DNA of 63,470 nucleotides from an uncultured virus (IMG/VR IMGVR_UViG_2821904334_000002) (Duplodnaviria; Heunggongvirae; Uroviricota; Caudoviricetes). How positions within the stretch are numbered: position 1 is the first letter of the stretch; each line of letters opens with the position of its first letter. The position numbers were made by a program, and so were the translations under genes. Where the stretch lies: the IMG/VR virus record IMGVR_UViG_2821904334_000002, one strand, 5' to 3'. Of this stretch, positions 1 through 63,470 are shown one piece after another. Below the pieces are notes generated by a model. The model was not told where the DNA came from. It searched no databases and saw only the letters and a list, made by a program, of their open reading frames with translations.

Positions 1-1
1 A

Positions 2-937
2 GATACACAACATAATACAGAACTTATTTTTCAACTGTCTCAATTATGTAATAAACTGTATCCTTCAAAAGTAGTAGAAAGAAGAGGCACGTTTCCAATT
101 CGTTCAGACATGAAGATTACCTATACAGAACATGAGAAATTTGAAGCAACTTCTTACTTTTCTAAAGAGGAATACAAAGAATATCAGAAGTATTTAGAAT
201 TACGTAGTAAAATTCGCACACTTGCTATTTATGATAAGGTAAACCAAGAATTAAAGGTAGACTTGGTTCTTCCAAACCCGTATACCGATGCTTGCATTGA
301 TTTCATTATTTTAGAACTACTAAAACAAGGTAATGGTGAAAAGTGGGTTTGTCTAGACGATAAAGTGTACGTGTTGAAAGCAGAGTCCGTACACCGTATG
401 GATAAGTTCATTCGTATAAGAAAGTTACTAGATGAAGGGTATCGAATTATTGAACTTCTAAAACGAGAAAACGGAGTTGGGTATGAAAACATTCCAATCA
501 ATCGTTTTACACTACCTTTCATAGCAAACAAAAATGTAGAGTTCATGAACGATGTTTTATATAGTTTCACATTCCCAAGGGGTAGTAGAACGGAGTTGTT
601 CTTACAAAAGTTCTTTACGAAGTTTGATGGGTTTGATAGTTTGAAAGTAACTGATTTCTCAGAGTCAGAAGACTTTATCTTCCTTGATTTGTTATCTTCT
701 CCTTTACGTGAACGAGAAATTCAATTTCTATTTCAGGATATTATTTATGAAACGGAAGGGAATACAATAGAGGATTATTTTGTAATGGTTCAAACACAAA
801 AGGTGAATCGAGAAATAACAAATGTAGAAAGTTACTTCTTATTAGAAGGTAATCTAATACATCAGGTAGAAAACATAGAGCCATTCGTTACAGACATGTT
901 TGGTTTCCCAACTTATGTACTGAAAGACGAATACTAA
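2..937 (+). CDS. Unknown-function family A paralog 1 (5'-truncated by window edge)
   Basis: Frame open from nt 2; FPIRSDMKI matches the family YP(F/Y)RK.I.I motif; IPINRFT..F and Y.LLEG..I motifs shared with downstream paralogs. Confidence 0.75.
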   Translation, partial: DTQHNTELIFQLSQLCNKLYPSKVVERRGTFPIRSDMKITYTEHEKFEATSYFSKEEYKEYQKYLELRSKIRTLAIYDKVNQELKVDLVLPNPYTDACIDFIILELLKQGNGEKWVCLDDKVYVLKAESVHRMDKFIRIRKLLDEGYRIIELLKRENGVGYENIPINRFTLPFIANKNVEFMNDVLYSFTFPRGSRTELFLQKFFTKFDGFDSLKVTDFSESEDFIFLDLLSSPLREREIQFLFQDIIYETEGNTIEDYFVMVQTQKVNREITNVESYFLLEGNLIHQVENIEPFVTDMFGFPTYVLKDEY

Positions 938-1043
938 GATAAAGAAACAAGTAAATAATTTGAATAACTTCTAGTTTAATATAAGGACTATATGTTGAGA
1001 AGCATAATAGTCTTTTTGTTTACCCTCTTTTAGTAGAACTAAC

Positions 1044-1072
1044 TTGACAAAACAGGTAACTTTTGGTATAAT
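1044..1072 (+). promoter_or_regulatory. sigma-A promoter (extended -10)
   Basis: TTGACA-17-TATAAT preceded by TGG. Confidence 0.85.
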
Positions 1073-1127
1073 AGAAGAGTAATAAAATTCAATCCACAAG
1101 GTAGTGGAAAATCAGGAGGTACTGAAA

Positions 1128-2084
1128 ATGAATAGTAACACGAATAAACCGAATAAACAATCAATTGAAAGCGAACAGACTGGGTTCTTCATTAAGATGA
1201 ATGATATTGAACCGATGAGGGTGAAAACTGTAACAGAAATGGTATTAGAAAACCATAATGGCAGTGGTCAGTCTTTAACAGGATTCTACCCAGTACGTAA
1301 ACATGTAAGAGTAGACCAATCAAAAGTAGAATTACAGATGAGTGAATTTAGGTCAGAATATAGAACAAAAGACATTGATATGTATACGGAACTAAGAAAA
1401 CAAATACGTAAACATTACAATGATTCTTATTATGATAGTGAAATGTCTTTTAAAGAATTTGAAGAGTATTATTTTAAAGAAAATGATGGTAAACTACCAT
1501 TTGAAAATGAGGATATAAAAGACCATGTAGTAACTAAGGAAGCTTATGATACTTTCTTTATTAAACAAAAACTGAATAAACAAGCTATGGAGTTTGAAAT
1601 GTTACAAGAGTATTTAGATGCATTTAACTATTTACCTGTAAACAAACTTACAAAAAGCTTTATTGACTTCAAGGAAGGGGTATCTTTACTATCTATAAGG
1701 TTAGAAGCATCAGAGTACCAATCACAAACGATTTCAGCAAAAATAATTGCAAACTTACAGACAGGTAGTAGTCACTCATGGAATAATTTCGAAGTAGTAA
1801 ATATAGAGAAAACGAGTAATTCTTTCTATCTAAACTTACTATGTACACGAGAGGAAGAGGGAAACGTATTAGATTACTTAGGGTATGCTCTAAAGAAGTC
1901 AGGAGTATATAAAACATTTAAATGGTTCTTATATAACTTTGATGTAGAAATAGAACGTAATTTAAACAAAGAAAACTACAGTAAAGACTGGTATCACTTC
2001 TTTAAAGGTAATAAAGCTGGTAGACTGAAAGACATATTCGTAAAGCAAGAACAACAATTTTTAGACCATGATTTGTACATGTAA
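1128..2084 (+). CDS. Family A paralog 2
   Basis: AGGAGG SD before ATG 1128; YPVRK, YLPVNKLT..F..F.EG.SL, EVV motifs. Confidence 0.8.
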   Translation: MNSNTNKPNKQSIESEQTGFFIKMNDIEPMRVKTVTEMVLENHNGSGQSLTGFYPVRKHVRVDQSKVELQMSEFRSEYRTKDIDMYTELRKQIRKHYNDSYYDSEMSFKEFEEYYFKENDGKLPFENEDIKDHVVTKEAYDTFFIKQKLNKQAMEFEMLQEYLDAFNYLPVNKLTKSFIDFKEGVSLLSIRLEASEYQSQTISAKIIANLQTGSSHSWNNFEVVNIEKTSNSFYLNLLCTREEEGNVLDYLGYALKKSGVYKTFKWFLYNFDVEIERNLNKENYSKDWYHFFKGNKAGRLKDIFVKQEQQFLDHDLYM

Positions 2085-2099
2085 TAGGGAGGATAAACA

Positions 2100-2321
2100 A
2101 TGAATCACATGGATAAAGTTTGTAATGTACTTGAATTAGACTTATTTGAGAAATTCAACATCATAAAAGAGCGTCCTAACATATTTCAAAAGAATATCAG
2201 AAACCCTTATTACTTTACTGACGAGGGTCTAATAAATAAACATGGTGTGTTAGATAATCAGTTTTTAGCAGATTTAATCGTTGGTACTTTAAAACTAGAA
2301 AAAAGTAAGCAGGTAAGATGA
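2100..2321 (+). CDS. Hypothetical protein
   Basis: GGGAGG SD, 73-aa ORF. Confidence 0.7.
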   Translation: MNHMDKVCNVLELDLFEKFNIIKERPNIFQKNIRNPYYFTDEGLINKHGVLDNQFLADLIVGTLKLEKSKQVR

Positions 2322-2695
2322 TTAAAATGTATAAAAACGTTTATGTAGACCTAAGAGAATCACCAACAACTGGGTATATTTCAGTTTCCAATATGTTTCA
2401 CAAGAAAGACTTAGAGTCTAATTATCAAAACTATGTAGAAATATGCAAAGGTATCGGTAATAGGTATGAGTCTTCGAAGGGGTATGAGATATCCTTTCTA
2501 TTATTAACTGTCACATATGATGGTAGGAAAAGAAGTATAACTGATGAAGACATTATGAAGGCTATGGTTAAAGTAGGTTATGTCACACAAGTAGGAGATA
2601 GTATGTTAGGTGGCTTTTATTTAAAAACACCTAAATTAACGAAACTATTAGCAGACAAACTAGCTGAAAGAAAGTCTTTAGTTGGTATGGTATAG
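2318..2695 (+). CDS. Hypothetical protein
   Basis: ATGA overlap with the upstream gene; followed by a terminator. Confidence 0.7.
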   Translation: MIKMYKNVYVDLRESPTTGYISVSNMFHKKDLESNYQNYVEICKGIGNRYESSKGYEISFLLLTVTYDGRKRSITDEDIMKAMVKVGYVTQVGDSMLGGFYLKTPKLTKLLADKLAERKSLVGMV

Positions 2696-2701
2696 ATTAT
2701 G

Positions 2702-2731
2702 AAACACGTTGGCAAAAGCTGACGTGTTTTT
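2702..2731 (+). terminator. Intrinsic terminator
   Basis: AAACACGTTGGC-AAAA-GCTGACGTGTTT followed by T tract. Confidence 0.8.
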
Positions 2732-2748
2732 ATTGTATAGACTACATA

Positions 2749-2777
2749 TTGACAAACAAGGTAATATGTGGTATAAT
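2749..2777 (+). promoter_or_regulatory. sigma-A promoter
   Basis: TTGACA-17-TATAAT with TG extension. Confidence 0.85.
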
Positions 2778-2836
2778 ATAAAAGTAAGTTAAATCAAATC
2801 CTACGCATAAGTGGGTACAAAACAGGAGGAACTGTT

Positions 2837-3934
2837 ATGAATAAAAATGAAAAAGAAGTAAAATTAACTTTAGACTCTTACAACAAAAGGGTTAAAGAAA
2901 GAAAAGAAGAGTCGAAACTAGCTACGGATAAGACATTTCTAGCAAACCTATCTTTTAACGATGTGTCTTCAAAAGAAAAAGCAGTAAGAGAAAGAGGTTT
3001 TATTTTAGAAACGATTAGAAGCTTATATGAGAAAGATGAACTGGAAAACAAACCTGTTATTTCTTATCCTTTCTTGAAAATCGTAAAGATAAAGTGGGAT
3101 GTAGTAAACGAAGAACAAGATTACGTAAACCAGTATGAAAGTACAGAGAAATATAAGTACTTTAAAAACTTCTTGCATCAAGTACAGTTATTAAAAGCAA
3201 ACAAAATATTAGAAGAGTCATGTAACTTAAAAGGTAAGTATCCTGACTTATACTCTTTACCTATGAAGAAAATATTGAATAGATTGTTTGGTATGAAGGG
3301 AGATAAACTAGAGATTACTAGCTTCAAAACAAAAGAAGTAATTTTGATTACAAAAGAAGAGTTCGACCTTCATAATAAAGTACAAACTATTAGTTCAAGA
3401 CTATCAGTATTTTCTAGAATGTTTTATGATTTAGGTTTAGATTATCAAAAACAAAATAAGGAAGAAGCACTTCCTGTATCACCTAATTACTTAAAGTATT
3501 TAGACTTAGGTGAGAACCAAACAATTATAGAATTAACATTACCAACTTCTAATAAAGAGAGACGTAAAATTACTGAATTAATCGCAACTTACCTACTACC
3601 AAAGTTATTATCAAACGGGGTAGAGGTTGTAGGGTCTAGATTCTTTAAAGCATTTACAGACTTATATATTCAGTGTTCTAACGATGATGTACTATTTGTT
3701 TTGAAGTTGATTACTGAAACATATAAAAAGGTGAGTATACAAGCACATAGTTTGAATTCTAATACGTATTCTATAAATTATAGTCTAGGTATGGATATAA
3801 ACTACAATGCAGGAACAGAAAACCAGACATTAGAGTATTACACTTTATTAAATGGTGAAAAATTTGAACCAATTAAAGAAAGACTGGATTTTAAAGAAGA
3901 ACATTTCTTAACTGGTTTTAACTTATATAGATAA
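2837..3934 (+). CDS. Family A paralog 3
   Basis: AGGAGG SD; YPFLK, LPVS...YL, GVEVV, YYTLLNGEKFEPIKE motifs. Confidence 0.8.
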   Translation: MNKNEKEVKLTLDSYNKRVKERKEESKLATDKTFLANLSFNDVSSKEKAVRERGFILETIRSLYEKDELENKPVISYPFLKIVKIKWDVVNEEQDYVNQYESTEKYKYFKNFLHQVQLLKANKILEESCNLKGKYPDLYSLPMKKILNRLFGMKGDKLEITSFKTKEVILITKEEFDLHNKVQTISSRLSVFSRMFYDLGLDYQKQNKEEALPVSPNYLKYLDLGENQTIIELTLPTSNKERRKITELIATYLLPKLLSNGVEVVGSRFFKAFTDLYIQCSNDDVLFVLKLITETYKKVSIQAHSLNSNTYSINYSLGMDINYNAGTENQTLEYYTLLNGEKFEPIKERLDFKEEHFLTGFNLYR

Positions 3935-3941
3935 ATAAATG

Positions 3942-3974
3942 AACCGTGTTGGGTAAACTAACACGGTTTTCTTT
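3942..3974 (+). terminator. Intrinsic terminator
   Basis: AACCGTGTTGG-GTAAA-CTAACACGGTT plus T-rich tail. Confidence 0.8.
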
Positions 3975-3984
3975 ATACCTACAT

Positions 3985-4013
3985 TTGACATTTTAGGTAA
4001 CTTATGGTATACT
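3985..4013 (+). promoter_or_regulatory. sigma-A promoter
   Basis: TTGACA-17-TATACT with TG extension. Confidence 0.8.
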
Positions 4014-4096
4014 ATAATAGTAAAGTTATGAGATTTATAGAGGTAGCTATCTTTCTAAACCATACCTTTACAAATAAAACTGAAGAGGTGTTTTAA

Positions 4097-5131
4097 GTGT
4101 CAAACTTAAACGTAACAAACCATGATGATGTAGCTTATACTGAATTAACAGGCAATAGTCTTTTAGTTCGTATAACACCAAATGATTCTACATGTTTCCG
4201 TAATAATCTAGTAACAAAACTGAATATTGCAATAGGATTTGATATTCTTGATAATGTAGACACATCAAATGTCATTATGTACCGAAAAGATGTATCTATA
4301 GACAGTTCAAGTATTAAAGGTTCTGAGGAATACTGTAAGTTCTTTAGAAAAGACTACAGTACAAAGGTATTAGATGTAGTAGACATATCATTACGAGAAT
4401 CAATTTCTAGTAGAAGATTGGACGAAGAAGAAAGTGAGTACTTAGAACAGTGGGGTATCGAAGAAGGAACGGATATAGAAGTTCACTTTAAAGAAGCCTT
4501 AAAACTGTTTTTAAAATATAAAGGTTCAGATTACACATTAAACGTAGCAGGTTTAAATGTAAAGCATACTATTGAAGTAGCAGATATTGAAAGATATTTA
4601 AAATACCTTTCAGAAGATAATAAACTAAGCTTATTTAAGTTATTACGTTCAAGATTAAATACAAACAATAGTTTACCAATTAACTATGCTACAAAAGATT
4701 TTATTAAGGTCAAGAAAGGTAAAACATTAGTAAGTATTACAGTAAACGATGATTATGACTCAAGTGAGTTAATTAATAAATTCGTTACTGAAATAAACAA
4801 ACTACATGTAGGTGTAGTAGATTTTGTTAATTTCGCAAAAGAACGAGGTAGAATTCATCTTGGTATTTTGTGTGATAATAAAGACGCACAAGATATGTTA
4901 GACTTAATCGCTCTTTTATACAGTAACTTATATGAAGAAACTAGTTTAGTTTTAAGAGAAGACTTCTACTGTAATATTGAGATTGAGAAAAACCTTTCAC
5001 ACGAAGGGTATGAACGAGATATCTACTGTATAGTTCAGGGGTATGAATTTGAACCTATTACAAGTTTCTTAGAAGAGTTAAGAGCAGAAGATGAATCAAG
5101 GTATGTAATAGATATGGTTAAATTAGATTAA
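4097..5131 (+). CDS. Family A paralog 4
   Basis: GAGGTG SD, GTG start; YRKDVSI, LPINYATKDFI, IEIEKNL, YCIVQGYEFEPI motifs. Confidence 0.8.
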   Translation: MSNLNVTNHDDVAYTELTGNSLLVRITPNDSTCFRNNLVTKLNIAIGFDILDNVDTSNVIMYRKDVSIDSSSIKGSEEYCKFFRKDYSTKVLDVVDISLRESISSRRLDEEESEYLEQWGIEEGTDIEVHFKEALKLFLKYKGSDYTLNVAGLNVKHTIEVADIERYLKYLSEDNKLSLFKLLRSRLNTNNSLPINYATKDFIKVKKGKTLVSITVNDDYDSSELINKFVTEINKLHVGVVDFVNFAKERGRIHLGILCDNKDAQDMLDLIALLYSNLYEETSLVLREDFYCNIEIEKNLSHEGYERDIYCIVQGYEFEPITSFLEELRAEDESRYVIDMVKLD

Positions 5132-5142
5132 ACTAGGATATC

Positions 5143-5246
5143 CAACTTATTGACAAACGTAATACTATAAGCCATGTAAGTTTAGGGTGGTTCTAGTCAT
5201 TTACAATAAAGTCTGGTCGCTATATTGTAGAAACGTCAATAAGTTG
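5143..5246 (+). ncRNA. Candidate structured RNA (three-way junction) in 3' UTR
   Basis: Perfect 12-bp closing stem CAACTTATTGAC/GTCAATAAGTTG enclosing two hairpins with G-U pairs. Confidence 0.4.
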
Positions 5247-5252
5247 TTATTC

Positions 5253-5291
5253 ATAAATGGGGTAGGTCGATTAGACTTACTCCTTTATTTT
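5253..5291 (+). terminator. Intrinsic terminator
   Basis: GGGGTAGGTC-GATTA-GACTTACTCC followed by TTTATTTT. Confidence 0.75.
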
Positions 5292-5300
5292 GGTCTAAAC

Positions 5301-5329
5301 TTGACAAATAAAGAAACATATGGTATAAT
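5301..5329 (+). promoter_or_regulatory. sigma-A promoter
   Basis: TTGACA-17-TATAAT with TG extension. Confidence 0.85.
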
Positions 5330-5391
5330 ATAGAAGTAAGTAAAGATAAAGTCCTACAAAGGGTAGGCAAACTATAAAGACGAGAGGTCTG

Positions 5392-6393
5392 ATGAAAATG
5401 AAAACAGTAAAAACAGTTAAAACTCCCGATAGTATTGTAGTATTAACAGACGATAATGCAACAGGATATGTAGAAGCAATGAGTAAAAGTACAATCGTTG
5501 TAAACTCCCTAGAAGCAATGAGAAAACTAATAGGAAGTAAAGGTACACGTAAAGTAAACTTATATCCTTTTAGAAAGAAAATTGAAATAGATGAAGACAT
5601 CTATAACCAAGATGCTGAACTAGAGAGGAATTATTCTCATGAAAAGTATAGAGGTTGTAATAAACTTAAAGATTATATCTTAATAAATTCTAATCCATCA
5701 GAAAACAAGAATGGAAACTTATTTGATAAAAGGCTAGACGAGTATAAAGGATTATCATTACAGGGAATTATAGATAAGGCATTTGAAGATAAGGGTGGTT
5801 CTATTACACTTCGAGACGTAAAAGGAACTTGGTGTACAATAACAAAAGAACTTTTTATGGACTTCTTAAAGATGCATCAAACAAGAGGTAGAGTACGTAA
5901 GTTTGATAAGATTAGAAAAGAATTAAAAACTGAAAACTACGTACCTATCTGTAAAAAGACTTTGCCATACATTAGATTCAATAAGGGGTATTCATTAGTT
6001 ACATTTAAACTGGGTTCAGCAGAGGAAGTAGGTAAGTATATTTCTGATAATATAGCAAAAGGTATGACAGATTACGCTTTTCAACATGAAAACGAAGATG
6101 TAGAAATAGTAGACTTTAGTTATACAAATCATTTTACGCATCTTAGAGTATTGTGTAAATCAGAAGGGGTAGATGAGTTACTACGTATCTTTGCAGACGT
6201 GTATCGAAAAGAGAAGGTGTCATTCGTGGAAGCACATCACGCCTATATTACAGTTATAGACAATATAGGTCAAGAAGACGAGAAATCAGAATGGTATCAG
6301 TTATTTACAGGAGACGTCTTTAATGTAATAAAAGAGAGTCTTTTATATGAGAAACAAGAAGATTTATTCTACGGATTTCCTGTTTACAAATAG
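5392..6393 (+). CDS. Family A paralog 5
   Basis: YPFRKKIEI, YVPI..T..YI.F..GYSL, NIGQEDEKSEWYQL, FYGFPVYK. Confidence 0.85.
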   Translation: MKMKTVKTVKTPDSIVVLTDDNATGYVEAMSKSTIVVNSLEAMRKLIGSKGTRKVNLYPFRKKIEIDEDIYNQDAELERNYSHEKYRGCNKLKDYILINSNPSENKNGNLFDKRLDEYKGLSLQGIIDKAFEDKGGSITLRDVKGTWCTITKELFMDFLKMHQTRGRVRKFDKIRKELKTENYVPICKKTLPYIRFNKGYSLVTFKLGSAEEVGKYISDNIAKGMTDYAFQHENEDVEIVDFSYTNHFTHLRVLCKSEGVDELLRIFADVYRKEKVSFVEAHHAYITVIDNIGQEDEKSEWYQLFTGDVFNVIKESLLYEKQEDLFYGFPVYK

Positions 6394-6458
6394 TAAACGT
6401 TAATCATATATAGTCCTACAAGGGTAGGCAAACTAAAAGACAAAGGGGTCTGATACAA

Positions 6459-7484
6459 ATGTCATTTGTAATTTTAAACGAGGAAGAATATGTTAGAACT
6501 GGTGTAATAGCAAAGGATAGTTTTATTTTTAATTCTAAAACTGAATTGGAGGATAAGGAGTTACAAGAAGCTAGAGATAACCTTAAAACACATTTATTTA
6601 AAACTGTTCCTTCTGAAAAGACTTTTGTTAGTCCAATCAACACGTATCCTTACCGAAAAGAAATAGAAATAAATATAGACAAGTATTTAGGAGACAGAAA
6701 CAAGGTAGATGATTTTAGAAATTCTCCTACACATTTTGCTTGTACGAAGCTAAACTCATTAGTAAAACAGGCTTTAAGTGTAGTATATAAACATGACAGT
6801 GTATTAGGAGTACCAAGACATCTTATATACGGTCTAAAGAAATTAGAAGCTATAGAAACTATATTTGATTTTAATGGTGGTTCTGTAGAAATAGACCGTG
6901 GAAGAAGAGGGTTAGTTTTACTTACAAAAGAAGACTACAAAAAAGCAAGAGAAATTGAAAAGTTAAGAATCAAATTAATGCGTTTTAAACGAGTAGTAAG
7001 AGAAATAGATTCTGAAACATACCTACCTGTTAACTATAAAACGGCTGATTATTTGAAATTTAAAGAGGGGTATACATTATTAACATTTGTTCTTTCCACT
7101 TCTAGCAGACGTAGACTGAATGTAACAAATAGTTTAGTGAAACATATGATAAACGAATGTATACTAGGTCAAAGAGAAGGTTTAGAAATCGTAAACTTCT
7201 ATTATGATACGGATGCTCCTTATGTACACTTCAATATTTTATGTAAGAACGAGGATGCAGTAGCGGTAGACGATATGTGGTTTAATGTATATCACTATTG
7301 TCTATCTGAACTAAAGAACTTTAACTACTACATGTGGTTGGATAGAGAAACGAATATTGGTCAAGAAGACAGTAAAATTAGTTCTTATCAACTCTTACAT
7401 GGTGAGCATTTCAAACCTTTGATAGAGTCAGGTCTGTTTAAAGCAACAGGAGAAAAACGTGCAGGATTAATAGAAATAATCTAA
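6459..7484 (+). CDS. Family A paralog 6
   Basis: YPYRKEIEI, YLPVNYKT..YLKF.EGYTL, NIGQED...YQLLHG. Confidence 0.85.
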   Translation: MSFVILNEEEYVRTGVIAKDSFIFNSKTELEDKELQEARDNLKTHLFKTVPSEKTFVSPINTYPYRKEIEINIDKYLGDRNKVDDFRNSPTHFACTKLNSLVKQALSVVYKHDSVLGVPRHLIYGLKKLEAIETIFDFNGGSVEIDRGRRGLVLLTKEDYKKAREIEKLRIKLMRFKRVVREIDSETYLPVNYKTADYLKFKEGYTLLTFVLSTSSRRRLNVTNSLVKHMINECILGQREGLEIVNFYYDTDAPYVHFNILCKNEDAVAVDDMWFNVYHYCLSELKNFNYYMWLDRETNIGQEDSKISSYQLLHGEHFKPLIESGLFKATGEKRAGLIEII

Positions 7485-7490
7485 GGTATT

Positions 7491-7520
7491 AGGGTGTTAG
7501 GTAAAAACTAACACCCTTTT
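7491..7520 (+). terminator. Intrinsic terminator
   Basis: AGGGTGTTAG-GTAAAAA-CTAACACCCT-TTT. Confidence 0.8.
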
Positions 7521-7534
7521 CTTATGTAACTATA

Positions 7535-7563
7535 TTGACATTTTATGAAACTTATGGTATAAT
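7535..7563 (+). promoter_or_regulatory. sigma-A promoter
   Basis: TTGACA-17-TATAAT, spacer ending AAACTTATGG. Confidence 0.85.
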
Positions 7564-7622
7564 AGTTATATAAAGAGTAATAGTAAGAAAGTAGTTTTAC
7601 AGATAGACAGGAGGAAATAACA

Positions 7623-8648
7623 ATGGCAATGAGAGTAGACGAACTAGTAAACGCAGAACAGAAAGTATTCATTGTAAACATGCGACCTAAGAATGGTAGC
7701 GAAGAATTAGAGTCAGAGAAACGACATATGATTTCTACAACATGTATGAGTTTAAAAGGTAGAAAGATTGTGCAACCGTATAATGATAATACGTATCCAT
7801 ATAAAAAGAATGTAAACATTAATGAAGATACATATAACAGTATGTTAGCTACGATAGACAAGGTATATAAAGGTAGAGGTTTTAATATCGTTTCTATCTG
7901 TAAGGATTTCCGAAACATGGTAAGGCAGTCCATTAAAGATGGTACATTAAGACAAAATTTCGGTGTAGAGGAAAGTCAAGTTAGGGGTATGAACTTCCGT
8001 CAAATTATAGACTTTATCTTTGAACAACATAAAGGTAAAGTAGACGTAGAATTATCAGGAAAGTCTAACTTAAAAATTACACTAACTCAAAAAGATTTCC
8101 TAGAGTGGTTAGAAGCGAAAAGCTATTTGAAAGAAATTGATTCACTAGATAACGTACTAAACATGATAGGTGTTGCTAATCAAAACCTAACTGGTAAAAA
8201 GAAGCTACCAATCACATTCGAGACAAAGAAATTCATTAAATTCGATGAAGGACTAAGTTTAATTAGTTTCAGACTAGATTATACAAGTCAAGAAAAGCGT
8301 GAATATACGAGAAGATTTTTACAAAAAGCGATTATGAAAGCAGATTCACAAGGGGTAGAAGTAGTAAACCTATCTTATTCAAAGCATTTTGGTCTATTGA
8401 ATTTACTTGTACCAAATGAACGAGCAGAAGAATGTATTAAACTGTTCTTAGATATGTTTCCAAAACATGTACAAAATCAGCTATATAGTATGAATTATCA
8501 TCTAGACGTAGAGGTAGAAGAGAATATCGGTCAAGCAAATTGTAAGTCAGAATGGTACTATCTTCTAAACGGAAGTCGATTTAGTAGAATTAAAGAGAGT
8601 CTAGAGAAAGAAGAAAGAACATTTTTCGGATTTCCAATGTACAAGTAA
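7623..8648 (+). CDS. Family A paralog 7
   Basis: AGGAGG SD; YPYKK, LPIT..T..FIKF.EGLSL, NIGQ...SEWYYLLNG, FFGFPMYK. Confidence 0.85.
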   Translation: MAMRVDELVNAEQKVFIVNMRPKNGSEELESEKRHMISTTCMSLKGRKIVQPYNDNTYPYKKNVNINEDTYNSMLATIDKVYKGRGFNIVSICKDFRNMVRQSIKDGTLRQNFGVEESQVRGMNFRQIIDFIFEQHKGKVDVELSGKSNLKITLTQKDFLEWLEAKSYLKEIDSLDNVLNMIGVANQNLTGKKKLPITFETKKFIKFDEGLSLISFRLDYTSQEKREYTRRFLQKAIMKADSQGVEVVNLSYSKHFGLLNLLVPNERAEECIKLFLDMFPKHVQNQLYSMNYHLDVEVEENIGQANCKSEWYYLLNGSRFSRIKESLEKEERTFFGFPMYK

Positions 8649-8828
8649 GGTAAAGAACAGTATCTACCACACTATGTATCTATTAGTCTAGTCAAACTTT
8701 GGAAGAAATATGAAAGTAAGAGTAAAAGACGGTTTTCATTTTACCGAACAAGAGCAAGTAGGGGTATAAAATTATGGTAGTATTTCTATGAAACTAGGAA
8801 AAATAAGAGAAAGACAGGTGATAGAGAA

Positions 8829-9539
8829 GTGTGGCAAGGTCAAAATGAGCCTGAACAGAAAAGTAAGAGGTTATTAATAGGGGTATCAGTCGCTTCTGTC
8901 TTATTGTTAGGTGGCGTAGGGTATGGTGCTTATTCTTACTTTACGAAACCTACAAAAGTAGAAGTAAAATCAGTTGAGAAGTCAGAGAAAAGCAAGGTAA
9001 ACACCAAATCAGATGTTATCTTACAGAAAGATGTAGGTAAAGACATCGAAATTGATAACTCAACTGGATACAACGAAGAAGTTCAGAAAAAGATTGATGA
9101 AGGAACTAACCTTATGAAAGAGCAAGAAGGGAAGCAAGGAGACTCTTTAACTCAATTATCTGACCGATTCCAAGGAGCATTGGGAAACAAACCTGAGATT
9201 CATGAAGGAGAAGGGTTCTTGTTTCACGGTAAGATTACAATGAAACAGTTTTACATTAAGCAAACTGGTATTAGCATTTGTTTAAGTTCCGAAGGGGAGA
9301 TTTTAGCATTCTTCTTAGATGTAAAAGACGGAGAATTAAACAACAAGTATATTCCAGTTATAACGGGTGAAAACTTCACGATAAACCTAGATACAGAAGG
9401 TAGTAGTCTAGGTGTAAAACTTATAAACACCGATAAATGGGATATCAAACAGTATAATGCAGAAAAATACGTAGTATACAAACTAAATAAAGGGGTAGAT
9501 GGTCTTGAGGGTGGTTTCGAGTTCAGTAAAACTAACTAG
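8829..9539 (+). CDS. N-terminally anchored membrane protein
   Basis: Basic stretch followed by a hydrophobic helix (LLIGVSVASVLLLGGVGYGAYSY). Confidence 0.7.
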   Translation: MWQGQNEPEQKSKRLLIGVSVASVLLLGGVGYGAYSYFTKPTKVEVKSVEKSEKSKVNTKSDVILQKDVGKDIEIDNSTGYNEEVQKKIDEGTNLMKEQEGKQGDSLTQLSDRFQGALGNKPEIHEGEGFLFHGKITMKQFYIKQTGISICLSSEGEILAFFLDVKDGELNNKYIPVITGENFTINLDTEGSSLGVKLINTDKWDIKQYNAEKYVVYKLNKGVDGLEGGFEFSKTN

Positions 9540-10752
9540 ACGAATAAGGTATTTACTACCTTTTATCCTTGTTGCTTTATTCTTTGTTATACCGAACCAA
9601 GCAGAAGCAAAGAGACCCGCTAACGTTGAAAAGTACATTAACGAGAACAAACAAGCCGCAATTGATGTAGGTAGAAAGTACGGTATCTTCCCATCACAGA
9701 TTTTAGCACAAGGCGGATTCGAATCTACGTGGGGAACTAGTTCTGTAGCTAGAAACAACAATAATTTCTACGGTATTAAAGGAAGTGGGGCATACAGAAA
9801 GTATGCGAGTCCCGCTGAGTGTATGGAAGACTTCGTTACAAACTTCTATGTTACAAAGTTAAAGTCATATGAACAAATTATTAACGCAACTTCACCATAT
9901 GGTATAGGTAAGTTATTGTACATAGACTATGCACCACCAGGCGATGGTACAAATGCTGAATACCTAACTTCTTATGAATCTATCGTTGCAAACTACGATG
10001 TAGTGCAATATGATAAAATCGCATTCCCTGATGGTATCAAACGTCACCCTAAGATTGAAGAGGTAAGAGCAGGGAAGCGAGACAACTTCACTTACGAAGA
10101 AGCAGGTAAAATTGATTATAGTGGTAAAGAAGTTGTAGTAACGGATAAAGACGTAAAAGTAGACGGTACTACAGAACAAAAAGTAGAAACACCTAATCCA
10201 AACGGTGGGAAGCCTACTGAAAACGTAGTTGTAACGCCTAAGTTCACTTTCTCTGAGGATGCAATCAAAGGTATGCCGAAGAAGAGAGACTGGCAAGAAG
10301 ACAAGCTACCTGAGTCTAAGAAATCAGACTTAGCATTAGAAGAACATAGAAGTTTAGAGAAGTGGAAGAAAGAGTCTGATACACCAATTGCAGATAAGGT
10401 AACGAAAGGGTTTAGAACCGCAATCTCGTTATCAGGTATTCTTCTATTCTTCTATGGGGTATTAATCATTATCGCTTATATCTTTGATAGAATCACGATA
10501 ACTGAGTGGAAAGCTTTACCTGTCATTACAAAGAACCGATTGTTTGCAGTAAAAGACAAGGAAGACTCCACATACCGTATAAACGCACCACAAGAAGGTT
10601 CAAAAGGTATAACGATAGCAGACTTATGTAAAGTACAGTTCTTTATTATAGGGTTGGCAATGTGTCTTTTAAATGGGTGGATTTACACATTCGTAGACGT
10701 CATCATTAGAGGATTCGCAAACGCCCAACAATACCTAAGCGGTCTGTTTTAA
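9499..10752 (+). CDS. Secreted, membrane-anchored glucosaminidase (GH73-like) peptidoglycan hydrolase
   Basis: Signal peptide (AEA); YGIFPS..LAQ...ES.WG.S.....NNFYGIKG...YRKY motif; two C-terminal TM helices. Confidence 0.8.
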   Translation: MVLRVVSSSVKLTRRIRYLLPFILVALFFVIPNQAEAKRPANVEKYINENKQAAIDVGRKYGIFPSQILAQGGFESTWGTSSVARNNNNFYGIKGSGAYRKYASPAECMEDFVTNFYVTKLKSYEQIINATSPYGIGKLLYIDYAPPGDGTNAEYLTSYESIVANYDVVQYDKIAFPDGIKRHPKIEEVRAGKRDNFTYEEAGKIDYSGKEVVVTDKDVKVDGTTEQKVETPNPNGGKPTENVVVTPKFTFSEDAIKGMPKKRDWQEDKLPESKKSDLALEEHRSLEKWKKESDTPIADKVTKGFRTAISLSGILLFFYGVLIIIAYIFDRITITEWKALPVITKNRLFAVKDKEDSTYRINAPQEGSKGITIADLCKVQFFIIGLAMCLLNGWIYTFVDVIIRGFANAQQYLSGLF

Positions 10753-10764
10753 AGAGGTGAAACA

Positions 10765-11085
10765 ATGAAAAGAAAGAACTGGTTGTTAATAGGAGTATTC
10801 GTCCTTATTACTACTTCCTTTTGTTATTTTGCTTTTCAAAACTTTGAAGAAGGTATGACAAGAACGTATGGAAAGTCAGTGAAAGCAGATGTAGTAGAGA
10901 AGAAACAGCTAGGTGTTACAAGAGGTGGAGGGGTAGGATATCAACTAACGTTAAAAGTTGGAGAAAAGACTTACTATCCAAACGTAGAGGAAGAATTATA
11001 CACAAGAGTTGGTAAAGGTACACAATTAGAAGTCTTACAGTACAAAGACCGTGTTGTATTGTATGATAGTTACGATTTAAAGTAG
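10765..11085 (+). CDS. Small membrane protein with beta-rich (OB-like) extracellular domain
   Basis: N-terminal TM; V.EE.Y....G..L motif shared with neighbours. Confidence 0.7.
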   Translation: MKRKNWLLIGVFVLITTSFCYFAFQNFEEGMTRTYGKSVKADVVEKKQLGVTRGGGVGYQLTLKVGEKTYYPNVEEELYTRVGKGTQLEVLQYKDRVVLYDSYDLK

Positions 11086-11093
11086 GGGTACAC

Positions 11094-11441
11094 ATGACAA
11101 TAGGTAAAAAGACGAGTTTATCTTGTATCGTTGTTTTCTTTTCTTTCCTAACCTTACCTAACTTAAACATCTTTCAAAAGAGCGAACCGTTACCACAAGG
11201 TCAAATCATGAATGCAATTATGATGGGTAAGTATATTGAGTATAAAGCAAGTGACGATATAAGACCTACTTTAAAGGTTCTAATAGATGGTGAGTACAAG
11301 AACCTAGAAGTACGAGAAGAGACGTATGAAGAAGCAAAATTTGGGGATATATTTTCTATTATATTGAGTGAAGACGGTAAGGTAAAATTAGACCCTCGTT
11401 ACTCGTATAAAGATGCAATAAAAAGTAGAGTTACAGACTAA
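11094..11441 (+). CDS. Small membrane protein, same family
   Basis: N-terminal TM; EVREETYEEAKFGD, LDPRY. Confidence 0.7.
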   Translation: MTIGKKTSLSCIVVFFSFLTLPNLNIFQKSEPLPQGQIMNAIMMGKYIEYKASDDIRPTLKVLIDGEYKNLEVREETYEEAKFGDIFSIILSEDGKVKLDPRYSYKDAIKSRVTD

Positions 11442-11484
11442 GTATCCCTAGTGAAACATAGAAGTTAAGTGGAGGTAAACAAAC

Positions 11485-11772
11485 ATGAGAAAAGGATTAC
11501 TAATCGCATTCATCGTACTCATAGGGGTAGTTGGATTTGGCGGTTATAAGTACAAAACAATTGATAAAACAGCATTTGCAGAAGGTAATAAGATTTTATC
11601 AGAAGTAACATATGTGTCAGAGAAAGATGACCAAAAGGTAGTCTTAGAAGTTGGTGGAGAACAGATTGAAGTAAAAGTAAACAAAGAAAAGATTAAGAAA
11701 CTATCAATTGGAGACAGGGTAGAAACAGTAAAATATGGTGATTCTTACCGTATAGACCCTGAGTACCGTTAA
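11485..11772 (+). CDS. Small membrane protein, same family
   Basis: GGAGG SD; N-terminal TM; LSIGDRV, IDPEY. Confidence 0.7.
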   Translation: MRKGLLIAFIVLIGVVGFGGYKYKTIDKTAFAEGNKILSEVTYVSEKDDQKVVLEVGGEQIEVKVNKEKIKKLSIGDRVETVKYGDSYRIDPEYR

Positions 11773-11773
11773 T

Positions 11774-12319
11774 ATGGGTAAATTACGAGAAGACAAAAGG
11801 AAGTTTGCAGGTGTTCTAATTCCAGTTGGGTTTATATTGATGCTTGTACCTTTTGTATCAGAGTTATCGGTACATAACAGGTCATTAACAATAACGTGGG
11901 GTACAGCGATACTAACCTCACTCGTTATAACTGTTATAGGTTGGAGAAGAAAAGAATTTGTAGCCTTTGCAATTTTAATTATTGCGATGTCAACTGCAAT
12001 GATAACGAGCAAAACGGTAGAAGAACAAAACAGAGAAGTTATACAAAAAGGAACACCAATTGAAGTCACCTTAGTAAGTAAGAAAACTTCTACTTCTAGA
12101 GGAAATAGAGTTTACGAAATCGAGATAGAAGGTAAAGATGGAACAGGTTGGCGCTCTATGATGAACGGTGAAGAATATGAGAAGTTGCAAATAGGCGATA
12201 AACTAAAAGGTTTTGAATATGATGGTAGACAATTATTAGATATAGACATCAAAGAAATGAAAAATAATGAAGAAGAGATACAAACGATAAGAGATAAGAT
12301 AAATGAGGTATTTAATTAA
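11774..12319 (+). CDS. Membrane protein (3 TM) with the same beta domain
   Basis: Three hydrophobic helices; EEYEKLQIGDKL. Confidence 0.7.
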   Translation: MGKLREDKRKFAGVLIPVGFILMLVPFVSELSVHNRSLTITWGTAILTSLVITVIGWRRKEFVAFAILIIAMSTAMITSKTVEEQNREVIQKGTPIEVTLVSKKTSTSRGNRVYEIEIEGKDGTGWRSMMNGEEYEKLQIGDKLKGFEYDGRQLLDIDIKEMKNNEEEIQTIRDKINEVFN

Positions 12320-12368
12320 AGAAGTAGAACGAAAAGGCAATATGTTCAAACTAAATAAGCAATAAATC

Positions 12369-12400
12369 AACTGGTAAACTTGTAAAGTGAACCAGTTTTT
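12369..12400 (+). terminator. Probable terminator
   Basis: AACTGGT...ACCAGTTTT hairpin. Confidence 0.55.
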
Positions 12401-12457
12401 CTTATAAGTAAGCATAATAAGGGGTAGTTAGACTCCAAGAAATACGAGGTGTAAAGG

Positions 12458-13771
12458 TTGAAACGGATGAAAAATCAAATAAACTTACTAGCAAAGGTAC
12501 TGTTAATCATTCCAATTGCGTTTCTATTCTTTTTCAGCAACGTAACGAATGAAACAATCGTATCAGCAAATAATGGAGATTATAAGACTTGGAAACAGTA
12601 CGAAGGAGACTGGGCTGATAGGTTATATGTCTCTAAATACGGTCAGTATAAGTTTGGTGACCATGTAGGTATGCCAAACAAAAGTAAAGGTATGGGAACA
12701 ATGGCAGATTGGGGTTGTTACTTAACCGCAATGGCAATTCAAATTGGTAAGTCTGGAACCGGACCTGCCGATAACGACCCTTGGAAGTTTGCTGAACATA
12801 TGCATAAAGGTGGTTATATGTTAGCAGGAAACGACTCTTTAGTGCAGAACGAGAAAGATGGAGTAAACACTTATACAGGTGGTAAGTTCCGAGCACATGA
12901 GCCTTTCAGACAAGATGTAGGTGGTAAGTCTAAAGAGCAGAAGACAGCCGCAATTAAAGCAGTCTTAGACGCAGGTGGTTATCCAATCGTTCGTGTAGGG
13001 CTAAACGGAGGTACTCACTTCGTAGCCGTAGATAGAATTGAGGGAGACAAGGTTGTTCTTATGGACCCAGGTTCATCTAAAGACGATTTATTCGCAAAGT
13101 ATGGTTCTACAGTCAATCAGGTTCGTTTCTTCGAATCAGACACACCATCAACCAATGCAAACGGTAATGGTACAGGTGGTGGAGCGCAACCTCCAACTGG
13201 TGAAGGTGGCGCACAACCGCAACAACCTACAAAAGAACAACAAGAAAAAATTAACATTGCAAGAATGGAATGGGATGAAGGTAAAATTAAAGGTCTTCCA
13301 AAACCTCGTAACTGGGAAGAAGACCCTGTACCAATCGCTCATTTAAGTGAGTTAGACACAATTCAACATCAATCTTTAGAGAAGTGGAAGAAAGAAGTTA
13401 AACAAGAAGAAAAGATAGACATGGTTAAATACGCAAGAACTGGGTTGATGTTAATCGGTATCTTCTTATTGGTATTCAGTTTAATATATTTAGTAGCTTA
13501 TATGTTTGATAGAGTTTCAATGTTCGAATTTAAATTCTTCGAGTGGTTAACCTTAGGTAAACTTACACCATCAGCTACAGGAGATAGTACATTCCTTAGA
13601 AACAAAGAACAGCAATACGGACCGAAGTTAGTAAATCTACGAGATTTCCTTATCGTTGAGTTTTTATTAATTGGACTGTCCATGTTATTGTTAAGCGGAA
13701 GTATCTTCTACGTCATTGAAGTAATCATAGACTTCTTTAGAGCCATGACAAATTATATTTCTAATCTATAA
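12458..13771 (+). CDS. Secreted, membrane-anchored C39-like (papain-fold) cysteine peptidase
   Basis: Signal peptide; WKQ...W, GCYLTAMA (Cys), THFV (His), MDPG (Asp); C-terminal domain paralogous to 9499-10752. Confidence 0.75.
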   Translation: MKRMKNQINLLAKVLLIIPIAFLFFFSNVTNETIVSANNGDYKTWKQYEGDWADRLYVSKYGQYKFGDHVGMPNKSKGMGTMADWGCYLTAMAIQIGKSGTGPADNDPWKFAEHMHKGGYMLAGNDSLVQNEKDGVNTYTGGKFRAHEPFRQDVGGKSKEQKTAAIKAVLDAGGYPIVRVGLNGGTHFVAVDRIEGDKVVLMDPGSSKDDLFAKYGSTVNQVRFFESDTPSTNANGNGTGGGAQPPTGEGGAQPQQPTKEQQEKINIARMEWDEGKIKGLPKPRNWEEDPVPIAHLSELDTIQHQSLEKWKKEVKQEEKIDMVKYARTGLMLIGIFLLVFSLIYLVAYMFDRVSMFEFKFFEWLTLGKLTPSATGDSTFLRNKEQQYGPKLVNLRDFLIVEFLLIGLSMLLLSGSIFYVIEVIIDFFRAMTNYISNL

Positions 13772-13787
13772 CAGGGGTAGGATGAGC

Positions 13788-13819
13788 GAGACGGTTTACA
13801 TTACGTAGACCGTCTTTTT
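13788..13819 (+). terminator. Intrinsic terminator
   Basis: AGACGGTTTAC-ATTAC-GTAGACCGTCT-TTTT. Confidence 0.8.
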
Positions 13820-13911
13820 CTATGTGTAAAAGGAGAAAGTAACTTGTATCCTACAATCAGACAAATATAAAGAAACATCTTGCAATTTATGGAACAATCT
13901 TTCTTAACTAA

Positions 13912-13940
13912 TTGACAAATGCGTAAACTTATGGTATAAT
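13912..13940 (+). promoter_or_regulatory. sigma-A promoter
   Basis: TTGACA-17-TATAAT, spacer ending AAACTTATGG. Confidence 0.85.
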
Positions 13941-13990
13941 ATAGATATAGATAAGAAAAATTGAAAGGCGAGAAAGGGGTACACAAGGAA

Positions 13991-14143
13991 ATGGAAGCAG
14001 TAAATAGGGTAAACCAAGAAAAAGTAGAAGTACACTATGCAGAAGATGGAAACTTCTTTGAAGGAGTATATTATGGTTCACTAATCTCTTTTCATTTTTA
14101 TGCATTAGTCTTTGGATTAATTCGATTATGTTTTTATAACTAG
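13991..14143 (+). CDS. Small membrane peptide
   Basis: C-terminal hydrophobic helix; directly downstream of a promoter. Confidence 0.6.
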   Translation: MEAVNRVNQEKVEVHYAEDGNFFEGVYYGSLISFHFYALVFGLIRLCFYN

Positions 14144-14160
14144 AAAGGAAACGTTAAAGA

Positions 14161-14961
14161 ATGAAAGTGATAACGGAAGAAGTAGTAGGTACATACTTAT
14201 CAAACTTTAATAATGATTTCAGACGAGTAAGGTTAGAGTTACAAATGTCACAATATGAAAAATCAGAGTATATTCCAATAGAAAGACTTCTTTATATTTC
14301 AGGAGACTATGGGTTAAGTCTTGTAAGATTACAGTTAGAGAAGAGTTTATCTTTCAAAGATATGGGAGCAAAACTAGGGTTACAAAGTAAACTATTGGAG
14401 AAGTACTGTAAAGAGAAGTTTAGTGATTCTGTTCTAGAAGCACATAAACAAAGAGTAGACGAGAAGGAACAGGAAGAATTAAGTAAGAGAATCGGAAGAA
14501 GCAGAACGTTGAAATCCAATGAAATACCGCTTCATTTTGATTCGAATGTAAGAACAAGAAGACCGAACACTGTAATTAAGAGTTTAGATGAGGTAAGAGA
14601 AATTGTGAAACCGCTTCTAGGGTACGGAATTACGGTAACAGGTATTTGTCGTAACTTTGGTATTGTAGAGTGTGATAAGGCAAAACTGAAAGTACCAAAA
14701 CCAACAGTAGATGTAGAGTTAGCAGATAAAATATGGTCAAGCCTTTATACGCAGGTATACAAAGACCCTGATTTCTTATATGAGACTTTAGACAGATACA
14801 ATAAGTTTTCTCTATCAGAAGAAGTAAAGAAACACTTACATTATTCTATCAAAGAACGAAACAAGAATATCAATCTCTACGTAAGGGGTAAGACGGTAGT
14901 AAGAAGTCGTAATAAGCGATTAATGAATAAGAAACCAGTTCTTATGCAATTAGTTAAATAA
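14161..14961 (+). CDS. Hypothetical protein, possible HTH
   Basis: GAAAGGA SD; LSFKDMGAKLGL resembles an HTH. Confidence 0.6.
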   Translation: MKVITEEVVGTYLSNFNNDFRRVRLELQMSQYEKSEYIPIERLLYISGDYGLSLVRLQLEKSLSFKDMGAKLGLQSKLLEKYCKEKFSDSVLEAHKQRVDEKEQEELSKRIGRSRTLKSNEIPLHFDSNVRTRRPNTVIKSLDEVREIVKPLLGYGITVTGICRNFGIVECDKAKLKVPKPTVDVELADKIWSSLYTQVYKDPDFLYETLDRYNKFSLSEEVKKHLHYSIKERNKNINLYVRGKTVVRSRNKRLMNKKPVLMQLVK

Positions 14962-14984
14962 GAAGAAACAGGGAGGTTTTATAA

Positions 14985-15617
14985 ATGGATTTAACACAAG
15001 CAAATGAACGAGTACGTTCAGATATTAAGAATGGAAATTTAGGGGTAGAACTAGAGAATCATGAATCGCAACAAGAAATTCAATTATTCTTAGAAGGTGT
15101 AAAACCAGCATTACTACTTAGAAACAAAGGTCAAATCGTAGAGAGTTTAGTAACTCATTTCCCTTCGGTATCATTTCCACATAAGTTTGGACAAGTGCTA
15201 ATCTTCCAAAACGGGGAAGACTTAAAGCAATTCATCTTAAACTCAACATTTATTCGAGTAGACAAGCCAATAATGGATTTTGACATAAATGATGTAGGAA
15301 TTGCATTAGGATACCCACCAAACGCTTGTTATCGTTTTAAAGACAATGGTATGAAAGAGTATATTGCAAAAGCAGAAGGTAAAGAACCGAGAGGGGTAGT
15401 TGAGTTATACCCTGTAGACTATCATGGTATTCGTTTCTTTTCAACTTTAGATTTATTTAAAGAAGATATTAATTGGATGTTAGAAAACAGACCAGTACCA
15501 ACTCATTTAGAAACGGGTATCACAATTGAGTTAGACAAACCAAATGGTAAGCGTTTAATTGTAAAATATGAAGACTTTGATTTAAAGTATGCGAAAGAGT
15601 TAGAATCTTCATGTTAA
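14985..15617 (+). CDS. Hypothetical protein (paralog of 15611-16233)
   Basis: GVKPAL, GIALGYPPNAC, YHGIRF, WMLENRPVP motifs. Confidence 0.75.
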   Translation: MDLTQANERVRSDIKNGNLGVELENHESQQEIQLFLEGVKPALLLRNKGQIVESLVTHFPSVSFPHKFGQVLIFQNGEDLKQFILNSTFIRVDKPIMDFDINDVGIALGYPPNACYRFKDNGMKEYIAKAEGKEPRGVVELYPVDYHGIRFFSTLDLFKEDINWMLENRPVPTHLETGITIELDKPNGKRLIVKYEDFDLKYAKELESSC

Positions 15618-16233
15618 CGCAAAGAGAAATTCTACTAGACCAGTTAAGGGGATTGAAAGTAGAAAATAAAGTACTATTATTCGTAGCAGGGGTAAAACCC
15701 GCATTAACAAGTGCAAGATGGAGTCCTATAAGAGAACTTCTAGAAGCAAACTTTCCTTTTATTCCGTTAAAGCAGAAAAGAACAGGTAAAACGAATATGA
15801 ACTTGTATTTTCAAACAGAGGAACAGAAAAAAAAAGATTTGTAAGAGAATGTACAGATGATGGTAGATTTACCTGTCATATCAAACTAGGTTTAGCGTTA
15901 GGTTTTCCACCTTTTGCTTGTGAAGTAATAGGTAGGAATATAAACCTAAAAGACGAGATACATGAAAAGTATAAAGACTACGGTGTACACTGGATTTCTC
16001 AAAATGATGCTTTAATAAACCGAGAATTAAAGAAACAAGGTTATAAAGAAGATAAGATTGGAATCAATTATCATGGTATACAATTTGGGGTAGATAGAGG
16101 AACAGTAAAAGAAACTTATGTTTGGTTGTTAGAAAACATGCCAGTTCCTTCACACCTCCAAACAAATGTAACCGTGAAAGACGAATGTACATTTACAAAG
16201 ATAGAGCAGTATATACAAGAAAACGAGGTGTAA
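15611..16233 (+). pseudogene. Paralog of 14985-15617 split by a frameshift at an A9 run
   Basis: GVKPAL in frame 0; after A9 (15827-15835) the -1 frame reads LGLALGFPPFAC, YHGIQF, WLLENMPVP to TAA at 16233. Confidence 0.8.
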
Positions 16234-16236
16234 TAA

Positions 16237-17202
16237 ATGTTAGTATCTGAAATGAAACATACAGAAGGGTATCAGTTCAACGAACTGACTTTAGCTTTAG
16301 TTCCAAACAACTGTTTCTCATGTGGTTCACCTTTAAAAATCAACCCTGTATTAACACATCTAACTTGTAGTAATCCTAGATGTATTGATAAAATTACACT
16401 ACGAACAGTAGCGATGTTTACTCAATTAGGGGTAGTTGATATTGGAGAACCTACAATCAAGAAACTGATTCGCATTTTCGGTATTGATTGTCCGTTAATC
16501 TTTTTCTGTTATGAACCGTCAGATTGGCAATCAGTTTCCTATGAAAACTACAATGAGTCATTAAAGCGTAAGATAGACGATGTATACGGTCAGTTAGCAA
16601 ATAAGCGTGATATGACTTTAACACAATTCATTCAAATCGCAAACCTACCTAACGTACAGACAAGTGCTGATAAACTGTTTGAAGATATTACTACATTAGA
16701 CGAGTTTTATGAGCAACTAGAATCAGGTGGGGTAGCCTATATTCAGAAGAAGTTAGGTATTCAAAGAGAAAACTCTTTGAAAAGCTATAAACTGTATGAA
16801 ACATTTATGGAGTACAAGAAGGATTTACAATCCATATTAAGTACAGGCTTTATTAATATCATTGCAGACACAAGAGCAGATATCAGAATTAAAGCAGTAT
16901 GTACAGACGAGGTGGGCGCACCATTCAGAAAGAAAGCAGAGTTCTACACGTACATGGATGAAAACTTTGGTGATAAGATTTATATAGACTGGGGTAAATC
17001 GGCTACAAAGTCAATGGACGTATTAATTTGGGCAGGGGCAGATGGAACACCTGCAAGGTATACAAACAAGGTTCAGAAAGCAGAGAACTGGAATGAACAA
17101 GGAGAAGGTATTCCAATCCTTACAGCGAACCAATTTATTGAAATCGTACAAGGAAGTGCAAACGGTCAATCCGTATTAGATACGCTAGAAAGTTTAGGTT
17201 AA
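16237..17202 (+). CDS. C-terminal half of a NAD-dependent DNA ligase (Zn finger, HhH, BRCT-like)
   Basis: P..CxxCGSPL...L.CxNPxC zinc finger; GVVDIGEPTI and LPNVQTSA HhH-like motifs; BRCT-like SATKSMDVLI...KVQKA...GIPILT..QF. Confidence 0.65.
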   Translation: MLVSEMKHTEGYQFNELTLALVPNNCFSCGSPLKINPVLTHLTCSNPRCIDKITLRTVAMFTQLGVVDIGEPTIKKLIRIFGIDCPLIFFCYEPSDWQSVSYENYNESLKRKIDDVYGQLANKRDMTLTQFIQIANLPNVQTSADKLFEDITTLDEFYEQLESGGVAYIQKKLGIQRENSLKSYKLYETFMEYKKDLQSILSTGFINIIADTRADIRIKAVCTDEVGAPFRKKAEFYTYMDENFGDKIYIDWGKSATKSMDVLIWAGADGTPARYTNKVQKAENWNEQGEGIPILTANQFIEIVQGSANGQSVLDTLESLG

Positions 17203-17262
17203 AACTGTTATAGAAAAATATTTTAATAAAACGTTCTAGTATAAATTGAAAAGAAATAGTAT

Positions 17263-17300
17263 AATAAGAAGGGGTAGGTTAGTTTTTACTCCTTCTTATT
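17263..17300 (+). terminator. Terminator-like hairpin
   Basis: AATAAGAAGGGGTAG...TTACTCCTTCTTATT. Confidence 0.6.
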
Positions 17301-17620
17301 CTTATAAGAAAAAGGAATTGCAAACTTTCTCACATTTTGTAAACTAAGATTTTTCCTCATTACAAACACCATTTAAACTCTTTAAACTACTAGGTACAAA
17401 TAGCAAGCTACTTCGAAAAATTTAAGTAACTGTTAGCCAACCATTGAGTGTACATGCTCTCGTAAAGATAATTAAATTTTTCTTAACTGAAAAGAAAGAA
17501 TAGCTTTCTTATTTATAAACGAGTAGGTATAAAGAAAGAACAACCATCAAAATAATATCCACATTTTATACATAAACGCTTCAAAACAAGAAGAAATTAA
17601 AGGATAAAGGGGAGATAAAC

Positions 17621-18799
17621 ATGACAGTAAACACGAATTTCACAATCGAAGACAGTTATTTGGGGTATGAGAAAACGTTACCATCCAAGTTAAAAGTAGG
17701 TCAAGCAGTAAAACAATTAGATAAGAAAATCAGAATTGACGGAGTAGTGATGAAACAGAAGATGTTTATCCTTACTTTACTTCAAAAAGGATTTAAACCT
17801 AAGTTTGTAGAAAATTACACATATGTTATGAGAAACGGTGAGTACTCAAAACCAAAAGATTCGTATCAAATGGAGCATGAAGATTTATCCTTCTATGAAA
17901 TCAATAAGACACTATTCGATTATGCAAACTATTTAGTAGATAGTCAGTTAATCAATCCTACGCTTGTTGAGGGGTATGTTGAGACGGAACGTGCAGAGGT
18001 ACAATTAGGTATTGAACGAGAAAAGCATGAAGAAGAACAGAAGAAAAAAGAAGAAGACTTAGCTAAACAGAAAGAAGAACAAGAATTAGAAGAACGTAAG
18101 AAATTACGTCATAGTAAGGGACTTAGAAATTATTCTAGGAAAGCAGATTCCATTGTCCGAACTGAGGTAACTCGTATTATGAGGTTCTTAGCAGATGAGG
18201 GGTATATTAACGATGATGCGTTAGCAAAGACTGAGTATGTATATGAAAACGTAAAAGGTAAAATCATTCCTATCTTAGCAGAAGGGGTAAGTATCCTATC
18301 GTCTTTAGAGTATGCATTGGAGAGATACCAAAAAGGATACTTTAACCCAGAAGCAATACATCCAAACTCTTATATGACATATAAAGCATTAGTAAAACTG
18401 TTAGACGTAGATTTAGATAAGGGCGAACGAGAGATACGTAATAAGGTAAAATTGTTTATAACAAAACCAAATATAGCTACAAAAGGAAATCGCCCTTTGT
18501 CTGAGCTTATTATTGACGAAGATAACTTAGGTAGTAAAGAAGAACTATTAAAACAAGCTTCTAAAATGACATTATCTGATTTAAACTCAAAGAATCACAT
18601 TTATTTAACATATCATAAAGAAACAGGTAATTCTGAATTATTTACAGAAAGTGATATACCATTAACTCATGTAAAAGTAGAAGACGTATCTGTTAAACTA
18701 CAACACGTATTCCATAGAATGCCTGATGTAAGTAAAGCAAAACCTGATTGGAATTTAATATTCTACTATTTAGATAGTAACTTAGAGGATGTTCAATAA
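17621..18799 (+). CDS. Hypothetical protein, family B, with N-terminal extension and coiled coil
   Basis: C-terminal DEDNLGS.EEL...HIYLT..KETG..EL...DWN.I shared with 18799 and 26753. Confidence 0.75.
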   Translation: MTVNTNFTIEDSYLGYEKTLPSKLKVGQAVKQLDKKIRIDGVVMKQKMFILTLLQKGFKPKFVENYTYVMRNGEYSKPKDSYQMEHEDLSFYEINKTLFDYANYLVDSQLINPTLVEGYVETERAEVQLGIEREKHEEEQKKKEEDLAKQKEEQELEERKKLRHSKGLRNYSRKADSIVRTEVTRIMRFLADEGYINDDALAKTEYVYENVKGKIIPILAEGVSILSSLEYALERYQKGYFNPEAIHPNSYMTYKALVKLLDVDLDKGEREIRNKVKLFITKPNIATKGNRPLSELIIDEDNLGSKEELLKQASKMTLSDLNSKNHIYLTYHKETGNSELFTESDIPLTHVKVEDVSVKLQHVFHRMPDVSKAKPDWNLIFYYLDSNLEDVQ

Positions 18800-19554
18800 T
18801 GACAACAATTTCGAGTAACCGTAACCAAGTGGAAGTACCCTTAACAAAAGAAGAAAGACTACAAATCGTAAGGCAGTATAACAGTTCTATGCGGTATACA
18901 GACAAATTAGATAGTATTGTGACCGCTACTGTTTATCGTGTATACAATGATATGTCATATCAGGATAAGAAAAGATTAAAAGACCTTGATATTACACAAT
19001 TACATGGGTTTGTAAAAGATAGTATGCATCAAGTATTAGTAAACGAAGAAAGTATCTATAATAGTTTACTACGTGCAAGACAGTTAGACAAGCTAGGTAA
19101 ATTGAATATGCAGGAGTTAAAACTAAAAACATACATGAAGTACAAGGCACTAATAGATTATCTAGGGATAGACATACATCTTTCAGAGAAAGATTTAAAA
19201 TCTATTGTAAAACAGTTTGTTAGTTTAGATGCTTACTACGTGGGTAATAGAAGACCTACTTCTATGATTCTATTAGACGAAGAGAATTTCAGTTCAATTG
19301 ATACATTGGTGAACTACTTAAAGGATTTTGCAAAGAGACCAGTATCAGCAGACCATATATTTTTAGTAGAAAACCCTTATAATCAGGTAAGAGAATTATA
19401 TGTAGAATCACAATCACCTAATGCATGGATGAAACTAGAGGATATTACAATGAAAATCATAAAAATATTCCAACTAACGGATTTAGTTTATGCAGACTTT
19501 GATGTAGAATTGTTTCTAGGTTACATAGATGGGGTATTATCTCTAGAGAGTTAA
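18799..19554 (+). CDS. Hypothetical protein, family B
   Basis: YKAL...L..D, DEENFSS, HIFL, LEDIT.K. Confidence 0.75.
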   Translation: MTTISSNRNQVEVPLTKEERLQIVRQYNSSMRYTDKLDSIVTATVYRVYNDMSYQDKKRLKDLDITQLHGFVKDSMHQVLVNEESIYNSLLRARQLDKLGKLNMQELKLKTYMKYKALIDYLGIDIHLSEKDLKSIVKQFVSLDAYYVGNRRPTSMILLDEENFSSIDTLVNYLKDFAKRPVSADHIFLVENPYNQVRELYVESQSPNAWMKLEDITMKIIKIFQLTDLVYADFDVELFLGYIDGVLSLES

Positions 19555-19576
19555 GACTACTTCGGTAGTCTTTTTC
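19553..19576 (+). terminator. Intrinsic terminator with cUUCGg tetraloop
   Basis: AAGACTAC-TTCG-GTAGTCTT followed by T tract. Confidence 0.9.
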
Positions 19577-19628
19577 TTTTGAAAACATCTTATTCATAAG
19601 ACAGACTACATAGAGTAAAGAATAATAG

Positions 19629-19657
19629 TTGACAAGTTAGTAGTTTTATGGTATAAT
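19629..19657 (+). promoter_or_regulatory. sigma-A promoter
   Basis: TTGACA-17-TATAAT with TG extension. Confidence 0.85.
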
Positions 19658-19688
19658 AGTTTTATAAGGAAATAAGGAGTGTTTGTAT

Positions 19689-21419
19689 ATGTGTGTATCA
19701 AACGAGTGTAAGATAGTTGGTTGTAAAGGGAAATTAAAGGAACTAGGATATTGCAAAAAGCATGTAAGGGCATTACGAAACGGTACACTAAAATGTAAAG
19801 TTTCAGATTGTACAGGAGATGCAATAACAGGTGGTTATTGTAGTAGACATGATATGCAAAAGAGAAGATATGGTAAAGCCTATACAGAATCAGCGTTTAA
19901 AAAGTTTAAACCAAAAGCATTCTGTAAAGAAGACGGGTGTTTAAACAGGAGAAACTTAAAAGGATATTGTAAAGAGCATATTTATAAAGGTAAAGAACAA
20001 TGTAAAGAAGAAGAGTGTACAAGAAAGTCTGTAGCTGAAAACTTATGTACAGAACATTATATAGAAGAAAAAGAAATAAGTTTAAAAGATGTAGTAACAC
20101 CATATGATAAGAAAGAAGACCGAACAGGAACAATGTGTAAGATTATATACTGTACAAATAATCCTACTGTAGATGGTTATTGTGATAAACATGCTATCCT
20201 AATTAGTACTGGTAAACTAGAAGAAGAAATGACAAGACGAGGTACAGTGGAGTGTGAAGCAGAAGGTTGTGAATCATGGGTTAAAAATGGAACTCTTTGT
20301 CCGATGCATAAATCACATATGAAAAAGTATGGTAGAGTATTAACACAAGAAGAACATAAGCAGAAAACACCTAAAGCATATTGTAGAGCAGAAGGTTGTT
20401 ATATAAGAGAACCTAAAGGTAGGTACTGTAAAGAACATCAAGAACTTGGGATAAAAGAACTAGAAACTTCAAAAATAAAAGAAAATCTTTGTATCCATGA
20501 AAACTGTAAGAGAAAAGTAATTGCAAGTCATGTATGTATCAATCATTATTTAGAAGACGAACATGGAATAAGTCTAAACGGGGTATCAACTCCTTATGAT
20601 AAAGGTGAAGACCGTACAGGAACGATGTGTAAGATTGTGTATTGCAACGGAAGTCAAGAAATAGACGGTTATTGTACAAGACATGCTATTCTAATACATG
20701 CAAACGAACTAGAATCTGAGATGAAACGAATTGGTAGAGTAAAATGTAAAATAGATGATTGTACACAATGGTCTAAAACAGATGGTTTATGTGCTAGACA
20801 TAAAAATCAAGAAAGAAGATATGGGAGAGCTTTAACAGATAAGGAATTTAAAGAAAAGAACCCTTATTTATTCTGTAATGTAGATGGTTGTTTAAACCAT
20901 AGAGAAGAAGATGGATATTGTAAAGAACATAGACATGTTGCTATACAAATGAAAACAACATGTATAGCAGGAGGTTGTAAACTTCATAAGGTAGCGAAAG
21001 ATTTATGTAAAGACCATTACATAGAAAAGTATAAACCTGATTTAAAAGATGTTACTACTCCTTATGATAAGATGATTGATAAAACAGGAACTCATTGTAA
21101 AATAACATTCTGTCAATCTAAACCTAGTGTTGATGGGTACTGTAAGAAACATGCAGTCGCTATACATCATGGTAACTTAGATGAAATGATGGCAAAACAA
21201 AGAATGACAAAATGTGATGTAGAAGGTTGCGAAGCAATCACAAGGGGTAAAAGCACTTGTAGAATGCATTTAAAACAAATACAGAGATATGGTAGAGTAC
21301 TGTCATGGGAAGAACATAAACAGAAAGTACCTCAATCTTTTTGTAGTGTAGATAGTTGCTTAAACAGAAAACAAACTGGTAACTACTGTAAAGAACATGA
21401 AGGTATGGAAGGTAGATAA
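19689..21419 (+). CDS. Cys3His repeat (putative zinc-finger) protein, 15 fingers arranged as a 4-finger super-repeat
   Basis: C-x4-C-x~8-G-x-C-x2-H repeats; TPYDK..D.TGT.C occurs three times. Confidence 0.8.
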   Translation: MCVSNECKIVGCKGKLKELGYCKKHVRALRNGTLKCKVSDCTGDAITGGYCSRHDMQKRRYGKAYTESAFKKFKPKAFCKEDGCLNRRNLKGYCKEHIYKGKEQCKEEECTRKSVAENLCTEHYIEEKEISLKDVVTPYDKKEDRTGTMCKIIYCTNNPTVDGYCDKHAILISTGKLEEEMTRRGTVECEAEGCESWVKNGTLCPMHKSHMKKYGRVLTQEEHKQKTPKAYCRAEGCYIREPKGRYCKEHQELGIKELETSKIKENLCIHENCKRKVIASHVCINHYLEDEHGISLNGVSTPYDKGEDRTGTMCKIVYCNGSQEIDGYCTRHAILIHANELESEMKRIGRVKCKIDDCTQWSKTDGLCARHKNQERRYGRALTDKEFKEKNPYLFCNVDGCLNHREEDGYCKEHRHVAIQMKTTCIAGGCKLHKVAKDLCKDHYIEKYKPDLKDVTTPYDKMIDKTGTHCKITFCQSKPSVDGYCKKHAVAIHHGNLDEMMAKQRMTKCDVEGCEAITRGKSTCRMHLKQIQRYGRVLSWEEHKQKVPQSFCSVDSCLNRKQTGNYCKEHEGMEGR

Positions 21420-21527
21420 AAGAAACTTTTTACCTACCTTAATGTGGTATATAACTATAATAGTAAAACAATAAAGTATAAATAAGACAGGTTCTTACAA
21501 AAGACCTGTTTTTATTTTTGTTTAGGA

Positions 21528-22043
21528 GTGGGGTATGAAGATATGAAACAATGTAAAGAAGAGACTTGTTCAGACAAGCATTACAGTAAAGGATACTGTA
21601 GAAAACACTATATGCAATTCGAATACGGAAAGAAACCTTGTAAAGTAGAAGGTTGTACAAACAAGGTACACGCAAAAGGGTACTGTGACCCACATTATAA
21701 AGAACGTATCTATTTAAAAGGAAAGACTTGCAAGGTAGAAGGGTGTAACAAACCGTATCACGGAAAAGGTTTTTGTACCAATCATTACTATGAACAAAGA
21801 GTACACAATAAGCAAGAGAAGGAAGTAAGACTTTGTAGTATAGAAGGTTGCACAGATAAGCATTATGGTAAAGGGTATTGTTCTAAACACTATCGAATGA
21901 ATAGAAAGACTGGAAGTCCAATCGGTCAGTCTGAGAAAATACGAAACCAAGGTTGTTCTGTAGAAGGTTGCGAGAATGTTCACAGAGCAAAGGGGTATTG
22001 TTCGAAACATTATCAGTACTATCATAAGAAAGGTTTAATTTAG
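21528..22043 (+). CDS. Cys3His finger protein, 5 fingers
   Basis: C.VEGC..KH..KGYC..HY repeats (ATG 21543 is the likely start). Confidence 0.8.
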   Translation: MGYEDMKQCKEETCSDKHYSKGYCRKHYMQFEYGKKPCKVEGCTNKVHAKGYCDPHYKERIYLKGKTCKVEGCNKPYHGKGFCTNHYYEQRVHNKQEKEVRLCSIEGCTDKHYGKGYCSKHYRMNRKTGSPIGQSEKIRNQGCSVEGCENVHRAKGYCSKHYQYYHKKGLI

Positions 22044-22071
22044 TAAACGTATATGTTAGGTAGCTACATTC

Positions 22072-22100
22072 TTGACAAATAAAGAAATTTATGTTATAAT
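22072..22100 (+). promoter_or_regulatory. sigma-A promoter
   Basis: TTGACA-17-TATAAT with TG extension. Confidence 0.85.
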
Positions 22101-22130
22101 AGTAGGTATAAAGAGTGGAGGATAAAGGGT

Positions 22131-22475
22131 ATGTGTCAATCAAAACAATGTAAAGTAGAGGGATGCGAAAACAAAAAGAAAGCAAGAGGGTTATGCAACA
22201 AACATTATACAAGGTTTAGTAGATATGGTACACACAAACTATTACATGAAGTAGTGAGTGTGAAAGGGAAACCATGTGAGATAATTGGATGTAAAGAAAC
22301 GCAAAAAGCAAAAGGGTTATGTGATTATCATTATTTTGAAGAGTGGAAGAGAAAGAAAACAAAAGTTTGTTCTATAGACGGTTGTTCTTCAAAGGAGTAC
22401 ACAAAAGGGTTGTGTCAAAACCACTATATGCGTAAAAGAGACGAAGAGATAGAGAAACTAGAGAAACTGGGGTAA
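22131..22475 (+). CDS. Cys3His finger protein, 3 fingers
   Basis: C...GC.....KGLC..HY x3. Confidence 0.8.
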   Translation: MCQSKQCKVEGCENKKKARGLCNKHYTRFSRYGTHKLLHEVVSVKGKPCEIIGCKETQKAKGLCDYHYFEEWKRKKTKVCSIDGCSSKEYTKGLCQNHYMRKRDEEIEKLEKLG

Positions 22476-22481
22476 GATGGC

Positions 22482-22622
22482 ATGAAAGAAAGAGAATTAG
22501 ACTTCTATTCATTAATGGAAGGAAAGAAGCAACTAGCACAAGAAATGGCTAACTTGATAAAGAGTGGCTATACAGAGTCACAAGTGATTGATTTAGTTTT
22601 AAAAATGTATGGAAATCAGTAA
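22482..22622 (+). CDS. 46-aa hypothetical protein (below the ORF-track cutoff)
   Basis: MKERELDFYSLMEGKKQLAQEMANLIKSGYTESQVIDLVLKMYGNQ fills the gap; GGGG SD upstream. Confidence 0.5.
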   Translation: MKERELDFYSLMEGKKQLAQEMANLIKSGYTESQVIDLVLKMYGNQ

Positions 22623-22664
22623 ACAAGAGTAGAAACTATCTAGAATTGAAGTGGGGTAGTAATT

Positions 22665-23093
22665 ATGTGTAAAGAAACCAAACAATGTAAAGCAAAGAAT
22701 TGTCAGAAACGGGAAGAAAGAGAAGGGTTTTGTAAAGTACATTTGATTCAATTTCTAAATGGAGAAGAGATTGAAGTCGGTACAAACGAATGTATTATTG
22801 AAGACTGTAACTTAGAAGCCGTAACAGCAATGGGATATTGTCATACACATAAAAATCAAGCATACAGATGGGGTAGAGCCTATTCAGAGAAAGAGTTAAA
22901 AGGGGTAAAACCACATCTATTTTGTAAAGAACCGAAATGTATAAATAGAAGAGAAACTGGTGGTTATTGTGAAAAGCATAAGCATCTAATAGAAGACAAT
23001 AAATTAAAATGTAGTGAATCGAATTGTGAACATAAAGTATTTAAAGATGGAGTTTGTAGACAACACTATATTGAGAAACTAGATTTCTCTTAA
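22665..23093 (+). CDS. Cys3His finger protein, 4 fingers (short version of 19689-21419)
   Basis: G.AYSE...K..KP..FCKE..C.NRR matches the N-terminus of 19689. Confidence 0.8.
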   Translation: MCKETKQCKAKNCQKREEREGFCKVHLIQFLNGEEIEVGTNECIIEDCNLEAVTAMGYCHTHKNQAYRWGRAYSEKELKGVKPHLFCKEPKCINRRETGGYCEKHKHLIEDNKLKCSESNCEHKVFKDGVCRQHYIEKLDFS

Positions 23094-23147
23094 TGGAAAA
23101 GTGTTGTCACAACACTTTTATGATAGCCAAAAACGAGGTGATTAACT

Positions 23148-23750
23148 CTGTTAGATAATAAATTAGGAATCACAAACCAAATGGAGTTAGATAAGGAAGA
23201 AGAAAGAATCAGTAAAATAAAAGCCAAAACGTTATATGATTCTGGTGGTATCAATAAGTTGGAAGTAGGAACATATAGAGGTTTATCAGATATACATGCG
23301 TATCTATTTGAAGACTTATATGACTTTGCAGGTAAACTAAGAACAGTAAACATGGCAAAAGGAAACTTCCGATTTGCTCCTGTTATTCATTTAGGGGTAG
23401 CGTTAAAATAGATTGATAAGATGCCTCAAACGACAGTAAAAGAGATTGTAGAAAAGTATGTAGAAATGAACATTGCTCATCCTTTCCGAGAAGGGAATGG
23501 AAGAAGTACTCGTATATGGTTAGACTTACTATTAAAGAAAGAAGTAAGGAAGGTAGTTGATTGGTCGTTAATTCGTAGAGAAGACTACTTTTCAGCAATT
23601 CAACGTAGTCCAATAAACGACTTACAACTTCAACAAGTCATTGCAAATTCTTTAACAGACGCTATTGATAGTAGGGAACTGTATATGCGAGGAATAGATG
23701 TTAGTTTCGAATATGAAGGGTTTACAAGATATAGAACAGAAAACTTATAG
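23148..23750 (+). pseudogene. fic: Fic-domain AMPylase interrupted by an in-frame TAG
   Basis: LDNKLGITNQ N-terminus, IH.YLF.D.Y.FAG..R.VN..KG.FRF, intact HPFREGNGR motif; TAG at 23409-23411 joins two in-frame ORFs; CTG at the expected start. Confidence 0.85.
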
Positions 23751-23839
23751 AAAGATACCTCTAGTGTAAATTAGGGGTATTATCTATGTAAACATACAAC
23801 AAGAAAATAAAGTATAAACGTACTAGGAAGATAAAGTAG

Positions 23840-24694
23840 GTGTTAAATGTGTCATCCAAACAATGTAAAGTAGAAAACTGTACAAATAAGGTATTAGCAA
23901 GAGAAATGTGTTCAAAGCATTATGCTCAATGGAGAACACATGGTAAGTTACGACCTGACTTAGAAAAGCAAAGACATGATACTTGTACAGAAGAAGGTTG
24001 TAATAGAAAGCACTACTGTAAGGGGTATTGTAATAAACATTATAAGCAGTATAAAGCACATGGTAGAATTACACCCGAACTAGAAAGAACAGGAAAACCT
24101 AAGATTTGTAGTGTAGATGATTGTAATAGTAAAGTAGTGAGTAAAGGGTATTGTAGGAAACATTATTCTCAATTATACAGACATAATGAATTAAGACCTG
24201 ATATCGAAAGAGGTAAGATTAGATTATGTACGGTAGACGGATGTGAGAATAAGTATAAAGCAAAAGGATATTGTACAGGTCATTATGTGCAGTTCAAGAA
24301 ATATGGTTACATAGTAAAACCAGTTAAACAAGAAACAAGACAATGTAAAGCAAAAGGTTGTAAGGAACCAATACGTGCGAGGGGTTGTTGCGATAAACAT
24401 TACCAACAACTTAGAATACATGGTAGTTTACAGTCTAAGTCAGAGAAACAATGTAGTGTAAAGGATTGTACAAATCCACACCAATCGAAAGGGTTCTGTA
24501 ACAAACATTATAAGCAGATAACTCGTCATAATGAAATTATAGACTACAGATTACATAAAGGTTGTTTAGTAGAAGGTTGTAACAACAAACATAAAGCAAG
24601 AGGACTTTGTAAGAAACACTACCAAAGAGTAATGAATACATTAAACAAGGTAGAAAACACATATCACATCAAAGTAGGGGTAGTAAACCAATGA
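23840..24694 (+). CDS. Cys3His finger protein, 7 fingers
   Basis: Repeats with HG.L.P.LE linkers. Confidence 0.8.
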   Translation: MLNVSSKQCKVENCTNKVLAREMCSKHYAQWRTHGKLRPDLEKQRHDTCTEEGCNRKHYCKGYCNKHYKQYKAHGRITPELERTGKPKICSVDDCNSKVVSKGYCRKHYSQLYRHNELRPDIERGKIRLCTVDGCENKYKAKGYCTGHYVQFKKYGYIVKPVKQETRQCKAKGCKEPIRARGCCDKHYQQLRIHGSLQSKSEKQCSVKDCTNPHQSKGFCNKHYKQITRHNEIIDYRLHKGCLVEGCNNKHKARGLCKKHYQRVMNTLNKVENTYHIKVGVVNQ

Positions 24695-24930
24695 TTTGTA
24701 GAGAAAAAGGTTGTCATAGTAAAGTAAGAGCAAAAGGTTTGTGTGCAAAACACTATACACAAGTACAAAGACATGGTAGAGTTACACCTGAGAAAGAGAA
24801 GCTTCAAAACGGTGGAATTTGTTCAGAAAAGAATTGCAATAATAAACTAAGAAGTAGAGGATTATGTGCGAGTCACTACTACCAACATATGAAATTCTAT
24901 CAAAAGAAAAAGAATAAAGAGAACTTATAG
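24691..24930 (+). CDS. Cys3His finger protein, 2 fingers
   Basis: Two repeats; ATGA overlap with the upstream gene. Confidence 0.8.
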   Translation: MICREKGCHSKVRAKGLCAKHYTQVQRHGRVTPEKEKLQNGGICSEKNCNNKLRSRGLCASHYYQHMKFYQKKKNKENL

Positions 24931-24969
24931 GTCTACATCTGTTAGACCTTTTTGTTTGCCTTTATTTAT

Positions 24970-24998
24970 TTGACAAATAAGGAAACTTATGTTATAAT
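24970..24998 (+). promoter_or_regulatory. sigma-A promoter
   Basis: TTGACA-17-TATAAT, spacer ending AAACTTATGT. Confidence 0.85.
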
Positions 24999-25018
24999 AT
25001 AACTAGATAATGTAAAGG

Positions 25019-25732
25019 GTGAGAGAAATGGCAAAGAAGCATAAAGTTTGTACAGTACCAGACTGTAGTTTGGTTTACTACGCAAGGGGTTGTTGTAGGA
25101 AACATTATAATCAGATTAAAGAACATGGTAGACTTACACCTGAGTTAGAGATAGTAGGTATAACGAGAAGGTGTTCAGAAAAGAACTGTAATAATTTACA
25201 TTATGCAATAGGGTTATGTGAGAAACATTATCAACAGAAACGTAAATATGGTAAAGTTGTTAGTATAGTGGAGGATAATGAACTTTGTGAAATAAAAGAC
25301 TGTCCTTATCCAAGGAGAGCAAAAGGGTATTGTAGAAAACACTATTCTCAACTCTATAGAAACGGTGAAATTAATAGAAAGAGAGAAAGAGACAGAATCA
25401 AACTATGTAAGGTAGATGGTTGTACGGGAAAGCATAAATCACATGGTTATTGTTCAAAACATAATAATCAAATGAGTAAGTATGGTAGAGTTATAACAGA
25501 CGAAGAAAAAGGTCAATATAAAACTTGTCAGTTAGAGGGTTGTAGCAATACGCACGTAGTAGAGGGGTATTGTGGTATGCATTACAATGAGAAAAGGTTA
25601 ACTGGCAAGGTTACAATACAAACAAATAAGGTAAAAAGAGAAGGATGTAAGGTAGAAGGTTGTAAGAACAAGCATTATGCAAGAGGTTTTTGTCGTAAGC
25701 ATAATACAAAAGATAAAAACGGAGGTTTATGA
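25019..25732 (+). CDS. Cys3His finger protein, 6 fingers
   Basis: Six repeats. Confidence 0.8.
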   Translation: MREMAKKHKVCTVPDCSLVYYARGCCRKHYNQIKEHGRLTPELEIVGITRRCSEKNCNNLHYAIGLCEKHYQQKRKYGKVVSIVEDNELCEIKDCPYPRRAKGYCRKHYSQLYRNGEINRKRERDRIKLCKVDGCTGKHKSHGYCSKHNNQMSKYGRVITDEEKGQYKTCQLEGCSNTHVVEGYCGMHYNEKRLTGKVTIQTNKVKREGCKVEGCKNKHYARGFCRKHNTKDKNGGL

Positions 25733-25733
25733 G

Positions 25734-26588
25734 TTGCAAACGAAGGTATGTTCAGCAGAAGGTTGCAATAATAAAAGTTATTGTAGAAGTTATTGTAACA
25801 AACATTATCGTCAATGGAAAAGACATGGTAGGCTAACTCCTGAGTTAGAAAAGGGTGGAAATAAGAGTTGTAAAACAGAAGGTTGTAAGGAAAGATATTA
25901 TGCAAAAGGGTATTGTTATAATCATTACAAGCAGTTTAGATATAACTTAAAAGAACCTTCTATGATAGAGGGAGAAACATGTATATTAGAAGGATGTAAT
26001 ACTGTTATCTATGCAAAAGGGTATTGTTCCAAGCATTACGCAAGATTCCTAAGAAACGGGGAAGTATTACCTGATAAACCAATAGAAACTAGATTATGTA
26101 CCGCAGAAGGTTGTGGTAACAGGCATTACGCAAAAGGGTACTGTAGTAAACATTACTTGCAACATCGAGCGCATGGGAAACTGTCTCCTGAGACTGAAAA
26201 GAAACATTACCACAAGACTTGTATAGCCGAAGGTTGTAACAATAAGCATAGGAGTAAAGGGTATTGTTCTAAACATCTACGTCAATTTGAGACTCATGGG
26301 AGATTAACACCTGAATTAGAGATAAATATATCAAGTAAAGGTGAAACTAAAGAGTGCAAGGTAGAAGGTTGTACAAGCAATATCAAAACAAAGGGTCTTT
26401 GTAGTAAACACTATCAGTATTTCAGAAAGAATGGGGTAGTAAGTAAAGAACCTAAAGATAGAAAAGATGGGTTATGTAAAGAAAAAGACTGTAAAAAGGA
26501 ATCATTCTCTAAAGGGTATTGTTCTACACACTATCATAGAAGAAATAGACTAAGAAAAGAATTAGAGAAACAAATAAAAAGAGTGTAA
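25734..26588 (+). CDS. Cys3His finger protein, 7 fingers
   Basis: GGAGGT SD then in-frame TTG at 25734; seven repeats with HGRLTPELE-type linkers. Confidence 0.8.
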   Translation: MQTKVCSAEGCNNKSYCRSYCNKHYRQWKRHGRLTPELEKGGNKSCKTEGCKERYYAKGYCYNHYKQFRYNLKEPSMIEGETCILEGCNTVIYAKGYCSKHYARFLRNGEVLPDKPIETRLCTAEGCGNRHYAKGYCSKHYLQHRAHGKLSPETEKKHYHKTCIAEGCNNKHRSKGYCSKHLRQFETHGRLTPELEINISSKGETKECKVEGCTSNIKTKGLCSKHYQYFRKNGVVSKEPKDRKDGLCKEKDCKKESFSKGYCSTHYHRRNRLRKELEKQIKRV

Positions 26589-26612
26589 GGTTTACTAGTA
26601 GTAAACCTTTTT
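26587..26612 (+). terminator. Intrinsic terminator
   Basis: AAGGTTTACT...AGTAAACCTT-TTT. Confidence 0.75.
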
Positions 26613-26629
26613 ATTATGTCTACTCTTAC

Positions 26630-26658
26630 TTGACAAATGCATAAACTTATGGTATAAT
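26630..26658 (+). promoter_or_regulatory. sigma-A promoter
   Basis: TTGACA-17-TATAAT, spacer ending AAACTTATGG. Confidence 0.85.
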
Positions 26659-26752
26659 AGTACTATATAAGAAATACAAATAAAGGTATAAGTAAAGAGA
26701 CTTATAAGTAGAAGTATTCTAGTTAAAGTAGGAAACTATCCTTATAAGGAGT

Positions 26753-27538
26753 ATGAAAAAGGTTAAGGTAAAAAGAATCACCAACAAGATAAGCATACGA
26801 GACGAAAAGATAAAAGTATCTGATAAGAAAGAAGGGTTAAGTATGAAACAAGTATCAGACCAGTTAGAAGTGGCAATTGTACAAGGTTTAGAGAAACATG
26901 TTCGTTCGTTTATGAATAAAGGGGTAGTCGCATTCACCCCTAGTTCTTTAGATGCGACTCTATTACGCATGAAAGGTGAGGTAGAGCGTACTTTACAAGA
27001 CGTGGATAGAGTAATGGAACTTGTAGATGAAGCAATCGGTCTTACTCGTATAAACCGTTATAATCCGTATAACATGAGTCCGTTAGAAATGGCAAAGTTC
27101 GAGACGATTCAAGAGATAATAGGTTTACCGTCCGAATGGGGTAGAACAGACTTAGTCGTAAAAATAGAGGACTTCTTAAATAAAGCAAAGTCTTTACCTA
27201 TTACACAAGTAAACGTACTATCTCTATTAACGAACGAAGATAACTTTGGTTCAAACGAAGAAATGGTAAAATTTATTGATAGTCATGAGTTAGATATTTT
27301 AAAAGACTTCACAAGACACATCTACCTTACAATGAATAAGGAAACTGGTGTACGTGATTTACATTTCTATCATTATGTACCAGAAAACTATTTAAGGTTA
27401 GAAAACATTACATTAAGATTGAAATATGTCTTCCTTAACTTAGTAGATAGAAATAAAGAACTAGATTGGAATGAGATTGAAGCGTTATTAAATACACCAA
27501 ACCTAGAATTAGTACGTAAAATTAAAGGGTTAGCATAG
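26753..27538 (+). CDS. Hypothetical protein, family B
   Basis: NEDNFGSNEE, HIYLT..KETG, LENIT.RL, DWNEI; start uncertain. Confidence 0.75.
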   Translation: MKKVKVKRITNKISIRDEKIKVSDKKEGLSMKQVSDQLEVAIVQGLEKHVRSFMNKGVVAFTPSSLDATLLRMKGEVERTLQDVDRVMELVDEAIGLTRINRYNPYNMSPLEMAKFETIQEIIGLPSEWGRTDLVVKIEDFLNKAKSLPITQVNVLSLLTNEDNFGSNEEMVKFIDSHELDILKDFTRHIYLTMNKETGVRDLHFYHYVPENYLRLENITLRLKYVFLNLVDRNKELDWNEIEALLNTPNLELVRKIKGLA

Positions 27539-27541
27539 TAG

Positions 27542-28885
27542 GTGACAAAATTGTGTACAGAACAATGTAAAGCAGAAGATTGTCAAGAAAAAGTAATAGC
27601 AGACGGGTATTGTTATATACATTTTATGTTTGTAAGTAGTAAAACGAAAGATAAGAGTCAAAAGGCAAAAGAAATAATGATGGAAAACTACAATATAATC
27701 TGTATCGAACAAGATTGCGAAGATACAAAGACCTACAAGGATAGATGTGATAAACATACTACGTTACATCACTTACAAGAAGTAGTTCAAATTTGTAAAG
27801 TAAAGGGATGCTTAAACGAAGTACATCAAGATAAGTTATGTAAGTATCATAGTAGACACAATAAAGTATTGGGTTTCATCATAGAAACTGTACCTACTGT
27901 TAGACTTTGTAAGGAATTAGGTTGTCTTCACGATGGGGTATACAAGCAATATTGCGAAAAGCATTACATTGAGCATAAACAGAAGGAGAATGAAATAGAA
28001 GATTTATTATGTAAAGAAGAACAATGTAGTGCAATAGCTGAAATAAAAGGATATTGTTTAACTCATTATAAACCTGATAAGAAACAAAGCATTATCGTAG
28101 ATAAGACAGAAAAAGTAGTCGGAACGTTAGAAATGTCGAATAGATGTGGTATAAAAGATTGCACAGACGTCTTAATTGATGAAGATTTTTGTGAAAAACA
28201 TGCTAACTTAATAAGTTCGCAAGTGTCTGTAGAAGAATCGAATAGCAATTCAAGTTTTGTAAAGAAATCTATACAGACTTGCATCGTAGATGGTTGTGTT
28301 CACTTAGAACACAAATTTGGGTTATGCGAATATCATTATAATGACATAGGTGAATTAGGAGACTTTAAATCAGACAAAGAAGTATTTGAAGACCGAAGAT
28401 GTGCGGTAGAAGATTGTAGTTCAAAACGTACTAAGGTAATCAAAGACTCTTGTTTCTGTAAGTCACATTATGATGGGTTCGTGAATAGAGAAAAGATAGC
28501 AAAGAAAATCAAGAAGAAAACTGAGAAACTATGTAATGTATTTGAGTGTAATGAACCTAGAGATACAAGACTCTATTGTTCGTATCATGCGGAGCATATC
28601 AAGATGGGGTATGACTTTGAAATGAAAGACTGGTGTAGCCAGTCAGGGTGTAAAGAAGAAGCAAACATGATGATAGGTAAGAAATACTATTGTAAGAAGC
28701 ATGGAACTTGTAGGGAGAAGTATTGTAGGAATACGGTTCATCATAACGGTTTATGTCAAGAGCATTTGGCACAAAAGAAAGAAGCGAAACATTGTAAAAC
28801 CATGAATTGTAAGGAGAAAGTGTATAGAAGTGGATTTTGTAAAGAACACTATACAATGGTAAAGAATCTAGAAAGAGGGGTCTGA
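27542..28885 (+). CDS. Divergent Cys3His finger protein, about 12 fingers
   Basis: More acidic, degenerate C-x4-C...C-x2-H repeats. Confidence 0.75.
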   Translation: MTKLCTEQCKAEDCQEKVIADGYCYIHFMFVSSKTKDKSQKAKEIMMENYNIICIEQDCEDTKTYKDRCDKHTTLHHLQEVVQICKVKGCLNEVHQDKLCKYHSRHNKVLGFIIETVPTVRLCKELGCLHDGVYKQYCEKHYIEHKQKENEIEDLLCKEEQCSAIAEIKGYCLTHYKPDKKQSIIVDKTEKVVGTLEMSNRCGIKDCTDVLIDEDFCEKHANLISSQVSVEESNSNSSFVKKSIQTCIVDGCVHLEHKFGLCEYHYNDIGELGDFKSDKEVFEDRRCAVEDCSSKRTKVIKDSCFCKSHYDGFVNREKIAKKIKKKTEKLCNVFECNEPRDTRLYCSYHAEHIKMGYDFEMKDWCSQSGCKEEANMMIGKKYYCKKHGTCREKYCRNTVHHNGLCQEHLAQKKEAKHCKTMNCKEKVYRSGFCKEHYTMVKNLERGV

Positions 28886-28886
28886 T

Positions 28887-29237
28887 TTGGGTACTTGTAA
28901 AGTAGAACATTGTGGTAGAAACACGAGAGCAAAAGGTTACTGTCACAAACACTATCAACAGTATTTAAGAACAGGGACAACATGGTTAGGTTACAGTGAA
29001 TTTCCTACAAAACAGTGTGAAGTACCAGACTGTGATGGTAGGCACTTTGCGAAGGGGTATTGTAACCGTCATTATCAGCAATTTAAGGTACATGGAGAAG
29101 TTAAAACTGATTTAGAAGTACAACAAGAAAGGGTTTGTTCCGTAGACGGTTGTTGTGGAAAGGTACTTGCAAAGAAAATGTGTGGTAAACATTACTATCA
29201 AGTAAGACGTAAAGGAAAAGTTGTGCAATTAGCATAG
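28887..29237 (+). CDS. Cys3His finger protein, 3 fingers
   Basis: Three repeats. Confidence 0.8.
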   Translation: MGTCKVEHCGRNTRAKGYCHKHYQQYLRTGTTWLGYSEFPTKQCEVPDCDGRHFAKGYCNRHYQQFKVHGEVKTDLEVQQERVCSVDGCCGKVLAKKMCGKHYYQVRRKGKVVQLA

Positions 29238-29264
29238 GAAACAATAAGGTAAGGAGTCTTTTAG

Positions 29265-29519
29265 ATGTCAAAAGGTCAATGTGAAGTAGCAGGATGCAGT
29301 ACACCCGTACACTCGAAAGGGTATTGTAATAAACACTACCTTCAAATATGGAAACATAAGAAATTAACACCTGAGTTAGAAAGAATGAAGGTAAACGATT
29401 GTATCATACCGAATTGCGAAGGTAAGGTGCGTTCGAAGGGGTATTGCAGTAAACATTATTATCGCTTTGTTTTAAAGGAAAGGGAGAAGTCTAAAGAAAC
29501 AGATAAAACTATACAGTAA
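29265..29519 (+). CDS. Cys3His finger protein, 2 fingers
   Basis: Two repeats, LTPELE linker. Confidence 0.8.
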   Translation: MSKGQCEVAGCSTPVHSKGYCNKHYLQIWKHKKLTPELERMKVNDCIIPNCEGKVRSKGYCSKHYYRFVLKEREKSKETDKTIQ

Positions 29520-29522
29520 GAG

Positions 29523-29948
29523 GTGGATACGGTGACGATTTGCAAGGAAGAAGGTTGCAATTCGAAACAACACGCTAAAGGATTATGTAACACACATTAT
29601 CAAAAGAGTAGACGAAATTCTTTACATACAGGTAGTAATACATGCAAAGTAGACACTTGTAATTTACCCCACTACGCAAAGGGGTATTGTAATAAACATT
29701 ATCAAAGCAGAAGGATGACTAAGATAATAAGAGACAAACCACCTAAACCAAGAAAAGTATGTAAAGTAGAGGGTTGTCAGTTAGACCATAGAGCAAAAGG
29801 TTATTGTCAAAAACATTATTATCAAGTAAAGAATAATGGTAAGGTGTTAGATAAAGTATTACAGGTAGACTACTGTATTATCGAGGGGTGTCACCGAGTC
29901 AGGGAAGCTAAGGGGTATTGTCCGAAGCATTATCAAAGAGTATATTAA
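29523..29948 (+). CDS. Cys3His finger protein, 4 fingers
   Basis: Four repeats. Confidence 0.8.
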   Translation: MDTVTICKEEGCNSKQHAKGLCNTHYQKSRRNSLHTGSNTCKVDTCNLPHYAKGYCNKHYQSRRMTKIIRDKPPKPRKVCKVEGCQLDHRAKGYCQKHYYQVKNNGKVLDKVLQVDYCIIEGCHRVREAKGYCPKHYQRVY

Positions 29949-29954
29949 TAGACG

Positions 29955-30018
29955 AAGAGTTTACTAGTGTAATAGCTTAAAGTATCTAAAACTATTACAA
30001 ATAAATAAGTAAACTCTT
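29955..30018 (+). terminator. Long interrupted hairpin ending the finger array
   Basis: AAGAGTTTACT/AGTAAACTCTT outer arms, TGTAATAG/CTATTACA inner arms. Confidence 0.5.
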
Positions 30019-30038
30019 TAATTTTGTCTTAAACATTA

Positions 30039-30067
30039 TTGACATATACCTAAACTTATGGTATAAT
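30039..30067 (+). promoter_or_regulatory. sigma-A promoter
   Basis: TTGACA-17-TATAAT, spacer ending AAACTTATGG. Confidence 0.85.
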
Positions 30068-30315
30068 AAGTATGTGTTAAGAAAAGGTAGTAAAGAAATA
30101 TACCTATTAAATGTTATAAGAATACATATGACTAACTAACCCTATAATGTGCTAGGAACGTAAATAATAGGTCTGTGCAATTATGGAACGTTTGTCTGTA
30201 GGAAACATAGCTTCATAGTTTAATAGGGTATAAGACAAAAGAGTAAGTAAACTAAACCAATTAAGGGAGGATTGAGATACTAAAAGAGTCGAGGGACTAC
30301 GGTATCGAAAACAAA

Positions 30316-32541
30316 ATGAAGAAATCAGTTAAGAAGCAAGCAGTCGCACTATCCACTACATTAGCAGTTCTAGGTGGAATGCCAGTAGGAGCATTAGCAG
30401 AAGAAACGGTTAAAACTGAGGTAGACCAGTTAAGAGTCTCTGAAAGTGACCAAGTTGAACAGAATAGTCTATATGGTTCTGATTTGCAACTGGAAAACAA
30501 AAAGGAAGAAGTTAAGCAAGAAGTTAAACAAGCAACGGCAGAAGTGAAAACGGAAGTTGCAAAAGAAGAAGTAAAACCAGAAGCTACTACTGAAAACAAA
30601 GTAGTAGAAGTAAAGAAAGAAGAGAAGGTTGAACCTGTTAAACAAGAAGAGGTAAAACAGCCTGTAAAAGAAGAGAAACCGGAAGTTAAGCAAGAAGTGA
30701 AACAACCTCAACAAAAGCAAGAAGTAAAAGAAGAGGTTAAGCCTGAGGTTAAACCGGAAGTTAAACCTGAAGTAAAGCAAGAAAACAAGGAAGTAAAACC
30801 GGAAGTTAAGCAAGAAGAAGCTACACATGAAGAAGCAGGGCATGAGCATAAAACTGTAGAAGATGTGCAAAAAGCTAAAACTGGTGAAGTAACAGAGTTT
30901 GAAGCGTTACAAAACATCCATAATGCTTTTAAAGGTGAAGACGGTAAAGGTGATGGAAGTTCTCGTGAAATCGCACCTAAACGTGCTAAACGTTCATTAG
31001 CTTTCAGCGCACCTTCTCAAACTACACAGAAAAAGGGTTCAATTGCAGGTATTCCTTTCACTGAATGGATTGTTCCAGCAGGAAACTTAGATATTCGTCC
31101 ACAAAACCCTATGAAAGCAAAGTATATTACGATTCACGAAACAGCGAACACAGAACGTGGAGCAAACGCTGAGAATCATGCGAAATACCTTTACAATCAA
31201 GCAACTCAAGGTACTTTCAGAACAGCTTCATGGCATTTCACTGTAGACGATAAAGAAATCTACCAACACTTACCTACAAATGAAAACGGTTGGCACGCAG
31301 GAGACGGTCAAGGTTCAGGGAACATGGAATCTATTGGTATCGAGATTGCAGTTAACCAAGACGGTGATTACAATAAAGCAGTTGAAAACGCTCAAAAACT
31401 TGTTGCTCATTTAATGAAACAAGAAGGTATCAGTGGAGATAACTTACGTAGACACCAACAGTGGAGTGGTAAGAAATGTCCTGATATTATGATTACAAAA
31501 GGTAACTGGAATAACTTTGTCAGTGGTGCAAAAGGATTTGCAGGTCAAGGGGTAGGGATTGATAAACCTCTTGAAGAGAAAGAAGAAACAGTAAATCCAA
31601 ACGAGCATAATCCCGCATCACCTAATATTAAGTTAACGATTAATGGTTATGGGGTAAACGTTCGTAGTGGAGCAGGTCAAGAGCATGGTGTTGTAGATAA
31701 ACTGAACAAAGGTCGTGAGTTCAAGGTATTATCTATTAAAAACGGTTGGTATGAAATCGAAAAAGGTAAATGGGTATACTTTAACCCAAGTTGGATTAAA
31801 CTGACTTATAATGCCTACGATAAACCAGTACAACCTGAGCAAAAACCAGAAGTGAAACCTGAGCAACCAAAACCTGAGGAAAAACCACAAGTACAACAAG
31901 GTAAGAAAATTGTTGTAAACGGTCAAGGGGTACGCCTACGTAGTGGAGCAGGTACAAACCACGGTGTTGTTGGAAAAGCACAATATGGTCGTACTTACGA
32001 TGTATTAGAAGAATCAAACGGTTGGGTGAAAACTTCTGATGGTTGGTTATACAACGATTCTAGTTATATCCGAACAATCAATAATGGTGGAGGAAATTCT
32101 AATCAAGGTGGGAATACTGGTGGAAACCAAGTACAACAAACTGGTAAAAAGATTATTGTAAAAGGTAATGGAGTTCGTATCCGTAGTGGAGCAGGTCAAA
32201 ACCACGGAGTATCAGGCTATGCATCGTATGGTCAAGAGTTCACTGTAGAAGCAGAATCAAACGGTTGGGTGAAAACTTCTAAAGGTTGGATTTACAATGA
32301 TTCTAGCTATATTCAAACTGTAGGTCAAGGTGGAGGTAACTCTAACCATGTACAAGCAGGTAAGAAGATTCAAGTAAACGGTAGTGGTGTTCGTATGCGT
32401 CATGGAGCAGGTTTAAACCACGGTGTTAGCGGATATGCTTCTAAAGGCAAAACATATACTGTACATGCTGAATCTAATGGTTGGGTACAAGTAGACGGTG
32501 GTTGGATTTACAACGACTCTAGTTACATTCGCTCACTATAA
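30316..32541 (+). CDS. Secreted N-acetylmuramoyl-L-alanine amidase (Amidase_2) with EVK(Q/P) low-complexity region and four SH3b domains
   Basis: Signal peptide; ITIHETAN, SWHFTVD, GWHAGDG, SIGIEI, HQ.WSGK.CP; four G.GVR.RSGAG..HG...GW repeats. Confidence 0.9.
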   Translation: MKKSVKKQAVALSTTLAVLGGMPVGALAEETVKTEVDQLRVSESDQVEQNSLYGSDLQLENKKEEVKQEVKQATAEVKTEVAKEEVKPEATTENKVVEVKKEEKVEPVKQEEVKQPVKEEKPEVKQEVKQPQQKQEVKEEVKPEVKPEVKPEVKQENKEVKPEVKQEEATHEEAGHEHKTVEDVQKAKTGEVTEFEALQNIHNAFKGEDGKGDGSSREIAPKRAKRSLAFSAPSQTTQKKGSIAGIPFTEWIVPAGNLDIRPQNPMKAKYITIHETANTERGANAENHAKYLYNQATQGTFRTASWHFTVDDKEIYQHLPTNENGWHAGDGQGSGNMESIGIEIAVNQDGDYNKAVENAQKLVAHLMKQEGISGDNLRRHQQWSGKKCPDIMITKGNWNNFVSGAKGFAGQGVGIDKPLEEKEETVNPNEHNPASPNIKLTINGYGVNVRSGAGQEHGVVDKLNKGREFKVLSIKNGWYEIEKGKWVYFNPSWIKLTYNAYDKPVQPEQKPEVKPEQPKPEEKPQVQQGKKIVVNGQGVRLRSGAGTNHGVVGKAQYGRTYDVLEESNGWVKTSDGWLYNDSSYIRTINNGGGNSNQGGNTGGNQVQQTGKKIIVKGNGVRIRSGAGQNHGVSGYASYGQEFTVEAESNGWVKTSKGWIYNDSSYIQTVGQGGGNSNHVQAGKKIQVNGSGVRMRHGAGLNHGVSGYASKGKTYTVHAESNGWVQVDGGWIYNDSSYIRSL

Positions 32542-32654
32542 GCAATAAGTACCAACAGGGGTAGGGCTATGGGTAAAACTGTAGCCTTTCTCTATAATTC
32601 TATGAAATGTATATACAAATATTCAAAACTAGTAATATTTTTATCACAACAATG

Positions 32655-32683
32655 TTGACATATGGCTAAACTTATGGTATAAT
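32655..32683 (+). promoter_or_regulatory. sigma-A promoter
   Basis: TTGACA-17-TATAAT, spacer ending AAACTTATGG. Confidence 0.85.
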
Positions 32684-32866
32684 AAGTATATAGTAAAGAA
32701 GAGATAACAAAAGAAAATACTAGTATTACTTTGGGAAAACATATTAGTAGATTCAAAGATTCATACTATAACAAGAAAAATCGAGTTAAACAAAAAATAA
32801 CAAAACGAATGGGGGTTCGAGATACTCTATTAAGTCGTAGTAATAGTTGGGGTATCGAACATAGCA

Positions 32867-34894
32867 ATGAAAAAGTCAATTAAGAAGCAAGTAGTCGCAC
32901 TAACAACTGGATTAACAATTCTAGGAAGCATTCCATTAAACGCATTAGCAGACCAAACAGACAAATTACAAGTGGCAACTGGGGAACATTTAAATCAAGG
33001 TTCTAACCTTGCAAACATCGAATTAAAAACACCTGATGTAAAAATTAATGAGTCTGAAATCTCACCAAACGAAAAGGTATTATTAGAAGAATACAAGCAC
33101 AAACATGATACATCGGCTGAAATGGAAAAGATGAAAGAAGCCAAAACGGGTGCAGTAGACCCTAACGAAGCGGTACAAAATGTAGAAAATGCATTTAAAG
33201 ATGTAGACGGTAAGGGTGACGGTAGTTCTCGTGAAATGACACCTAAACGTCAAAAGCGTTCTCTAGCATTTGCACCTGCAAGTCAAACTACAAAACGTTA
33301 TGGTACATTAGCAGGAACTAAATTTGTAGAGTGGATTGTGCCAGCAGGTAACATTGATATCCGCCCACAAAACCCTATGAAAGCTAAATATATTACAATC
33401 CATGAAACTGCAAACACTGAACGTGGTGCAAACGCAGAAGCACATGCAAAGTACTTATATAACCAAGCAACTCAAGGGACATTCCGTACTGCATCATGGC
33501 ACTTTACAGTGGACGATAAACAAATCTATCAACACCTTCCAACGAATGAGAACGGATGGCACGCAGGAGACGGGAATGGACCCGGAAACCGTGAGTCTAT
33601 TGGTATTGAAATCGCTGTAAACCAAGATGGAGACTACAATAAAGCATTAGAAAACGCTAAACGTCTAGCAGGTTACTTAATGAACAAAGAGGGTATCCCT
33701 GCAAGTAACATCGTAAAACATCAACATTGGTCAGGTAAGAAATGCCCAGACATCATGATTTCTCGTGGTAACTTTGCAGGATTCGTACAAGGCATTGAAT
33801 GGTATTCAAGTTTAAATAACAACATTGAAGGAATGTCAGACAAGCAAGAAGACAACAATTCAAATGAAGTAAACCCTGCTGAACCAGTTATGGAACTAGT
33901 AGTAAAAGGTTACGGTATTAATATCCGTAGTGGAGCAGGAATCGAGAATGGGGTAGTTGGTAAAGCAAACGCAGGTGATAAATTCCGAGTATTAGCAGTT
34001 AAAAACGGTTGGTACAAAACAGAAAAAGGTTGGATTTTCTATGATTCAAGTTACATTAAAATTAACTATAATGTAGAAAACCCACTTCCAAAACCTGAGG
34101 AAAAACCAAAACCTGAAGTGAAGCCTGACCCTAAACCTGAGCCACAACCTGAGCCTAAACCACAACCAACTGATGATATTACTGGTGGATGGTTCGAACC
34201 ACATGTACGTGAATTAAACAAACGTGGAATTATGGTTGGTGAAGGAAACGGGGTATTCGCACCATACCGTGCAGTAACTCGTGCGGAATTTGCTAAGTTA
34301 ATCTCTAACTCTTTACAACTTCCAAGTGGCGATGCAAACTTTAAAGATTTAGACCAAGCACACCCAACATTACAAGATGGTATTAAACGTGCTTCAAGTG
34401 CAGGAATCATTAATGGTCGTGGTGACGGTATCTTTGACCCTAACTCACCAATTACTCGTGAAGAGTCAGCTATCATGGTAGACAAAGCGTTACAATACAA
34501 AGGTATTAAAGGTGATGCTTCTGTACCATTAAAATTCCGAGACAAACATCTTATCAACTACAAAGAAAACGTTACAAGACTATATAGTTTAGGTATCGCT
34601 AACGGAAATGAGAATGGTGAGTTCAGCCCACAAGGAACAACAACTCGTGGTGAGTCAGCCGCATTCCTAGTTAGAATGTTAAACGTAATGGAAGAAACAA
34701 AAGTAATTGGAACAGCTTACATTGACCAAGATATTGAAGTACATGCTGAAAGTGGAAACTGGACTGATGTAGTTCGTACATTAACAAAAGGAAATACAGT
34801 AAACGTATATGCAGAGCATGGAGCTTGGATTCAAATTGGTAAAAACGAATGGATTAAAAACGATACTAGCAAAATCCGTTATGTAAAAGACTGA
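32867..34894 (+). CDS. Secreted Amidase_2 with SH3b, three SLH domains and a C-terminal SH3b-like domain
   Basis: Same amidase motifs; SLH motifs VTRAEFA, ITREESA, TTRGESA. Confidence 0.9.
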   Translation: MKKSIKKQVVALTTGLTILGSIPLNALADQTDKLQVATGEHLNQGSNLANIELKTPDVKINESEISPNEKVLLEEYKHKHDTSAEMEKMKEAKTGAVDPNEAVQNVENAFKDVDGKGDGSSREMTPKRQKRSLAFAPASQTTKRYGTLAGTKFVEWIVPAGNIDIRPQNPMKAKYITIHETANTERGANAEAHAKYLYNQATQGTFRTASWHFTVDDKQIYQHLPTNENGWHAGDGNGPGNRESIGIEIAVNQDGDYNKALENAKRLAGYLMNKEGIPASNIVKHQHWSGKKCPDIMISRGNFAGFVQGIEWYSSLNNNIEGMSDKQEDNNSNEVNPAEPVMELVVKGYGINIRSGAGIENGVVGKANAGDKFRVLAVKNGWYKTEKGWIFYDSSYIKINYNVENPLPKPEEKPKPEVKPDPKPEPQPEPKPQPTDDITGGWFEPHVRELNKRGIMVGEGNGVFAPYRAVTRAEFAKLISNSLQLPSGDANFKDLDQAHPTLQDGIKRASSAGIINGRGDGIFDPNSPITREESAIMVDKALQYKGIKGDASVPLKFRDKHLINYKENVTRLYSLGIANGNENGEFSPQGTTTRGESAAFLVRMLNVMEETKVIGTAYIDQDIEVHAESGNWTDVVRTLTKGNTVNVYAEHGAWIQIGKNEWIKNDTSKIRYVKD

Positions 34895-34921
34895 ATAAAA
34901 TAATACAATTAAGGACAAACT

Positions 34922-34945
34922 AGCTACAGGTGACTGTAGCTTTTC
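34922..34945 (+). terminator. Intrinsic terminator
   Basis: AGCTACAG-GTGA-CTGTAGCT-TTTC. Confidence 0.8.
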
Positions 34946-34974
34946 CTTTATTAATCTTGTATGGGGTGTAAAAG

Positions 34975-35529
34975 ATGGATAAATTAACAGAAGACTTGTT
35001 AAGAGAAATGTATGTAGAGAAAGGTATGTCAGACCGAGAGATAGGGGATTTATACGGAGTCACAAGAGCCAATATATCTTATCATAGAAAGAAATGGGGT
35101 ATAGAAGGGAAACCCTCTTTATCAAAGAAAGCGATTCAAGACGTACAAAATAAATTAGATTCTTTAGGGTATACAGTAGAGAACATGAAGGAAAAAGATA
35201 CACATCATATATTTGATTTGTTAGTAGATGATATAGTAAGACTCGATATTCGGTCTACAGAAACATTACAAGAGGATACTTTTAGATTTAAGCTATTAGA
35301 TAGTGATAATTCGTGTTTACTAGAATCAGATAATAGACTTCAATTGAAAAATGGTCGAACTAAGAAGATTTTAAGAAACACATGTGATTTTGTAATACTT
35401 GTAGGCTACTTAAAAGGCGTACCGAATTTTTGGGTAATTCCTTCACGAGACCTAAAAGATGATTTAAACGGTATCTCAATCAGACCCTATTCAGATTCTA
35501 GTAAGTATTTAGAGTATAAAGATTCATAG
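34975..35529 (+). CDS. HTH-repeat (x1) + PD-(D/E)XK-like domain protein; stop at the family's conserved C-terminal Trp
   Basis: LTEDLLREMY...SD.EIG..YGV...R..WGI; FDLLV...RLDIR; TCDFVILVGY...FWVIPS. Confidence 0.7.
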   Translation: MDKLTEDLLREMYVEKGMSDREIGDLYGVTRANISYHRKKWGIEGKPSLSKKAIQDVQNKLDSLGYTVENMKEKDTHHIFDLLVDDIVRLDIRSTETLQEDTFRFKLLDSDNSCLLESDNRLQLKNGRTKKILRNTCDFVILVGYLKGVPNFWVIPSRDLKDDLNGISIRPYSDSSKYLEYKDS

Positions 35530-35786
35530 GGTAATATTAGTAAAACCGCTAAGTTGTATAGAGCGAATAAAATAGGCTAATTTTACCAATTAGGGGTAGA
35601 AAAAGTAAAAGGCTTAATGATTTTGATTCCCTAGTAGAGAAAGAGAAACGGATTTATAAGAAATAGGTAAAAAGAAGCATGAAGGTTAAACGAAAAAGAT
35701 AAAGTAAAGAACTATACTCTTTATCCTATTAAATATAAAGTTTAATTACATATACATAGATAAAATATACAAACTAGATAGTAGGA

Positions 35787-36368
35787 GTGGTTAAAGTGGC
35801 AGTAGTTACAGAGCAAGAGTTAAGAAACCTATATGAAGTACAAGGTAAAACAGATAGACAGATTGCAGAAGAGTGTGGGGTAGATAGAACTCGTATCTCG
35901 CAATTACGTAAGCAATGGGGAATTAATACAAGACCTACTGTATTTGACAAAGGTATAAAAGACGTAACAGATAAATTAGAGTCTTTGGGTTTTAAAGTAG
36001 AGAACGTAAAGAAAGAAGATAAAACAGCAAACTATGATTTATTGCTAAATGATAGTATCAAGGTTGAAGTGAGAACATCATCAACTATAGACAGAGGTAG
36101 ACAGCACTTTAGAATAGTAGAACAAGCTTCCACAGGGGTAGTCGAGTCAGATGTTCGTATTAAACTAAAGAATGGTCATTTTAGAAAGTTATTTAGACGA
36201 ACATGTGATTACATTATCTTTGTAGGATATGAAGAAGGAAACATTAACTATTGGGTGATGCGTTCAAGTACGGTTACAGATACGATTCAAAGCCTTGGAC
36301 TAAATATTTCACCATTAGTAACAAGTAAATTCGATGTATGCAGGGATGCGTGGCACACAATTTTATAA
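35787..36368 (+). CDS. HTH-repeat (x1) + PD-(D/E)XK-like domain protein
   Basis: YDLLLN..IKVEVR; TCDYIIFVGY. Confidence 0.7.
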   Translation: MVKVAVVTEQELRNLYEVQGKTDRQIAEECGVDRTRISQLRKQWGINTRPTVFDKGIKDVTDKLESLGFKVENVKKEDKTANYDLLLNDSIKVEVRTSSTIDRGRQHFRIVEQASTGVVESDVRIKLKNGHFRKLFRRTCDYIIFVGYEEGNINYWVMRSSTVTDTIQSLGLNISPLVTSKFDVCRDAWHTIL

Positions 36369-36402
36369 GAGGTAGAGAATATTTAGAAGAGAGGTGATAA
36401 AT

Positions 36403-38745
36403 ATGTCAGTCAGACTATGTAGTATAGAAGGTTGTGAAAACAAGCATGTAGGTAAAGGATATTGTGATAAACATTACAGACAAATGTATAAGTACGGTAG
36501 AATCCTTACAGACGAGGAAGTAGCGGAGTTAAAGAAACAAAAGTACGCAAACAGAAAACCTTCTTCTAGAGTTTATACAAATGCTATATCGAAAGAAGAG
36601 TTAACGAAACTGTATATAGAAGATGATTTGTTAGATACAGAAATAGCAGAACTAAAAGGTGTCTCTAACGGAACAGTAGGTAGGTTACGTAAGAAATATG
36701 GTATCAAAACAAAACCACCTAAGAAACTCTTTACAAAGGAAGAGTTGGTCGAACTCTATGTGAATAGGGGTATGACGGATGAAGAAATCGGAAAACTGAA
36801 AGATGTTGGGTATTACATTATAGGTAATCTAAGAAAAGAATATGGTATCAAAACTTTAAATCGAGTTGTACCAATCGAGAAAAGAATGGTAGCAACTAGA
36901 GAAGAAATGGAAAAACTATACTTAGCTAGAAAACTAAGTGATGCTCAAATATCTGAAATGTTGGGTTGTTCTGTTCATACCGTTCAATTAATGCGTAAAC
37001 ATTATGGTATCGAAACAAGACAAAGAGAGTACATTTTAACGAAAGAACAGTTACATCATTTGTATGTGGTAAAAGGATTAAGTGATTCGGAGATAGCAGA
37101 CCAAATAGGTGTTGTGCAAAGTCATGTAAGTATCATGAGACGAAAGTATGGTATCGAAACAAGGGAGACAATAGATGCCCTTGCAGTACCATATGTTGCA
37201 AGAGTCTTAGAAAATAAGGGGTATCGTGTCTTAAACGTAAGAGAAAAAGACCACTCTTCTTTCTATGACTTACTGGTAAATGATACAGTTCGTATAGATG
37301 TTAGAGCAACAGCTTTTATGCAGGAAGATACATTACGATTTAAATTCTTAGATAAAGATGCATCAAACTATACAGATAGCGATTCAAGACTTTTAGTAGA
37401 TAGTGGTCGTACAAAAAGAAAGCTTTATGAAACATGTGATATCTTGGTATTAGTGGGGTATATAGAAAACAAACCTCATTGTTGGGTAATTCCAGTTAAG
37501 GATTTAAAGCCAAACTTACAAGGTATCGGAATCAGACCGTATTCGGTTCGAAGTAAATACAGTATCTATGAAGAAGCATGGAAGTTAATTAAAGTACCGA
37601 AAGAGATATTAACCAAGAAAGAGTTAGAAAGACTGTATGTAACAGAGAATTTATCAGATAGTAGAATAGCGAAACGAGTTGGAGTAAGTACAGCAACGAT
37701 AGGAAACTTGAGAAGAGCATACGGTATTAAAGCAAAACGAGATGTGCAAGAAATGACAAAGAAAGAGTTAGAGAAACTGTATGTAGACGAAGGTTTAACA
37801 GATAAAGAGATAGCAGAACGAAAAGGTACGTACCCTACAAAGATTAGGCGTCTAAGAGAAAAGTGGGGTATTGAAACAAAGTCTAGAGCTACAATTAGTA
37901 AAGAGGAATTAACTAAACTGTACGTAGATGAAGGAATGTCAGATAAAGAAATATCAAAACAAAAAGATGTATCACTCGAAACTGTGTATCGTTTAAGAAG
38001 AGAATACGGTATCAAATCAAGACCTTCTATACCAATACTAACAAAAGAACAATTGTACCAGTTATACGTTATACAAAGATTATCGGATAGTAAGATAGGA
38101 GACATATATAAGGTATCCAAGACAACAATTGCAAATTTAAGAAAAGAGTATAATATCGAAGCAAACCCTACAATTTCTCTTGTAACTAAAGAACAATTAC
38201 AACATCTGTACGTAGAAAAGGAAATGAGTGATGGTCAAATAGGAAAATTGTTTGGGGTAACTAGAGAATCAATTTTAAAATACAGAAACAAGTATGGTAT
38301 CTCTACAAGACTTACAATAGCAAACAAAGCAATCCAAGACGTAGGAAATCATTTAGTTCAATTGGGTTTTCATATAGTCAATGTAAGAGGGATAGACTAC
38401 GCTTCTTTTTACGATTTACTGTTGAATAATAGACTACGTATAGATATAAGAGCGACTGAATACATGACAAAAGATGGATTCTTTAAGTTTAAATTACTAG
38501 ATAAGGATGAATCAAACTATATAGGTAGTAATTCAAGACTCATTGTAGATAGCGGTAGAACCAAAAGAAACCTACATGATACATGTGATTTCGTTATTTG
38601 CGTAGGGTACTATAATAACAGACCTTACACATGGGTTATACCTTCAAAAGATTTAAGAAAAGACTTACAAGGTATATCAATAAACCCTAATCTAGAAAAC
38701 AGTAGATACTTGAGATATTCGGAAGCTTGGCATCTACTAAGATAA
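36403..38745 (+). CDS. Cys3His finger + 4 HTH + PD-(D/E)XK-like + 5 HTH + PD-(D/E)XK-like fusion protein
   Basis: GAGGTG SD; N-terminal CSIEGC..GYCDKHY; nine KE.L..LY...SD.EI....V.....LR..YGI repeats; two YDLL.N..RID(V/I)R domains. Confidence 0.75.
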   Translation: MSVRLCSIEGCENKHVGKGYCDKHYRQMYKYGRILTDEEVAELKKQKYANRKPSSRVYTNAISKEELTKLYIEDDLLDTEIAELKGVSNGTVGRLRKKYGIKTKPPKKLFTKEELVELYVNRGMTDEEIGKLKDVGYYIIGNLRKEYGIKTLNRVVPIEKRMVATREEMEKLYLARKLSDAQISEMLGCSVHTVQLMRKHYGIETRQREYILTKEQLHHLYVVKGLSDSEIADQIGVVQSHVSIMRRKYGIETRETIDALAVPYVARVLENKGYRVLNVREKDHSSFYDLLVNDTVRIDVRATAFMQEDTLRFKFLDKDASNYTDSDSRLLVDSGRTKRKLYETCDILVLVGYIENKPHCWVIPVKDLKPNLQGIGIRPYSVRSKYSIYEEAWKLIKVPKEILTKKELERLYVTENLSDSRIAKRVGVSTATIGNLRRAYGIKAKRDVQEMTKKELEKLYVDEGLTDKEIAERKGTYPTKIRRLREKWGIETKSRATISKEELTKLYVDEGMSDKEISKQKDVSLETVYRLRREYGIKSRPSIPILTKEQLYQLYVIQRLSDSKIGDIYKVSKTTIANLRKEYNIEANPTISLVTKEQLQHLYVEKEMSDGQIGKLFGVTRESILKYRNKYGISTRLTIANKAIQDVGNHLVQLGFHIVNVRGIDYASFYDLLLNNRLRIDIRATEYMTKDGFFKFKLLDKDESNYIGSNSRLIVDSGRTKRNLHDTCDFVICVGYYNNRPYTWVIPSKDLRKDLQGISINPNLENSRYLRYSEAWHLLR

Positions 38746-38776
38746 ACTAGAAAGTAGAAAGGAGGTAGTTTATCCT

Positions 38777-39937
38777 ATGGCATTTAAACTATCAAAAGAA
38801 GAATTGAAGAAGCTATATGTAGAAGACGGGTTAAATGATAGGCAAATTGCAGAGTTAAAGGGTGTAAATACATCTACAATCAGACGGTTAAGAGTAAAGT
38901 ACGAAATTGAAACAAGGGGTAGACATGCAGTAGACCCGAAGCAAGTATTAACTAAAACAGAATTAGAAAGATTGTATATAGAAGAATGTTTATCAGATAA
39001 AACAATCGGAAAACAAGTAGGTTTAAGTCATTCAACTGTACATCGGTTACGAGTGAAATACGGTATCGAAAGAAGACCTGTAAAAAGAGCCTTTACAGAA
39101 GAAGAGTTAAAACAGCTATACATCAAAGAAGGTAAGACGGATGAGCAGATAGCAAAGTTAAGGGGTATTACGGCAGGAGCAGTAACGCATTTACGGAAGG
39201 TCTATGAGATTGAAGCAATAGAGAGGGCTATCATACCGAAAGAAGTACTACTAGACTTATATGTAAAACAGAAAATGACGGATAAAGAAATAGCGGAACG
39301 ATATAATTGTGCAGAAAAGACGGTTTGTAGTTTAAGAAAAAGATTTGGTATACAAGCAAACAGAAAAAGATGTTCCTTATCGAAAGAGCAAGTATATAAC
39401 TTATATGTAGAAAAAGGTTTAAGTGATAATCAAATTGCAAACTTATATGGTACATATTCCGCTACCATTTCCAGTTTGAGAGAGCGTTATGGTATTCAAA
39501 CAAGGGAAGTCATAACAGACTATTCATTACCTTATGTATACAATATCTTAGTCCAACTAGGATTCCAAGTAGAAAACATGAGACAGCATACACATATGTT
39601 ATTTTATGATTTCTTACTAAACGGTAGAATTCGTATAGATGTAAGAACATCTACTACTTTCTACAATAACAGTATAAACTTCAAATTATTAGATAAGGAT
39701 AATTCAGGCTACACGGAATCAGATGTAAGACTAAGAGTAGATAGTGGAAGAACAAAGAGAAATATACGAAATACGTGTGATTACGTGATTTGTGTGGGGT
39801 ATATAAAAGGAAAACCTCATTGTTGGGTGATACCTTCTAGAGATTTAAAGGAAAACTTACAAGGTATTACAATTAGACCGTATTCAAACAGAAGTAAATA
39901 TAATTTCTATGCAGAAGCTTGGCAACTAATTAAATAA
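38777..39937 (+). CDS. 5 HTH repeats + PD-(D/E)XK-like domain
   Basis: GGAGG SD; five repeats; YDFLLN..IRIDVR; CDYVICVGY...HCWVIPS. Confidence 0.75.
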   Translation: MAFKLSKEELKKLYVEDGLNDRQIAELKGVNTSTIRRLRVKYEIETRGRHAVDPKQVLTKTELERLYIEECLSDKTIGKQVGLSHSTVHRLRVKYGIERRPVKRAFTEEELKQLYIKEGKTDEQIAKLRGITAGAVTHLRKVYEIEAIERAIIPKEVLLDLYVKQKMTDKEIAERYNCAEKTVCSLRKRFGIQANRKRCSLSKEQVYNLYVEKGLSDNQIANLYGTYSATISSLRERYGIQTREVITDYSLPYVYNILVQLGFQVENMRQHTHMLFYDFLLNGRIRIDVRTSTTFYNNSINFKLLDKDNSGYTESDVRLRVDSGRTKRNIRNTCDYVICVGYIKGKPHCWVIPSRDLKENLQGITIRPYSNRSKYNFYAEAWQLIK

Positions 39938-39969
39938 GAAACATTATCTTAAACGAGGTGGTAATCGTT

Positions 39970-40323
39970 ATGTCAGATAAGATGAGTAAGGAAGACTTAA
40001 TAAGAAAGATTCAGCAAAGCCCAAGCGGTAAAGTTTGGAATGAAGATGAAATCAAGCAGTTATTAATGACAAACCCAAAAGCAGTATATAATGGGATTCT
40101 TGCGATTTATAAGCTACAAACGGAAGAAGAGAAGAAAAGTCGTGAGACTCAAGTACAAAACGGTATAGGTTTCAATGCAAACGATAGTGTGATTATGTCT
40201 AGCTTTGCAGAACAGATATTACAAGGTAAGATATTATCACAAAGGCAATTTAGAGTTGCATCAAAACGTATACTCAAATACGTAAATCAATTAACGGATA
40301 TAGCAAACGAGGATTACTATTAA
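39970..40323 (+). CDS. Conserved phage-type hypothetical protein
   Basis: IY..QT.EE...T...NGIGFN..D...SSFAEQ.....LS..Q motif recalled from phage proteins. Confidence 0.6.
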   Translation: MSDKMSKEDLIRKIQQSPSGKVWNEDEIKQLLMTNPKAVYNGILAIYKLQTEEEKKSRETQVQNGIGFNANDSVIMSSFAEQILQGKILSQRQFRVASKRILKYVNQLTDIANEDYY

Positions 40324-40350
40324 GAGTGTTTCACGAAAAGAGGGGTAGTC

Positions 40351-41124
40351 TTGTCTGTGTTAACAGAGGTTGAACTAAGAGAACTGTATGAAATACAAGG
40401 TAAGACAGATAAAGAGATAGCTGAGTCATTAGGTATAAACAGATTAAGAATAACAAGATTAAGAAAGAAATACGGAATAGAGACGAGGTATTCTAATTAT
40501 AAAGGGCGACAACCAAATAAAGAAAAGGATGAGAAACGAAATAGAGAAAAGGATAAGAAACTGGAGAAAGAAATAAGAGATTTGTATGAGGTGCAATGTA
40601 AAACAGATAAAGAAATCGGTAAATTAAAAGGTATGAATAGAGAAAGCGTATCTAGATTACGAAAGCGATTAGGAATCCAAACAAGACCTAAACTTAATGA
40701 GAAAGCAGTACAAGATGTAATAACTAAGTTAAAAACGTTAGGTTATACAGTAGAGAATGTAAAAGAAGTTAATAAGACGGAAACTTATGATTTACTACTA
40801 AATAATCGAATTAAAGTAGATGTTCATTCTTCCTCGTTTGTGGAGAAAAGTAGTATGTATTTTCGATTAGACGAAAAAGAAGAAACAGGTGTAATCGAGT
40901 CAGCTACAAGAATTAGACTCAAAAATGGCAAGTATAGAAAATTATTCAGAAAGACTTGTGATTACATTATATTTATAGGGTATGAGGGTACAAATATTAA
41001 TTTTTGGATTATGGACTCTTCTGATTTACCTGATGAACTTCAAACGATTCGACTTGTTAACGATAAAGCAACAGATAGTAAGTATTCAATCTACAGAGAC
41101 GCATGGAATAAACTAGTAAAGTAA
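40351..41124 (+). CDS. 2 HTH repeats + PD-(D/E)XK-like domain
   Basis: YDLLLNNRIKVDVH; TCDYIIFIGY; closest to 35787-36368. Confidence 0.7.
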   Translation: MSVLTEVELRELYEIQGKTDKEIAESLGINRLRITRLRKKYGIETRYSNYKGRQPNKEKDEKRNREKDKKLEKEIRDLYEVQCKTDKEIGKLKGMNRESVSRLRKRLGIQTRPKLNEKAVQDVITKLKTLGYTVENVKEVNKTETYDLLLNNRIKVDVHSSSFVEKSSMYFRLDEKEETGVIESATRIRLKNGKYRKLFRKTCDYIIFIGYEGTNINFWIMDSSDLPDELQTIRLVNDKATDSKYSIYRDAWNKLVK

Positions 41125-41135
41125 GAGGAATTAAA

Positions 41136-41465
41136 ATGAAACTATGTAATGTAGAGGGTTGTAATAGTAAACATCGAGCAAAAGGTTATTGTCCAAGACA
41201 TTATAGACAAGCTAGAGCAGGGAAAGAGATTACATTGGAGTATATCAATCAAACTGGTAGGATTTGTAGTCTAGATGGATGTAACCGAAAGCATAGAGCA
41301 AAAGGGTTGTGTAAATTACATTATGACAATGCGAGATATATAGTAAGACCCTCTAAACCTGTAAGACTATGTACAGTAGTAGGTTGTACAAGTAAACATC
41401 AAGCAAAAGGAATGTGTTTAAATCATTACAATCAGAAGCGATATAAAGAATTAAAGACGAAGTAA
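41136..41465 (+). CDS. Cys3His finger protein, 3 fingers
   Basis: Three repeats. Confidence 0.8.
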   Translation: MKLCNVEGCNSKHRAKGYCPRHYRQARAGKEITLEYINQTGRICSLDGCNRKHRAKGLCKLHYDNARYIVRPSKPVRLCTVVGCTSKHQAKGMCLNHYNQKRYKELKTK

Positions 41466-41484
41466 GAAAGAAAGGTGTAAGGGG

Positions 41485-41940
41485 TTGGAGACTAGAACTT
41501 GTAGTATAGAAAGGTGTAACGAAAAGCATCAAGCAAAAGGTTATTGTAAACGACACTATCAACAAATTAATACAGGTAGGGAAATAACTCTTAAAGGGGC
41601 AGATAAAACTTGTACAGTTGAAGGTTGTAACAAGAAAACAAAAGCAAAAGGGTTGTGTCCAACTCATTATCAAAGAATGAAATTAACTGGTTCAACGGAA
41701 AAGAAGATTATAGAACAACGTATTTGTAAAGTTGAAACTTGTAATGAGAAGCATTTAGGTAAGAGGTACTGTAGAAGACATTATCATCAATTTAAAACTA
41801 AAGGTAAAGTAACGATTGAAGGTAGATTATCAGATAGAACTTGTAGTGTAGAAGCTTGTAACAATAAGTATCATACAAAAGGAATGTGCCAAAAACATTA
41901 CACTAGATGGTATAGAAACGAGAAAAAGAAAGACAAATAA
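41485..41940 (+). CDS. Cys3His finger protein, 4 fingers
   Basis: Four repeats. Confidence 0.8.
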   Translation: METRTCSIERCNEKHQAKGYCKRHYQQINTGREITLKGADKTCTVEGCNKKTKAKGLCPTHYQRMKLTGSTEKKIIEQRICKVETCNEKHLGKRYCRRHYHQFKTKGKVTIEGRLSDRTCSVEACNNKYHTKGMCQKHYTRWYRNEKKKDK

Positions 41941-41952
41941 GGAGGAAGAAAC

Positions 41953-42246
41953 ATGTTTGTAAGTGAAAGAGGTATAGCTTTAATTACACAAACGAATGAA
42001 GCAAGAATGTTAACGGCTGAGGATTACGAGAAGTGGTACAATCTATACATCATTGAAACAGATGGTACAGTTAAAGGGGTAGAAGATGATAACGAGATTT
42101 TATTTGAGGGTTGGTATGACCATTGCGTTCGACCTGATATTTTTAAGAAACTGGCTGAATCGCTAAATGCTTCATACGATGAAAAGACTTGGAAAGCAGT
42201 CATAGATATGTATGAAGAAATGACAGACTCCAAGTGGGAAGAGTAA
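41953..42246 (+). CDS. Small acidic hypothetical protein
   Basis: GGAGG SD; D/E-rich. Confidence 0.7.
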   Translation: MFVSERGIALITQTNEARMLTAEDYEKWYNLYIIETDGTVKGVEDDNEILFEGWYDHCVRPDIFKKLAESLNASYDEKTWKAVIDMYEEMTDSKWEE

Positions 42247-42274
42247 GATTTACTACTCTTCCTTTTGCATATAC

Positions 42275-42303
42275 TTGACAAATAGTTAAACTTATGGTAT
42301 AAT
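42275..42303 (+). promoter_or_regulatory. sigma-A promoter
   Basis: TTGACA-17-TATAAT, spacer ending AAACTTATGG. Confidence 0.85.
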
Positions 42304-42350
42304 ATAGGTAGAGGAAATACGAGAAATAGCTAGTTGAAAGGGTGAACTAA

Positions 42351-44174
42351 GTGGCAATTAAACCAGATGTATTAGAAGCAATTAATTACTATACAGAGGT
42401 AACTGGTGAGTCGGTATCGCAGTTCTTAGAAGGTATTGATTCATTACTTACAGTAAACGAAGAAGAGTTAACAAATAATGATTGGTTACGTAAACAAATA
42501 GCGAAGCTAATCAAGAATAAAGGGGTATCTCTAGACGAGATTATCAAGAACAAAGATTTATTAATGGCAAAGGATACAAAAGAGGAAGACGGAAGTTTTT
42601 ACACGCCTTTAGAGTGGGCGGCTGAGACTCATAGAATGATAGAAAGATATATTCCGAATTTAGAAGATTATGTTGTATGGGATGCAAGTTGTGGTTCAGG
42701 AAACCTACTAGCTGAGTTACCACCATGTAAAGAGTTATATGTTTCCACATTACATCAAGAAGACGCTGAAATCGTACAGCAACGTTTACCACATGCTCAT
42801 GCATTCCAGTTAGACTTCTTAACAGGAATTGACTACAACGAGTGGGTAACGGAATTTACAGACATTCTACCTGAGGGATTACAACGAGCGTTAAGAAATA
42901 ATGAACCGATACTTTTCTTAATGAACCCACCATATAGTATTACCAACGCTCATAAAACACAAGTTGCAAAACATTTAAAAGCGATTGGTAAAGAGGAACT
43001 TGCTTCTGATTTACTAAGACAGTTCGTATGGCGTGTATATAACTTAGTAGATATTCATGGACTCTCCAATTCATACTTCACATTAATTGGTACAAACAGT
43101 CTTTACATCATGAATTCATGGGAGAGTACAGTAAGAGAAATGCAAGAACATGCAGACTACTTAGAAGGATTTACATTCCCTGCCAGTGAGTTTGCAGGTA
43201 TTGAGAAATCAGTTCAGTGGGGTATCTTCTCTACGATTTGGAAGACAACTGAGTTGCGTACTGTAGAAACTTTACCTAACATTCAAATGACGGCAAAGAA
43301 GAAGGATGAAAACGGAGTTATTTATGATGATGGGGTATTGGATTTTGTATGGGACAAACAATACATGCCAAACTGGATTCAAAGTAAAATAACGAAAGGG
43401 AATCGTATTACAGTTCCAGTTACTTCTGTTAGGGGTGTTCCAAAGGTAGACGCTAATGGAGAAGTATCTACGGTAACAGGGTTAGACAATGCACTTGGTT
43501 ACTTCTTAGTAAAAAGTACATTCAAAGACATTGCTAACTTCAATGGTATTGGTACATTACCGATTACACTTGGTACTGTTCCTGTAACAGAAGAGAATTT
43601 CAAAGACGTATGTGGTTGTTTCGCATTCTTATCTACATACAAGAATGATTTCAATGATTTAGCAAGACCTTTTAACGAACCACATACAGGTTCAGATGAG
43701 TATCGTGAGTGGATAGCAAACAGTATCTTATTCTCTATATGTGCAAGAAAAGGGTATATGTTCTCTGTTCGAAACATTGAGTTTAATAGAGAAATCAATA
43801 GTGTAAACTCTACTATCTTCCCATTCTCACATGAACAGGTAAGAGAGTACTGTCAAGATGAGAAGGTACTAAAAGACTTAGAAGAAAACCTAGTAGATAA
43901 TTCTTACTTCCTAAACTTAATAGAAGAATCTATGCCTTATGCTTGGGAAGGGGTATTGAACCTTTACAATGCAGTAACGAACTTCATTAAGCAGTCTTAT
44001 AATTACAGACATACAATGGATTACGAAGGAAGTACAGTAGCTTGGAACGCTGGATTCCATCAGTTGAAACAAACAGCTATTTGGACAGACGAAATGGAAG
44101 AAGCATATGTACAAGCCTTATCAATCGCACGAGACGAGTTTAGAGAAAGAGTAAAAACTCATTACATCGTCTAA
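42351..44174 (+). CDS. N6-adenine DNA methyltransferase (gamma-class motif order) with a large C-terminal putative target-recognition region
   Basis: GSFYTP (motif X), VWDASCGSGNLL (motif I), LDFL, MNPPY (motif IV). Confidence 0.85.
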   Translation: MAIKPDVLEAINYYTEVTGESVSQFLEGIDSLLTVNEEELTNNDWLRKQIAKLIKNKGVSLDEIIKNKDLLMAKDTKEEDGSFYTPLEWAAETHRMIERYIPNLEDYVVWDASCGSGNLLAELPPCKELYVSTLHQEDAEIVQQRLPHAHAFQLDFLTGIDYNEWVTEFTDILPEGLQRALRNNEPILFLMNPPYSITNAHKTQVAKHLKAIGKEELASDLLRQFVWRVYNLVDIHGLSNSYFTLIGTNSLYIMNSWESTVREMQEHADYLEGFTFPASEFAGIEKSVQWGIFSTIWKTTELRTVETLPNIQMTAKKKDENGVIYDDGVLDFVWDKQYMPNWIQSKITKGNRITVPVTSVRGVPKVDANGEVSTVTGLDNALGYFLVKSTFKDIANFNGIGTLPITLGTVPVTEENFKDVCGCFAFLSTYKNDFNDLARPFNEPHTGSDEYREWIANSILFSICARKGYMFSVRNIEFNREINSVNSTIFPFSHEQVREYCQDEKVLKDLEENLVDNSYFLNLIEESMPYAWEGVLNLYNAVTNFIKQSYNYRHTMDYEGSTVAWNAGFHQLKQTAIWTDEMEEAYVQALSIARDEFRERVKTHYIV

Positions 44175-44191
44175 GTAAGGGGTAGACAGCT

Positions 44192-44377
44192 ATGTATTAT
44201 GGTTATAAGTGTGAAACAGGTTGCGGTCACATAACACTTACAGATAAGTATTACAAAACGAAACTTACTCATTGTGCAGTATGTGGAGAAAAGAAAACCT
44301 TAGTATACATCGGAGAGTTTGAAGCAAAAGCAGTAACTTCAAACTCTCTAGTTAGTAGAAACAGAAGTAGAAAGTAG
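44192..44377 (+). CDS. Small zinc-ribbon protein
   Basis: YKCETGCG...CAVCG. Confidence 0.6.
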   Translation: MYYGYKCETGCGHITLTDKYYKTKLTHCAVCGEKKTLVYIGEFEAKAVTSNSLVSRNRSRK

Positions 44378-44386
44378 GTACGAGTT

Positions 44387-45583
44387 ATGGGGTTAGATTT
44401 ATTGTTTGACAGACAAAGTATGATGAAGGTTGTCTTGTTGTATACACCTTCTAACTCTTTATCTATGTACGTTCAAGACGTGATTAAGAATAGGTTTCAG
44501 ATTAATAAAGATAGTGTTAAAGATATTGGGACGAAGAAGGAATTACAAGAAACAAAGGAGTTATACAATGTAGTTCCTTTCTTATCCCAAAAGTGGCTAT
44601 TTCACGTAAAGAACGGAGATAAAGCAGTTAAGAAAGACTTTTTAAGGTTAGCTAGAGGAAATACAAGTGGCGTTTATTTTATTGAGTTTGAAAACTACAG
44701 AAACTATAAATTCGTAAAAGATTTACTAAGAAATGAGCCTGGTACATTAGACTTATATATGGGTTGGTTAAAACGTGCTGACTTTGAACTGTTATATCGT
44801 CATTTGGTGGTCGGTTTCAAGGGGTATGAGTTAACAAAAACATTACAAGACTTTGTAGTTCGTGGGTATGCGAATGAGATTGAAGCCGTGTTTAAGTTAT
44901 TCGTAGAGTTACGTGATGGTAGAGAAGTTAAAACACGTAAAGAAATCATAGACATATGTGGGATTAACTCAAATACCGTAGATAACTTTATGTTTAGTTT
45001 ATTAAAAGAACCACCAGTGAAAGATAAAGGGTTAAAGAGGTACATGTCAAACCGTATTAAGGAAGCGGTAGATTTAGCTGAAAAGTATACATGGTCTACC
45101 TTTAGAAACTATTTAAAGCGTTCAGTACGAGCGTGTATAGATGTAAAACTGATATTAAGTAGTGGAGAGATATATGATAACATTCGGAACTATGAGAACG
45201 AAGGTTATGATATGAAGAAGTTAAGAAGGTTGCAACGTTATCTTCCACAATTAAAAGAAATTAGTATGGCAAGACTATTAGGGTTGTTAGACAATATAGA
45301 AAAAAGTGTATGGTACACTGATTTGGAATTTCTAAACTTCTTCTTTAATTACATGTTATATAAATATAACTCGAATAAGGGAGTAAAGAAACTGATATTA
45401 GAAGCTAGAGCATTAGTGAAACAAAAGGAGAATGAAGCTAAATCAAAACCAAAAGAAAAGAGAGTCATCATGCAAACACATTCACCTGACAAGGAAGATA
45501 ATGTGAAACCTATGACAAGGAAAGATGAAAATGATAGGGTGCAAGTGAGAGACTTCTTTAGGAGGAAATTAAGTAATGAATGA
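44387..45583 (+). CDS. Possible clamp-loader delta (HolA-like) subunit
   Basis: Size and pattern (PFLSQKWLF, helical lid/collar, no Walker A) resemble delta subunits; weak. Confidence 0.4.
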   Translation: MGLDLLFDRQSMMKVVLLYTPSNSLSMYVQDVIKNRFQINKDSVKDIGTKKELQETKELYNVVPFLSQKWLFHVKNGDKAVKKDFLRLARGNTSGVYFIEFENYRNYKFVKDLLRNEPGTLDLYMGWLKRADFELLYRHLVVGFKGYELTKTLQDFVVRGYANEIEAVFKLFVELRDGREVKTRKEIIDICGINSNTVDNFMFSLLKEPPVKDKGLKRYMSNRIKEAVDLAEKYTWSTFRNYLKRSVRACIDVKLILSSGEIYDNIRNYENEGYDMKKLRRLQRYLPQLKEISMARLLGLLDNIEKSVWYTDLEFLNFFFNYMLYKYNSNKGVKKLILEARALVKQKENEAKSKPKEKRVIMQTHSPDKEDNVKPMTRKDENDRVQVRDFFRRKLSNE

Positions 45584-45959
45584 TTCATATGTTAAGTTTT
45601 TAAACCGATTACAAGAAGAAACAGGTATCAAGAAAGTAGGAGAACTACTAGATAGTATGTCACCTTTACAAGAGAAGGTCTTTATGATTATTAGGGGTAT
45701 GGGAGACGTGGAATTCCACGTCCAACCTGAATTAAAACCCGTTGTAACTTCCTGTATGGCTAATTTAAGTAATGTTTATGATATGATTGAACCGGATGGA
45801 AGTATCAATAAAAACCTACGATTTGTATTAAACGGTATGAAGAATGATTTAACTACGATTCATTATAAAGCAGATAAAGAAACAGTACGAAATAAAGCTT
45901 TTCACTCATTAAATGAATTGAAGTTTTTAGATTTACAATTACAGAAACAAGGTAAATAG
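45576..45959 (+). CDS. Hypothetical protein
   Basis: AGGAGG SD; overlaps the upstream stop. Confidence 0.7.
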   Translation: MNDSYVKFLNRLQEETGIKKVGELLDSMSPLQEKVFMIIRGMGDVEFHVQPELKPVVTSCMANLSNVYDMIEPDGSINKNLRFVLNGMKNDLTTIHYKADKETVRNKAFHSLNELKFLDLQLQKQGK

Positions 45960-45969
45960 GAGGGTAAAC

Positions 45970-46263
45970 ATGAAACTTGATAAGATAGAACGTAAGTTAA
46001 ATGCATTATACATGGATTTGAAGTATGCTCAACTATTTACATCAGAAGATAGCGTAACAGATGAAGTAAATAAAATTATGGAGAACATAAAGGCTATTAT
46101 TGTTAAACCAAAAGAAAAGTTAACAGAATCATCTTTAAAGGAAATTGCACAACAATTAGACTTAGTTTTAAAAGAAGTTTATTATGGTCAAAATGTAGTA
46201 AACCTGTCAGAAGCAAAAGATAGTTTACATGAGATTATTACAAACTTAGAAAAGCTAAATTAA
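45970..46263 (+). CDS. Hypothetical helical protein
   Basis: GGAGG SD. Confidence 0.7.
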   Translation: MKLDKIERKLNALYMDLKYAQLFTSEDSVTDEVNKIMENIKAIIVKPKEKLTESSLKEIAQQLDLVLKEVYYGQNVVNLSEAKDSLHEIITNLEKLN

Positions 46264-46284
46264 GTAGAAAAGGGGTATTTCAGA

Positions 46285-46986
46285 ATGGCGTTTTTATCAA
46301 TCGTAGACGCAGAATCGTTTGATGTGTCAAAATCGTATTTTAATAAGTTAAAGAGCAAAGAGGAAGAATGTTACTTAGTGTTAGAAAACTATAGGAACCA
46401 AGAAGTAAACGAAATGGTTAAAGCAGTGATAGTTAAAGAGGAAGTAACCGAGATGAAACAGGGAATACTGTACATCAAAATGCTTGAACATTCTTCTAGC
46501 GAATTAGAACTAGAGCAATTTTTAGAGGAACATGTCGACCCAGTCGATGTCTACACATATGTAATTAAATTAGAAGAAAATTATGTAGACTTACGAAAAC
46601 TAACTGAAATGGTAGATAAGTATACGGAAAGTAAAGTACGGTTTATTGGTGGAAACTTATTAGCGATTCAAGGTGCAGGGGTAGGAATGTTTGCAGACTC
46701 CTTTATTACAGAAAATAAGCTAAAAGTGAATAAGACGAGTCGATTCGAAGTAACACAAGTAAAATTATTAGAGCCAAGTAAACTTGTAACACATGAAATC
46801 GAAGAGTATACCGCACGTAAGAACAGACCAAAGAAATCAACAGTTAAGCGTGAACGAGCGAAGAAGACGAAGTTAGCTGATGGTACAGAAGTGGTCAAGC
46901 CTAAGAAACCAAAGTCAGTTAAGAGTAAAACACCTAAACCAAAGAAACAAAAGTTAAGTATGGAAGATATTTTAAATTCTTATTAA
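46285..46986 (+). CDS. Hypothetical protein with Lys/Pro-rich basic tail
   Basis: KPKKPKSVKSKTPKPKK tail. Confidence 0.7.
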   Translation: MAFLSIVDAESFDVSKSYFNKLKSKEEECYLVLENYRNQEVNEMVKAVIVKEEVTEMKQGILYIKMLEHSSSELELEQFLEEHVDPVDVYTYVIKLEENYVDLRKLTEMVDKYTESKVRFIGGNLLAIQGAGVGMFADSFITENKLKVNKTSRFEVTQVKLLEPSKLVTHEIEEYTARKNRPKKSTVKRERAKKTKLADGTEVVKPKKPKSVKSKTPKPKKQKLSMEDILNSY

Positions 46987-47034
46987 AACTCATAAAATTT
47001 CAATGCAAACAAAATAATAATCCTACAGAGTAAC

Positions 47035-47063
47035 TTGACAAAATCGTAAACTTATGTTATAAT
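47035..47063 (+). promoter_or_regulatory. sigma-A promoter
   Basis: TTGACA-17-TATAAT, spacer ending AAACTTATGT. Confidence 0.85.
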
Positions 47064-47097
47064 AGTAATATATCAGAGTGAAGGAGGTGCTTTATAT

Positions 47098-47490
47098 TTG
47101 GAGTCTTTGTTATTGATGGTAGCAGTAGGACTGGGTATCTTAATAGCTTGGAAAATAGTAAAGACTGTAATTGTAAGGTGCATTGTCATTGCGATAGCAA
47201 TTGGAATCTTCATAGTGGGGTATGATTATGTTTTACCTGCAAAGTTTAACATGAACCCTTACAAACTTGATAGAGCATATCAATTATCACAAGAAACGAA
47301 AAAGGTCAGAGTAGTAGAAGCAGACGGAGAAAAAGAAGCGCAAGTCTACTTCAATGATAATTGGTATTACATAAAAGATTTAGACATAGAGAAAGATTTT
47401 AAAACAAACAGTTACATGGTAAAAACTAAAGGTGATAAGTTTAAGATAGAAGATAAGGAACTCGTAGCGATTTTAGAAACATTGAAGTAA
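47098..47490 (+). CDS. Membrane protein (2 TM)
   Basis: AAGGAGGTG SD; two hydrophobic helices. Confidence 0.75.
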   Translation: MESLLLMVAVGLGILIAWKIVKTVIVRCIVIAIAIGIFIVGYDYVLPAKFNMNPYKLDRAYQLSQETKKVRVVEADGEKEAQVYFNDNWYYIKDLDIEKDFKTNSYMVKTKGDKFKIEDKELVAILETLK

Positions 47491-47503
47491 GGGAGTTTAA
47501 ACG

Positions 47504-48187
47504 ATGGACATATTAAGAGGACCGTTTGACTTTACAAACAACATAACTTACGAAGACACCGAGATTTTCGTAAATCAGATTCAAAAGTATGAAGAAGGTA
47601 ACATGGACAGTTTAAAGAAACTAGATACTGGAAAAATGATGGATGTTACATTGAATCGTAACACAAAAATTCCAATGATGAACTTACGTTTTTACAATGG
47701 CAGTATTAAACGTAATTCGAAAAATTCGATTGAAGGTAAGTCGAAAAAGAACGAGGTAAACATCACATCTAATATGTCAGAAGACGCAAAAGGTCAAGGT
47801 CAGTCAGCTAAGACAATAGATGAAAACCTGATTATCAAAGAGTCCAAGAACAATGGACCGAGGTATAAACTGGTAAATGATAAGACGATTGATGAGGTAG
47901 AAGAGGTTAAACACTATATTTGGGTATTTAGAGAGTATCAAATTGCATTTGAGAAGTTAGAGTATGTAGACTTATCACATCTGGTTATGCGTTCACTACA
48001 GGGAGTGCAAAACGCAGTTCAAAGTCTACGAAAACTAGTTCGTTATTATGGTGAAAATGGCAGACACGAAGAAAAATTGAAGGCTATCGTATCTCACCAC
48101 GAACCTTTTAATATTGTTATTGAGAAAATTTTAAAAGCAAAAGAAGAAGGTTATGATGTATTTGAAGAAAAGAATGAAGTAGTATAA
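47504..48187 (+). CDS. Hypothetical protein
   Basis: 227-aa ORF with SD. Confidence 0.7.
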   Translation: MDILRGPFDFTNNITYEDTEIFVNQIQKYEEGNMDSLKKLDTGKMMDVTLNRNTKIPMMNLRFYNGSIKRNSKNSIEGKSKKNEVNITSNMSEDAKGQGQSAKTIDENLIIKESKNNGPRYKLVNDKTIDEVEEVKHYIWVFREYQIAFEKLEYVDLSHLVMRSLQGVQNAVQSLRKLVRYYGENGRHEEKLKAIVSHHEPFNIVIEKILKAKEEGYDVFEEKNEVV

Positions 48188-48214
48188 ACGATAGAGTATA
48201 AAGAAGGTGTAAAT

Positions 48215-49081
48215 GTGTCTGAGAAAACAGGAAAAGGGAACGAAATATCAAAGTTAAAAGTATCAGCAGAAATGTATGGTGGGGCAATTAATACGATTGC
48301 CCTAAACATATTAAAGACAAGAATGAAAACATCTTCGAACCAAAAGGCTTTAGGGGTAGGTACTTTAGGGTTCGATTTAGACTCTTTAAAGGATGAAGAC
48401 CGCAAGGAACAGAAAATGACAGGTGACTTTACTCACTTTGCTCTAAACAATTCCGATGCTTTCATTCATTTTTGTGAGTCTACACTAGCAAGTAAATTCC
48501 AACCTGAGGATTTCACAAAAGACTTCTTATTTGAATTAAGAAGATTTTTCATTATGTATGGAACGAATTTTACAAATTACATCATCAGTTTCTACTTAGA
48601 AAACCATGATTTGTTCCACGCTATACAAGAAACAAGTAAATTAACTGAGGATTTCAAGTGTAACACTGATTTAATGACAATTAGACAGTCAAATAATGTA
48701 ACAGTCTATAAGGGTGAACTGAAAGGTGAAGTCAAGAAGGGGTATATTGCCTTTTCCATTGATTTAACAAAAGATGTAGACACCATACTGGATTATATGT
48801 TAAATAAACCTCTAAAGGAAAACCTATTCAAAGTACATATGTCTAGGTTGGACTACTTTAGAGACTTAGGAAATAATTTCTTTGCTTTCAATAACTTCTA
48901 TGAACATATTAAGATACAGTTTATAGAGAATATCTTAAATCAAACGAATGCATTACTAGTAGAAGTTGTACATGATAAAGTATATTTCTTAGCTAAGACT
49001 GATGCAGTTCCAGTATTAAACTTTAAAATATACGGTATACCATTTGAACAAACATTTAAAATTGAGTTAGTAGGTGAGTAG
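48215..49081 (+). CDS. Hypothetical protein
   Basis: 288-aa ORF; LLVEVVHDKVYF faintly resembles PolA motif C. Confidence 0.65.
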   Translation: MSEKTGKGNEISKLKVSAEMYGGAINTIALNILKTRMKTSSNQKALGVGTLGFDLDSLKDEDRKEQKMTGDFTHFALNNSDAFIHFCESTLASKFQPEDFTKDFLFELRRFFIMYGTNFTNYIISFYLENHDLFHAIQETSKLTEDFKCNTDLMTIRQSNNVTVYKGELKGEVKKGYIAFSIDLTKDVDTILDYMLNKPLKENLFKVHMSRLDYFRDLGNNFFAFNNFYEHIKIQFIENILNQTNALLVEVVHDKVYFLAKTDAVPVLNFKIYGIPFEQTFKIELVGE

Positions 49082-49083
49082 TT

Positions 49084-49506
49084 TTGATTAACCTAAGTAT
49101 TAGTGTAAACAAGGGGTATGAAGCCATTGTTATTTTAAAGGATGGTCGTATCCTATTCAAAGAAGTAAAGCATGAGAATAAAACAGTAAAGAAACATTAT
49201 ACTGAGAAGTATCTAGACTTATTTAGAAAGTCTTTACAGTTGCTAAAAACAGTAACAGAGCAAGAGAATGTAGACTATGAAAACCGTTGTATTATGGAAA
49301 TGAAGTGTGAACACGTAGTAAAATGGTTCAACGAGTTAGAAGCACCTAAGAATCATTCAGAAAAATTCTTAGAGACTTTGAAAGTATTCGATGAGTTACC
49401 GTTCAGATATAGTATTATTAATTCTTCTAATCCAACCGCTATGTATTACGCAAACGAGAAACACGTTGAAAAAGAAGTATTAATGGGTGTAGCTGATTTA
49501 TTCTAA
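49084..49506 (+). CDS. Hypothetical protein, possible RNase H-like fold
   Basis: beta-beta-beta-alpha-beta-alpha pattern; acidic catalytic set not evident. Confidence 0.5.
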   Translation: MINLSISVNKGYEAIVILKDGRILFKEVKHENKTVKKHYTEKYLDLFRKSLQLLKTVTEQENVDYENRCIMEMKCEHVVKWFNELEAPKNHSEKFLETLKVFDELPFRYSIINSSNPTAMYYANEKHVEKEVLMGVADLF

Positions 49507-49528
49507 ACAAACTAAGGGGTGTTAAAAG

Positions 49529-49897
49529 ATGTCAACTGTCATTTCAAAACATAAAGCAAAAGCAATAGCTGAAATATCGGTAGCCGTTGGTATTTTAGAA
49601 ATTATGCCAAGAAGCAATAATAAAGTAGTTAACTTAAAAGTAGAAGAAGCAAAACAAGAGTTAGAAGAAGTTAAGAACTCTCTATTCAATGATGAAAAAC
49701 CTTTAGATATGTATGTTAATTTAGAAGTACAAGCTATTATCAGTTTAAATACAGTTAAAACATCCCTTAATAACTACTTTGGTAAGCCTTTTAACGGAAG
49801 TGAAGAACAAGTAAAAAGGTATGAAGAGTTGAAACCACGTATTGAAAAGATATTTATGAGTATAGATGGTGCTATCAACCACTTATCGGCTGAGTAA
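49529..49897 (+). CDS. Hypothetical helical protein
   Basis: ORF with SD. Confidence 0.7.
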   Translation: MSTVISKHKAKAIAEISVAVGILEIMPRSNNKVVNLKVEEAKQELEEVKNSLFNDEKPLDMYVNLEVQAIISLNTVKTSLNNYFGKPFNGSEEQVKRYEELKPRIEKIFMSIDGAINHLSAE

Positions 49898-49908
49898 GGG
49901 GTAGGGTT

Positions 49909-50241
49909 ATGAAAAGAGACCTATTAAAGCAAAATTATAGTTCTATTTTAGATAAAATGAACTTGGCTTTTCTTGCTACAGATGACGATTTAATGCAAGA
50001 CCGTATATCAGAAGCTATGTTTGATTTTGAGTTTGTAGGTAAGTTGCTAACAGGGGTAGAACCTCATATAGATACAACCTGTACAGTCGAAGAAAGAATA
50101 ACTTCTATCCTTACAAGTTGTATCAGTAACATAGAAGACGCCCTACGTCACATGAATGATGTAGGATGGCGTTACAGTAAGACGGTAGAAGAACAAGGAA
50201 ACATTGTAGTCGATATGTTAAAGGAAATTATAAAGGGTTAA
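49909..50241 (+). CDS. Hypothetical helical protein
   Basis: ORF with SD. Confidence 0.7.
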   Translation: MKRDLLKQNYSSILDKMNLAFLATDDDLMQDRISEAMFDFEFVGKLLTGVEPHIDTTCTVEERITSILTSCISNIEDALRHMNDVGWRYSKTVEEQGNIVVDMLKEIIKG

Positions 50242-50262
50242 ATCAAGAGAGGGGTATAAACG

Positions 50263-50943
50263 GTGAATAAGCAAGAAATAACAGAAGAGTTACATGTTGT
50301 AGAGGAAGACTTAATTAAGGTAAAACTAGGCTTAAATAAGGTAGACAAATATGTAGAAAAATTAGAAGATATTCAAGAGGAATTAGGACATCTTGTAGAA
50401 TACTTAAACTGTAGACTTCCAAAAGGAACCCTGTGGGCAGTATCCGAAACAGAAGCAGATTATCAAGAGTTGTTTACGTTATCAATTATTACAATAGATA
50501 GAACGCTTCAAGACTTTTTAGATAGTTTAGTTGAAAATTTTGAAGGTAAAGAAGATATAAAAGAACTACTAGTGAAAACTACAATTGGCATAAGAAAGAT
50601 TATGTACAAGCATTCAGACTTAAAACCAGTTAACTACGCCTTAACAAATGCAAGTAAATGCTTAAAACTGTCCTCTTCAGATATAGAAGAAGATAAAGTA
50701 CAAACCTATAAGAAAGAATTTACAGACTTAGTATCTTTAGCACGTAGAGAGAATCAAAACTATGACAATACACAATATAAAAATGTAGAAGAAGAGATAC
50801 TTTCAAGAACTGACTACTTGTCTTTTGATATGAAACATTATTTATTGTCTAAAGTAGAAGGAGAAGACAAAGAAAAACTTGATTGGAGTTTAAGTCTTAT
50901 GAGAGAAGTTTCTCTATTCTTACATGCAGTATTATCTAAATAA
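50263..50943 (+). CDS. Hypothetical helical protein
   Basis: ORF followed by terminator AGGTAACTA...TAGTTACCT. Confidence 0.7.
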   Translation: MNKQEITEELHVVEEDLIKVKLGLNKVDKYVEKLEDIQEELGHLVEYLNCRLPKGTLWAVSETEADYQELFTLSIITIDRTLQDFLDSLVENFEGKEDIKELLVKTTIGIRKIMYKHSDLKPVNYALTNASKCLKLSSSDIEEDKVQTYKKEFTDLVSLARRENQNYDNTQYKNVEEEILSRTDYLSFDMKHYLLSKVEGEDKEKLDWSLSLMREVSLFLHAVLSK

Positions 50944-51077
50944 GTCTTAAACTTAGGTAACTATCCAAACAGTAGTTACCTTTCAATAGGTTTAAAAAGT
51001 AAGAGCATAAAACGATAGGGAATAGTAGGAAGAACAGGAAAACTTAGGCAATCTATTAAACTAAAGAAGGTGTAAAA

Positions 51078-51662
51078 ATGACAGACGGTTTTGATTTTAA
51101 AGAGTTTGCTAGGGAACATGCACAATTAACACATGAGGTTCACATGGGAGACTACATTATCATCCATGTACAACGAGAAGAAGTAGAAGGTGCTATTTAC
51201 AGTCGTATCATGAAACACATCCGTAATATAGATAAACGTGAGAGTAGAGGATATGCTTCTCTAATCATTACATTTAATGGCTATGATGATATTCCAGACT
51301 CCGTATTTGAAATTATGGACATTCGTAAATACGTTCAAGGCTTATTTAGTCGAGTTCCACACCTACTATTTTACATGGCAAACATGCCTGAGGTAAGAGA
51401 AAATATGTTACTGTGTATTTGTGATTTTCAGAAGTTAGGTGCAAACCACGGATTATCTTATGAAGAACTATTAGAAATGACATTAGAAGACCCTGATAGT
51501 ATCCCTAAAGAGCAAATTGTGATTAGCATATCTGACTCAAAGAGAAGAAACTTAGCGGAAACACTACGTAAATATGGTAATAAAGTAAAGAAACAGGATG
51601 AAGCACAAGAGGTTATTCAGTGGCTAAACAATACATTTAGTACAGATAATCGAATCCAGTAA
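51078..51662 (+). CDS. CRR6/DUF1817-like protein
   Basis: F.GYDD.P..V.EI..IR.YV..L...P..L.Y pattern. Confidence 0.45.
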   Translation: MTDGFDFKEFAREHAQLTHEVHMGDYIIIHVQREEVEGAIYSRIMKHIRNIDKRESRGYASLIITFNGYDDIPDSVFEIMDIRKYVQGLFSRVPHLLFYMANMPEVRENMLLCICDFQKLGANHGLSYEELLEMTLEDPDSIPKEQIVISISDSKRRNLAETLRKYGNKVKKQDEAQEVIQWLNNTFSTDNRIQ

Positions 51663-51844
51663 GAAAGAAGTAAGGCTTGTTTTAGACGTAGTTATAAGGA
51701 GTAAGAATGCAAATTGAATAGGGGTAGGATAGTGTAAGACTTTATTATTTTCTTTCTAACTTAGGGTAAAGTGATTACACATTGGTACTCCTTTTCAGTT
51801 CGTATTTAATTCCAATAAAATTACAATGAAACGAGGGTAAAACA

Positions 51845-52168
51845 ATGCAAGATGTCATTCAATTTAACAGAGACAAGTTTGAAGAGTTACGAAAAGTGAT
51901 TTCTAGTTGTAGTTATGAGGGTGGAATCTTAGGTTATTTATTATCAGAAATGGGTTTGCATAATCGAGTAATAACAAGTATTGAAGCAATAACAGACGAA
52001 TTAGAAGCCCCAGCGAAACAAATAAGAGAAGGTTTAGCAATGCTTTGTGAAAGGGGTATTGTTTCAATTGAGGGTATAAACCCGAAGAGTCTTGTATTTA
52101 TAGTGAATAAAGATTATGCAGTAAGGGTGTATCAAACAAAACGAATGAAACAAATGATAAAACAGTAG
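51845..52168 (+). CDS. Winged-HTH protein (RepL-like)
   Basis: IT.EL......I..GL..L.E.GIV followed by F.VN..YA wing. Confidence 0.5.
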   Translation: MQDVIQFNRDKFEELRKVISSCSYEGGILGYLLSEMGLHNRVITSIEAITDELEAPAKQIREGLAMLCERGIVSIEGINPKSLVFIVNKDYAVRVYQTKRMKQMIKQ

Positions 52169-52316
52169 TTTCATAGTCTATCAGAAAGTATTAGGTAAGA
52201 AGTCTTTTATATAGGCAAATAAAGGGCTTTTTGAAAGAAACAAGTGTAGTAGAGTTAAAGAACGAAAATAGAAACTAGAGTATAAAGAGTTGGTAATATA
52301 GAGAGGTGTGTAAGTT

Positions 52317-55300
52317 TTGTTAAAAGGACATATTAAATATGATGGGATGCACTACAATGTGTATGGGTTAGACACAAGTGGTAGTATCAATTTGACATTA
52401 TGTAATCCAATAACTACTTCAATGCAATATCTAGACCCTGATAATGAGCAGTTAGCTTATACAGAAAAACGTATTCAAATTAAAGGAACTACAATGGCGG
52501 TGGAGTCAGAACGTGCGCCTGATGGTAAACGGTATACGCCAAACATGGATTTCTTTGGTCGTCTAGGGGTATTAATGCGTTACATCAAAAACAATTGTAG
52601 AAATATTAACAATACATTAAAACTAGTAGGTAATGCATTTGACCCAAGGGTTACAACACAACATGAGGTGCAAGTAGGAGACTACTTTGCATGGGTGGAG
52701 TTAAGTTATAGTAATATCACAAAGTTCTCTTTTGAGGGGTACGGTTTTGATATTAAACTGTATGAGCAAGAATCGGTAGGCTATACAGAAGCATATAGAA
52801 CTACAAAAGAGAATGTAACAGCTAAGTTTAAGAAAGATGATTTAGTTGATTTCTTCGGTATCGTAGAGCGTAAGAAAAAGATACTAGACTTCGGTAACAT
52901 CAATGATATGGATTCTCCATTCTATCAAACGATTGAAGAGATTATGGAAGCCAATCCTGATAGGGACTTTAGTTGGTTACTAGATAGAAATTACATCATG
53001 GTAACAGATGAGACATTACAAGAAACGATTGAGTATTTAAATACATTTAAAGTACTAGCAGTCGATACCGAGACAACAGGATTAGACATCACATTCAAGT
53101 CTAGAACAGGTGAGCATGACGAATGTGTAGGTATGATTATAACAGGTAAAGAGGGAGAAAGTTTTTACTTCCCATTCAAACATACACAGTTTGATAACTT
53201 ATGTGGTGGCGATGATTGGTACTTCATGGAAACATACATGAAACCGTTATTAGAGAAGAAAGACATCATTGTCCACAACGCATCGTTCGACTGGAAAGTA
53301 ATTTATATTTACGGTATCGTGTTAAACGTAGTAATAGATACATTTGCGGTATTCTCATTAACACTAAATGCAAAATACCAAACACCAGTTGGTTTGAAGC
53401 ACTTAATTTCATTATTGCTTAAACGTGATTCACTAGAATTGGATGATTTGTGTAAGAATGGTGATTTTGGTTCAATTGACCAAAACTTCGCAGATTTACC
53501 AAAAGAACTTGTACGCCTATATGCTTGTGCCGATGCTGATAATACGTTAGCATTATATCATTATATGTTAGAAACAAACATGCTAGAAAACTGGGGTGCT
53601 ACAAAGGTAGTACAATTCGAGTCTATCTTCGCATGTGCGATAGGGTATAGTGAGTTTCACGGTCAGTTCGTTAATGTAAATGAAACAGACCAATTAGTAC
53701 AAGATATTGACCGAGATTTACAAGAAGCAGAACGTAAAATGCGTAATGAGTTACGTAAAGTAAACTATGATGCAGATAATTTCAACCCACAATCAAACGT
53801 GGAGAAACTGAAAATCATATATGAAGTATTTGGTGCGCCTGAGCAGTACAAGTTAGATGGTAAGCTAACAGCGGATAAAAAGGCATTAAAGAATTTGTCT
53901 AAGATGACAAACCCTGATGATACACCTAAGTATCCATTCGTTAACTACTATCAAGAGTTCAATGAAGTAAATACATTACGTAAAAACTTCTCTAAGAACT
54001 TACCTGAGTTCTGTACGCCTGATGGTTTCATGTTTAGTGGGGTAAAACAGTTCTTAAAAACAGGTCGTGTATCAATTTCGAAACCAAACTACCAGTCGTA
54101 CAATGATACCGTTAAAAAGTACATTAAGCCAAGACCTGGTTTTTGGATGGGAGACATGGATTACTCTAGTATTGAGTATCGAGTAATCGCTTCAATGAGT
54201 AAGCAGTTATCATTAATTGAAGCCTTCCAAGACCCGAATACAGATTATCATAAACTACAAGCATCAAACATGTATCAGATACCATATGAACTTGTATCAA
54301 AAGCCATGCGTGGTGAAGCGAAAGCCTTTAACTTCGGTATTCCGTTTGGTATGGGTAATGAGAAACTGGGTATGACAATATTCGGTAAGGTATCAAAAGA
54401 GAATACAAGGAAAGCAACGGCTTTACGTGAGAGATACTTCAAAGGTCAAGATAATGTTCGTGAGTTCTTCGTAAACGCCCAACGTGATGCAGTTAAATAC
54501 GGTTATACAGAAACACACTTTGGTCGTAGACGTTACTACAATAAAGAAACTACATCAGTTGGTTCTATCAAACGTCAAGGTGGTAACCAACGTATCCAAG
54601 GTACAGCGGCAGACATCTATAAGCAAGCAGTTGTACGTTTATTCTTACGAATCATCAATGAAGGTTGGTTAGACAAAGTATTACTTCCGGGCTTCATTCA
54701 TGATGAACTGTTAATGGAAGTATCAATGGAGATTCACCCGTTAGACTGGATGAAAGTACTAAAAGAAGAAATGGAATTAAAAGTAGACGGTTTCTGTCCT
54801 CTATATATCGGATTTGGGGTAGGTCGTTCATGGTACGAAGCGAAAGCAGTTGAGATTCCTACAGAACTTCAAGGAGAAATCCAAGGTAAAACAAGTGAGT
54901 TTGACTGGAACGGTAACTTAGATGAGTTTTGTGAATGGGTTCCAAACCGTATTAACCAATTCGAACTAGAGTATGCAGATAAATACTTAAATAATAAAGA
55001 AAATAATGGTCAAGTTATTTCAGCAGTAACTTACGATTACATTAACTCACAAGTCAATCGAGTACAAGACGAGTTAATGAAAGGCTACTTCTCGAAATTA
55101 GAAGCAGGTAGCAGATATGACTTTGATGTAAACGTATTATCTATCATTAAGCATCGTGCAGATAAACTTGTACCACCATCTAAAACACATGAGATTACAC
55201 TAGATGAAAAAGTAACAGCATATTGTAAGAAGTTGAAAGTAGACAAACAGTGGACTGTAAATGAAGTACCAAAAGATATGGTATTAGGAAACTTTGAAGA

Positions 55301-55715
55301 TTTACAAACACTACTTAATTTCTATTGCCAATACAGGGGTATTGATAGAACGACTGTACAGTTGCTATCACCACACGATGTTGATGTAGAGAAAGAACAA
55401 GCAAAATCAGCAGTAAACGAGCATGAGGGTGAGTATTACTACAATGCGAGGGAAGATGCTGAAAGCAATAAACAACTCTTATTAACAAAAATAAACGAGT
55501 ATGGTTGTTTCTTAAACGTAGAAGAGAAGAAAGCATACTTCAAGTTTGTACCAAGCATTATGCAAATTATTAAACCAAAAGTTAATCAAGATAAAACAGG
55601 ATATCAAGTCGTATTCATTGATATAGAAAAAGACAAAGAAATCCTTACAAACGCACATATCACAAGTGCGAATTTAAATGCAGTACAACGAGAGGTTATG
55701 TTTGCGGTAGCGTAA
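52317..55715 (+). CDS. polA: Family A DNA polymerase with 3'-5' exonuclease and N- and C-terminal extensions
   Basis: ExoI DTETTGL, ExoII HNASFD, ExoIII YACADA; motif A DYSSIEYR, motif B R..AK..NFG..FG, motif C IHDEL. Confidence 0.92.
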   Translation: MLKGHIKYDGMHYNVYGLDTSGSINLTLCNPITTSMQYLDPDNEQLAYTEKRIQIKGTTMAVESERAPDGKRYTPNMDFFGRLGVLMRYIKNNCRNINNTLKLVGNAFDPRVTTQHEVQVGDYFAWVELSYSNITKFSFEGYGFDIKLYEQESVGYTEAYRTTKENVTAKFKKDDLVDFFGIVERKKKILDFGNINDMDSPFYQTIEEIMEANPDRDFSWLLDRNYIMVTDETLQETIEYLNTFKVLAVDTETTGLDITFKSRTGEHDECVGMIITGKEGESFYFPFKHTQFDNLCGGDDWYFMETYMKPLLEKKDIIVHNASFDWKVIYIYGIVLNVVIDTFAVFSLTLNAKYQTPVGLKHLISLLLKRDSLELDDLCKNGDFGSIDQNFADLPKELVRLYACADADNTLALYHYMLETNMLENWGATKVVQFESIFACAIGYSEFHGQFVNVNETDQLVQDIDRDLQEAERKMRNELRKVNYDADNFNPQSNVEKLKIIYEVFGAPEQYKLDGKLTADKKALKNLSKMTNPDDTPKYPFVNYYQEFNEVNTLRKNFSKNLPEFCTPDGFMFSGVKQFLKTGRVSISKPNYQSYNDTVKKYIKPRPGFWMGDMDYSSIEYRVIASMSKQLSLIEAFQDPNTDYHKLQASNMYQIPYELVSKAMRGEAKAFNFGIPFGMGNEKLGMTIFGKVSKENTRKATALRERYFKGQDNVREFFVNAQRDAVKYGYTETHFGRRRYYNKETTSVGSIKRQGGNQRIQGTAADIYKQAVVRLFLRIINEGWLDKVLLPGFIHDELLMEVSMEIHPLDWMKVLKEEMELKVDGFCPLYIGFGVGRSWYEAKAVEIPTELQGEIQGKTSEFDWNGNLDEFCEWVPNRINQFELEYADKYLNNKENNGQVISAVTYDYINSQVNRVQDELMKGYFSKLEAGSRYDFDVNVLSIIKHRADKLVPPSKTHEITLDEKVTAYCKKLKVDKQWTVNEVPKDMVLGNFEDLQTLLNFYCQYRGIDRTTVQLLSPHDVDVEKEQAKSAVNEHEGEYYYNAREDAESNKQLLLTKINEYGCFLNVEEKKAYFKFVPSIMQIIKPKVNQDKTGYQVVFIDIEKDKEILTNAHITSANLNAVQREVMFAVA

Positions 55716-55762
55716 ACAAACCTCTAGTAACCGTAATCAAGTAGAAAGAAGGGGTAGTAATT

Positions 55763-56143
55763 ATGCAAGTTTACGAGGAAGAGGTAAGACATAAAGAAGT
55801 AGCAGGTATTACAGATAAGATTACACGAAACGTAGTAACAGGTATTCAGTATCCTGTTGTAAATATATTATTAACGGACAATATGCCGAAACATAAAATG
55901 ACAGCATTAGTAAGTCTTTTAAAAGCAGAGGTAACAAAGTCAGATGATAGTGAAGACCAGTTAAACAAAGCGGTTTATATCTCATTAAAGAAGGGTGACG
56001 ATATTCGAAAACCGATTGGTCGTATCTTACCAAAACAAGTAAAAACGATGATGTCCATCCTCACAGGGGTAGACTTAGAATTAGAAATGTCACAAGGCGA
56101 AATCATGGATAGCAAGTACATCTATGCATTAAGTTCTTATTAA
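55763..56143 (+). CDS. Hypothetical protein
   Basis: ORF with SD; followed by a terminator. Confidence 0.7.
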   Translation: MQVYEEEVRHKEVAGITDKITRNVVTGIQYPVVNILLTDNMPKHKMTALVSLLKAEVTKSDDSEDQLNKAVYISLKKGDDIRKPIGRILPKQVKTMMSILTGVDLELEMSQGEIMDSKYIYALSSY

Positions 56144-56159
56144 GAATAAAGGGTAACGA

Positions 56160-56198
56160 AAAGGTATGTCATTCAAACTAAGGGTGGCATACCTTTTT
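56160..56198 (+). terminator. Intrinsic terminator
   Basis: AAAGGTATGTCATTC...GGGTGGCATACCTTT-TT. Confidence 0.8.
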
Positions 56199-56421
56199 AT
56201 TATGGAATGAAACAGATTGAGGGAAAGTATAGGTTAAAATTAGTGCAAGTTGTAAGGGATAGGAGGAAACGGAAAGATAATAAAAGTTGAGGTAAGAGGT
56301 GTAGAATCGCTAAAATTACGCTATTTTTAATTGAACTTATGAAAATTTATCTAACTTAGGTTCTATGCCACTGTCTGTACAGACAACCCAACTTGAGCAA
56401 GTTTTGGTCTAAAACACCATC

Positions 56422-56706
56422 TTGAAACTTTACATACACTATAAAGACGTATGGGTATTAGGGGGTGAAGCAAATGAAAAATTTGCAAAAATTGTGAAAT
56501 ACGAACGTATTGAAATTCCGTACATGCAAAATAGGTTCATCGTAAACGTAGTTTATGAGAATCACAGTACAGTAGAAGAGGGTCATCCCATCATGACATA
56601 CAGTAGACTGAAAACCCTATTAGAGTCAGGTAATGAAACGTATTTAACATTGTTAAACAGAATATCTGAATTAGAATTAGAGTTACAAAAGTGTAAAAGA
56701 AATTAA
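56422..56706 (+). CDS. Hypothetical protein (start uncertain)
   Basis: 94-aa ORF, poor start context. Confidence 0.4.
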   Translation: MKLYIHYKDVWVLGGEANEKFAKIVKYERIEIPYMQNRFIVNVVYENHSTVEEGHPIMTYSRLKTLLESGNETYLTLLNRISELELELQKCKRN

Positions 56707-56723
56707 ACTAATACGAAACATAC

Positions 56724-56752
56724 TTGACAAATGGATAAACCTATGGTATAAT
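56724..56752 (+). promoter_or_regulatory. sigma-A promoter
   Basis: TTGACA-17-TATAAT with TG extension. Confidence 0.85.
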
Positions 56753-56897
56753 AGTATTAGATTTAAAATAAGTAAGAAAATAGCGGTTAGAATAAAATAC
56801 ATGTGTATAGGGTTTATTAGGGAAGGCATTCATATATTATATAAACATGCAATACCTTATACACAAACCGCCTTATAGGAAAAGGAGATTATTAAAC

Positions 56898-57983
56898 ATG
56901 AAAAAGAAAATCGTTGCAACAGCACTAACGGCATCATTGGTAGTACCAACTCTAACTACAGGGTTAACAGTGGCATCAGCAGAAACAGGAGATACTACGC
57001 CTAAACAATCACAAACTTCTACTGACACAAAAACTTCAACTGATTCTACAAAATCAAACGGTAGTGACAAAATTCAAAAAGATGATGTAGTACATGAAAC
57101 TTGGTCTGAACCAGTCTTTGTCAAAGGGGTATCATTAAAAGAAGCTGAATTAGGTTCAGTTAAGAAAGACCTTGCAGTAAAAGATAACTTTAAAACACTT
57201 ACTATGGATGGTAAGAAAATGGTTGAACTTCTAGGTGAAGGTGACCCATCTTCAAATATTTTTTCTTCTGTAGTGGTTCAAAAGACTGATAAAGGTGATG
57301 GAGTTAAGGTAGACATCAAAACACCTAAAAACATTACTCGTATTACACAAGACCAATATCGTAATGCCGCACTAACAGCTGGGTTAACTGATGTAAACAT
57401 CGAAGTAGCTTCTTCTGTTAAAGCAACTGGTGAAGGTGCGCTTGCAGGGGTATACTATGCATTTAAAGAAAACGGTGTTGAACTTGACCAAAAAGATATG
57501 AAACTAGCACAAGATGAAGTTTCTATGTTAGGTAAAATCAATGAACAAAATAAAGATAAGAAAGACTTCTCTGACCAACAATTAAACGTTGCCATTGCAG
57601 ATATGAAACAAGACATCGCTAAGTTAGATGAAGCACAAAAGAAACAGTTAACAAAAGCAGATGTTGAAAAGATTGTAGACGAGAAGTTAAAAGCTCTTGA
57701 ACTTGAAAAAGCGGTATCTGATAAGCAAAAAGATACAATCGTAAACTTCATGTTCAACTTTAAAGATTCAAACATTGCAAACAGTGATGAATTTGTTAAA
57801 CAGATTGGTACATACAAAGATAGTATCGTAAGTGGTTCTAAAGAACTGTTTGGTAAATTAAAAGACTTTAAAGATAGCGAAGCAGGTCAAAACTTCCTTC
57901 AATCTACTTGGCAGTTCATTAAAGACATCGGTTCAGCAATCGGAAACTTCTTCTCTAGCTTATTTGGAAGTTCTGAGAAGTAA
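56898..57983 (+). CDS. Secreted DUF1002 (YpuA-like) protein
   Basis: AAAGGAG SD; signal peptide; TP.NIT.IT..QY.NAALTAG, TGEGALAGVY.A. Confidence 0.8.
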   Translation: MKKKIVATALTASLVVPTLTTGLTVASAETGDTTPKQSQTSTDTKTSTDSTKSNGSDKIQKDDVVHETWSEPVFVKGVSLKEAELGSVKKDLAVKDNFKTLTMDGKKMVELLGEGDPSSNIFSSVVVQKTDKGDGVKVDIKTPKNITRITQDQYRNAALTAGLTDVNIEVASSVKATGEGALAGVYYAFKENGVELDQKDMKLAQDEVSMLGKINEQNKDKKDFSDQQLNVAIADMKQDIAKLDEAQKKQLTKADVEKIVDEKLKALELEKAVSDKQKDTIVNFMFNFKDSNIANSDEFVKQIGTYKDSIVSGSKELFGKLKDFKDSEAGQNFLQSTWQFIKDIGSAIGNFFSSLFGSSEK

Positions 57984-57989
57984 ACATAT

Positions 57990-58018
57990 TTGACAAATAG
58001 ATAAACATATGGTATAAT
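57990..58018 (+). promoter_or_regulatory. sigma-A promoter with a terminator hairpin over its start site
   Basis: TTGACA-17-TATAAT; hairpin 58019-58051 plus T tract. Confidence 0.85.
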
Positions 58019-58091
58019 AGTACTATGAGATAGAGTAAATCTTGTAGTACTTTTTTTATTCATATGAATGAAACATATAGGAGGAACTAGT

Positions 58092-58403
58092 ATGGGAATG
58101 ACAAAAGAAGAGTTAATTCAAGAAATTATGGTTTCATTACCTCATCCAGACCTGTTACGTCTAGTAACTTATGCAGGGGTAGAATTAAAGGATAAAGTAA
58201 TTACATTAAAAAGCAAGCCTGATTTTAGATATACAGAAGACTTTAAAAACCAATGGATAAAATATAATAAACCGTATCAGGAAGAACATAATCCAAAAGA
58301 ACTGATGAGAAAGAATGTTGTATTTACTTCGGATGTATTAAGTAGAAGAGGGAAAGAAGCATTGCATAAACTAGAAGAACTAATGAAGCCTACAGAAAGG
58401 TAA
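58092..58403 (+). CDS. Hypothetical protein
   Basis: GGAGG SD. Confidence 0.7.
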   Translation: MGMTKEELIQEIMVSLPHPDLLRLVTYAGVELKDKVITLKSKPDFRYTEDFKNQWIKYNKPYQEEHNPKELMRKNVVFTSDVLSRRGKEALHKLEELMKPTER

Positions 58404-58411
58404 AGTAAACG

Positions 58412-58597
58412 ATGTCTAATTCTATAATCATAATGGTCGGTATGTACTTTATCATACTAGGGGTAGTTTGCACTTTAGTAAAACCTACAAACAGAAAAGA
58501 TGTAACCGAGGATGAAAGACATAAAATGAAGATAATAAACGTGATAACAGGTATATTTTTTATTCTAGTAGGTAGTAGCTTTATCATATGGCTTTAA
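58412..58597 (+). CDS. Small 2-TM protein
   Basis: Two hydrophobic helices. Confidence 0.65.
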   Translation: MSNSIIIMVGMYFIILGVVCTLVKPTNRKDVTEDERHKMKIINVITGIFFILVGSSFIIWL

Positions 58598-58815
58598 GAA
58601 CTAAGGAGGGATATAGGGTGAATAATCAAAAGTGGTATGAAAACATAAACTGGGTTTCAGTCCCCATGTGGAAAGCAATGAAACTTTGGGCAGAGGAGGA
58701 TAAGAGTATCCGATGTCAAGTGAAACGTTCACAATACTATTTTAAAGGTGGAGAAACAATACATAAATTAGACCAAGACTTTGTAAAAGAAGGTCAATGG
58801 TTTGTAGAGGGGTAG
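58588..58815 (+). CDS. Hypothetical protein, paralog of the N-terminus of 58822
   Basis: VPMWKAMKLWA...RCQV...YYF.G.E shared. Confidence 0.7.
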   Translation: MALRTKEGYRVNNQKWYENINWVSVPMWKAMKLWAEEDKSIRCQVKRSQYYFKGGETIHKLDQDFVKEGQWFVEG

Positions 58816-58821
58816 GAAACT

Positions 58822-59385
58822 ATGAGTAGAGCAAGTAGGTATACTGATAAAGACAGGTTCGGTCTTGGGGTAGACTGGAAACAAGTACCTATGTGGAAAG
58901 CAATGAAGTTGTGGGCAAACAATCAAAACCACGTAAGATGTCAAGTAGGAGAAACAAACTACTATTTTCACGGTCAAGAGTCAATGGCTAATGTAGAACC
59001 TTACTTTGCTACAGAAGGAGTATGGTACGTAGAAGAACGTGTAAACAAGATGAAAGAAGAGAGAAAGAAAAGACAAGATGTTGAAGAAAAGAAACCTTTA
59101 TTCTTTATCTATCAAAACGGGTTTAGACAAATCTCTCTACCACCAAAACAAGATGGTTTTAGAAACTTTGATGTTATCCAATTGACATCTTGTGATGATG
59201 GTTGTTTGATTACAGTAGAAGGAAACATGGAAGAAGTAGCAAGAGAACTAAGTACCTTTGTAGGGTATCCAATTACAGAAATTTATTGTGATACAAACGA
59301 AATATCAAACCAAGGATATACATTAAAGGGTGCTAGTATTCGAAAAGGAAACGTTGGAGAGAACGTCATTTATTTAGAGTTCTAA
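58822..59385 (+). CDS. Hypothetical two-domain protein
   Basis: N-terminal domain duplicated in 58588-58815. Confidence 0.7.
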   Translation: MSRASRYTDKDRFGLGVDWKQVPMWKAMKLWANNQNHVRCQVGETNYYFHGQESMANVEPYFATEGVWYVEERVNKMKEERKKRQDVEEKKPLFFIYQNGFRQISLPPKQDGFRNFDVIQLTSCDDGCLITVEGNMEEVARELSTFVGYPITEIYCDTNEISNQGYTLKGASIRKGNVGENVIYLEF

Positions 59386-59407
59386 AATAAGAAAGGGGTA
59401 GTTAAGT

Positions 59408-59755
59408 ATGAAACGTACAATTAAATTTAGAGGTAAAGGAACAGACGGAAATTGGTACTACGGGTTTTATTCATTCTTAGGAGGTAAGCATACCATTACA
59501 TTCGAAACAGAAATTGGAATCATAGAGAAAGAAGTATTACCTGAGACAGTTGGTCAATATGCAGGATTAAAAGATATAGATAAAACTGAAATGTATGAAG
59601 GTATGGCTTTAGATAATGGTTATGTTATTTCTTATGTTGATGAGTCAGATAGTGCAAACTTAGGTTTAGAAGTTGGTTTCTATGAGCAAAGAGCAGACTT
59701 TGAATCATTCGCCATGTTGGAAGTTGGCGGAAAATACAAGGTTCTTGCAGATTAA
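59408..59755 (+). CDS. YopX-family phage protein
   Basis: R.IKFRGK...G.WYYG, V.PETVGQY.GLKD...E.YEG. Confidence 0.8.
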   Translation: MKRTIKFRGKGTDGNWYYGFYSFLGGKHTITFETEIGIIEKEVLPETVGQYAGLKDIDKTEMYEGMALDNGYVISYVDESDSANLGLEVGFYEQRADFESFAMLEVGGKYKVLAD

Positions 59756-59806
59756 AACTATAGGTAAATATTTTAGAAACAAGTTAGGTAAGATACGATA
59801 ACATAC

Positions 59807-59835
59807 TTGACAAATTAATAAATTTATGGTATAAT
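59807..59835 (+). promoter_or_regulatory. sigma-A promoter overlapped by a terminator hairpin
   Basis: TTGACA-17-TATAAT; 16-bp stem 59833-59875 plus T tract. Confidence 0.85.
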
Positions 59836-59926
59836 AGTGTTATAAGTAAATGAGAAAAATACTTGTAGCACTATTTTTATTTGGGAAGATAAAGTGCAAA
59901 CAGGTAATAAAGAGAGGGAGTTTATA

Positions 59927-60499
59927 ATGGCAAACGAAAACCATTTTGAATCATGGAATAAAACAATCAAAGAAGTATACGGAAATGAAGAAACTGATTC
60001 TTTACGAGTGGCAAACGAAGGTTCAATTATTGTTAAACAAGGTTGTTCTAATTGTGAGAGTATTGAACCAGTAACAGAGGGTTCAGTAGGGTATTACTCA
60101 AATATTTGTGATAATTGTTACAGACAATTAAGTGAAGCAGGTACAATTAACTCACATATCAGTATAACAGCAATTGAAAATGCAAGTGATTATGCAGTTA
60201 GACAGGAAAACAAGAAAACACAAACATTGTTAGAGGAGCAAAGAAATAGACTAGATGTTCAATTAGTCAAATTTAATGCTGAAAAGAAACTAATTGAAGC
60301 TGAATTGAAAGATAAATTACTACGTGCAAGACGGTTAGTTGAATCGTTACATACGAAGGTAGAAAACGGAGATGAGATATCAGAGTCAGATGGATTACAA
60401 GGGTTAGGTTCAGACATTGATTCTCTTAAATCAAGACTAAAGTCTTATAATGAGTTTATCAAATACTTAGAAGAGTTTGGAAAGACGATAAACAAGTAA
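59927..60499 (+). CDS. Hypothetical protein with CxxC...CxxC and coiled coil
   Basis: CSNC, CDNC; GAGGGAG SD. Confidence 0.7.
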   Translation: MANENHFESWNKTIKEVYGNEETDSLRVANEGSIIVKQGCSNCESIEPVTEGSVGYYSNICDNCYRQLSEAGTINSHISITAIENASDYAVRQENKKTQTLLEEQRNRLDVQLVKFNAEKKLIEAELKDKLLRARRLVESLHTKVENGDEISESDGLQGLGSDIDSLKSRLKSYNEFIKYLEEFGKTINK

Positions 60500-60526
60500 A
60501 ATACAAGAAAGATAGGGGTAGTTAAC

Positions 60527-61084
60527 ATGTCAATTATACAAACACTGAAACAACAAGGTTGTCGAGTTCAAGTAGATACGGTAAAGACTTCAGAAGACAA
60601 GGTAGTATATGAAGCAACTATTGAGCAAAGAAGCCCAAAAGGTAATGTATATAAAACTTTAGATGTAGTAGAGTTTGATGATTTAGTAAATATAGAAGAA
60701 ACTCTAAAGAACTGGTATAAAGACTTTACAGAAAAGCAAAATGTTAAAGGCATTAGTAGATTTAGACTATCTATTGAAGACGGATTAGATTACAGTTTTG
60801 TAAACTTAATTATTCAAGGTGAAGTAACAAAAGAGGAATTTATTGATATGTATAACGAAGTTATTTCTGAAAAATCGTATACTCATCATGATGACTTAGC
60901 AGAAGAAATGTGTTCACGATTTGGTTTCTCTATAGACGAACCTATATTTGAGATAAACGGAAGATATACAGGGTATACTCCTATTAGTAATGAAGTACGA
61001 AACAGCAAGAGTATTTCGGTAGAACTAGGATTTGAAGGAGAAGAATCAGAATCTTTCATTGAAGAAACACACAAGGAGGGGTAG
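60527..61084 (+). CDS. Family C paralog (two domains)
   Basis: YS...I.G.VT.EEF..MYN...H..LA..MC..FGF....EI. Confidence 0.75.
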   Translation: MSIIQTLKQQGCRVQVDTVKTSEDKVVYEATIEQRSPKGNVYKTLDVVEFDDLVNIEETLKNWYKDFTEKQNVKGISRFRLSIEDGLDYSFVNLIIQGEVTKEEFIDMYNEVISEKSYTHHDDLAEEMCSRFGFSIDEPIFEINGRYTGYTPISNEVRNSKSISVELGFEGEESESFIEETHKEG

Positions 61085-61087
61085 ACG

Positions 61088-61387
61088 ATGAAATCATTTC
61101 GTATATCAGATGGAACTTATGGAGATTATACGTTTATAACGTTACTAACTGATAAAGATTTAAGCAAACAAGAGTTTATTACTATGTACAATCAAGTGGT
61201 GTTAGAGGGTAGAAATTTAAATCGTGAACAGATAGCAGACGAATTGTGTAAACGGTTTGGTTTTGTAAGAGAAACTCACTTTTTCGAGATTCATGGAATG
61301 AGTGGGTTCGGTATTGTACAAAAGTATAAGCAAGAAGACGTAGAAAGAGACGATTTAAAACGTATAGAAGTATACTCACCATACTAA
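61088..61387 (+). CDS. Family C paralog (C-domain only)
   Basis: SKQEFITMYN...IA..LC.RFGF....EIH. Confidence 0.75.
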   Translation: MKSFRISDGTYGDYTFITLLTDKDLSKQEFITMYNQVVLEGRNLNREQIADELCKRFGFVRETHFFEIHGMSGFGIVQKYKQEDVERDDLKRIEVYSPY

Positions 61388-61400
61388 GGGGTAGTTAAAC

Positions 61401-61589
61401 ATGAGTAAAGGTTTTACATTAATCTGTAATGAGTGTGAAAACAAAGTAGACTATAAAGAGTTAGAAAATAAACGGCATAATACAGAGAAACAAATGTCTG
61501 TTACAATTCATTCGTTAACAGAGTGTGGGTTCATTTGTTTCTCGTGTGAGAATAAAGTAAGGTTAAACGATAAAGAGAAGCAAGAATAG
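61401..61589 (+). CDS. Small zinc-ribbon protein
   Basis: ICNECENKV...ICFSCENKV. Confidence 0.65.
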   Translation: MSKGFTLICNECENKVDYKELENKRHNTEKQMSVTIHSLTECGFICFSCENKVRLNDKEKQE

Positions 61590-61599
61590 GGGTAGTAAA

Positions 61600-62136
61600 A
61601 TGGAGATTTTAAAGAAGTATGACGAACTAGGTTTAGAAGTTAAAATTGAGACTATCTCAACATTTAAAATGGGAGATAAAACTGAGTTATCTAGAGCAGA
61701 AATCGTAGTAAAAGGTCATGACATGCCTTATGAGAAATTAGAAGCATCTACTTTAGATAAACTGGTTGAAAAGTTAGAAGACTGGTTATCAAGCGATAAT
61801 AGAAGGTTTAATAATCCAGTAGAACCGAAAGAGTTTAGATTTATTCGTTTTGGTTCAGGAGAAAACCAAGAATACGGTTATTCAACTATTATGGTTAGTG
61901 GAGACGTTACAAATGAAGAGTTTATGAATTTGTATAACGAAACAATAGATTCAGTCTACTTAACTTCACATAGAGATATCGCTAAAGAAATGTGTAAAAG
62001 ATACGGATTCCATCTAGTAGAGGAAGACTTAGAAATTCACGCTCAATATGGTAGCTTTTCTAGACCAGTATCTAAAGTTCGTAGTTCACGAGACCCTATT
62101 AGCTATACAGTTTTAAGAACGAAACAAGGGTTATAA
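61600..62136 (+). CDS. Family C paralog
   Basis: YSTIM..GDVTNEEF..LY...MC..YGF.LVEEDLEIHA. Confidence 0.8.
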   Translation: MEILKKYDELGLEVKIETISTFKMGDKTELSRAEIVVKGHDMPYEKLEASTLDKLVEKLEDWLSSDNRRFNNPVEPKEFRFIRFGSGENQEYGYSTIMVSGDVTNEEFMNLYNETIDSVYLTSHRDIAKEMCKRYGFHLVEEDLEIHAQYGSFSRPVSKVRSSRDPISYTVLRTKQGL

Positions 62137-62164
62137 GAAATAAACAAAGAATAGGGGTAGTAAA

Positions 62165-62680
62165 ATGGAAATCTTAAACAAGTATGATGAATTAGGTTTT
62201 GAAGTAACAGTAAATGAAATCACTACAATTAAGAAAGGAGAAAAGATTGAACTAGCTAAAGCAGAAATTAAAATTGCAGACAGAGAAGGACTAATCACAA
62301 CACTAGAAGCACCTTCTAAGTTCGAATTAAGAGAGCGATTAGAAAACTGGTTAGCATATGAAGAAACTACAAGAGAAAAGTTAAAAGAACTACCTAAGGT
62401 AAGATTTGTGCGCTTTGCAACTGATGAACACAGTGAGTACTCTTACTCTACAATCATGATTCGTGGAGACATAACAAATGAAGAGTTCTTAGACTTATAT
62501 CATCGAATTGTAAAACAAGTAGGTTCAAATCAGCATGAGCGTATCGCAAGAGCAATGTGTCATGAGTACGGTTTCCAACTGGTAGAGGAAGACTTAGAAA
62601 TTCATGCTATGCATAGCGATTTTGATATAGTAGACCGTGATGTAAAGTATAAAACAGCAGGTTTTACAACACTAGGGTAA
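62165..62680 (+). CDS. Family C paralog (recent duplicate of 61600)
   Basis: MEIL.KYDELG, LVEEDLEIHA; upstream region also duplicated. Confidence 0.8.
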   Translation: MEILNKYDELGFEVTVNEITTIKKGEKIELAKAEIKIADREGLITTLEAPSKFELRERLENWLAYEETTREKLKELPKVRFVRFATDEHSEYSYSTIMIRGDITNEEFLDLYHRIVKQVGSNQHERIARAMCHEYGFQLVEEDLEIHAMHSDFDIVDRDVKYKTAGFTTLG

Positions 62681-62692
62681 GAGGTGTAACAA

Positions 62693-62899
62693 ATGCCACA
62701 AAAGAAAACTTACATTGGTAAAGTAGTAGAACAAGAAATTGATTTTGGAAACAGTTGTGCATCTTACCATGATGTATACATAAAAGAAATGAGAGATTAC
62801 TTAACTCAAGACTTGTATAACTTTGAAGGTAAGAAAGTAAAAGTAACGGTGGAAGTAATCGAGGGAGACACAAAGGAGTGTCACAATGAACGAAAATGA
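62693..62899 (+). CDS. Hypothetical protein
   Basis: GAGGTG SD. Confidence 0.65.
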   Translation: MPQKKTYIGKVVEQEIDFGNSCASYHDVYIKEMRDYLTQDLYNFEGKKVKVTVEVIEGDTKECHNERK

Positions 62900-63071
62900 G
62901 TTTTATAAACCTGTAGTACCTGAGTGGGTTGCAAGGATTCTTGAAAAGAAGAAACAAGGAGACCCTTTAGCAACCTTAGGGTATTCGAAAGAGTGGGAAA
63001 ACTGGAAGAGAAAGTATTCAAAAAAGTATAAGTATGCGATGTTAAACGGTTGGATTGTCGAAGGAGAATAG
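62886..63071 (+). CDS. Small phage-type protein (DUF1642-like)
   Basis: KPVVPEWVA..LE..K...A.LNGW.VE. Confidence 0.5.
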   Translation: MNENEFYKPVVPEWVARILEKKKQGDPLATLGYSKEWENWKRKYSKKYKYAMLNGWIVEGE

Positions 63072-63082
63072 GAGGGGTACGT

Positions 63083-63259
63083 ATGAAAACGAAGAACAAC
63101 CATGTATTATACACAAAAGAAGATTTCGCAAACAAAAGTCCTGAGGAAACGGAAAATGATAAAGTAGCAGAATTAGTACTAGATGGAGGTCTTTCTATTT
63201 GTAAAGTTTGTGGTGAATTCGAAGCGGGATTAGATAAAGAGTGTAAACCAAAAGCATAA
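63083..63259 (+). CDS. Small hypothetical protein with CxxC
   Basis: GGAGG SD; ICKVCG.FE..L...C. Confidence 0.6.
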   Translation: MKTKNNHVLYTKEDFANKSPEETENDKVAELVLDGGLSICKVCGEFEAGLDKECKPKA

Positions 63260-63275
63260 GAAAGGAGACTCTATT

Positions 63276-63470
63276 ATGTATCCAAAAGAGTTATTGAAGA
63301 AGTACAAAGAGAAAAGTGAAGACTCTCACCAATTAACAAATATGTTAGGGGTAATTGAGATAGACAAAGGTAAAGATAGTTCAGAGTATATTGAATTTGA
63401 AACTAGAATAAAAGAGTTAGAAAACGAAATGTCAGATATCGCTAAAGTATTTATTGAAAGCTTTATTTAA
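63276..63470 (+). CDS. Hypothetical protein
   Basis: AAAGGAG SD; TAA at window end. Confidence 0.6.
   Translation: MYPKELLKKYKEKSEDSHQLTNMLGVIEIDKGKDSSEYIEFETRIKELENEMSDIAKVFIESFI

Follow-up and report, generated by a model that had tools for sequence, protein, structure and literature searches.

A cluster of Cys3His finger genes on a pXO16-related plasmid stretch, with a predicted role in nuclease-free DNA binding

Fifteen genes in the DNA analysed here (63,470 nucleotides, IMG/VR record IMGVR_UViG_2821904334_000002, hereafter the window) encode 78 Cys3His fingers, and across the sampled plasmids, phages and genome loci such a clustering of 15 genes stands out as exceptional. The window is a stretch of a giant Bacillus plasmid related to pXO16. 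We put at about even (probability roughly 0.5) the proposal that the 14 stand-alone members are nuclease-free, probably sequence-specific DNA binders derived from the targeting module of homing endonucleases. If this reading is true, they form a large family, as yet uncharacterised, of DNA-binding proteins that lack a cutting part. No published description of a 15-gene finger array was found in the literature.

Finger counts and gene layout

Using a loose finger pattern (C-x2-5-C-x5-14-C-x2-3-H), we counted 15, 5, 3, 4, 7, 2, 6, 7, 12, 3, 2, 4, 1, 3 and 4 fingers in the 15 open reading frames, reproducing exactly the 78 fingers reported in a first-pass annotation of this DNA. When the whole window was scanned in six frames, a strict pattern (C-x4-C-x9/10-C-x2-H) yielded 76 fingers; all 76 lay in frame within the 15 named genes and none outside them. 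Residue shuffles of the 15 proteins (n = 1000) gave a mean of 0.11 matches and a maximum of 3, so the 76 observed are far beyond chance. Of the 78 loose matches, 70 had the ligand spacing 4-9-2, the other eight being mostly cases in which the loose pattern caught an extra upstream Cys, and the sole invariant positions in an alignment of the 76 strict units were C4, C9, C19 and H22. As described previously, the proteins are mostly basic (pI 9.2-9.9 for 12 of 15; 8.8, 8.2 and 7.9 for the rest) and an H-G-(R/K)-L-T-P-E-L-E-like linker recurs, with nine copies across five genes; a second linker, YGR(V/I/A)(L/I)(T/S)xEE, was found in five copies. With pI values of 8.8 and 7.9, the two largest finger proteins are considerably less basic, and their fingers are divergent. 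Cysteine content is high, at 6-46 Cys per protein. The reported lack of a catalytic domain was also borne out, since none was detected by Pfam at E <= 0.1 in the 14 stand-alone proteins; the HNH-type catalytic domains PF01844, PF13392, PF14279 and PF02945 had no match at this threshold in any of the 15.

Genes and putative signals are listed below. Starts follow the longest-ORF rule, and some real starts are probably a few codons downstream (e.g. 21543, 25028, 29532).

18799..19554, +, 251-aa protein without fingers immediately 5' of the array; distantly paralogous to 26753-27538 and 17621-18799
19553-19572, terminator-like hairpin 5' of the sub-cluster 1 promoter
19629..19657, +, perfect extended -10 sigma-A-type promoter heading sub-cluster 1 (12/12 consensus with TG)
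19683..21419, +, 15-finger gene, 578 aa, pI 8.8, divergent finger subtypes in three 5-finger super-repeats
21528..22043, +, 5-finger gene, start probably 21543; dN/dS 0.08
22072..22100, +, perfect sigma-A-type promoter heading sub-cluster 2
22131..22475, +, 3-finger gene, 114 aa, pI 9.3, 94% amino acid identity to pXO16; dN/dS 0.11
22482..22622, +, 46-aa ORF without fingers, within the array, 98% amino acid identity to pXO16 CDS WP_000664337; dN/dS 0.06
22665..23093, +, 4-finger gene, 142 aa; pXO16 ortholog 301 aa with 8 fingers
23181..23750, +, Fic-domain gene broken by one in-frame TAG (23409-23411); pXO16 version intact, 200 aa
23840..24694, +, 7-finger gene, 284 aa, pI 9.6, three HG(K/R)L(T/R)P(D/E)LE-type linkers; dN/dS 0.15
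24691..24930, +, 2-finger gene, 79 aa, 4-nt overlap with the preceding stop; dN/dS 0.18
24929..24949, +, terminator-like hairpin closing sub-cluster 2
24970..24998, +, perfect sigma-A-type promoter heading sub-cluster 3
25019..25732, +, 6-finger gene, start probably 25028; dN/dS 0.12
25677..26588, +, 7-finger gene, start uncertain; paralog of 23840-24694, at the position of the pXO16 RelA/SpoT gene
26587..26609, +, terminator-like hairpin closing sub-cluster 3
26630..26658, +, perfect sigma-A-type promoter heading sub-cluster 4
26753..27538, +, non-finger protein opening sub-cluster 4, start probably 26843; 231 aa in pXO16; paralog of 18799-19554; dN/dS 0.15
27542..28885, +, finger gene, 447 aa, pI 7.9, divergent fingers (10 by the strict pattern, 12 by the loose one); dN/dS 0.21
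28887..29237, +, 3-finger gene, 116 aa, 98% amino acid identity to pXO16; dN/dS 0.03
29265..29519, +, 2-finger gene, 84 aa, HKKLTPELE linker; dN/dS 0.17
29523..29948, +, 4-finger gene, start probably 29532; dN/dS 0.08
36394..38745, +, 783-aa protein: one N-terminal finger, four HTH repeats, a domain X of ~140 aa, five HTH repeats, domain X again
41136..41465, +, 3-finger gene of the second cluster, 109 aa, pI 9.9; phrog_5351 E 3e-35
41485..41940, +, 4-finger gene of the second cluster, 151 aa, pI 9.7; DUF5763 29.0 bits (cut-off 26.3)

All long ORFs of the window lie on the + strand, and at least seven families of tandem paralogs occur in it, the finger array among them. The super-repeats of the first finger gene are direct repeats of 492/468 nt with 64-77% identity. 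Neither 18799-19554 nor 26753-27538 had a Pfam or PHROG match; the paralogy of the former was seen by BLASTP (22% identity over 138 aa, E 5e-8) and in its grouping within the same paralog cluster. Pfam Fic matched both pieces of the broken gene at 23181-23750, of which a read-through translation was made, and the intact pXO16 protein (E 5.5e-14). The finger clusters adjoin a cluster of poly-HTH genes. The 783-aa protein matched HTH_23 (E 1.1e-30) and, over its full length, phrog_12058 (1113 bits), and its HTH parts matched phrog_8446 and phrog_7545 ('HNH endonuclease').

The sequence TTGACA-N17-TATAAT with TG occurs at 19629, 22072, 24970 and 26630 within the array and at 30039 just past it, and the array would be transcribed as four operons from these consensus sigma-A promoters. 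The first-pass annotation had assigned sub-clusters their own strong promoters; such promoters do head the four sub-clusters, but they are not special to the array, since 16 perfect sites occur across the window, all on the + strand, against 0.03 expected.

The finger family and its nuclease-fused relatives

By profile matches, the array finger belongs to DUF5763 (PF19067) / Zf_WRKY19 (PF24906) and to PHROG families labelled HNH endonuclease, and it has the four ligands Cys-Cys-Cys-His at the fixed spacing of the DUF5763 / Zf_WRKY19 finger. The curated Pfam cut-offs (whole-protein scores of 26.3 bits for DUF5763 and 27 for Zf_WRKY19) were passed by 4 of the 15 proteins, namely 19683-21419 (37.6), 25019-25732 (26.7) and 41485-41940 with DUF5763 and 23840-24694 with Zf_WRKY19 (27.3); most others scored below the cut-off and two had no match, and these remaining proteins are tied to the family by paralogy within the array. 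Both phrog_5351 and phrog_1271 matched all 14 stand-alone proteins on their finger regions (E 2e-10 to 2e-65 for phrog_5351; 1.6e-61 for 23840-24694). These four family entries describe the finger and give no function. The PHROG label stems from HNH-bearing members, whereas HNH is absent from the array proteins.

The finger is widespread, with 27,782 representative clusters. Among the best 150 multi-finger representatives, 54 were nuclease-fused (HNH-type 38, Endonuclease VII 10, LAGLIDADG 3, GIY-YIG 3), one was fused to an XRE-type HTH and 94 had no other Pfam family. Tblastn and BFVD matches were mostly actinophage HNH endonucleases. The stated association of this finger with phage HNH endonucleases is therefore upheld, but not its description as a single accessory module: among the best 150, nuclease-fused arrays carry 4-18 fingers and span four nuclease classes. 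In 120 genome loci we found 79 finger-bearing open frames, and of the 53 scanned, 50 were small and had no further family. Proteins made of fingers alone are common, so this feature of the array is no novelty.

The array fingers share their conserved and basic positions (V3, E/D4, G5, A12, K/R13, G14, Y/L15, Y20, R/K24-25, G27) with 306 fingers of nuclease-fused proteins, at a net charge per 34-aa unit of +3.25 in the array and +2.42 in the fused proteins. Nuclease-fused arrays of phages and Actinobacteria use the same finger but carry a catalytic domain, and the sampled genomes and loci hold one or few such genes, whereas the window has 14 nuclease-free genes side by side. A further relative is the pair gp9/gp10 of the B. 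thuringiensis jumbo phage 0305phi8-36, adjacent Cys-rich paralogs annotated 'may contain zinc fingers', which match the 7-finger protein (30% identity, E 2e-19); that phage has two genes only and three matching places in its 219-kb genome.

AlphaFold2 models of a single finger confidently showed a knuckle, a beta-hairpin and a helix (pLDDT 83.8), suggesting the fold of a small treble clef. In the di-finger model (pLDDT 87.2, pTM 0.48) confidence was lowest in the linker, consistent with beads on a string. The nearest solved folds were treble clefs, the best being A20-type (3vux_E, A20 ZnF7, Z 4.0; 3oj3_I, Z 3.8; rmsd 1.1 A, 30 residues; Foldseek E 2.9), with GATA fingers (GATA1, AreA) below them at Z 2.7-2.8; all these Z-scores are low, the domain being too small to score strongly. 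A20-type and GATA-type fingers may share the fold class, a zinc knuckle and beta-hairpin followed by a helix with the last two ligands, but differ in ligand set and spacing (A20, C-x2-4-C-x11-C-x2-C; GATA, C-x2-C-x17-C-x2-C). Membership in the A20-type sequence family, with its four Cys ligands, was rejected: the fourth ligand is His in all 76 units, and zf-A20 had no match at E <= 0.1 in the 15 proteins. The finger profile also weakly matched a Cys3His site of 6K8N whose zinc is confirmed by crystallography, which would indirectly favour zinc binding.

Comparison with pXO16 and conservation of the fingers

Identity of the window to pXO16, a conjugative plasmid of 350 kb from B. thuringiensis israelensis, is ~86%. 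Over the 12-kb stretch compared (19000-31000), nucleotide identity was 80-90% across 88% of its length, with the collinear homology and one-strand genes of a pXO16-type element. A paralog-rich layout with genes in one orientation is described for pXO16 in the available text of a review (PMC6199540); what is available of the pXO16 reviews mentions many paralogues but never zinc. Gene order and both finger clusters of the window recur in pXO16 (pAM65-52-2-350K / pBTHD789-1), with 71-98% protein identity across the array, and diverged array versions are present on B. toyonensis and B. cereus contigs, so the array is not private to the window. In pXO16 (349.6 kb) there are 66 finger profile matches, confined to 85.4-95.5 kb and 101.9-106.6 kb, and a profile search of the whole plasmid found none outside these two clusters. 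Every finger gene there is annotated 'hypothetical protein'. The only PF01844 match in pXO16 lies outside the array at 63.8 kb, and PF13392 had no match in the plasmid.

Finger numbers differ between the two plasmids. The first array gene has 15 fingers in the window and 11 (426 aa) in pXO16, with window 20931-21452 lacking a counterpart, and the fourth finger gene has 4 rather than 8, with 6645-7076 of the pXO16 segment L001 missing from the window. In place of the intact Fic gene of pXO16 and its 198-aa gene with a RelA/SpoT domain (RelA_SpoT, E 1.6e-7), a Fic pseudogene and an additional 7-finger gene are present in the window. At the RelA/SpoT position, window 25721-26577 and L001 9679-10308 are unalignable between conserved flanks, and the best pXO16 match of 25677-26588 is a 7-finger gene at 41%. 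The family may have grown by old tandem duplication, with finger blocks still being gained and lost.

The array genes are under purifying selection, with dN/dS of 0.03-0.21 at dS 0.24-0.69 for nine genes. In 37 orthologous finger pairs, non-ligand positions were 86% identical between orthologs against 20% between paralogs: individual fingers keep their own identity across the two plasmids. Hairpin positions 9-15 have paralog identities of 0.11-0.38 (Gly14, 0.66), yet ortholog conservation of 92-100%, the pattern expected of specificity residues.

Proposed function and alternatives

The array finger may be the module with which many homing-type endonucleases target DNA, since a domain joined to four unrelated types of DNA-cleaving domain bears the hallmark of a modular DNA-targeting unit. 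In the proposed mechanism, each finger would bind one zinc ion and use its beta-hairpin and helix to contact a few base pairs, and flexible linkers would string 2-15 fingers so that each protein reads its own extended DNA site. Lacking a catalytic domain, the proteins would bind without cutting, and would regulate, occlude sites or organise DNA, either for the pXO16-type plasmid of ~350 kb or on DNA of the host or of rivals. Nucleic-acid binding, as the first-pass annotation predicted, is the best-supported reading; the basic pI of 12 of the 15 proteins, the positions shared with nuclease-fused fingers, the fusion of one finger to nine HTH repeats in 36394-38745 and the adjoining poly-HTH genes count toward DNA binding, and the operon-like layout, perfect promoters and terminator-like hairpins count toward the explanation as a whole. 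Counted against it are the ubiquitin-binding rather than DNA-binding A20-type fold matches, the less basic and divergent two largest proteins, and the 94 of the best 150 database proteins without a partner domain; nuclease fusions, moreover, would speak for relatives rather than for the array proteins themselves. The earlier observation was confirmed and its interpretation partly supported. Its comparison with eukaryotic C2H2 poly-zinc-finger clusters is fair in that both are tandemly amplified finger genes of variable finger number, and NUMOD-type homing-endonuclease domains, in the literature text available, may be likened as small modules strung together and paired with varied nucleases; both likenesses are analogies, not homologies, to an array whose DNA binding is predicted.

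Binding of protein is the first alternative to weigh, with A20-like fingers serving as binders or decoys that neutralise proteins of host defence or rival elements on plasmid entry. The closest solved folds, A20 ZnF7 and ZnF4, are both complexed with ubiquitin, and the rapid change in finger numbers, the strong consensus promoters, the setting among tandem paralog families and the interspersed Fic and, in pXO16, RelA/SpoT enzyme genes would all suit such a role. However, the structural scores are weak and common to DNA-binding GATA fingers, zf-A20 is unmatched, the recurrent fusion partners are DNA-cleaving or DNA-binding domains, and dN/dS gives no arms-race sign between the two plasmids; we regard this role as unlikely. 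Some finger proteins might instead be antitoxin-like or regulatory partners of the embedded toxin-type enzymes, as the pXO16 Fic gene begins 2 nt past the stop of the 8-finger gene and its small RelA/SpoT homolog overlaps the 6-finger gene by 11 nt. Yet in the window Fic is broken and RelA/SpoT absent while the adjoining finger genes are intact and under purifying selection, and 14 finger genes are too many to be explained by two enzymes, making such partnerships very improbable.

Homing endonuclease targeting modules recognise duplex DNA, which argues against the fingers binding RNA or single-stranded DNA, for example in single-strand transfer or replication, and we hold this to be quite unlikely. 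It draws on the Cys3His zinc site in domain V of Sulfolobus topoisomerase III, to which the match of the finger profile and model (E 0.9 by hmmsearch; third in Foldseek, with rmsd 1.1 A over 27 residues) is far from significant and whose first knuckle is C-x2-C rather than C-x4-C. According to the accessible parts of the sources, deletion of that domain lowers single-stranded DNA binding ~5-fold (bioRxiv 10.1101/706986) and pXO16 transfers single-stranded DNA (2018 review, PMC6199540). The absent catalytic domain and high cysteine content would also fit decaying homing-endonuclease remnants or a zinc store without a sequence-specific role, but this is hardly credible: all nine comparable genes are intact and under purifying selection over dS 0.24-0.69, and finger identities are conserved, whereas a metal sink needs no ortholog-specific conservation of non-ligand positions.

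Finger repeats and their conservation relative to pXO16

Every long open reading frame in the window (G+C content 30–38%) lies on the plus strand, and twelve of them, between 19683 and 29948, are made almost wholly of one Cys-rich repeat; three more genes, at 36394, 41136 and 41485, also contain it. A loose pattern recovered 15, 5, 3, 4, 7, 2, 6, 7, 12, 3, 2, 4, 1, 3 and 4 fingers per gene, exactly the 78 counted by hand in the first-pass annotation. The spacing C-x4-C-x9-C-x2-H was found in 70 of these 78 matches, most of the other eight having picked up an extra upstream Cys, and a strict pattern gave 76 fingers. All 76 were in frame within the 15 genes, and searching all six frames across the window showed none outside them; 1000 residue shuffles of the 15 proteins produced a mean of 0.11 finger matches and never more than three. 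Alignment of the 39-residue units left only the four ligands invariant, with the consensus K-x-C-K-V-E-G-C-N-N-K-H-Y-A-K-G-Y-C-x-K-H-Y-x-Q-x-(R/K)-(R/K)-H-G. The proteins had also been described as mostly highly basic with a recurring HG(R/K)LTPELE linker, in line with the pI of 9.2–9.9 calculated for 12 of the 15 and with nine linker copies of this type across five genes.

Window positions 19000–31000 matched ten copies of one ~350-kb Bacillus thuringiensis plasmid at 80–90% identity and had no megablast match in the phage collection. One of the ten, pAM65-52-2-350K, has been named as pXO16, an aggregation-mediated conjugative plasmid (PMC6199540), to which the window is related at only ~86% nucleotide identity. 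According to two reviews, this giant plasmid has ~434 CDSs, few with homologues and most without an assigned function, and the fact that its genes all point one way, together with numerous potential paralogues, has suggested a phage-like nature (PMC6199540, PMC9673590). Its natural distribution is described as apparently confined to serovar israelensis, and a survey of 1,168 plasmids recovered no copies other than near-identical ones, at 99.8% protein identity or more (PMC9673590). Neither review uses the word "zinc".

Gene order in the array is collinear with pXO16. The count of fingers per replicon suggested in the first-pass annotation, made here with a profile of the 76 units, returned 66 matches on the 349.6-kb pXO16 record, all located at 85.4–95.5 kb or 101.9–106.6 kb and corresponding to the same two clusters as in the window. 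The pXO16 finger genes, all annotated "hypothetical protein", form the largest gene family on that plasmid and are a candidate for a part in plasmid regulation, maintenance or host effect. The first array gene has 15 fingers in the window and 11 in pXO16, and the fourth has 4 and 8, respectively. Two further genes differ between the replicons:

25677–26588: 7-finger gene, a paralog of 23840–24694, in the exact place of a RelA/SpoT-domain gene of pXO16
23181–23750: Fic-domain gene with one in-frame TAG (23409–23411) and an intact HPFxxGNGR motif in the downstream piece

The former is a clean cassette replacement with conserved flanks (window 25721–26577 versus 9679–10308 of L001, the aligned pXO16 stretch), in which the 7-finger gene stands in place of a 198-aa RelA/SpoT-domain protein annotated as GTP pyrophosphokinase. 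The Fic gene, interrupted by the stop in the window, is whole in pXO16 (200 aa). The array is still changing by blocks of fingers and genes between the window and pXO16.

Nine genes compared with pXO16 had dN/dS values of 0.03–0.21 at dS 0.24–0.69, and flanking genes were alike. In 37 orthologous finger pairs, identity at non-ligand positions was 86% between orthologs versus 20% between paralogs. Conservation at hairpin positions 9–15 was 0.11–0.38 among paralogs (except for the conserved Gly14) and 92–100% between orthologs. Since these positions are variable among paralogs and kept between orthologs, each finger has its own conserved identity, a pattern that speaks against both decay and a role as a simple store of metal. 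Identity between DNA repeats of the array is only 60–77%, so the duplications are old. At the head of either array half stands one of two paralogous ~250-aa proteins, and next comes a large poly-finger gene that is divergent and less basic; these matching heads hint at an old segmental duplication.

Fold, family and partner domains of the finger

In Pfam the proteins matched DUF5763 and Zf_WRKY19 with scores at or close to threshold, four of them passing a curated cut-off, and a search of NCBIfam with all 15 gave no match. All 14 stand-alone proteins fell into PHROGs families phrog_5351 and phrog_1271, both labelled "HNH endonuclease"; these matches lie on the fingers and no HNH domain is present, consistent with the earlier statement that the stand-alone genes have no catalytic domain. 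AlphaFold2, given the 76 paralogous units as alignment, confidently predicted a knuckle, a beta-hairpin and a helix starting at the third Cys (pLDDT 83.8). A two-finger model (pLDDT 87.2, pTM 0.48) had its lowest confidence in the linker, which indicates that the fingers would be independent beads on a flexible string. Among solved structures, fingers of the A20 type came closest (Z 4.0 and 3.8, rmsd 1.1 Å over 30 residues), followed by GATA fingers (Z 2.7–2.8); these neighbours are all treble clefs, and their Z-scores are weak because the domain is so small.

By sequence, the 7-finger protein had no significant match in the PDB, and the finger profile retrieved 6K8N alone (E 0.9). This weak sequence match is to the Cys3His zinc site in domain V of Sulfolobus topoisomerase III, which also came third in Foldseek, a resemblance we treat as a lead only. 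In the available part of the preprint describing that domain, zinc is confirmed crystallographically and deletion of the domain lowers single-stranded DNA binding ~5-fold (bioRxiv 10.1101/706986). For the finger family, our searches turned up neither a characterised function nor a clearly related protein of solved structure.

At a threshold of E ≤ 0.001, the unit profile matched 27,782 representative clusters among 1.84 billion proteins, ranging from phages to oomycetes, and 367 of them reached E ≤ 1e-30. The best 150 of these representatives, with 3–18 matched stretches each, were scanned with Pfam (41 proteins at E ≤ 1e-5, 109 at E ≤ 1e-6).

Partner domains among the best 150 finger proteins
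HNH-type: 38
Endonuclease VII: 10
LAGLIDADG: 3
GIY-YIG: 3
XRE-type HTH: 1
DUF7236: 1
Finger families only, without partner: 94 (an upper bound, since one belongs to a cluster with members named GIY-YIG endonuclease in the source)

The finger had been described in the first-pass annotation as a single accessory module on phage HNH endonucleases. The HNH partnership was borne out (38 of 150), but the finger also occurs in arrays and with other nuclease classes. The window fingers have conserved and basic positions in common with 306 fingers of nuclease-fused proteins, and the di-finger model matched 13 viral proteins in BFVD (E ≤ 0.001); where these have names, they are mostly actinophage HNH endonucleases. 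Within Bacillus, a B. toyonensis contig of 324,634 bp has three adjacent genes of 9–10 fingers, and B. cereus contigs contain diverged orthologs, including a 589-aa protein 42% identical to the 15-finger gene. A homolog search with a 4-finger protein, a method too insensitive for the repeat, gave seven candidates and one match. Proteins of the oomycete Aphanomyces (373–1046 aa, ~25 fingers in a representative) and a 1598-aa fungal protein were also among the best matches to the bacterial profile (database proteins P0055, P0153–P0159 and P0106).

Density of the array and candidate functions

A tblastn search of 72,556 plasmid records, with the 7-finger protein as query, picked up 27 of them. 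The ten pXO16 copies had 28–31 matching places each (at least this many in eight records), and the other 17 plasmids had 1–4. Matches were found in 25 of 50,697 phage records, with no more than four places each; gp9 and gp10 of phage 0305phi8-36 carry the annotation "may contain zinc fingers". A related-locus search in genome contigs found no relative of the 7-finger protein, and four IMG/VR loci (L002–L005) had 1–2 fingers each. Scanning genome contigs with a degenerate DNA pattern for KGYCxKHY returned at least 120 loci, a sample and not a census. The 120 listed loci of ~5 kb contained no finger in 42 cases, one in 24, two in 46, three in six, and four and five in one each. They included 79 finger-bearing open frames (median 104 aa), and among the 53 scanned with Pfam, HNH_3, a phage integrase domain and ArsP/HMA were each found once, the last probably by chance, with nothing else in the remaining 50.

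Stand-alone proteins of ~70–140 aa with one or two fingers and no other Pfam domain were observed on chromosomes of many phyla (loci L007–L126), for example in Paenibacillus (L051, L053, L055, L057, L067, L068) and Binataceae (L044, L049, L065), and look like a widespread uncharacterised family.

By these counts small stand-alone finger proteins are ordinary and already common, whereas 68 fingers in 10.3 kb are not, compared with the plasmids, phages and genome loci sampled; the clustering of 15 genes is the unusual part among the samples searched. Animal genomes are typified by clusters in which many poly-zinc-finger genes lie together, but in bacterial replicons such clusters are, to our knowledge, not a recognised feature. 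No description of the array was found in the literature searched (pXO16, finger families and motif), and pXO16 together with zinc yielded nothing beyond one unrelated endolysin paper; the primary report of the pXO16 sequence, outside this search, may describe these paralogs (Makart et al., 2015, Plasmid 80:8).

The best-supported reading is that the arrays are nuclease-free DNA binders derived from a targeting module of homing-type endonucleases. It draws on the predicted fold, on purifying selection, on conservation particular to each finger and on the domains to which related fingers are fused, and would entail that the array proteins are expressed, bind zinc and bind DNA with sequence specificity. 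Candidate roles could be regulation, site occlusion or DNA organisation. The main rival is that the fingers bind protein, as the A20-type fingers at the head of the structural matches would suggest, possibly in counter-defence; the nuclease partners, and the positions shared with nuclease-fused fingers, point instead toward DNA. The Fic and RelA/SpoT enzymes embedded in the array offer another explanation, that the finger proteins are their partners, but this accounts for at most a few finger genes.

Beyond the DNA-binding reading, it is conceivable, though with all its parts taken jointly we would give it only about one chance in five, that the finger reads short DNA words in a modular way, with hairpin positions 9–15 as its recognition code. 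The arrays would then be a natural combinable DNA-recognition system of bacteria and phages, the nuclease-fused relatives natural zinc-finger nucleases, and the 14 nuclease-free arrays a repertoire of site-specific occluders or silencers, with which the giant pXO16-type plasmids might shield or control specific sites in their own DNA, in the host or in rival elements. If true, modular reading would explain target finding by a large class of homing endonucleases and could provide a new small DNA-binding scaffold.

Neighbouring paralog families and promoters

Next to the second finger cluster lies a group of helix-turn-helix genes:

34975–41124: five poly-HTH proteins with 1, 1, 9, 5 and 2 HTH_23-type repeats in tandem, all with a common C-terminal domain of ~140 aa (domain X)

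The 783-aa member (36394–38745) starts with one finger and contains domain X twice, and its HTH repeats match PHROG families labelled HNH endonuclease or DNA-binding protein. Two kinds of nuclease-associated DNA-binding module have thus been multiplied next to each other and, in one case, joined in a single protein. This finger-HTH protein had no relative in the phage collection save one partial match to a haloarchaeal virus. Domain X had no PDB match by sequence; a weak match to PDDEXK_5 (E 0.016) in one of six copies makes a nuclease fold possible, as a lead only.

Counting the finger array, the window contains at least seven families of tandem paralogs, further ones being located at:

1104–8648
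17621–19554 and 26753–27538
30316–34894
58588–59385
60527–62680

Among these further families are six ~330-aa proteins without assigned function (23–28% identity), a pair of amidase/SH3 cell-wall hydrolases and, close to the right end, a family of four.

Perfect TTGACA-N17-TATAAT promoters occur at 16 sites between 1044 and 59835, all on the plus strand, compared with 0.03 expected by chance, and nearly all share a conserved AAACTTATGG spacer end. Examples are:

1044, 2749, 5301, 7535, 13912, 32655, 42275, 47035, 56724, 57990 and 59807, plus strand: perfect promoter sites

Four perfect promoters with an upstream TG each head one of four finger sub-clusters, two of which are closed by terminator-like hairpins. 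Strong promoters of several sub-clusters had been noted at first pass, but the property extends to the element as a whole, which appears from these motifs to use nearly identical sigma-A promoters of consensus sequence for its transcription. Phage early regions are transcribed in a like manner. Directly after the second finger cluster lies a possible orphan DNA methyltransferase, a 607-aa protein (42351–44174) whose weak N6_Mtase match (E 7e-4) falls short of the curated cut-off.

Follow-up and report, generated by a model that had tools for sequence, protein, structure and literature searches.

Five clustered genes on a virus record of 63,470 nucleotides (IMGVR_UViG_2821904334_000002; the whole stretch is referred to as the window) join helix-turn-helix (HTH) repeats to a shared C-terminal domain of about 140 aa. 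Do these genes form a new DNA-targeting system, or do they belong to a known class of proteins? A preliminary description, made from sequence alone, had compared them to TALE nucleases and recognised no named system with this layout. The analysis reported here indicates that the cluster is an unusual variant of the modular free-standing homing endonucleases, and is neither an unnamed system nor a TALE-like one. The reading we favour, at about even odds (roughly 0.5), is that these are homing-endonuclease-type genes, free-standing and grouped in a lineage-specific cluster, that are carried by a conjugative, pXO16-like megaplasmid from the Bacillus cereus group.

Organization of the cluster

The cluster spans positions 34975-41124 and carries a total of 18 HTH repeats, distributed over the five genes as 1, 1, 4+5, 5 and 2, with six C-terminal domains, one closing each array. 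These repeat counts had been given in the preliminary description together with a consensus, and both were reproduced by the open reading frames at these positions and by 18 profile matches. The features of the region are:

34922-34941, plus strand: terminator-like hairpin between the SLH amidase gene and g1
34975-35529, plus strand: g1, 184 aa; one HTH repeat and an I-Ssp6803I-like domain (35116-35526); phrog_12058, E 8.5e-76
35787-36368, plus strand: g2, 193 aa; one HTH repeat and an I-Ssp6803I-like domain (35934-36365); phrog_12058, E 6.2e-64
36394-38745, plus strand: g3, 783 aa; a single ORF with two complete modules of array plus domain
about 36418-36490, plus strand: zinc ribbon (Cys/His motif) at the N-terminal start of g3
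36583-37170, plus strand: g3 HTH array a, 4 repeats
37165-37590, plus strand: g3 domain a, I-Ssp6803I-like
37606-38316, plus strand: g3 HTH array b, 5 repeats
38308-38742, plus strand: g3 domain b, I-Ssp6803I-like
38777-39937, plus strand: g4, 386 aa; five HTH repeats (38786-39511) and an I-Ssp6803I-like domain (39503-39934), both parts modelled
39958-40323, plus strand: g5, an unrelated 121-aa ORF between g4 and g6; phrog_21015, unknown function
40351-41124, plus strand: g6, 257 aa; two HTH repeats and a domain (40690-41121), with its own ribosome-binding site
41136-41465, plus strand: z1, three Cys/His zinc-ribbon repeats without a nuclease domain; DUF5763, phrog_5351
41485-41940, plus strand: z2, four Cys/His zinc-ribbon repeats without a nuclease domain; DUF5763, phrog_5351
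42275-42303, plus strand: perfect consensus promoter closing the cluster on the right

Each cluster gene is a separate ORF with its own start, set between other ORFs in the manner of free-standing homing endonuclease genes. An Rfam search of positions 32000-44500 returned no intron and no other Rfam family, and the genes are therefore considered to be free-standing. The promoter at the right-hand end is a member of a repeated element, whose nearest upstream copy lies at 32655-32683.

Two features had been overlooked in the earlier work. The zinc-ribbon motif at the start of g3 recurs in z1 and z2 (repeat family D4, 8 copies), and g1 is truncated by a TAG codon where the pXO16 orthologue has TGG, with loss of the last 17 residues, the conserved Trp included. 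A 607-aa N6-methyltransferase-like ORF with weak N6_Mtase and MmeI_Mtase matches (PADLOC mad2, E 2.3e-5) neighbours the cluster.

The repeats are diverged tandem HTH units

A profile of the 18 repeats was searched against every stop-to-stop frame of at least 40 aa across the window. It returned 18 domains at E ≤3e-19, all in the five cluster ORFs, and one insignificant match (E 9); no significant copy was found elsewhere in the window. The repeats align without gaps over 46 residues (consensus ..TKEEL..LYV..GLSD.EIA...GV...TI..LRK.YGIETR) with a mean pairwise identity of 39%, and each is 39-61% identical to its closest partner. The HTH pattern read from the sequence was confirmed by Pfam HTH_23 matches to g3 (E 1.1e-30) and g4 (E 5.2e-17) and by an AF2 model of the g4 array, in which five three-helix units are seen. 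The repeat unit is thus a three-helix HTH of 46-48 aa.

Foldseek comparison of the five-HTH array model with the PDB gave nothing at E ≤0.001. The best of its non-significant neighbours were 8vd6, a designed 'CAP repeat' (E 0.05), the bipartite DNA-binding domains found in Mos1 and SETMAR, and the CRISPR-repeat-binding protein Cbp1, which suggests that the modelled array is a homeodomain-like tandem HTH. Identity with Cbp1 itself was considered and dropped, as the NCBIfam model HTH_Cbp1 matched g4 at E 1.8e-8, far under its cut-off, a generic tandem-HTH similarity. The HTH part of g4 also matches genes labelled 'Hef-like homing endonuclease' in Vibrio phages, and Pfam NUMOD models were absent among the hits of the window proteins.

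Variability in the 18-repeat alignment is greatest in columns that open helix 3, the expected recognition helix, or fall inside it, on a conserved scaffold. Such a pattern, together with array lengths of 1 to 5 and the exchange of whole modules between plasmids described below, would be compatible with a TALE-like code, in which each repeat would read a fixed short DNA word through a few variable residues and arrays would be rebuilt by repeat shuffling. TALE repeats are 33-35 aa long and near-identical, with a two-residue specificity code. In contrast, the repeats of the cluster are old and diverged, their unit is an ordinary three-helix HTH, and g4 and its pXO16 orthologue have the same five repeats. 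Moreover, the I-Bth0305I study describes HTH/NUMOD contacts that are largely non-specific, with specificity coming mostly from the nuclease domains (PMC3239194). We consider a programmable code to be highly improbable. The TALEN-like label of the preliminary description survives as an architectural analogy only: engineered TALE nucleases (a TALE array with FokI) have in common with the cluster the general idea of a repeat array ahead of a pairing nuclease domain. The nuclease family is a different one, nothing points to a code read repeat by repeat, and HTH units of this size would read several base pairs each, as opposed to one base per repeat.

The C-terminal domain is a diverged relative of I-Ssp6803I

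An alignment of the six C-terminal domains spans 147 columns, 17 of them invariant, with 34-49% identity to the first domain; a profile of all six gave exactly six matches in the window, each within a cluster gene. AF2 modelled the g4 domain with high confidence (pLDDT 94.0, pTM 0.88). When it was compared with the PDB using Foldseek, all four hits at E ≤0.001 were chains of 2OST, the structure of I-Ssp6803I (E 3.9e-5 to 2.8e-4, TM 0.62-0.69). VIA-align, run over 48,161 chains, likewise placed 2ost_A first (Z 15.1, rmsd 2.7 Å, 130 residues aligned), followed by the Hjc structure 1gef (Z 9.4). The restriction-endonuclease-like alpha-beta-beta-beta-alpha-beta core superposes on 2OST, and the PD-(D/E)XK fold that had been proposed for the domain is borne out.

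The window domains reached no Pfam model. PF11645 (PDDEXK_5), the family of I-Ssp6803I, was matched neither by the five proteins at E ≤0.1 nor by the g4 domain at E ≤1, and among 87 relatives only 7 match it directly (best E 9e-6). The connection is made through intermediates. The six-domain profile retrieved 131 cluster representatives at E ≤1e-3 (clusters at 50% identity), of which P0131 and P0129 pass PF11645 (E 5.6e-23 and 4.8e-13, respectively). P0131 in turn matches 2OST_A by phmmer (E 8.5e-12), and the two have in common the motifs YDL(V/L), basic-x-(Q/D/E)-x-(K/R), a D(F/Y)-hydrophobic strand, (I/V)P and (E/D)AW. Alignment of the six window domains with seven stand-alone members by hhalign gave a probability of 99.5% (E 2.5e-22, 127 columns); two of the seven members pass PF11645, and all seven had themselves come from the window-profile search.

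The ~140-aa domain is therefore a diverged relative of I-Ssp6803I, with a PD-(D/E)XK fold and a place alongside family PF11645, and contains a beta-hairpin insertion of ~25 residues in its middle (motif ES..R..L.NGR..K). PF11645 corresponds to the 'ssp6803i' group in Steczkiewicz et al. 2012 (PMC3424549), and the cluster proteins are already grouped in phrog_12058. With a known domain family, and a layout that has been characterised in I-Bth0305I and Hef (PMC3239194), the earlier statement that no named system has this arrangement no longer applies. The preliminary description had named a match to ordinary free-standing homing endonucleases as grounds for refuting its proposal, and such a match is now largely in place.

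Active-site residues and the case for nuclease-dead proteins

Equivalences to the residues of I-Ssp6803I rest on the P0131/2OST_A phmmer alignment together with background knowledge of the enzyme. D36 and D/E46 are retained in all six window domains, the helix-1 Glu is absent from all six, and the lysine position of the (D/E)xK motif is occupied by R in five domains and by H in the sixth. The lysine in the (D/E)xK strand of the preliminary description is thus unsupported. In an alignment of 87 sequences, E9 and K48 occur together in 44; the 41 sequences without E9 keep K48 in 7 cases and have R in 8 and M, L, F, I, H, T or V in 26. A FastTree phylogeny of the domain, midpoint-rooted and read without inspection of its support values, nests the window copies within the branch that lacks E9 and K48.

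Because the canonical lysine is missing in all six domains and the copies sit in a family branch that does not conserve the catalytic residues, cleavage activity is uncertain, and judging from these substitutions a non-catalytic role is quite possible. The missing lysine is partly offset by the retained acidic residues, by the Q that I-Ssp6803I itself has at both the helix-1 and the (D/E) position in the P0131/2OST_A alignment, and by the K found in place of the window R in P0006 and in the pXO16 orthologue of g3 domain b.

These substitutions raise the alternative that the proteins are nuclease-dead, sequence-specific DNA-binding proteins of homing-endonuclease descent. The PD-(D/E)XK domain would then be a dimerisation, tetramerisation or DNA-clamping module, and the role of the proteins would be to regulate the plasmid's phage-like gene programme or to protect sites. 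In favour of this alternative, K48 is replaced in every window copy, E9 is absent, and 26 of the 41 E9-less members of the surrounding branch have a hydrophobic or other non-basic residue 48. RefSeq labels the g3 orthologue a 'putative DNA-binding transcriptional regulator', and inactive PD-(D/E)XK homologues that bind nucleic acid are described for the superfamily in PMC3424549. On the other hand, paralogues that share only 34-49% identity keep D36, D/E46 and, at position 48, a basic residue (R, K or H), whereas relatives have drifted to M, L or F. The intergenic DNA of the cluster also contains no repeated operator-like motif, the repeat families detected being coding repeats. We regard nuclease-dead proteins as a genuine possibility, although one clearly short of even odds.

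Relatives and domain shuffling

Stand-alone proteins of ~190 aa make up most of the 131 relatives, and the parts have been combined in several ways. The same nuclease domain is fused to HNH_repeat in P0127 (E 6.7e-14) and elsewhere to zinc ribbons or other repeats, while the same HTH arrays are fused to LAGLIDADG_3 (P0135) and to DUF559/Vsr-like domains (P0138). A resemblance to HNH_repeat in the L007 and L008 proteins was noted by eye, without Pfam confirmation. Five-module arrays and the double-nuclease fusion were seen only in pXO16-like plasmids; the g3 double-module fusion is also present in pXO16 and P0005. The modular architecture and variable repeat number described at the outset are upheld.

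Relatives with traceable context come from phages and plasmids, most clusters being without source information. At locus L001 the gene sits among phage replication genes, and related phage contigs have a further gene for this nuclease domain in an intergenic slot that is empty in L001 itself. A related-locus scan with the six-domain alignment gave two viral loci and none in genome contigs. When g2 was searched by tblastn against 72,556 plasmids, 11 records matched, ten of them pXO16 copies and one a Bt407 plasmid (26% identity). In 50,697 phage records, megablast of positions 34000-42500 gave no match, and tblastn gave none either, with the g2 domain or with the canonical relative P0011 as query, so the family is unrepresented there at tblastn sensitivity.

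The preliminary description had suggested a targeting system that possibly acts against host DNA, competing elements or phage. As an inter-element weapon or defence module of this kind, the cluster would use its arrays to direct the nuclease to rival plasmids, to phages or to the DNA of the host. The architecture is compatible with such a role, the methyltransferase-like ORF adjoins the cluster, and the SPARDA defence system uses I-Ssp6803I-like DREN domains, as reported in bioRxiv 10.1101/2025.04.08.647717. PADLOC-DB 2.0 produced no anti-phage defence signature and no convincing match for the five proteins, absence from one such library being no proof: its best nuclease-domain hit was REase_II on the g2 domain (E 6.3e-4, 17.4 bits), and its only stronger hit, mad1 (E 1e-8), falls on an HTH stretch of g3. 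Furthermore, the family has no conserved partner gene for a sensor, an ATPase or immunity, and both its predominantly stand-alone members and the phage replication setting of the L001 copy argue against such a module. We consider a weapon or defence role improbable.

A proposed modular homing endonuclease plan

I-Ssp6803I from Synechocystis resembles the window domain in fold and, via the intermediates, in motifs, including the PD-motif Asp and an acidic or amide residue two positions ahead of the K/R. According to PMC3384342 it is a single-domain, group I intron-encoded protein that reads its site as a tetramer; the cluster proteins, in contrast, are free-standing and have 1-5 HTH modules. 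They also differ in the two nuclease domains of g3, in having R or H for lysine, in the beta-hairpin insertion and in falling below the Pfam threshold.

The order of parts is shared with I-Bth0305I of B. thuringiensis phage 0305phi8-36 and with Hef of T4-like phages (EDxHD, Vsr-like), in which tandem HTH units likewise precede a nuclease of the PD-(D/E)XK superfamily. As described in PMC3239194, I-Bth0305I combines a pair of NUMOD/HTH repeats at its N-terminus with a Vsr-like nuclease at its C-terminus, forms dimers, leaves a footprint of about 60 bp, and belongs, like the cluster, to the phage and plasmid elements of one host group. Its catalytic domain is a different one, since the window domain scores Z 3.7 with Vsr (1cw0) versus Z 15.1 with I-Ssp6803I, and no window protein matches DUF559. 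I-Bth0305I is also intron-encoded with two repeats, whereas the cluster proteins are free-standing with up to five. In I-TevI, I-HmuI and other modular phage homing endonucleases, a catalytic cartridge is similarly tethered to small DNA-binding modules along a long site. Genes of this type are free-standing or intron-borne and show presence/absence polymorphism; their GIY-YIG or HNH cartridge is N-terminal and their DNA-binding modules are C-terminal. The cluster has the opposite order and, as noted above, lacks Pfam NUMOD hits.

By analogy with these enzymes, a plan of 1-5 N-terminal three-helix HTH modules, comparable to the NUMOD/HTH units of phage homing endonucleases, followed by a C-terminal PD-(D/E)XK domain suggests how the proteins might work. 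The HTH modules, on short linkers, would lie along a long asymmetric DNA site and contribute affinity and part of the specificity. The nuclease domains would pair as in I-Ssp6803I and I-Bth0305I, possibly within one chain in the case of g3, and the paired domains would bind the middle of the site and, provided that their R/H-substituted active site is still functional, cut it. Repair off the gene-bearing copy would then spread the gene and nearby markers.

Comparison with pXO16, mobility and selection

With 91% identity, the window is similar to pXO16, a conjugative plasmid for which a phage-like nature and many paralogues are described in PMC6199540. The two differ by a gene-sized segment whose left flank is g5:

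40324-41113, plus strand: g6 indel segment, 790 bp, missing from pXO16; holds g6 and starts directly after the g5 stop codon

The joint without g6 is also present in contigs of sequencing runs X24 and X21; the runs contain no more than some 8% of the stretch's words and thus represent relatives. In ten genes tested against pXO16, dS peaks in the genes that flank the indel (g5, 0.63; z1, 0.57), compared with 0.22-0.34 in five of the ten and intermediate values in g2 (0.52) and g4 (0.45). In g3, the N-terminal module is about 45-50% identical to that of pXO16 and the C-terminal module about 94%, with the breakpoint at the module border; the N-terminal module is a divergent allele, the result of a module swap between plasmids. 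The g6 indel, which may be an insertion or a deletion, the raised dS of its flanks, the g3 module swap and the positional polymorphism in phages are indirect signs of mobility, and the indel, swap and polymorphism resemble the behaviour of mobile genes, which speaks against nuclease-dead regulators.

Ratios of dN/dS of 0.06-0.13 for g1, g2, the C-terminal half of g3 and g4 (0.06 for g4) show strong purifying selection on the cluster genes, four of which are kept in all ten pXO16 records. Low ratios and stable presence lend weight to the nuclease-dead alternative, and are no less consistent with a domesticated function than with a selfish one.

A more specific and rather unlikely version of the homing endonuclease reading is that g3 is a natural single-chain, two-headed nuclease. 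Its 4- and 5-module arrays, with the zinc ribbon, would each bring their own I-Ssp6803I-like domain to one half-site of a long asymmetric site, where the domains would pair within the chain, and the cluster would serve as a toolkit from which plasmids swap whole cassettes of array and nuclease and so redirect cleavage. In that case it would be the first free-standing, array-guided branch of PD-(D/E)XK homing endonucleases and might show Arg replacing the catalytic Lys.

Among the PD-(D/E)XK homing endonucleases, I-Ssp6803I, which is without separate DNA-binding modules, is the only experimentally characterised one to be named in the papers cited here. The 131 clusters at 50% identity point to a sizeable uncharacterised branch of its family, in which HTH or other repeat modules are attached to the same fold. 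If active, the cluster proteins would be compact, modular, long-site nucleases usable in enzyme engineering and would help to explain the paralogues and mosaic structure of pXO16. If inactive, they would clearly exemplify the conversion of homing endonucleases into DNA-binding proteins, for which WhiA is a comparable example.

Contigs from RNA libraries may contain DNA and cannot rank the genes, and they were not used as evidence here. One such contig from run X24 (17,966 nt, depth 218) spans 37599-40323 and continues over the g6-less joint, while contigs over g1 and g2 have a depth of about 3; this unevenness hints at transcription in a pXO16-type relative.

Tandem-repeat proteins with a shared C-terminal domain

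ORFs of the window lie almost exclusively on the + strand. Five of them are paralogous (g1, g2, g3, g4 and g6), and the cluster that they form is laid out with its neighbours as follows.

32867-34894, SLH-domain amidase gene, left neighbour of the cluster
34975-35529, g1, paralogous ORF
35787-36368, g2, paralogous ORF (193 aa)
36394-38745, g3, paralogous ORF
38777-39937, g4, paralogous ORF (386 aa)
39958-40323, g5, unrelated small ORF between g4 and g6
40351-41124, g6, paralogous ORF (257 aa)
41136-41465, z1, zinc-ribbon-repeat ORF 3′ of g6
41485-41940, z2, zinc-ribbon-repeat ORF after z1
42351-44174, methyltransferase-like gene, right neighbour of the cluster

The paralogues hold a repeat in 1, 1, 4+5, 5 and 2 copies; over 46 residues these 18 copies can be aligned gap-free, with a mean identity of 39%. 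Every array is closed by a domain of ~140 aa; the six domains of the cluster, two of which (g3a and g3b) belong to the two-module protein g3, share 17 invariant columns and are 34-49% identical to the first one. Profile searches of a six-frame translation of the window found no further copies of repeat or domain, so that both are confined within the window to these genes. The preliminary description of repeat arrays with a C-terminal domain is confirmed. The pattern is far beyond chance. As no Rfam family was found in 32000-44500, this region is taken to be free of introns.

The C-terminal domain belongs to the I-Ssp6803I family

No Pfam model matches the C-terminal domain directly. All five proteins are already included in phrog_12058 ("unknown function"). 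The domain was modelled at pLDDT 94, and the only Foldseek matches with E ≤0.001 were the four chains of 2OST (I-Ssp6803I). An independent all-against-representatives alignment placed 2ost_A first (Z 15.1, rmsd 2.7 Å, 130 residues), with Hjc as runner-up (Z 9.4) and Vsr at Z 3.7. The earlier inference of a PD-(D/E)XK fold was thus correct. A profile of the six domains matched 131 cluster representatives among 1.84 billion searched. Two of the weakest of these passed PF11645, which corresponds to the family of I-Ssp6803I in the survey of PD-(D/E)XK proteins by Steczkiewicz et al. (PMC3424549); one of the two matches I-Ssp6803I itself (E 8.5e-12) and has the same series of motifs as the window domains. 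In hhalign, the six window domains matched stand-alone relatives with 99.5% probability.

The repeat is a helix-turn-helix (HTH), as had been proposed from the sequence: Pfam HTH_23 matches g3 (E 1.1e-30) and g4 (E 5.2e-17), and the g4 array, modelled with AF2 (pLDDT 82.8, pTM 0.32), consists of five three-helix units with flexible linkers between them. The whole g4 array gave no significant match to a solved structure in Foldseek; it does match "Hef-like homing endonuclease" genes of Vibrio phages. Arrays of the same kind precede a LAGLIDADG domain in one relative (P0135) and a DUF559/Vsr-like domain in another (P0138). The columns that vary most among the 18 repeats lie in helix 3, at its start and in its interior; that the arrays hold a TALE-like code is nonetheless highly improbable.

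I-Bth0305I, from a B. thuringiensis phage, has been characterised as N-terminal tandem HTH/NUMOD repeats followed by a nuclease of the PD-(D/E)XK superfamily (PMC3239194). The plan of tandem HTH and then nuclease is common to I-Bth0305I, Hef and the cluster proteins, so that the preliminary statement that no named system has this layout does not hold: an I-Ssp6803I-family domain is set on the I-Bth0305I/Hef plan. Within the I-Ssp6803I homing-endonuclease family, the cluster represents a branch that is diverged, free-standing and equipped with arrays.

Substitutions in the active site

Active-site residues were counted in an alignment of 87 sequences, in which the Hjc-like tetrad consists of the helix-1 Glu, Asp, Asp/Glu and Lys. 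The tetrad is intact in about half of the family (44/87 have both E9 and K48). Where E9 is absent (41 sequences), position 48 is K in 7, R in 8 and another residue in 26. E9 is missing from each of the six window domains, and position 48 is R in five and H in one, while D36 and D/E46 are kept; in a FastTree phylogeny of the domain they are nested inside the degenerate branch. Two other features are kept in both branches: R/K44, two positions upstream of D/E46, is basic in 87/87, and the Asp of the TCD motif is present in 82/87. Since I-Ssp6803I itself has Q at the helix-1 position and at the (D/E) position, as seen in an alignment with the PF11645-passing relative, the absent Lys is the sole serious concern.

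Among natural PD-(D/E)XK enzymes, BamHI and BglII have E or Q where Lys is usual; none with Arg is known to us. Cleavage activity of the cluster proteins is uncertain on this ground, the Lys being replaced by R or H. In g3b, the R of the window corresponds to K in the plasmid pXO16. We put the odds at about even (roughly 0.5) that these proteins are site-specific endonucleases of the homing type, or were until recently. A less probable reading is that they descend from such enzymes but are nuclease-dead and serve to bind DNA.

Comparison with pXO16

Ten plasmids of B. thuringiensis sv. israelensis, each of ~350 kb, align to 86% of the segment 30000-46000 at 91% identity. Table 2 of a review identifies the ~350-kb israelensis plasmid as the conjugative plasmid pXO16, whose uniform gene orientation and many paralogues are there said to suggest a phage-like nature (PMC6199540). 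pXO16 has five copies of the domain, every one in this cluster. It lacks g6, owing to a clean 790-bp indel that starts directly after the g5 stop codon. Both pXO16 and a B. cereus fragment retain the two-module g3 fusion; its N-terminal module (zinc ribbon, 4 HTH repeats and first nuclease domain) is about 45-50% identical to pXO16, versus ~94% for the C-terminal module, and the break falls at the module border. At the g1 stop (35527-35529) the window reads TAG; the pXO16 orthologue reads TGG there and continues for 17 more residues. Because of this change, the (D/E)(A/S)W helix conserved at the end of the domain is missing from g1 of the window, whose function may be compromised.

Relative to pXO16, dN/dS was 0.11 for g1, 0.12 for g2, 0.13 for the C-terminal half of g3 and 0.06 for g4, with 0.03-0.26 in neighbouring genes. 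Among ten genes tested, dS was highest in the two beside the g6 indel (0.63 and 0.57), intermediate in g2 (0.52) and g4 (0.45), and 0.22-0.34 in five. z2 differs in repeat content (151 aa in the window, 167 aa in pXO16), and its region (41445-41935, against 11588-12084 of the pXO16 locus L005) is mostly without a collinear DNA match; zinc-ribbon arrays such as z2 also turn over quickly.

Module exchange in the wider family

Relatives mostly combine a single HTH with the domain in a protein of ~190 aa. Three-HTH arrays occur in P0007 and P0057; arrays of four or five, like the double-nuclease protein, were seen in pXO16-like sequences only. Elsewhere the nuclease domain stands behind the homing-endonuclease-associated repeat PF18780 (P0127), behind zinc ribbons and an integrase-SAM-like region (P0073, P0040), or behind further repeat types. 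In phage contigs related to contig L001, a gene in which the nuclease domain is joined to another repeat (two or four copies) fills a slot between SSB-like and AAA_24 genes that is empty in L001.

L007 7159-8262, repeat and nuclease-domain gene
L008 and L009 7024-7749, repeat and nuclease-domain genes

Their nuclease domain is a short version with canonical Glu/Asp/Asp-x-Lys. Their repeat (~55 aa, 4 or 2 copies ahead of the domain, ..RMP(S/T)..E.......L...I...GG...WA..L.L) resembles the homing-endonuclease-associated repeat by eye, a likeness that Pfam did not confirm in these genes. Free-standing homing endonuclease genes typically show both positional polymorphism and such swapping of catalytic cartridges and DNA-binding modules. 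Unusual features of the cluster are the array length, the conservation of a fusion protein with two nuclease domains (g3), an active site with Arg in place of Lys, and the expansion of these genes on plasmids of the pXO16 type. Service of the proteins in inter-element conflict, a use raised in the preliminary description, seems quite unlikely.

Other features of the window

A second paralogue expansion, at 19683-29948 and 41136-41940, comprises at least a dozen zinc-ribbon-repeat ORFs. These carry 2-5 copies of a Cys/His repeat of ~35-40 aa (C..GC..KH.AKG.C..HY), a motif also present as a single copy at the g3 N-terminus. Their matches are to DUF5763 in Pfam and, among PHROGs, to the N-terminal part of two families annotated as "HNH endonuclease", phrog_5351 and phrog_1271; no nuclease domain was found in these ORFs by Pfam.

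Immediately upstream of the cluster are two large genes for cell-wall hydrolases. The first (30316-32541) matches endolysin and amidase PHROGs, and the second (32867-34894) has Amidase_2, SH3_3 and three SLH domains; both are phage-lysin-like genes on a plasmid.

A conserved promoter-like element of ~41 nt, TTGACAAAT-N-AAAC-N-TATGGTATAATA, with an extended -10 containing TG, occurs in at least seven copies on the + strand (5296, 13907, 24965, 42270, 56719, 57985 and 59802), with no copy within 34975-42269; it is also found at several places on long contigs of sequencing runs. Directly 3′ of the cluster, with its own perfect promoter, a 607-aa ORF (42351-44174) encodes a protein 99% identical to its pXO16 orthologue. 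Weak matches to N6_Mtase (E 7e-4) and MmeI_Mtase (E 2e-3), and one to PADLOC mad2 (E 2.3e-5), suggest that it may be a DNA methyltransferase. Among the zinc-ribbon genes, a 109-aa ORF (23421-23750) aligns with the Pfam Fic/DOC profile over the final 33 profile positions only (E 4.4e-5); it could represent part of a Fic protein or a small relative of one.

What the first reader, a model, noticed from the sequence alone, without database searches (positions are those of the whole stretch)
36595..39500. Variable recognition helix in an otherwise conserved HTH repeat suggests a recognition code
Seen: the scaffold (LY, D.EI, LR..YGI) is near-invariant, but the second helix differs in every repeat: SNGTVGRLR, GYYIIGNLR, SVHTVQLMR, VQSHVSIMR, STATIGNLR, YPTKIRRLR, SLETVYRLR, SKTTIANLR, TRESILKYR, NTSTIRRLR, SHSTVHRLR, TAGAVTHLR, AEKTVCSLR, YSATISSLR. 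The other genes add TRANISYHR, DRTRISQLR, NRLRITRLR and NRESVSRLR. Established: in HTH domains these positions contact bases. Inference: each repeat may read a different short sequence, so arrays could be reprogrammed by shuffling repeats.
Basis: partly seen in the sequence, partly recalled or inferred. Interest (0 to 1): 0.75.

Follow-up and report, generated by a model that had tools for sequence, protein, structure and literature searches.

The report
HTH-array proteins with homing-nuclease fold
Five neighbouring genes of a giant Bacillus plasmid each join one to nine small DNA-reading helix-turn-helix modules to a domain folded like a known homing endonuclease, so they are probably long-site DNA-cutting or DNA-gripping proteins of a known modular kind rather than carriers of a simple, reprogrammable recognition code.

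Summary
They lie in five co-directional genes (34975-41124) of a relative of pXO16, the 350-kb conjugative plasmid of Bacillus thuringiensis.

Each gene ends in a 140-aa domain with no Pfam family. Its model matches the PD-(D/E)xK homing endonuclease I-Ssp6803I (Z 15.3; next hit 9.4).

The five exposed helix-3 columns are the most variable of the module: 2.96 against 2.18 bits, p 0.006. Two of them are nearly fixed in 66 single-HTH relatives (R in 61, T in 45). So they look like specificity positions that were freed in the arrays.

A code is not shown:
- The repeats are only 26-64% identical.
- Between orthologues the recognition residues are conserved (dN/dS 0.04-0.15).
- No regular array geometry could be modelled.

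The same HTH type is joined to Vsr-like, LAGLIDADG and DUF559 nucleases elsewhere. That is the known modular homing-endonuclease design of I-Bth0305I and Hef.

One gene is a clean gene-sized indel against pXO16, and blocks of repeats are exchanged between alleles. The catalytic Lys is Arg or His in all six domains, so cleavage is uncertain.

Verdict: new variant of a known kind. Earlier AI notes of this scan describe similar HTH-array nucleases in other genomes.

The parts
34975..35529 (+). Gene A (184 aa): one HTH module (34999-35118) plus a C-terminal I-Ssp6803I-like domain (35110-35526)
   Evidence: (phrog_12058, E 8.5e-76)
35787..36368 (+). Gene B (193 aa): one HTH module (35817-35942) plus the C-terminal nuclease-fold domain (35931-36365). 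This is the protein that was modelled.
   Evidence: pLDDT 96.4; Z 15.3 to 2ost_A
36394..38745 (+). Gene C (783 aa): a fusion of two units, each an HTH array followed by a nuclease-fold domain. The fusion is also present in pXO16 and in two other alleles.
36412..36484 (+). N-terminal Cys/His zinc-type motif of gene C, one unit of the family repeated at least 35 times elsewhere in the window
   Evidence: phrog_5351 on residues 2-37; family D1
36598..37173 (+). HTH array 1 of gene C (modules C1-C4)
   Evidence: This block and the following domain are only about 26-57% identical per module to the pXO16 allele.
37168..37608 (+). Nuclease-fold domain 1 of gene C
37621..38319 (+). HTH array 2 of gene C (modules C5-C9)
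   Evidence: It is 90-95% identical per module to pXO16.
38314..38742 (+). Nuclease-fold domain 2 of gene C
38777..39937 (+). Gene D (386 aa): five HTH modules (38801-39511) plus the nuclease-fold domain (39506-39934)
   Evidence: (dN/dS 0.057 against pXO16)
40351..41124 (+). Gene E (257 aa): two HTH modules (40372-40494, 40570-40692) plus the nuclease-fold domain (40693-41121). It is absent from pXO16, where an 18-nt spacer stands in its place.
   Evidence: three runs of a relative join 40323 to 41169

Best explanation
The five genes are paralogues of one small, unannotated family (phrog_12058). Its members are built like phage-type modular homing endonucleases. At the N-terminus are one to five independent tri-helical HTH modules on short basic linkers. 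At the C-terminus is a PD-(D/E)xK domain of the I-Ssp6803I type. I propose that the C-terminal domain pairs up, as its structural relatives do. In the 783-aa protein this pairing would occur within one chain, because it carries two such domains. The paired domains would sit on a central site, while each HTH module docks its helix 3 in a successive major groove. Together they would read a long site of tens of base pairs, each module with its own preference. The ancestral single module next to the nuclease domain keeps a fixed R-T contact. The added modules have diversified at exactly those positions. The genes then act as selfish or competition elements of the plasmid: they cut or nick related plasmids that lack them or carry another allele. 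Shown here: the architecture, the fold, the variability pattern, purifying selection, the indel and the mosaic alleles. Inferred: DNA binding module by module, pairing of the domains, cleavage and homing.
For: Fold. The gene B model (pLDDT 96.4) matches I-Ssp6803I with Foldseek E 7e-6. VIA-align gives Z 15.3, rmsd 2.8 A, 132 of 148 residues, and the next entries score 9.4. Those next entries are restriction enzymes and Hjc resolvases.

Family. 77 representatives were found among 1.84 billion proteins, most about 190 aa with one HTH plus this domain. Of 64 single-HTH representatives, 33 carry the full E, D, (D/E)xK set at the canonical positions.

Window copies. All 6 keep the D and the D/E.

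The same HTH type on known nuclease domains. The repeat profile hits the Hef-like homing endonuclease of Vibrio phage VP-1 (i-E 4e-10; tblastn E 3e-6). That protein has a Vsr-like domain (22.4 bits, below Pfam's cut-off of 27). Other relatives carry LAGLIDADG_3 (P0004, 23.1 bits, cut-off 22.5) or DUF559 (P0007, 31.6 bits, cut-off 20.6). I-Bth0305I of a B. thuringiensis phage has two N-terminal HTH motifs plus a Vsr-like nuclease (PMC3239194, passages).

Mobility-like signs:
- Gene E is a clean gene-sized indel in an 18-nt spacer.
- The first unit of gene C is replaced in pXO16, while its flanks are 88-89% identical.
- Modules 7-9 are replaced in allele P0084.
- The two viral-contig relatives are small free-standing genes in phage replication regions.

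Specificity positions. Function is maintained: dN/dS 0.04-0.15.
Against: The catalytic Lys is Arg in 5 and His in 1 of the 6 window domains. The helix-1 Glu is absent in all 6.

Among 64 relatives, loss of that Glu and of the Lys goes together: 35 have both, 23 have neither, 6 are mixed. That pattern suggests inactivated enzymes.

The family is not scattered next to different target genes. In pXO16 all 16 matches lie within 100461-105381 of 349,600 bases.

Genes A to D keep their places in both plasmids under strong purifying selection. That suits a host function as well as a selfish one.

Gene E is most like gene B (66.7% nucleotide identity to the pXO16 B gene), so it could be a local duplication, or a deletion in pXO16.

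No sequence-level link to I-Ssp6803I was found. No intron or intein is present: 0 Rfam families in the window. No target site is known. In I-Bth0305I, the contacts assigned to the HTH region were judged largely nonspecific.
Confidence: 0.5

Rival explanations
1. Domesticated homing-endonuclease relatives. The nuclease fold is catalytically dead and serves only to pair the protein and hold DNA. The proteins would be site-specific regulators or organisers of the plasmid's own DNA, for example at its many identical promoters.
For: Lys is replaced by Arg or His and the helix-1 Glu is lost in 6 of 6 domains. Glu and Lys are lost together in 23 of 64 relatives. Selection is strongly purifying and synteny with pXO16 is stable. 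All copies lie in one co-directional cluster between two perfect promoters at 32655 and 42275. GenBank annotators called the pXO16 gene a putative transcriptional regulator. At least 15 copies of one promoter with a conserved spacer occur in the window.
Against: The positive charge at the Lys position is kept in every copy of this Bacillus subgroup. The pXO16 copies have 4 Arg and 1 Lys. Other Glu-less relatives have Met, Leu or Phe there. Both acidic residues are kept in 6 of 6. The gene-sized indel and the block replacements look like conflict genes. No binding site was identified.
Confidence: 0.32
2. A true recognition code. Each module would read a fixed short word set by a few helix-3 residues, independently of its neighbours. 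Arrays could then be rebuilt at will, as with TALE or zinc-finger arrays.
For: The scaffold is conserved and helix-3 positions are the most variable. Those positions are fixed in single-module relatives. In some orthologous module pairs the changes are concentrated in the helix, for example 4 of 5 recognition residues against 3 of 20 other surface residues. Natural block exchange occurs.
Against: The repeats are 26-64% identical and differ over the whole surface. Module spacing varies from 47 to 54 residues. No confident array geometry was obtained (pTM 0.24). The excess of recognition-residue change among orthologues is weak. In the studied relative, contacts assigned to the HTH region were judged largely nonspecific. 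HTH domains in general follow no simple residue-to-base code (established knowledge, recalled).
Confidence: 0.08
3. Decaying remnants of duplicated genes without function.
For: Catalytic residues are altered. Many paralogues sit in tandem.
Against: All frames are open in both plasmids. dN/dS is 0.04-0.15 at dS 0.23-0.52.
Confidence: 0.02

Closest known systems
I-Ssp6803I (PDB 2ost), the PD-(D/E)xK homing endonuclease of a cyanobacterial group I intron
   Same: The C-terminal domain has the same fold over nearly the whole chain: Z 15.3, rmsd 2.8 A, 132 of 148 residues. About half of the wider family keeps a canonical E, D, (D/E)xK set.
   Different: There is no detectable sequence similarity. 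I-Ssp6803I has no separate DNA-binding domain and reads its 23-bp site as a tetramer (PMC3384342, passages). The proteins here add 1-5 HTH modules, are not in an intron and have Arg or His at the Lys position.
I-Bth0305I and Hef-type homing endonucleases (EDxHD / Vsr-like family) of phages
   Same: Same plan: N-terminal tandem HTH ('NUMOD') modules and a C-terminal nuclease of the restriction-enzyme superfamily (PMC3239194, passages). The HTH modules are detectably related. The hosts overlap, since I-Bth0305I comes from a B. thuringiensis phage.
   Different: The catalytic domain is of another branch, I-Ssp6803I-like rather than Vsr-like. There was no Vsr or DUF559 hit. Arrays here reach 5 modules per unit and 9 per protein, against 2 in I-Bth0305I and about 4 in the VP-1 protein.
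I-TevI, I-HmuI and the free-standing Seg/Mob endonucleases of T4-type phages
   Same: A nuclease domain is tethered to a string of small DNA-binding modules that cover a long site. The genes stand free between other genes (recalled; also mentioned in PMC3239194).
   Different: Those enzymes have GIY-YIG or HNH catalytic domains at the N-terminus and mixed module types. Here there is one module type, repeated, at the N-terminus.
Cbp1, the CRISPR repeat-binding protein of Sulfolobales (NCBIfam NF040595)
   Same: Cbp1 is made of three HTH modules in a row. Residues 7-141 of the 386-aa protein align to positions 5-133 of its 135-position profile (E 1.8e-8).
   Different: The score of 34 bits is far below the family cut-off of 140. 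Cbp1 has no nuclease-fold domain.
C2H2 zinc-finger and TALE arrays
   Same: A conserved scaffold with the greatest variability at DNA-facing positions of each repeat.
   Different: The fold is different. The repeats here are much more diverged (mean 42% identity). No residue-to-base rule is known or shown.

Membership tests
I-Ssp6803I-type PD-(D/E)xK homing endonucleases | Core fold of I-Ssp6803I | tested here: met
   VIA-align Z 15.3, rmsd 2.8 A, 132 aligned of 148, next entry 9.4. Foldseek E 7.4e-6, TM 0.71 on the target.
I-Ssp6803I-type PD-(D/E)xK homing endonucleases | Catalytic D ... (D/E)-x-K | tested here: not met
   D and D/E are present in 6 of 6 window domains. K is replaced by R in 5 and by H in 1. 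40 of 64 relatives have K. Residue-by-residue superposition on 2ost could not be done, because no coordinates were available and the structure paper is not held.
I-Ssp6803I-type PD-(D/E)xK homing endonucleases | Sequence similarity to the family | tested here: not met
   A profile of 66 relatives against all PDB sequences at E up to 10 returned 11 sequences, none of them 2ost.
I-Ssp6803I-type PD-(D/E)xK homing endonucleases | Encoded in a self-splicing intron and cleaves the intron-less allele | tested here: not met
   0 Rfam families at gathering score in the window. The genes stand free between other genes. Cleavage is not testable here.
Modular HTH (NUMOD-type) homing endonucleases such as I-Bth0305I and Hef | Tandem HTH modules joined to a nuclease domain, with related HTH modules | tested here: met
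   1-5 modules per unit. The repeat profile hits the VP-1 Hef-like protein at i-E 4.3e-10. tblastn gives 26.8% identity, E 3e-6.
Modular HTH (NUMOD-type) homing endonucleases such as I-Bth0305I and Hef | Vsr-like EDxHD catalytic domain | tested here: not met
   No Vsr or DUF559 hit at E up to 0.1. The fold is I-Ssp6803I-like.
Modular HTH (NUMOD-type) homing endonucleases such as I-Bth0305I and Hef | Presence/absence polymorphism at a fixed site between related genomes | tested here: met
   This holds for gene E only. It is absent from pXO16, with both flanks aligned up to an 18-nt spacer, and there is no copy elsewhere in pXO16. The direction, gain or loss, is unknown.
Modular HTH (NUMOD-type) homing endonucleases such as I-Bth0305I and Hef | Site-specific double-strand cleavage and biased inheritance | not testable with these tools
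   Needs biochemistry and mating experiments.
Code-type repeat arrays (TALE, C2H2 zinc fingers) | Repeats alike except at a few specificity residues | tested here: not met
   Pairwise identity of the 18 repeats is 26-64%, mean 42%. Several helix-1 and helix-2 surface columns reach 2.6-2.95 bits.
Code-type repeat arrays (TALE, C2H2 zinc fingers) | DNA-facing positions more variable than the rest of the surface | tested here: met
   2.96 against 2.18 bits, p 0.006. Among orthologues the effect is weak.
Code-type repeat arrays (TALE, C2H2 zinc fingers) | Regular superstructure that follows the DNA groove; one module reads one subsite | tested here: inconclusive
   The five-module model has mean pLDDT 58.9 and pTM 0.24 from an alignment of only 4 sequences.
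Cbp1 (NF040595) | Score at or above the curated cut-off | tested here: not met
   34.4 bits against a cut-off of 140.
LuxR/GerE or sigma-70 region 4 regulators (the names given by some sources) | One C-terminal HTH domain behind a receiver, ligand-binding or sigma core domain | tested here: not met
   Only generic HTH families match, each on single modules (HTH_23 E 1e-30 and 5e-17). No regulator-type partner domain is present. The remaining domain has the nuclease fold.

The most novel reading that the evidence does not exclude
The arrays are a natural modular DNA-reading system. Each 48-aa module reads its own short word through about five helix-3 residues. Exchange of module blocks between alleles re-targets the protein. 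The 783-aa protein is a single-chain pair of two array-plus-nuclease units, a natural counterpart of an engineered ZFN or TALEN pair. If so, module preferences could be tabulated and arrays rebuilt.
Probability: 0.13. Interest if true: 0.75.

Novelty: new variant of a known kind. Interest (0 to 1): 0.45.

Why it matters
It gives a fold and a likely role to an unannotated family (phrog_12058, 'unknown function'; 'hypothetical protein' in pXO16). It also adds a sixth type of nuclease partner to one widespread HTH module. That module is already seen with Vsr-like, DUF559, LAGLIDADG, HNH-labelled and restriction-like domains.

The contrast between a fixed R-T contact in single-module relatives and free variation in arrays marks which residues to test for specificity.

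If the proteins cut DNA, they would be compact long-site nucleases whose reach is set by the number of modules. They would also be a hint at gene-level conflict between giant Bacillus plasmids. If they do not cut, they are an example of a homing-endonuclease scaffold turned into a DNA-binding protein.

Tried and rejected
- Phage collection, megablast with the 6.3-kb cluster: no match.
- Window's own genome: none is held.
With the six window domains it gave 2 viral contigs and 0 loci in genome contigs.
- PDB sequence search: only HTH hits, no nuclease.
- Literature searches: 'tandem helix-turn-helix' with 'homing endonuclease' gave 2 papers, the one listed irrelevant. 'pXO16' with 'homing endonuclease' gave 0 papers. 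The I-Ssp6803I structure paper (PMC1864971) is not held, so its catalytic residues were not compared one by one.
- PADLOC: only weak hits. These were REase_II at E 6e-4 on gene B, and mad1 and Cas3c on single HTH modules. No defence system is assigned.
- Tandem Repeats Finder: no DNA-level array under the HTH repeats, so the copies are old.
- AlphaFold on the five-module protein: low confidence (pLDDT 58.9, pTM 0.24). It shows 15 helices in five triplets but no usable array geometry, and its nuclease domain is poorly modelled.
- Expression: contigs from two libraries recorded as RNA hold the pXO16-type form of the cluster in 18-22 kb contigs. Such contigs cannot show transcription and may be DNA carry-over. 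The parts without cover there (36588-37431, 40386-41018) are the parts that differ from pXO16.
- ESM Atlas: only leads below 0.9 (PDDEXK_16 and DpnI clusters).
- Earlier notes of this scan: none for this genome. Similar architectures are noted on other DNA.
The test was then done on the numbers.
- Considered and set aside: that the conserved promoter family is the target of the arrays. Nothing links them.
Full report
**Where the window comes from.**
The 6.3-kb cluster has no near match among 50,697 phage records. It matches ten Bacillus thuringiensis plasmids of about 349.6 kb at 90% identity over 71% of its length. One of them, pAM65-52-2-350K, is listed in Table 2 of a review as pXO16, the giant conjugative plasmid of serovar israelensis (PMC6199540, passages). 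The window is therefore a diverged relative of pXO16. No whole genome is held for it. In pXO16 the genes are annotated as hypothetical proteins or as a 'putative DNA-binding transcriptional regulator'.

**The observation.**
Five co-directional ORFs carry the repeat: A 34975-35529, B 35787-36368, C 36394-38745, D 38777-39937 and E 40351-41124.
- A profile made from the repeats finds 18 copies in the six-frame translation, at i-E 1e-13 to 1e-21. Nothing else scores better than i-E 1.7.
- The copies are 1, 1, 9, 5 and 2 per gene.
- Y, D, I, R and the last I of the scaffold are invariant in 18 of 18.
- AlphaFold gives three helices per module. The variable 'second helix' is thus helix 3, the recognition helix.
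- There is no tandem repeat at DNA level. Pairwise protein identity of the modules is 26-64%, mean 42% (the figures are approximate by one residue in 40). The copies are therefore old.

**Is the helix more variable than the rest of the surface?**
Columns 27, 31 and 28 have the highest entropy of the 42 module columns: 3.41, 3.04 and 3.00 bits. The five exposed helix-3 columns average 2.96 bits, against 2.18 for 13 other non-core columns (one-sided Mann-Whitney p 0.006). The excess is moderate, since helix-1 columns 6 and 7 have 2.95 and 2.71 bits. I chose the column classes after seeing the data.

A stronger argument comes from relatives. In an alignment of 66 proteins with a single module (mean column identity 32%), column 27 is R in 61 and column 28 is T in 45, at 0.53 and 1.69 bits. 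The positions that vary most in the arrays are thus among the most constrained where the module stands alone next to the C-terminal domain. In the window, R at column 27 survives in five modules: those of A and B, the last module of C, and both modules of E. This is the behaviour expected of specificity-determining DNA contacts.

Every unit ends in a domain of about 140 aa with no Pfam family. PHROGs places all five proteins in phrog_12058, 'unknown function', with E from 3e-64 to 0. A search of 1.84 billion representatives with this domain finds only 77 proteins at E up to 0.001. Most are about 190 aa, that is, one HTH plus the domain.

The gene B model built on 66 relatives is confident: pLDDT 96.4, pTM 0.88. 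Foldseek ranks the four chains of I-Ssp6803I first (E 7e-6 to 9e-5). VIA-align gives Z 15.3, rmsd 2.8 A and 132 of 148 residues. The next entries, at 9.4 and below, are methyl-directed restriction enzymes, Hjc resolvases, SPARDA nucleases and PvuII. I-Ssp6803I is the founding PD-(D/E)xK homing endonuclease. It reads a 23-bp site as a tetramer and has no extra DNA-binding domain (PMC3384342, passages).

**Active or not?**
At the canonical positions (helix 1, strand 2, strand 3), 33 of 64 single-module relatives carry E, D and (D/E)xK. Presence of the Glu and of the Lys is linked: 35 have both, 23 have neither, 6 are mixed. The six window domains keep the Asp and the second acid in 6 of 6. They have no helix-1 Glu, and at the Lys position they carry Arg (5) or His (1). 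The five pXO16 copies have Arg four times and Lys once. This subgroup therefore always keeps a basic residue there, whereas other Glu-less relatives have Met, Leu or Phe. I could not superpose the residues on 2ost, because no coordinates were available and the structure paper is not held. Catalysis is thus open. I put it near even odds.

**The module is a homing-endonuclease module.**
- The HTH part gives only generic Pfam hits (HTH_23 and others).
- It matches PHROG families labelled HNH endonuclease (phrog_8446 at E 6e-60, phrog_7545 at E 3e-45 for gene C).
- By tblastn it matches 'Hef-like homing endonucleases' of Vibrio phages.
- The VP-1 protein lies between capsid and tail genes. It has about four such modules by eye, three of which the profile detects (i-E 4e-10, 6e-4 and 4e-4). 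It also has a Vsr-like domain at 22.4 bits, below Pfam's cut-off of 27.
- Metagenomic relatives join the module to LAGLIDADG_3 (P0004), DUF559 (P0007) and a restriction-enzyme domain (P0006; 21.1 bits, below its cut-off of 38.2).
- Other relatives are arrays of 6 to 11 modules with no recognised nuclease.
- The studied enzyme I-Bth0305I, from a B. thuringiensis phage, has two N-terminal HTH ('NUMOD 2') motifs and a C-terminal Vsr-like nuclease. It dimerises through the nuclease domains. According to its authors, it draws most specificity from the central 14 bp, and the outer contacts are largely nonspecific (PMC3239194, passages).
- Three consecutive modules of gene D also align to the three-module protein Cbp1, far below its cut-off.

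**Evolution between alleles.**
Against pXO16, dN/dS is 0.057 for D, 0.149 for the second unit of C, 0.113 for A and 0.124 for B, at dS 0.23-0.52. Neighbouring genes give 0.026 and 0.039. At the 25 recognition positions of D there are 0 non-synonymous and 5 synonymous differences.

Protein comparisons with five orthologues show recognition residues changing a little more often than other surface residues. Odds ratios are 1.1, 1.4, 2.7, 0 and 2.0, with p values of 0.84, 0.30, 0.013, 0.60 and 0.19. A few module pairs have the changes concentrated in the helix. The comparisons share some changes and are not independent.

The alleles are mosaics:
- The first unit of C (zinc motif, modules 1-4, domain 1) has no nucleotide match to pXO16 at its place, while the flanks are 88-89% identical. 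Its modules are 26-57% identical in protein.
- Allele P0084 has the window's modules 1-6 (86-100%) but different modules 7-9 (45-64%).
- Allele P0003 differs again.
- Positional homology of modules is otherwise kept. The evidence is therefore for block replacement by recombination, not for free shuffling.

**Gene E.**
It is missing from pXO16. The stop codon of the upstream gene and the ribosome-binding site of the downstream gene align on both sides, and 18 nt stand in its place. pXO16 has no copy elsewhere: all 16 matches lie in 100461-105381. Contigs of three public runs of a relative show the same gene-less join. Gene E is most like gene B. Gain by homing, local duplication, or loss in pXO16 cannot be told apart.

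**Context.**
The only perfect promoters in 32.5-42.4 kb lie at 32655 and 42275. A terminator-like hairpin follows the amidase gene at 34922. From gene B onward the genes are spaced by only 12-32 nt, but a 258-nt gap separates A from B. No Rfam family, and hence no recognised intron, is present. The two viral-contig relatives are single-module genes standing free in phage replication regions.

**Reading.**
These are members of the modular, phage-type homing-endonuclease design, with a new pairing of parts: a repeated HTH module in front of an I-Ssp6803I-like domain. Within one plasmid lineage the design expanded to arrays of up to five modules and to a two-unit fusion. Because the structural relatives work as dimers or tetramers, the fusion may be a single-chain pair. 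This is inference, and pairing could not be tested.

A code that allows reprogramming is not shown, and the divergence of the repeats makes it unlikely in the strict sense.

Earlier AI notes of this scan describe HTH arrays joined to other nuclease domains in archaeal and phage DNA. They are unchecked. I used them only as leads, and I did not verify them.

Noticed in passing
window 19683-29948, 36412-36484, 41136-41940: There is a second, much larger module family. At least 35 copies of a 24-aa Cys/His unit (C-x3-GC ... KG-x-C-x2-HY) are strung in arrays in about a dozen ORFs (DNA repeat family D1). PHROGs calls them 'HNH endonuclease' (phrog_5351, phrog_1271), but only through this motif. Pfam finds only weak DUF5763 or Zf_WRKY19 hits and no HNH catalytic domain. 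One unit also heads gene C.
   Followed up: partly
window 1043, 2748, 3981, 5300, 7534, 13911, 19625, 22071, 24969, 26629, 30038, 32654, 42274, 47034, 56723, 57989, 59806: About 15-17 copies of one promoter occur in front of gene blocks. It has a perfect -35 and an extended -10 (TTGACA, 17 nt, TGGTATAAT), and the spacer and flanks are also conserved (repeat families D6, D8, D9, D18). The conserved spacer suggests a common regulator.
   Followed up: partly
window 1104-8648: Six ORFs of similar size (326-365 aa) stand in a row without any PHROG hit. Five of them lie behind a copy of the conserved promoter. Whether they are paralogues was not checked.
   Followed up: no
window 30316-32541 and 32867-34894: Two large paralogous cell-wall amidases carry SH3 repeats. 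The second also has three S-layer-homology domains (DNA repeats D10, D11, D14).
   Followed up: no
window 42351-44174: A 607-aa protein has weak N6-adenine methyltransferase signatures (N6_Mtase E 7e-4, MmeI_Mtase E 2e-3, PADLOC mad2 E 2e-5). It is 94.6% identical in DNA to pXO16, with dN/dS 0.026.
   Followed up: no
PDB 8vd6 ('CAP REPEAT'): The family profile hits a solved 185-aa repeat protein made of five near-identical 33-aa HTH-like units (E 1.6e-5). I did not look up what it is.
   Followed up: no
window 52317-55715 and 16237-17202: There are phage-type replication genes on this plasmid relative: a family-A-like DNA polymerase (phrog_17, E 4e-130) and a ligase-like protein (phrog_3869, E 1e-12).
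   Followed up: no
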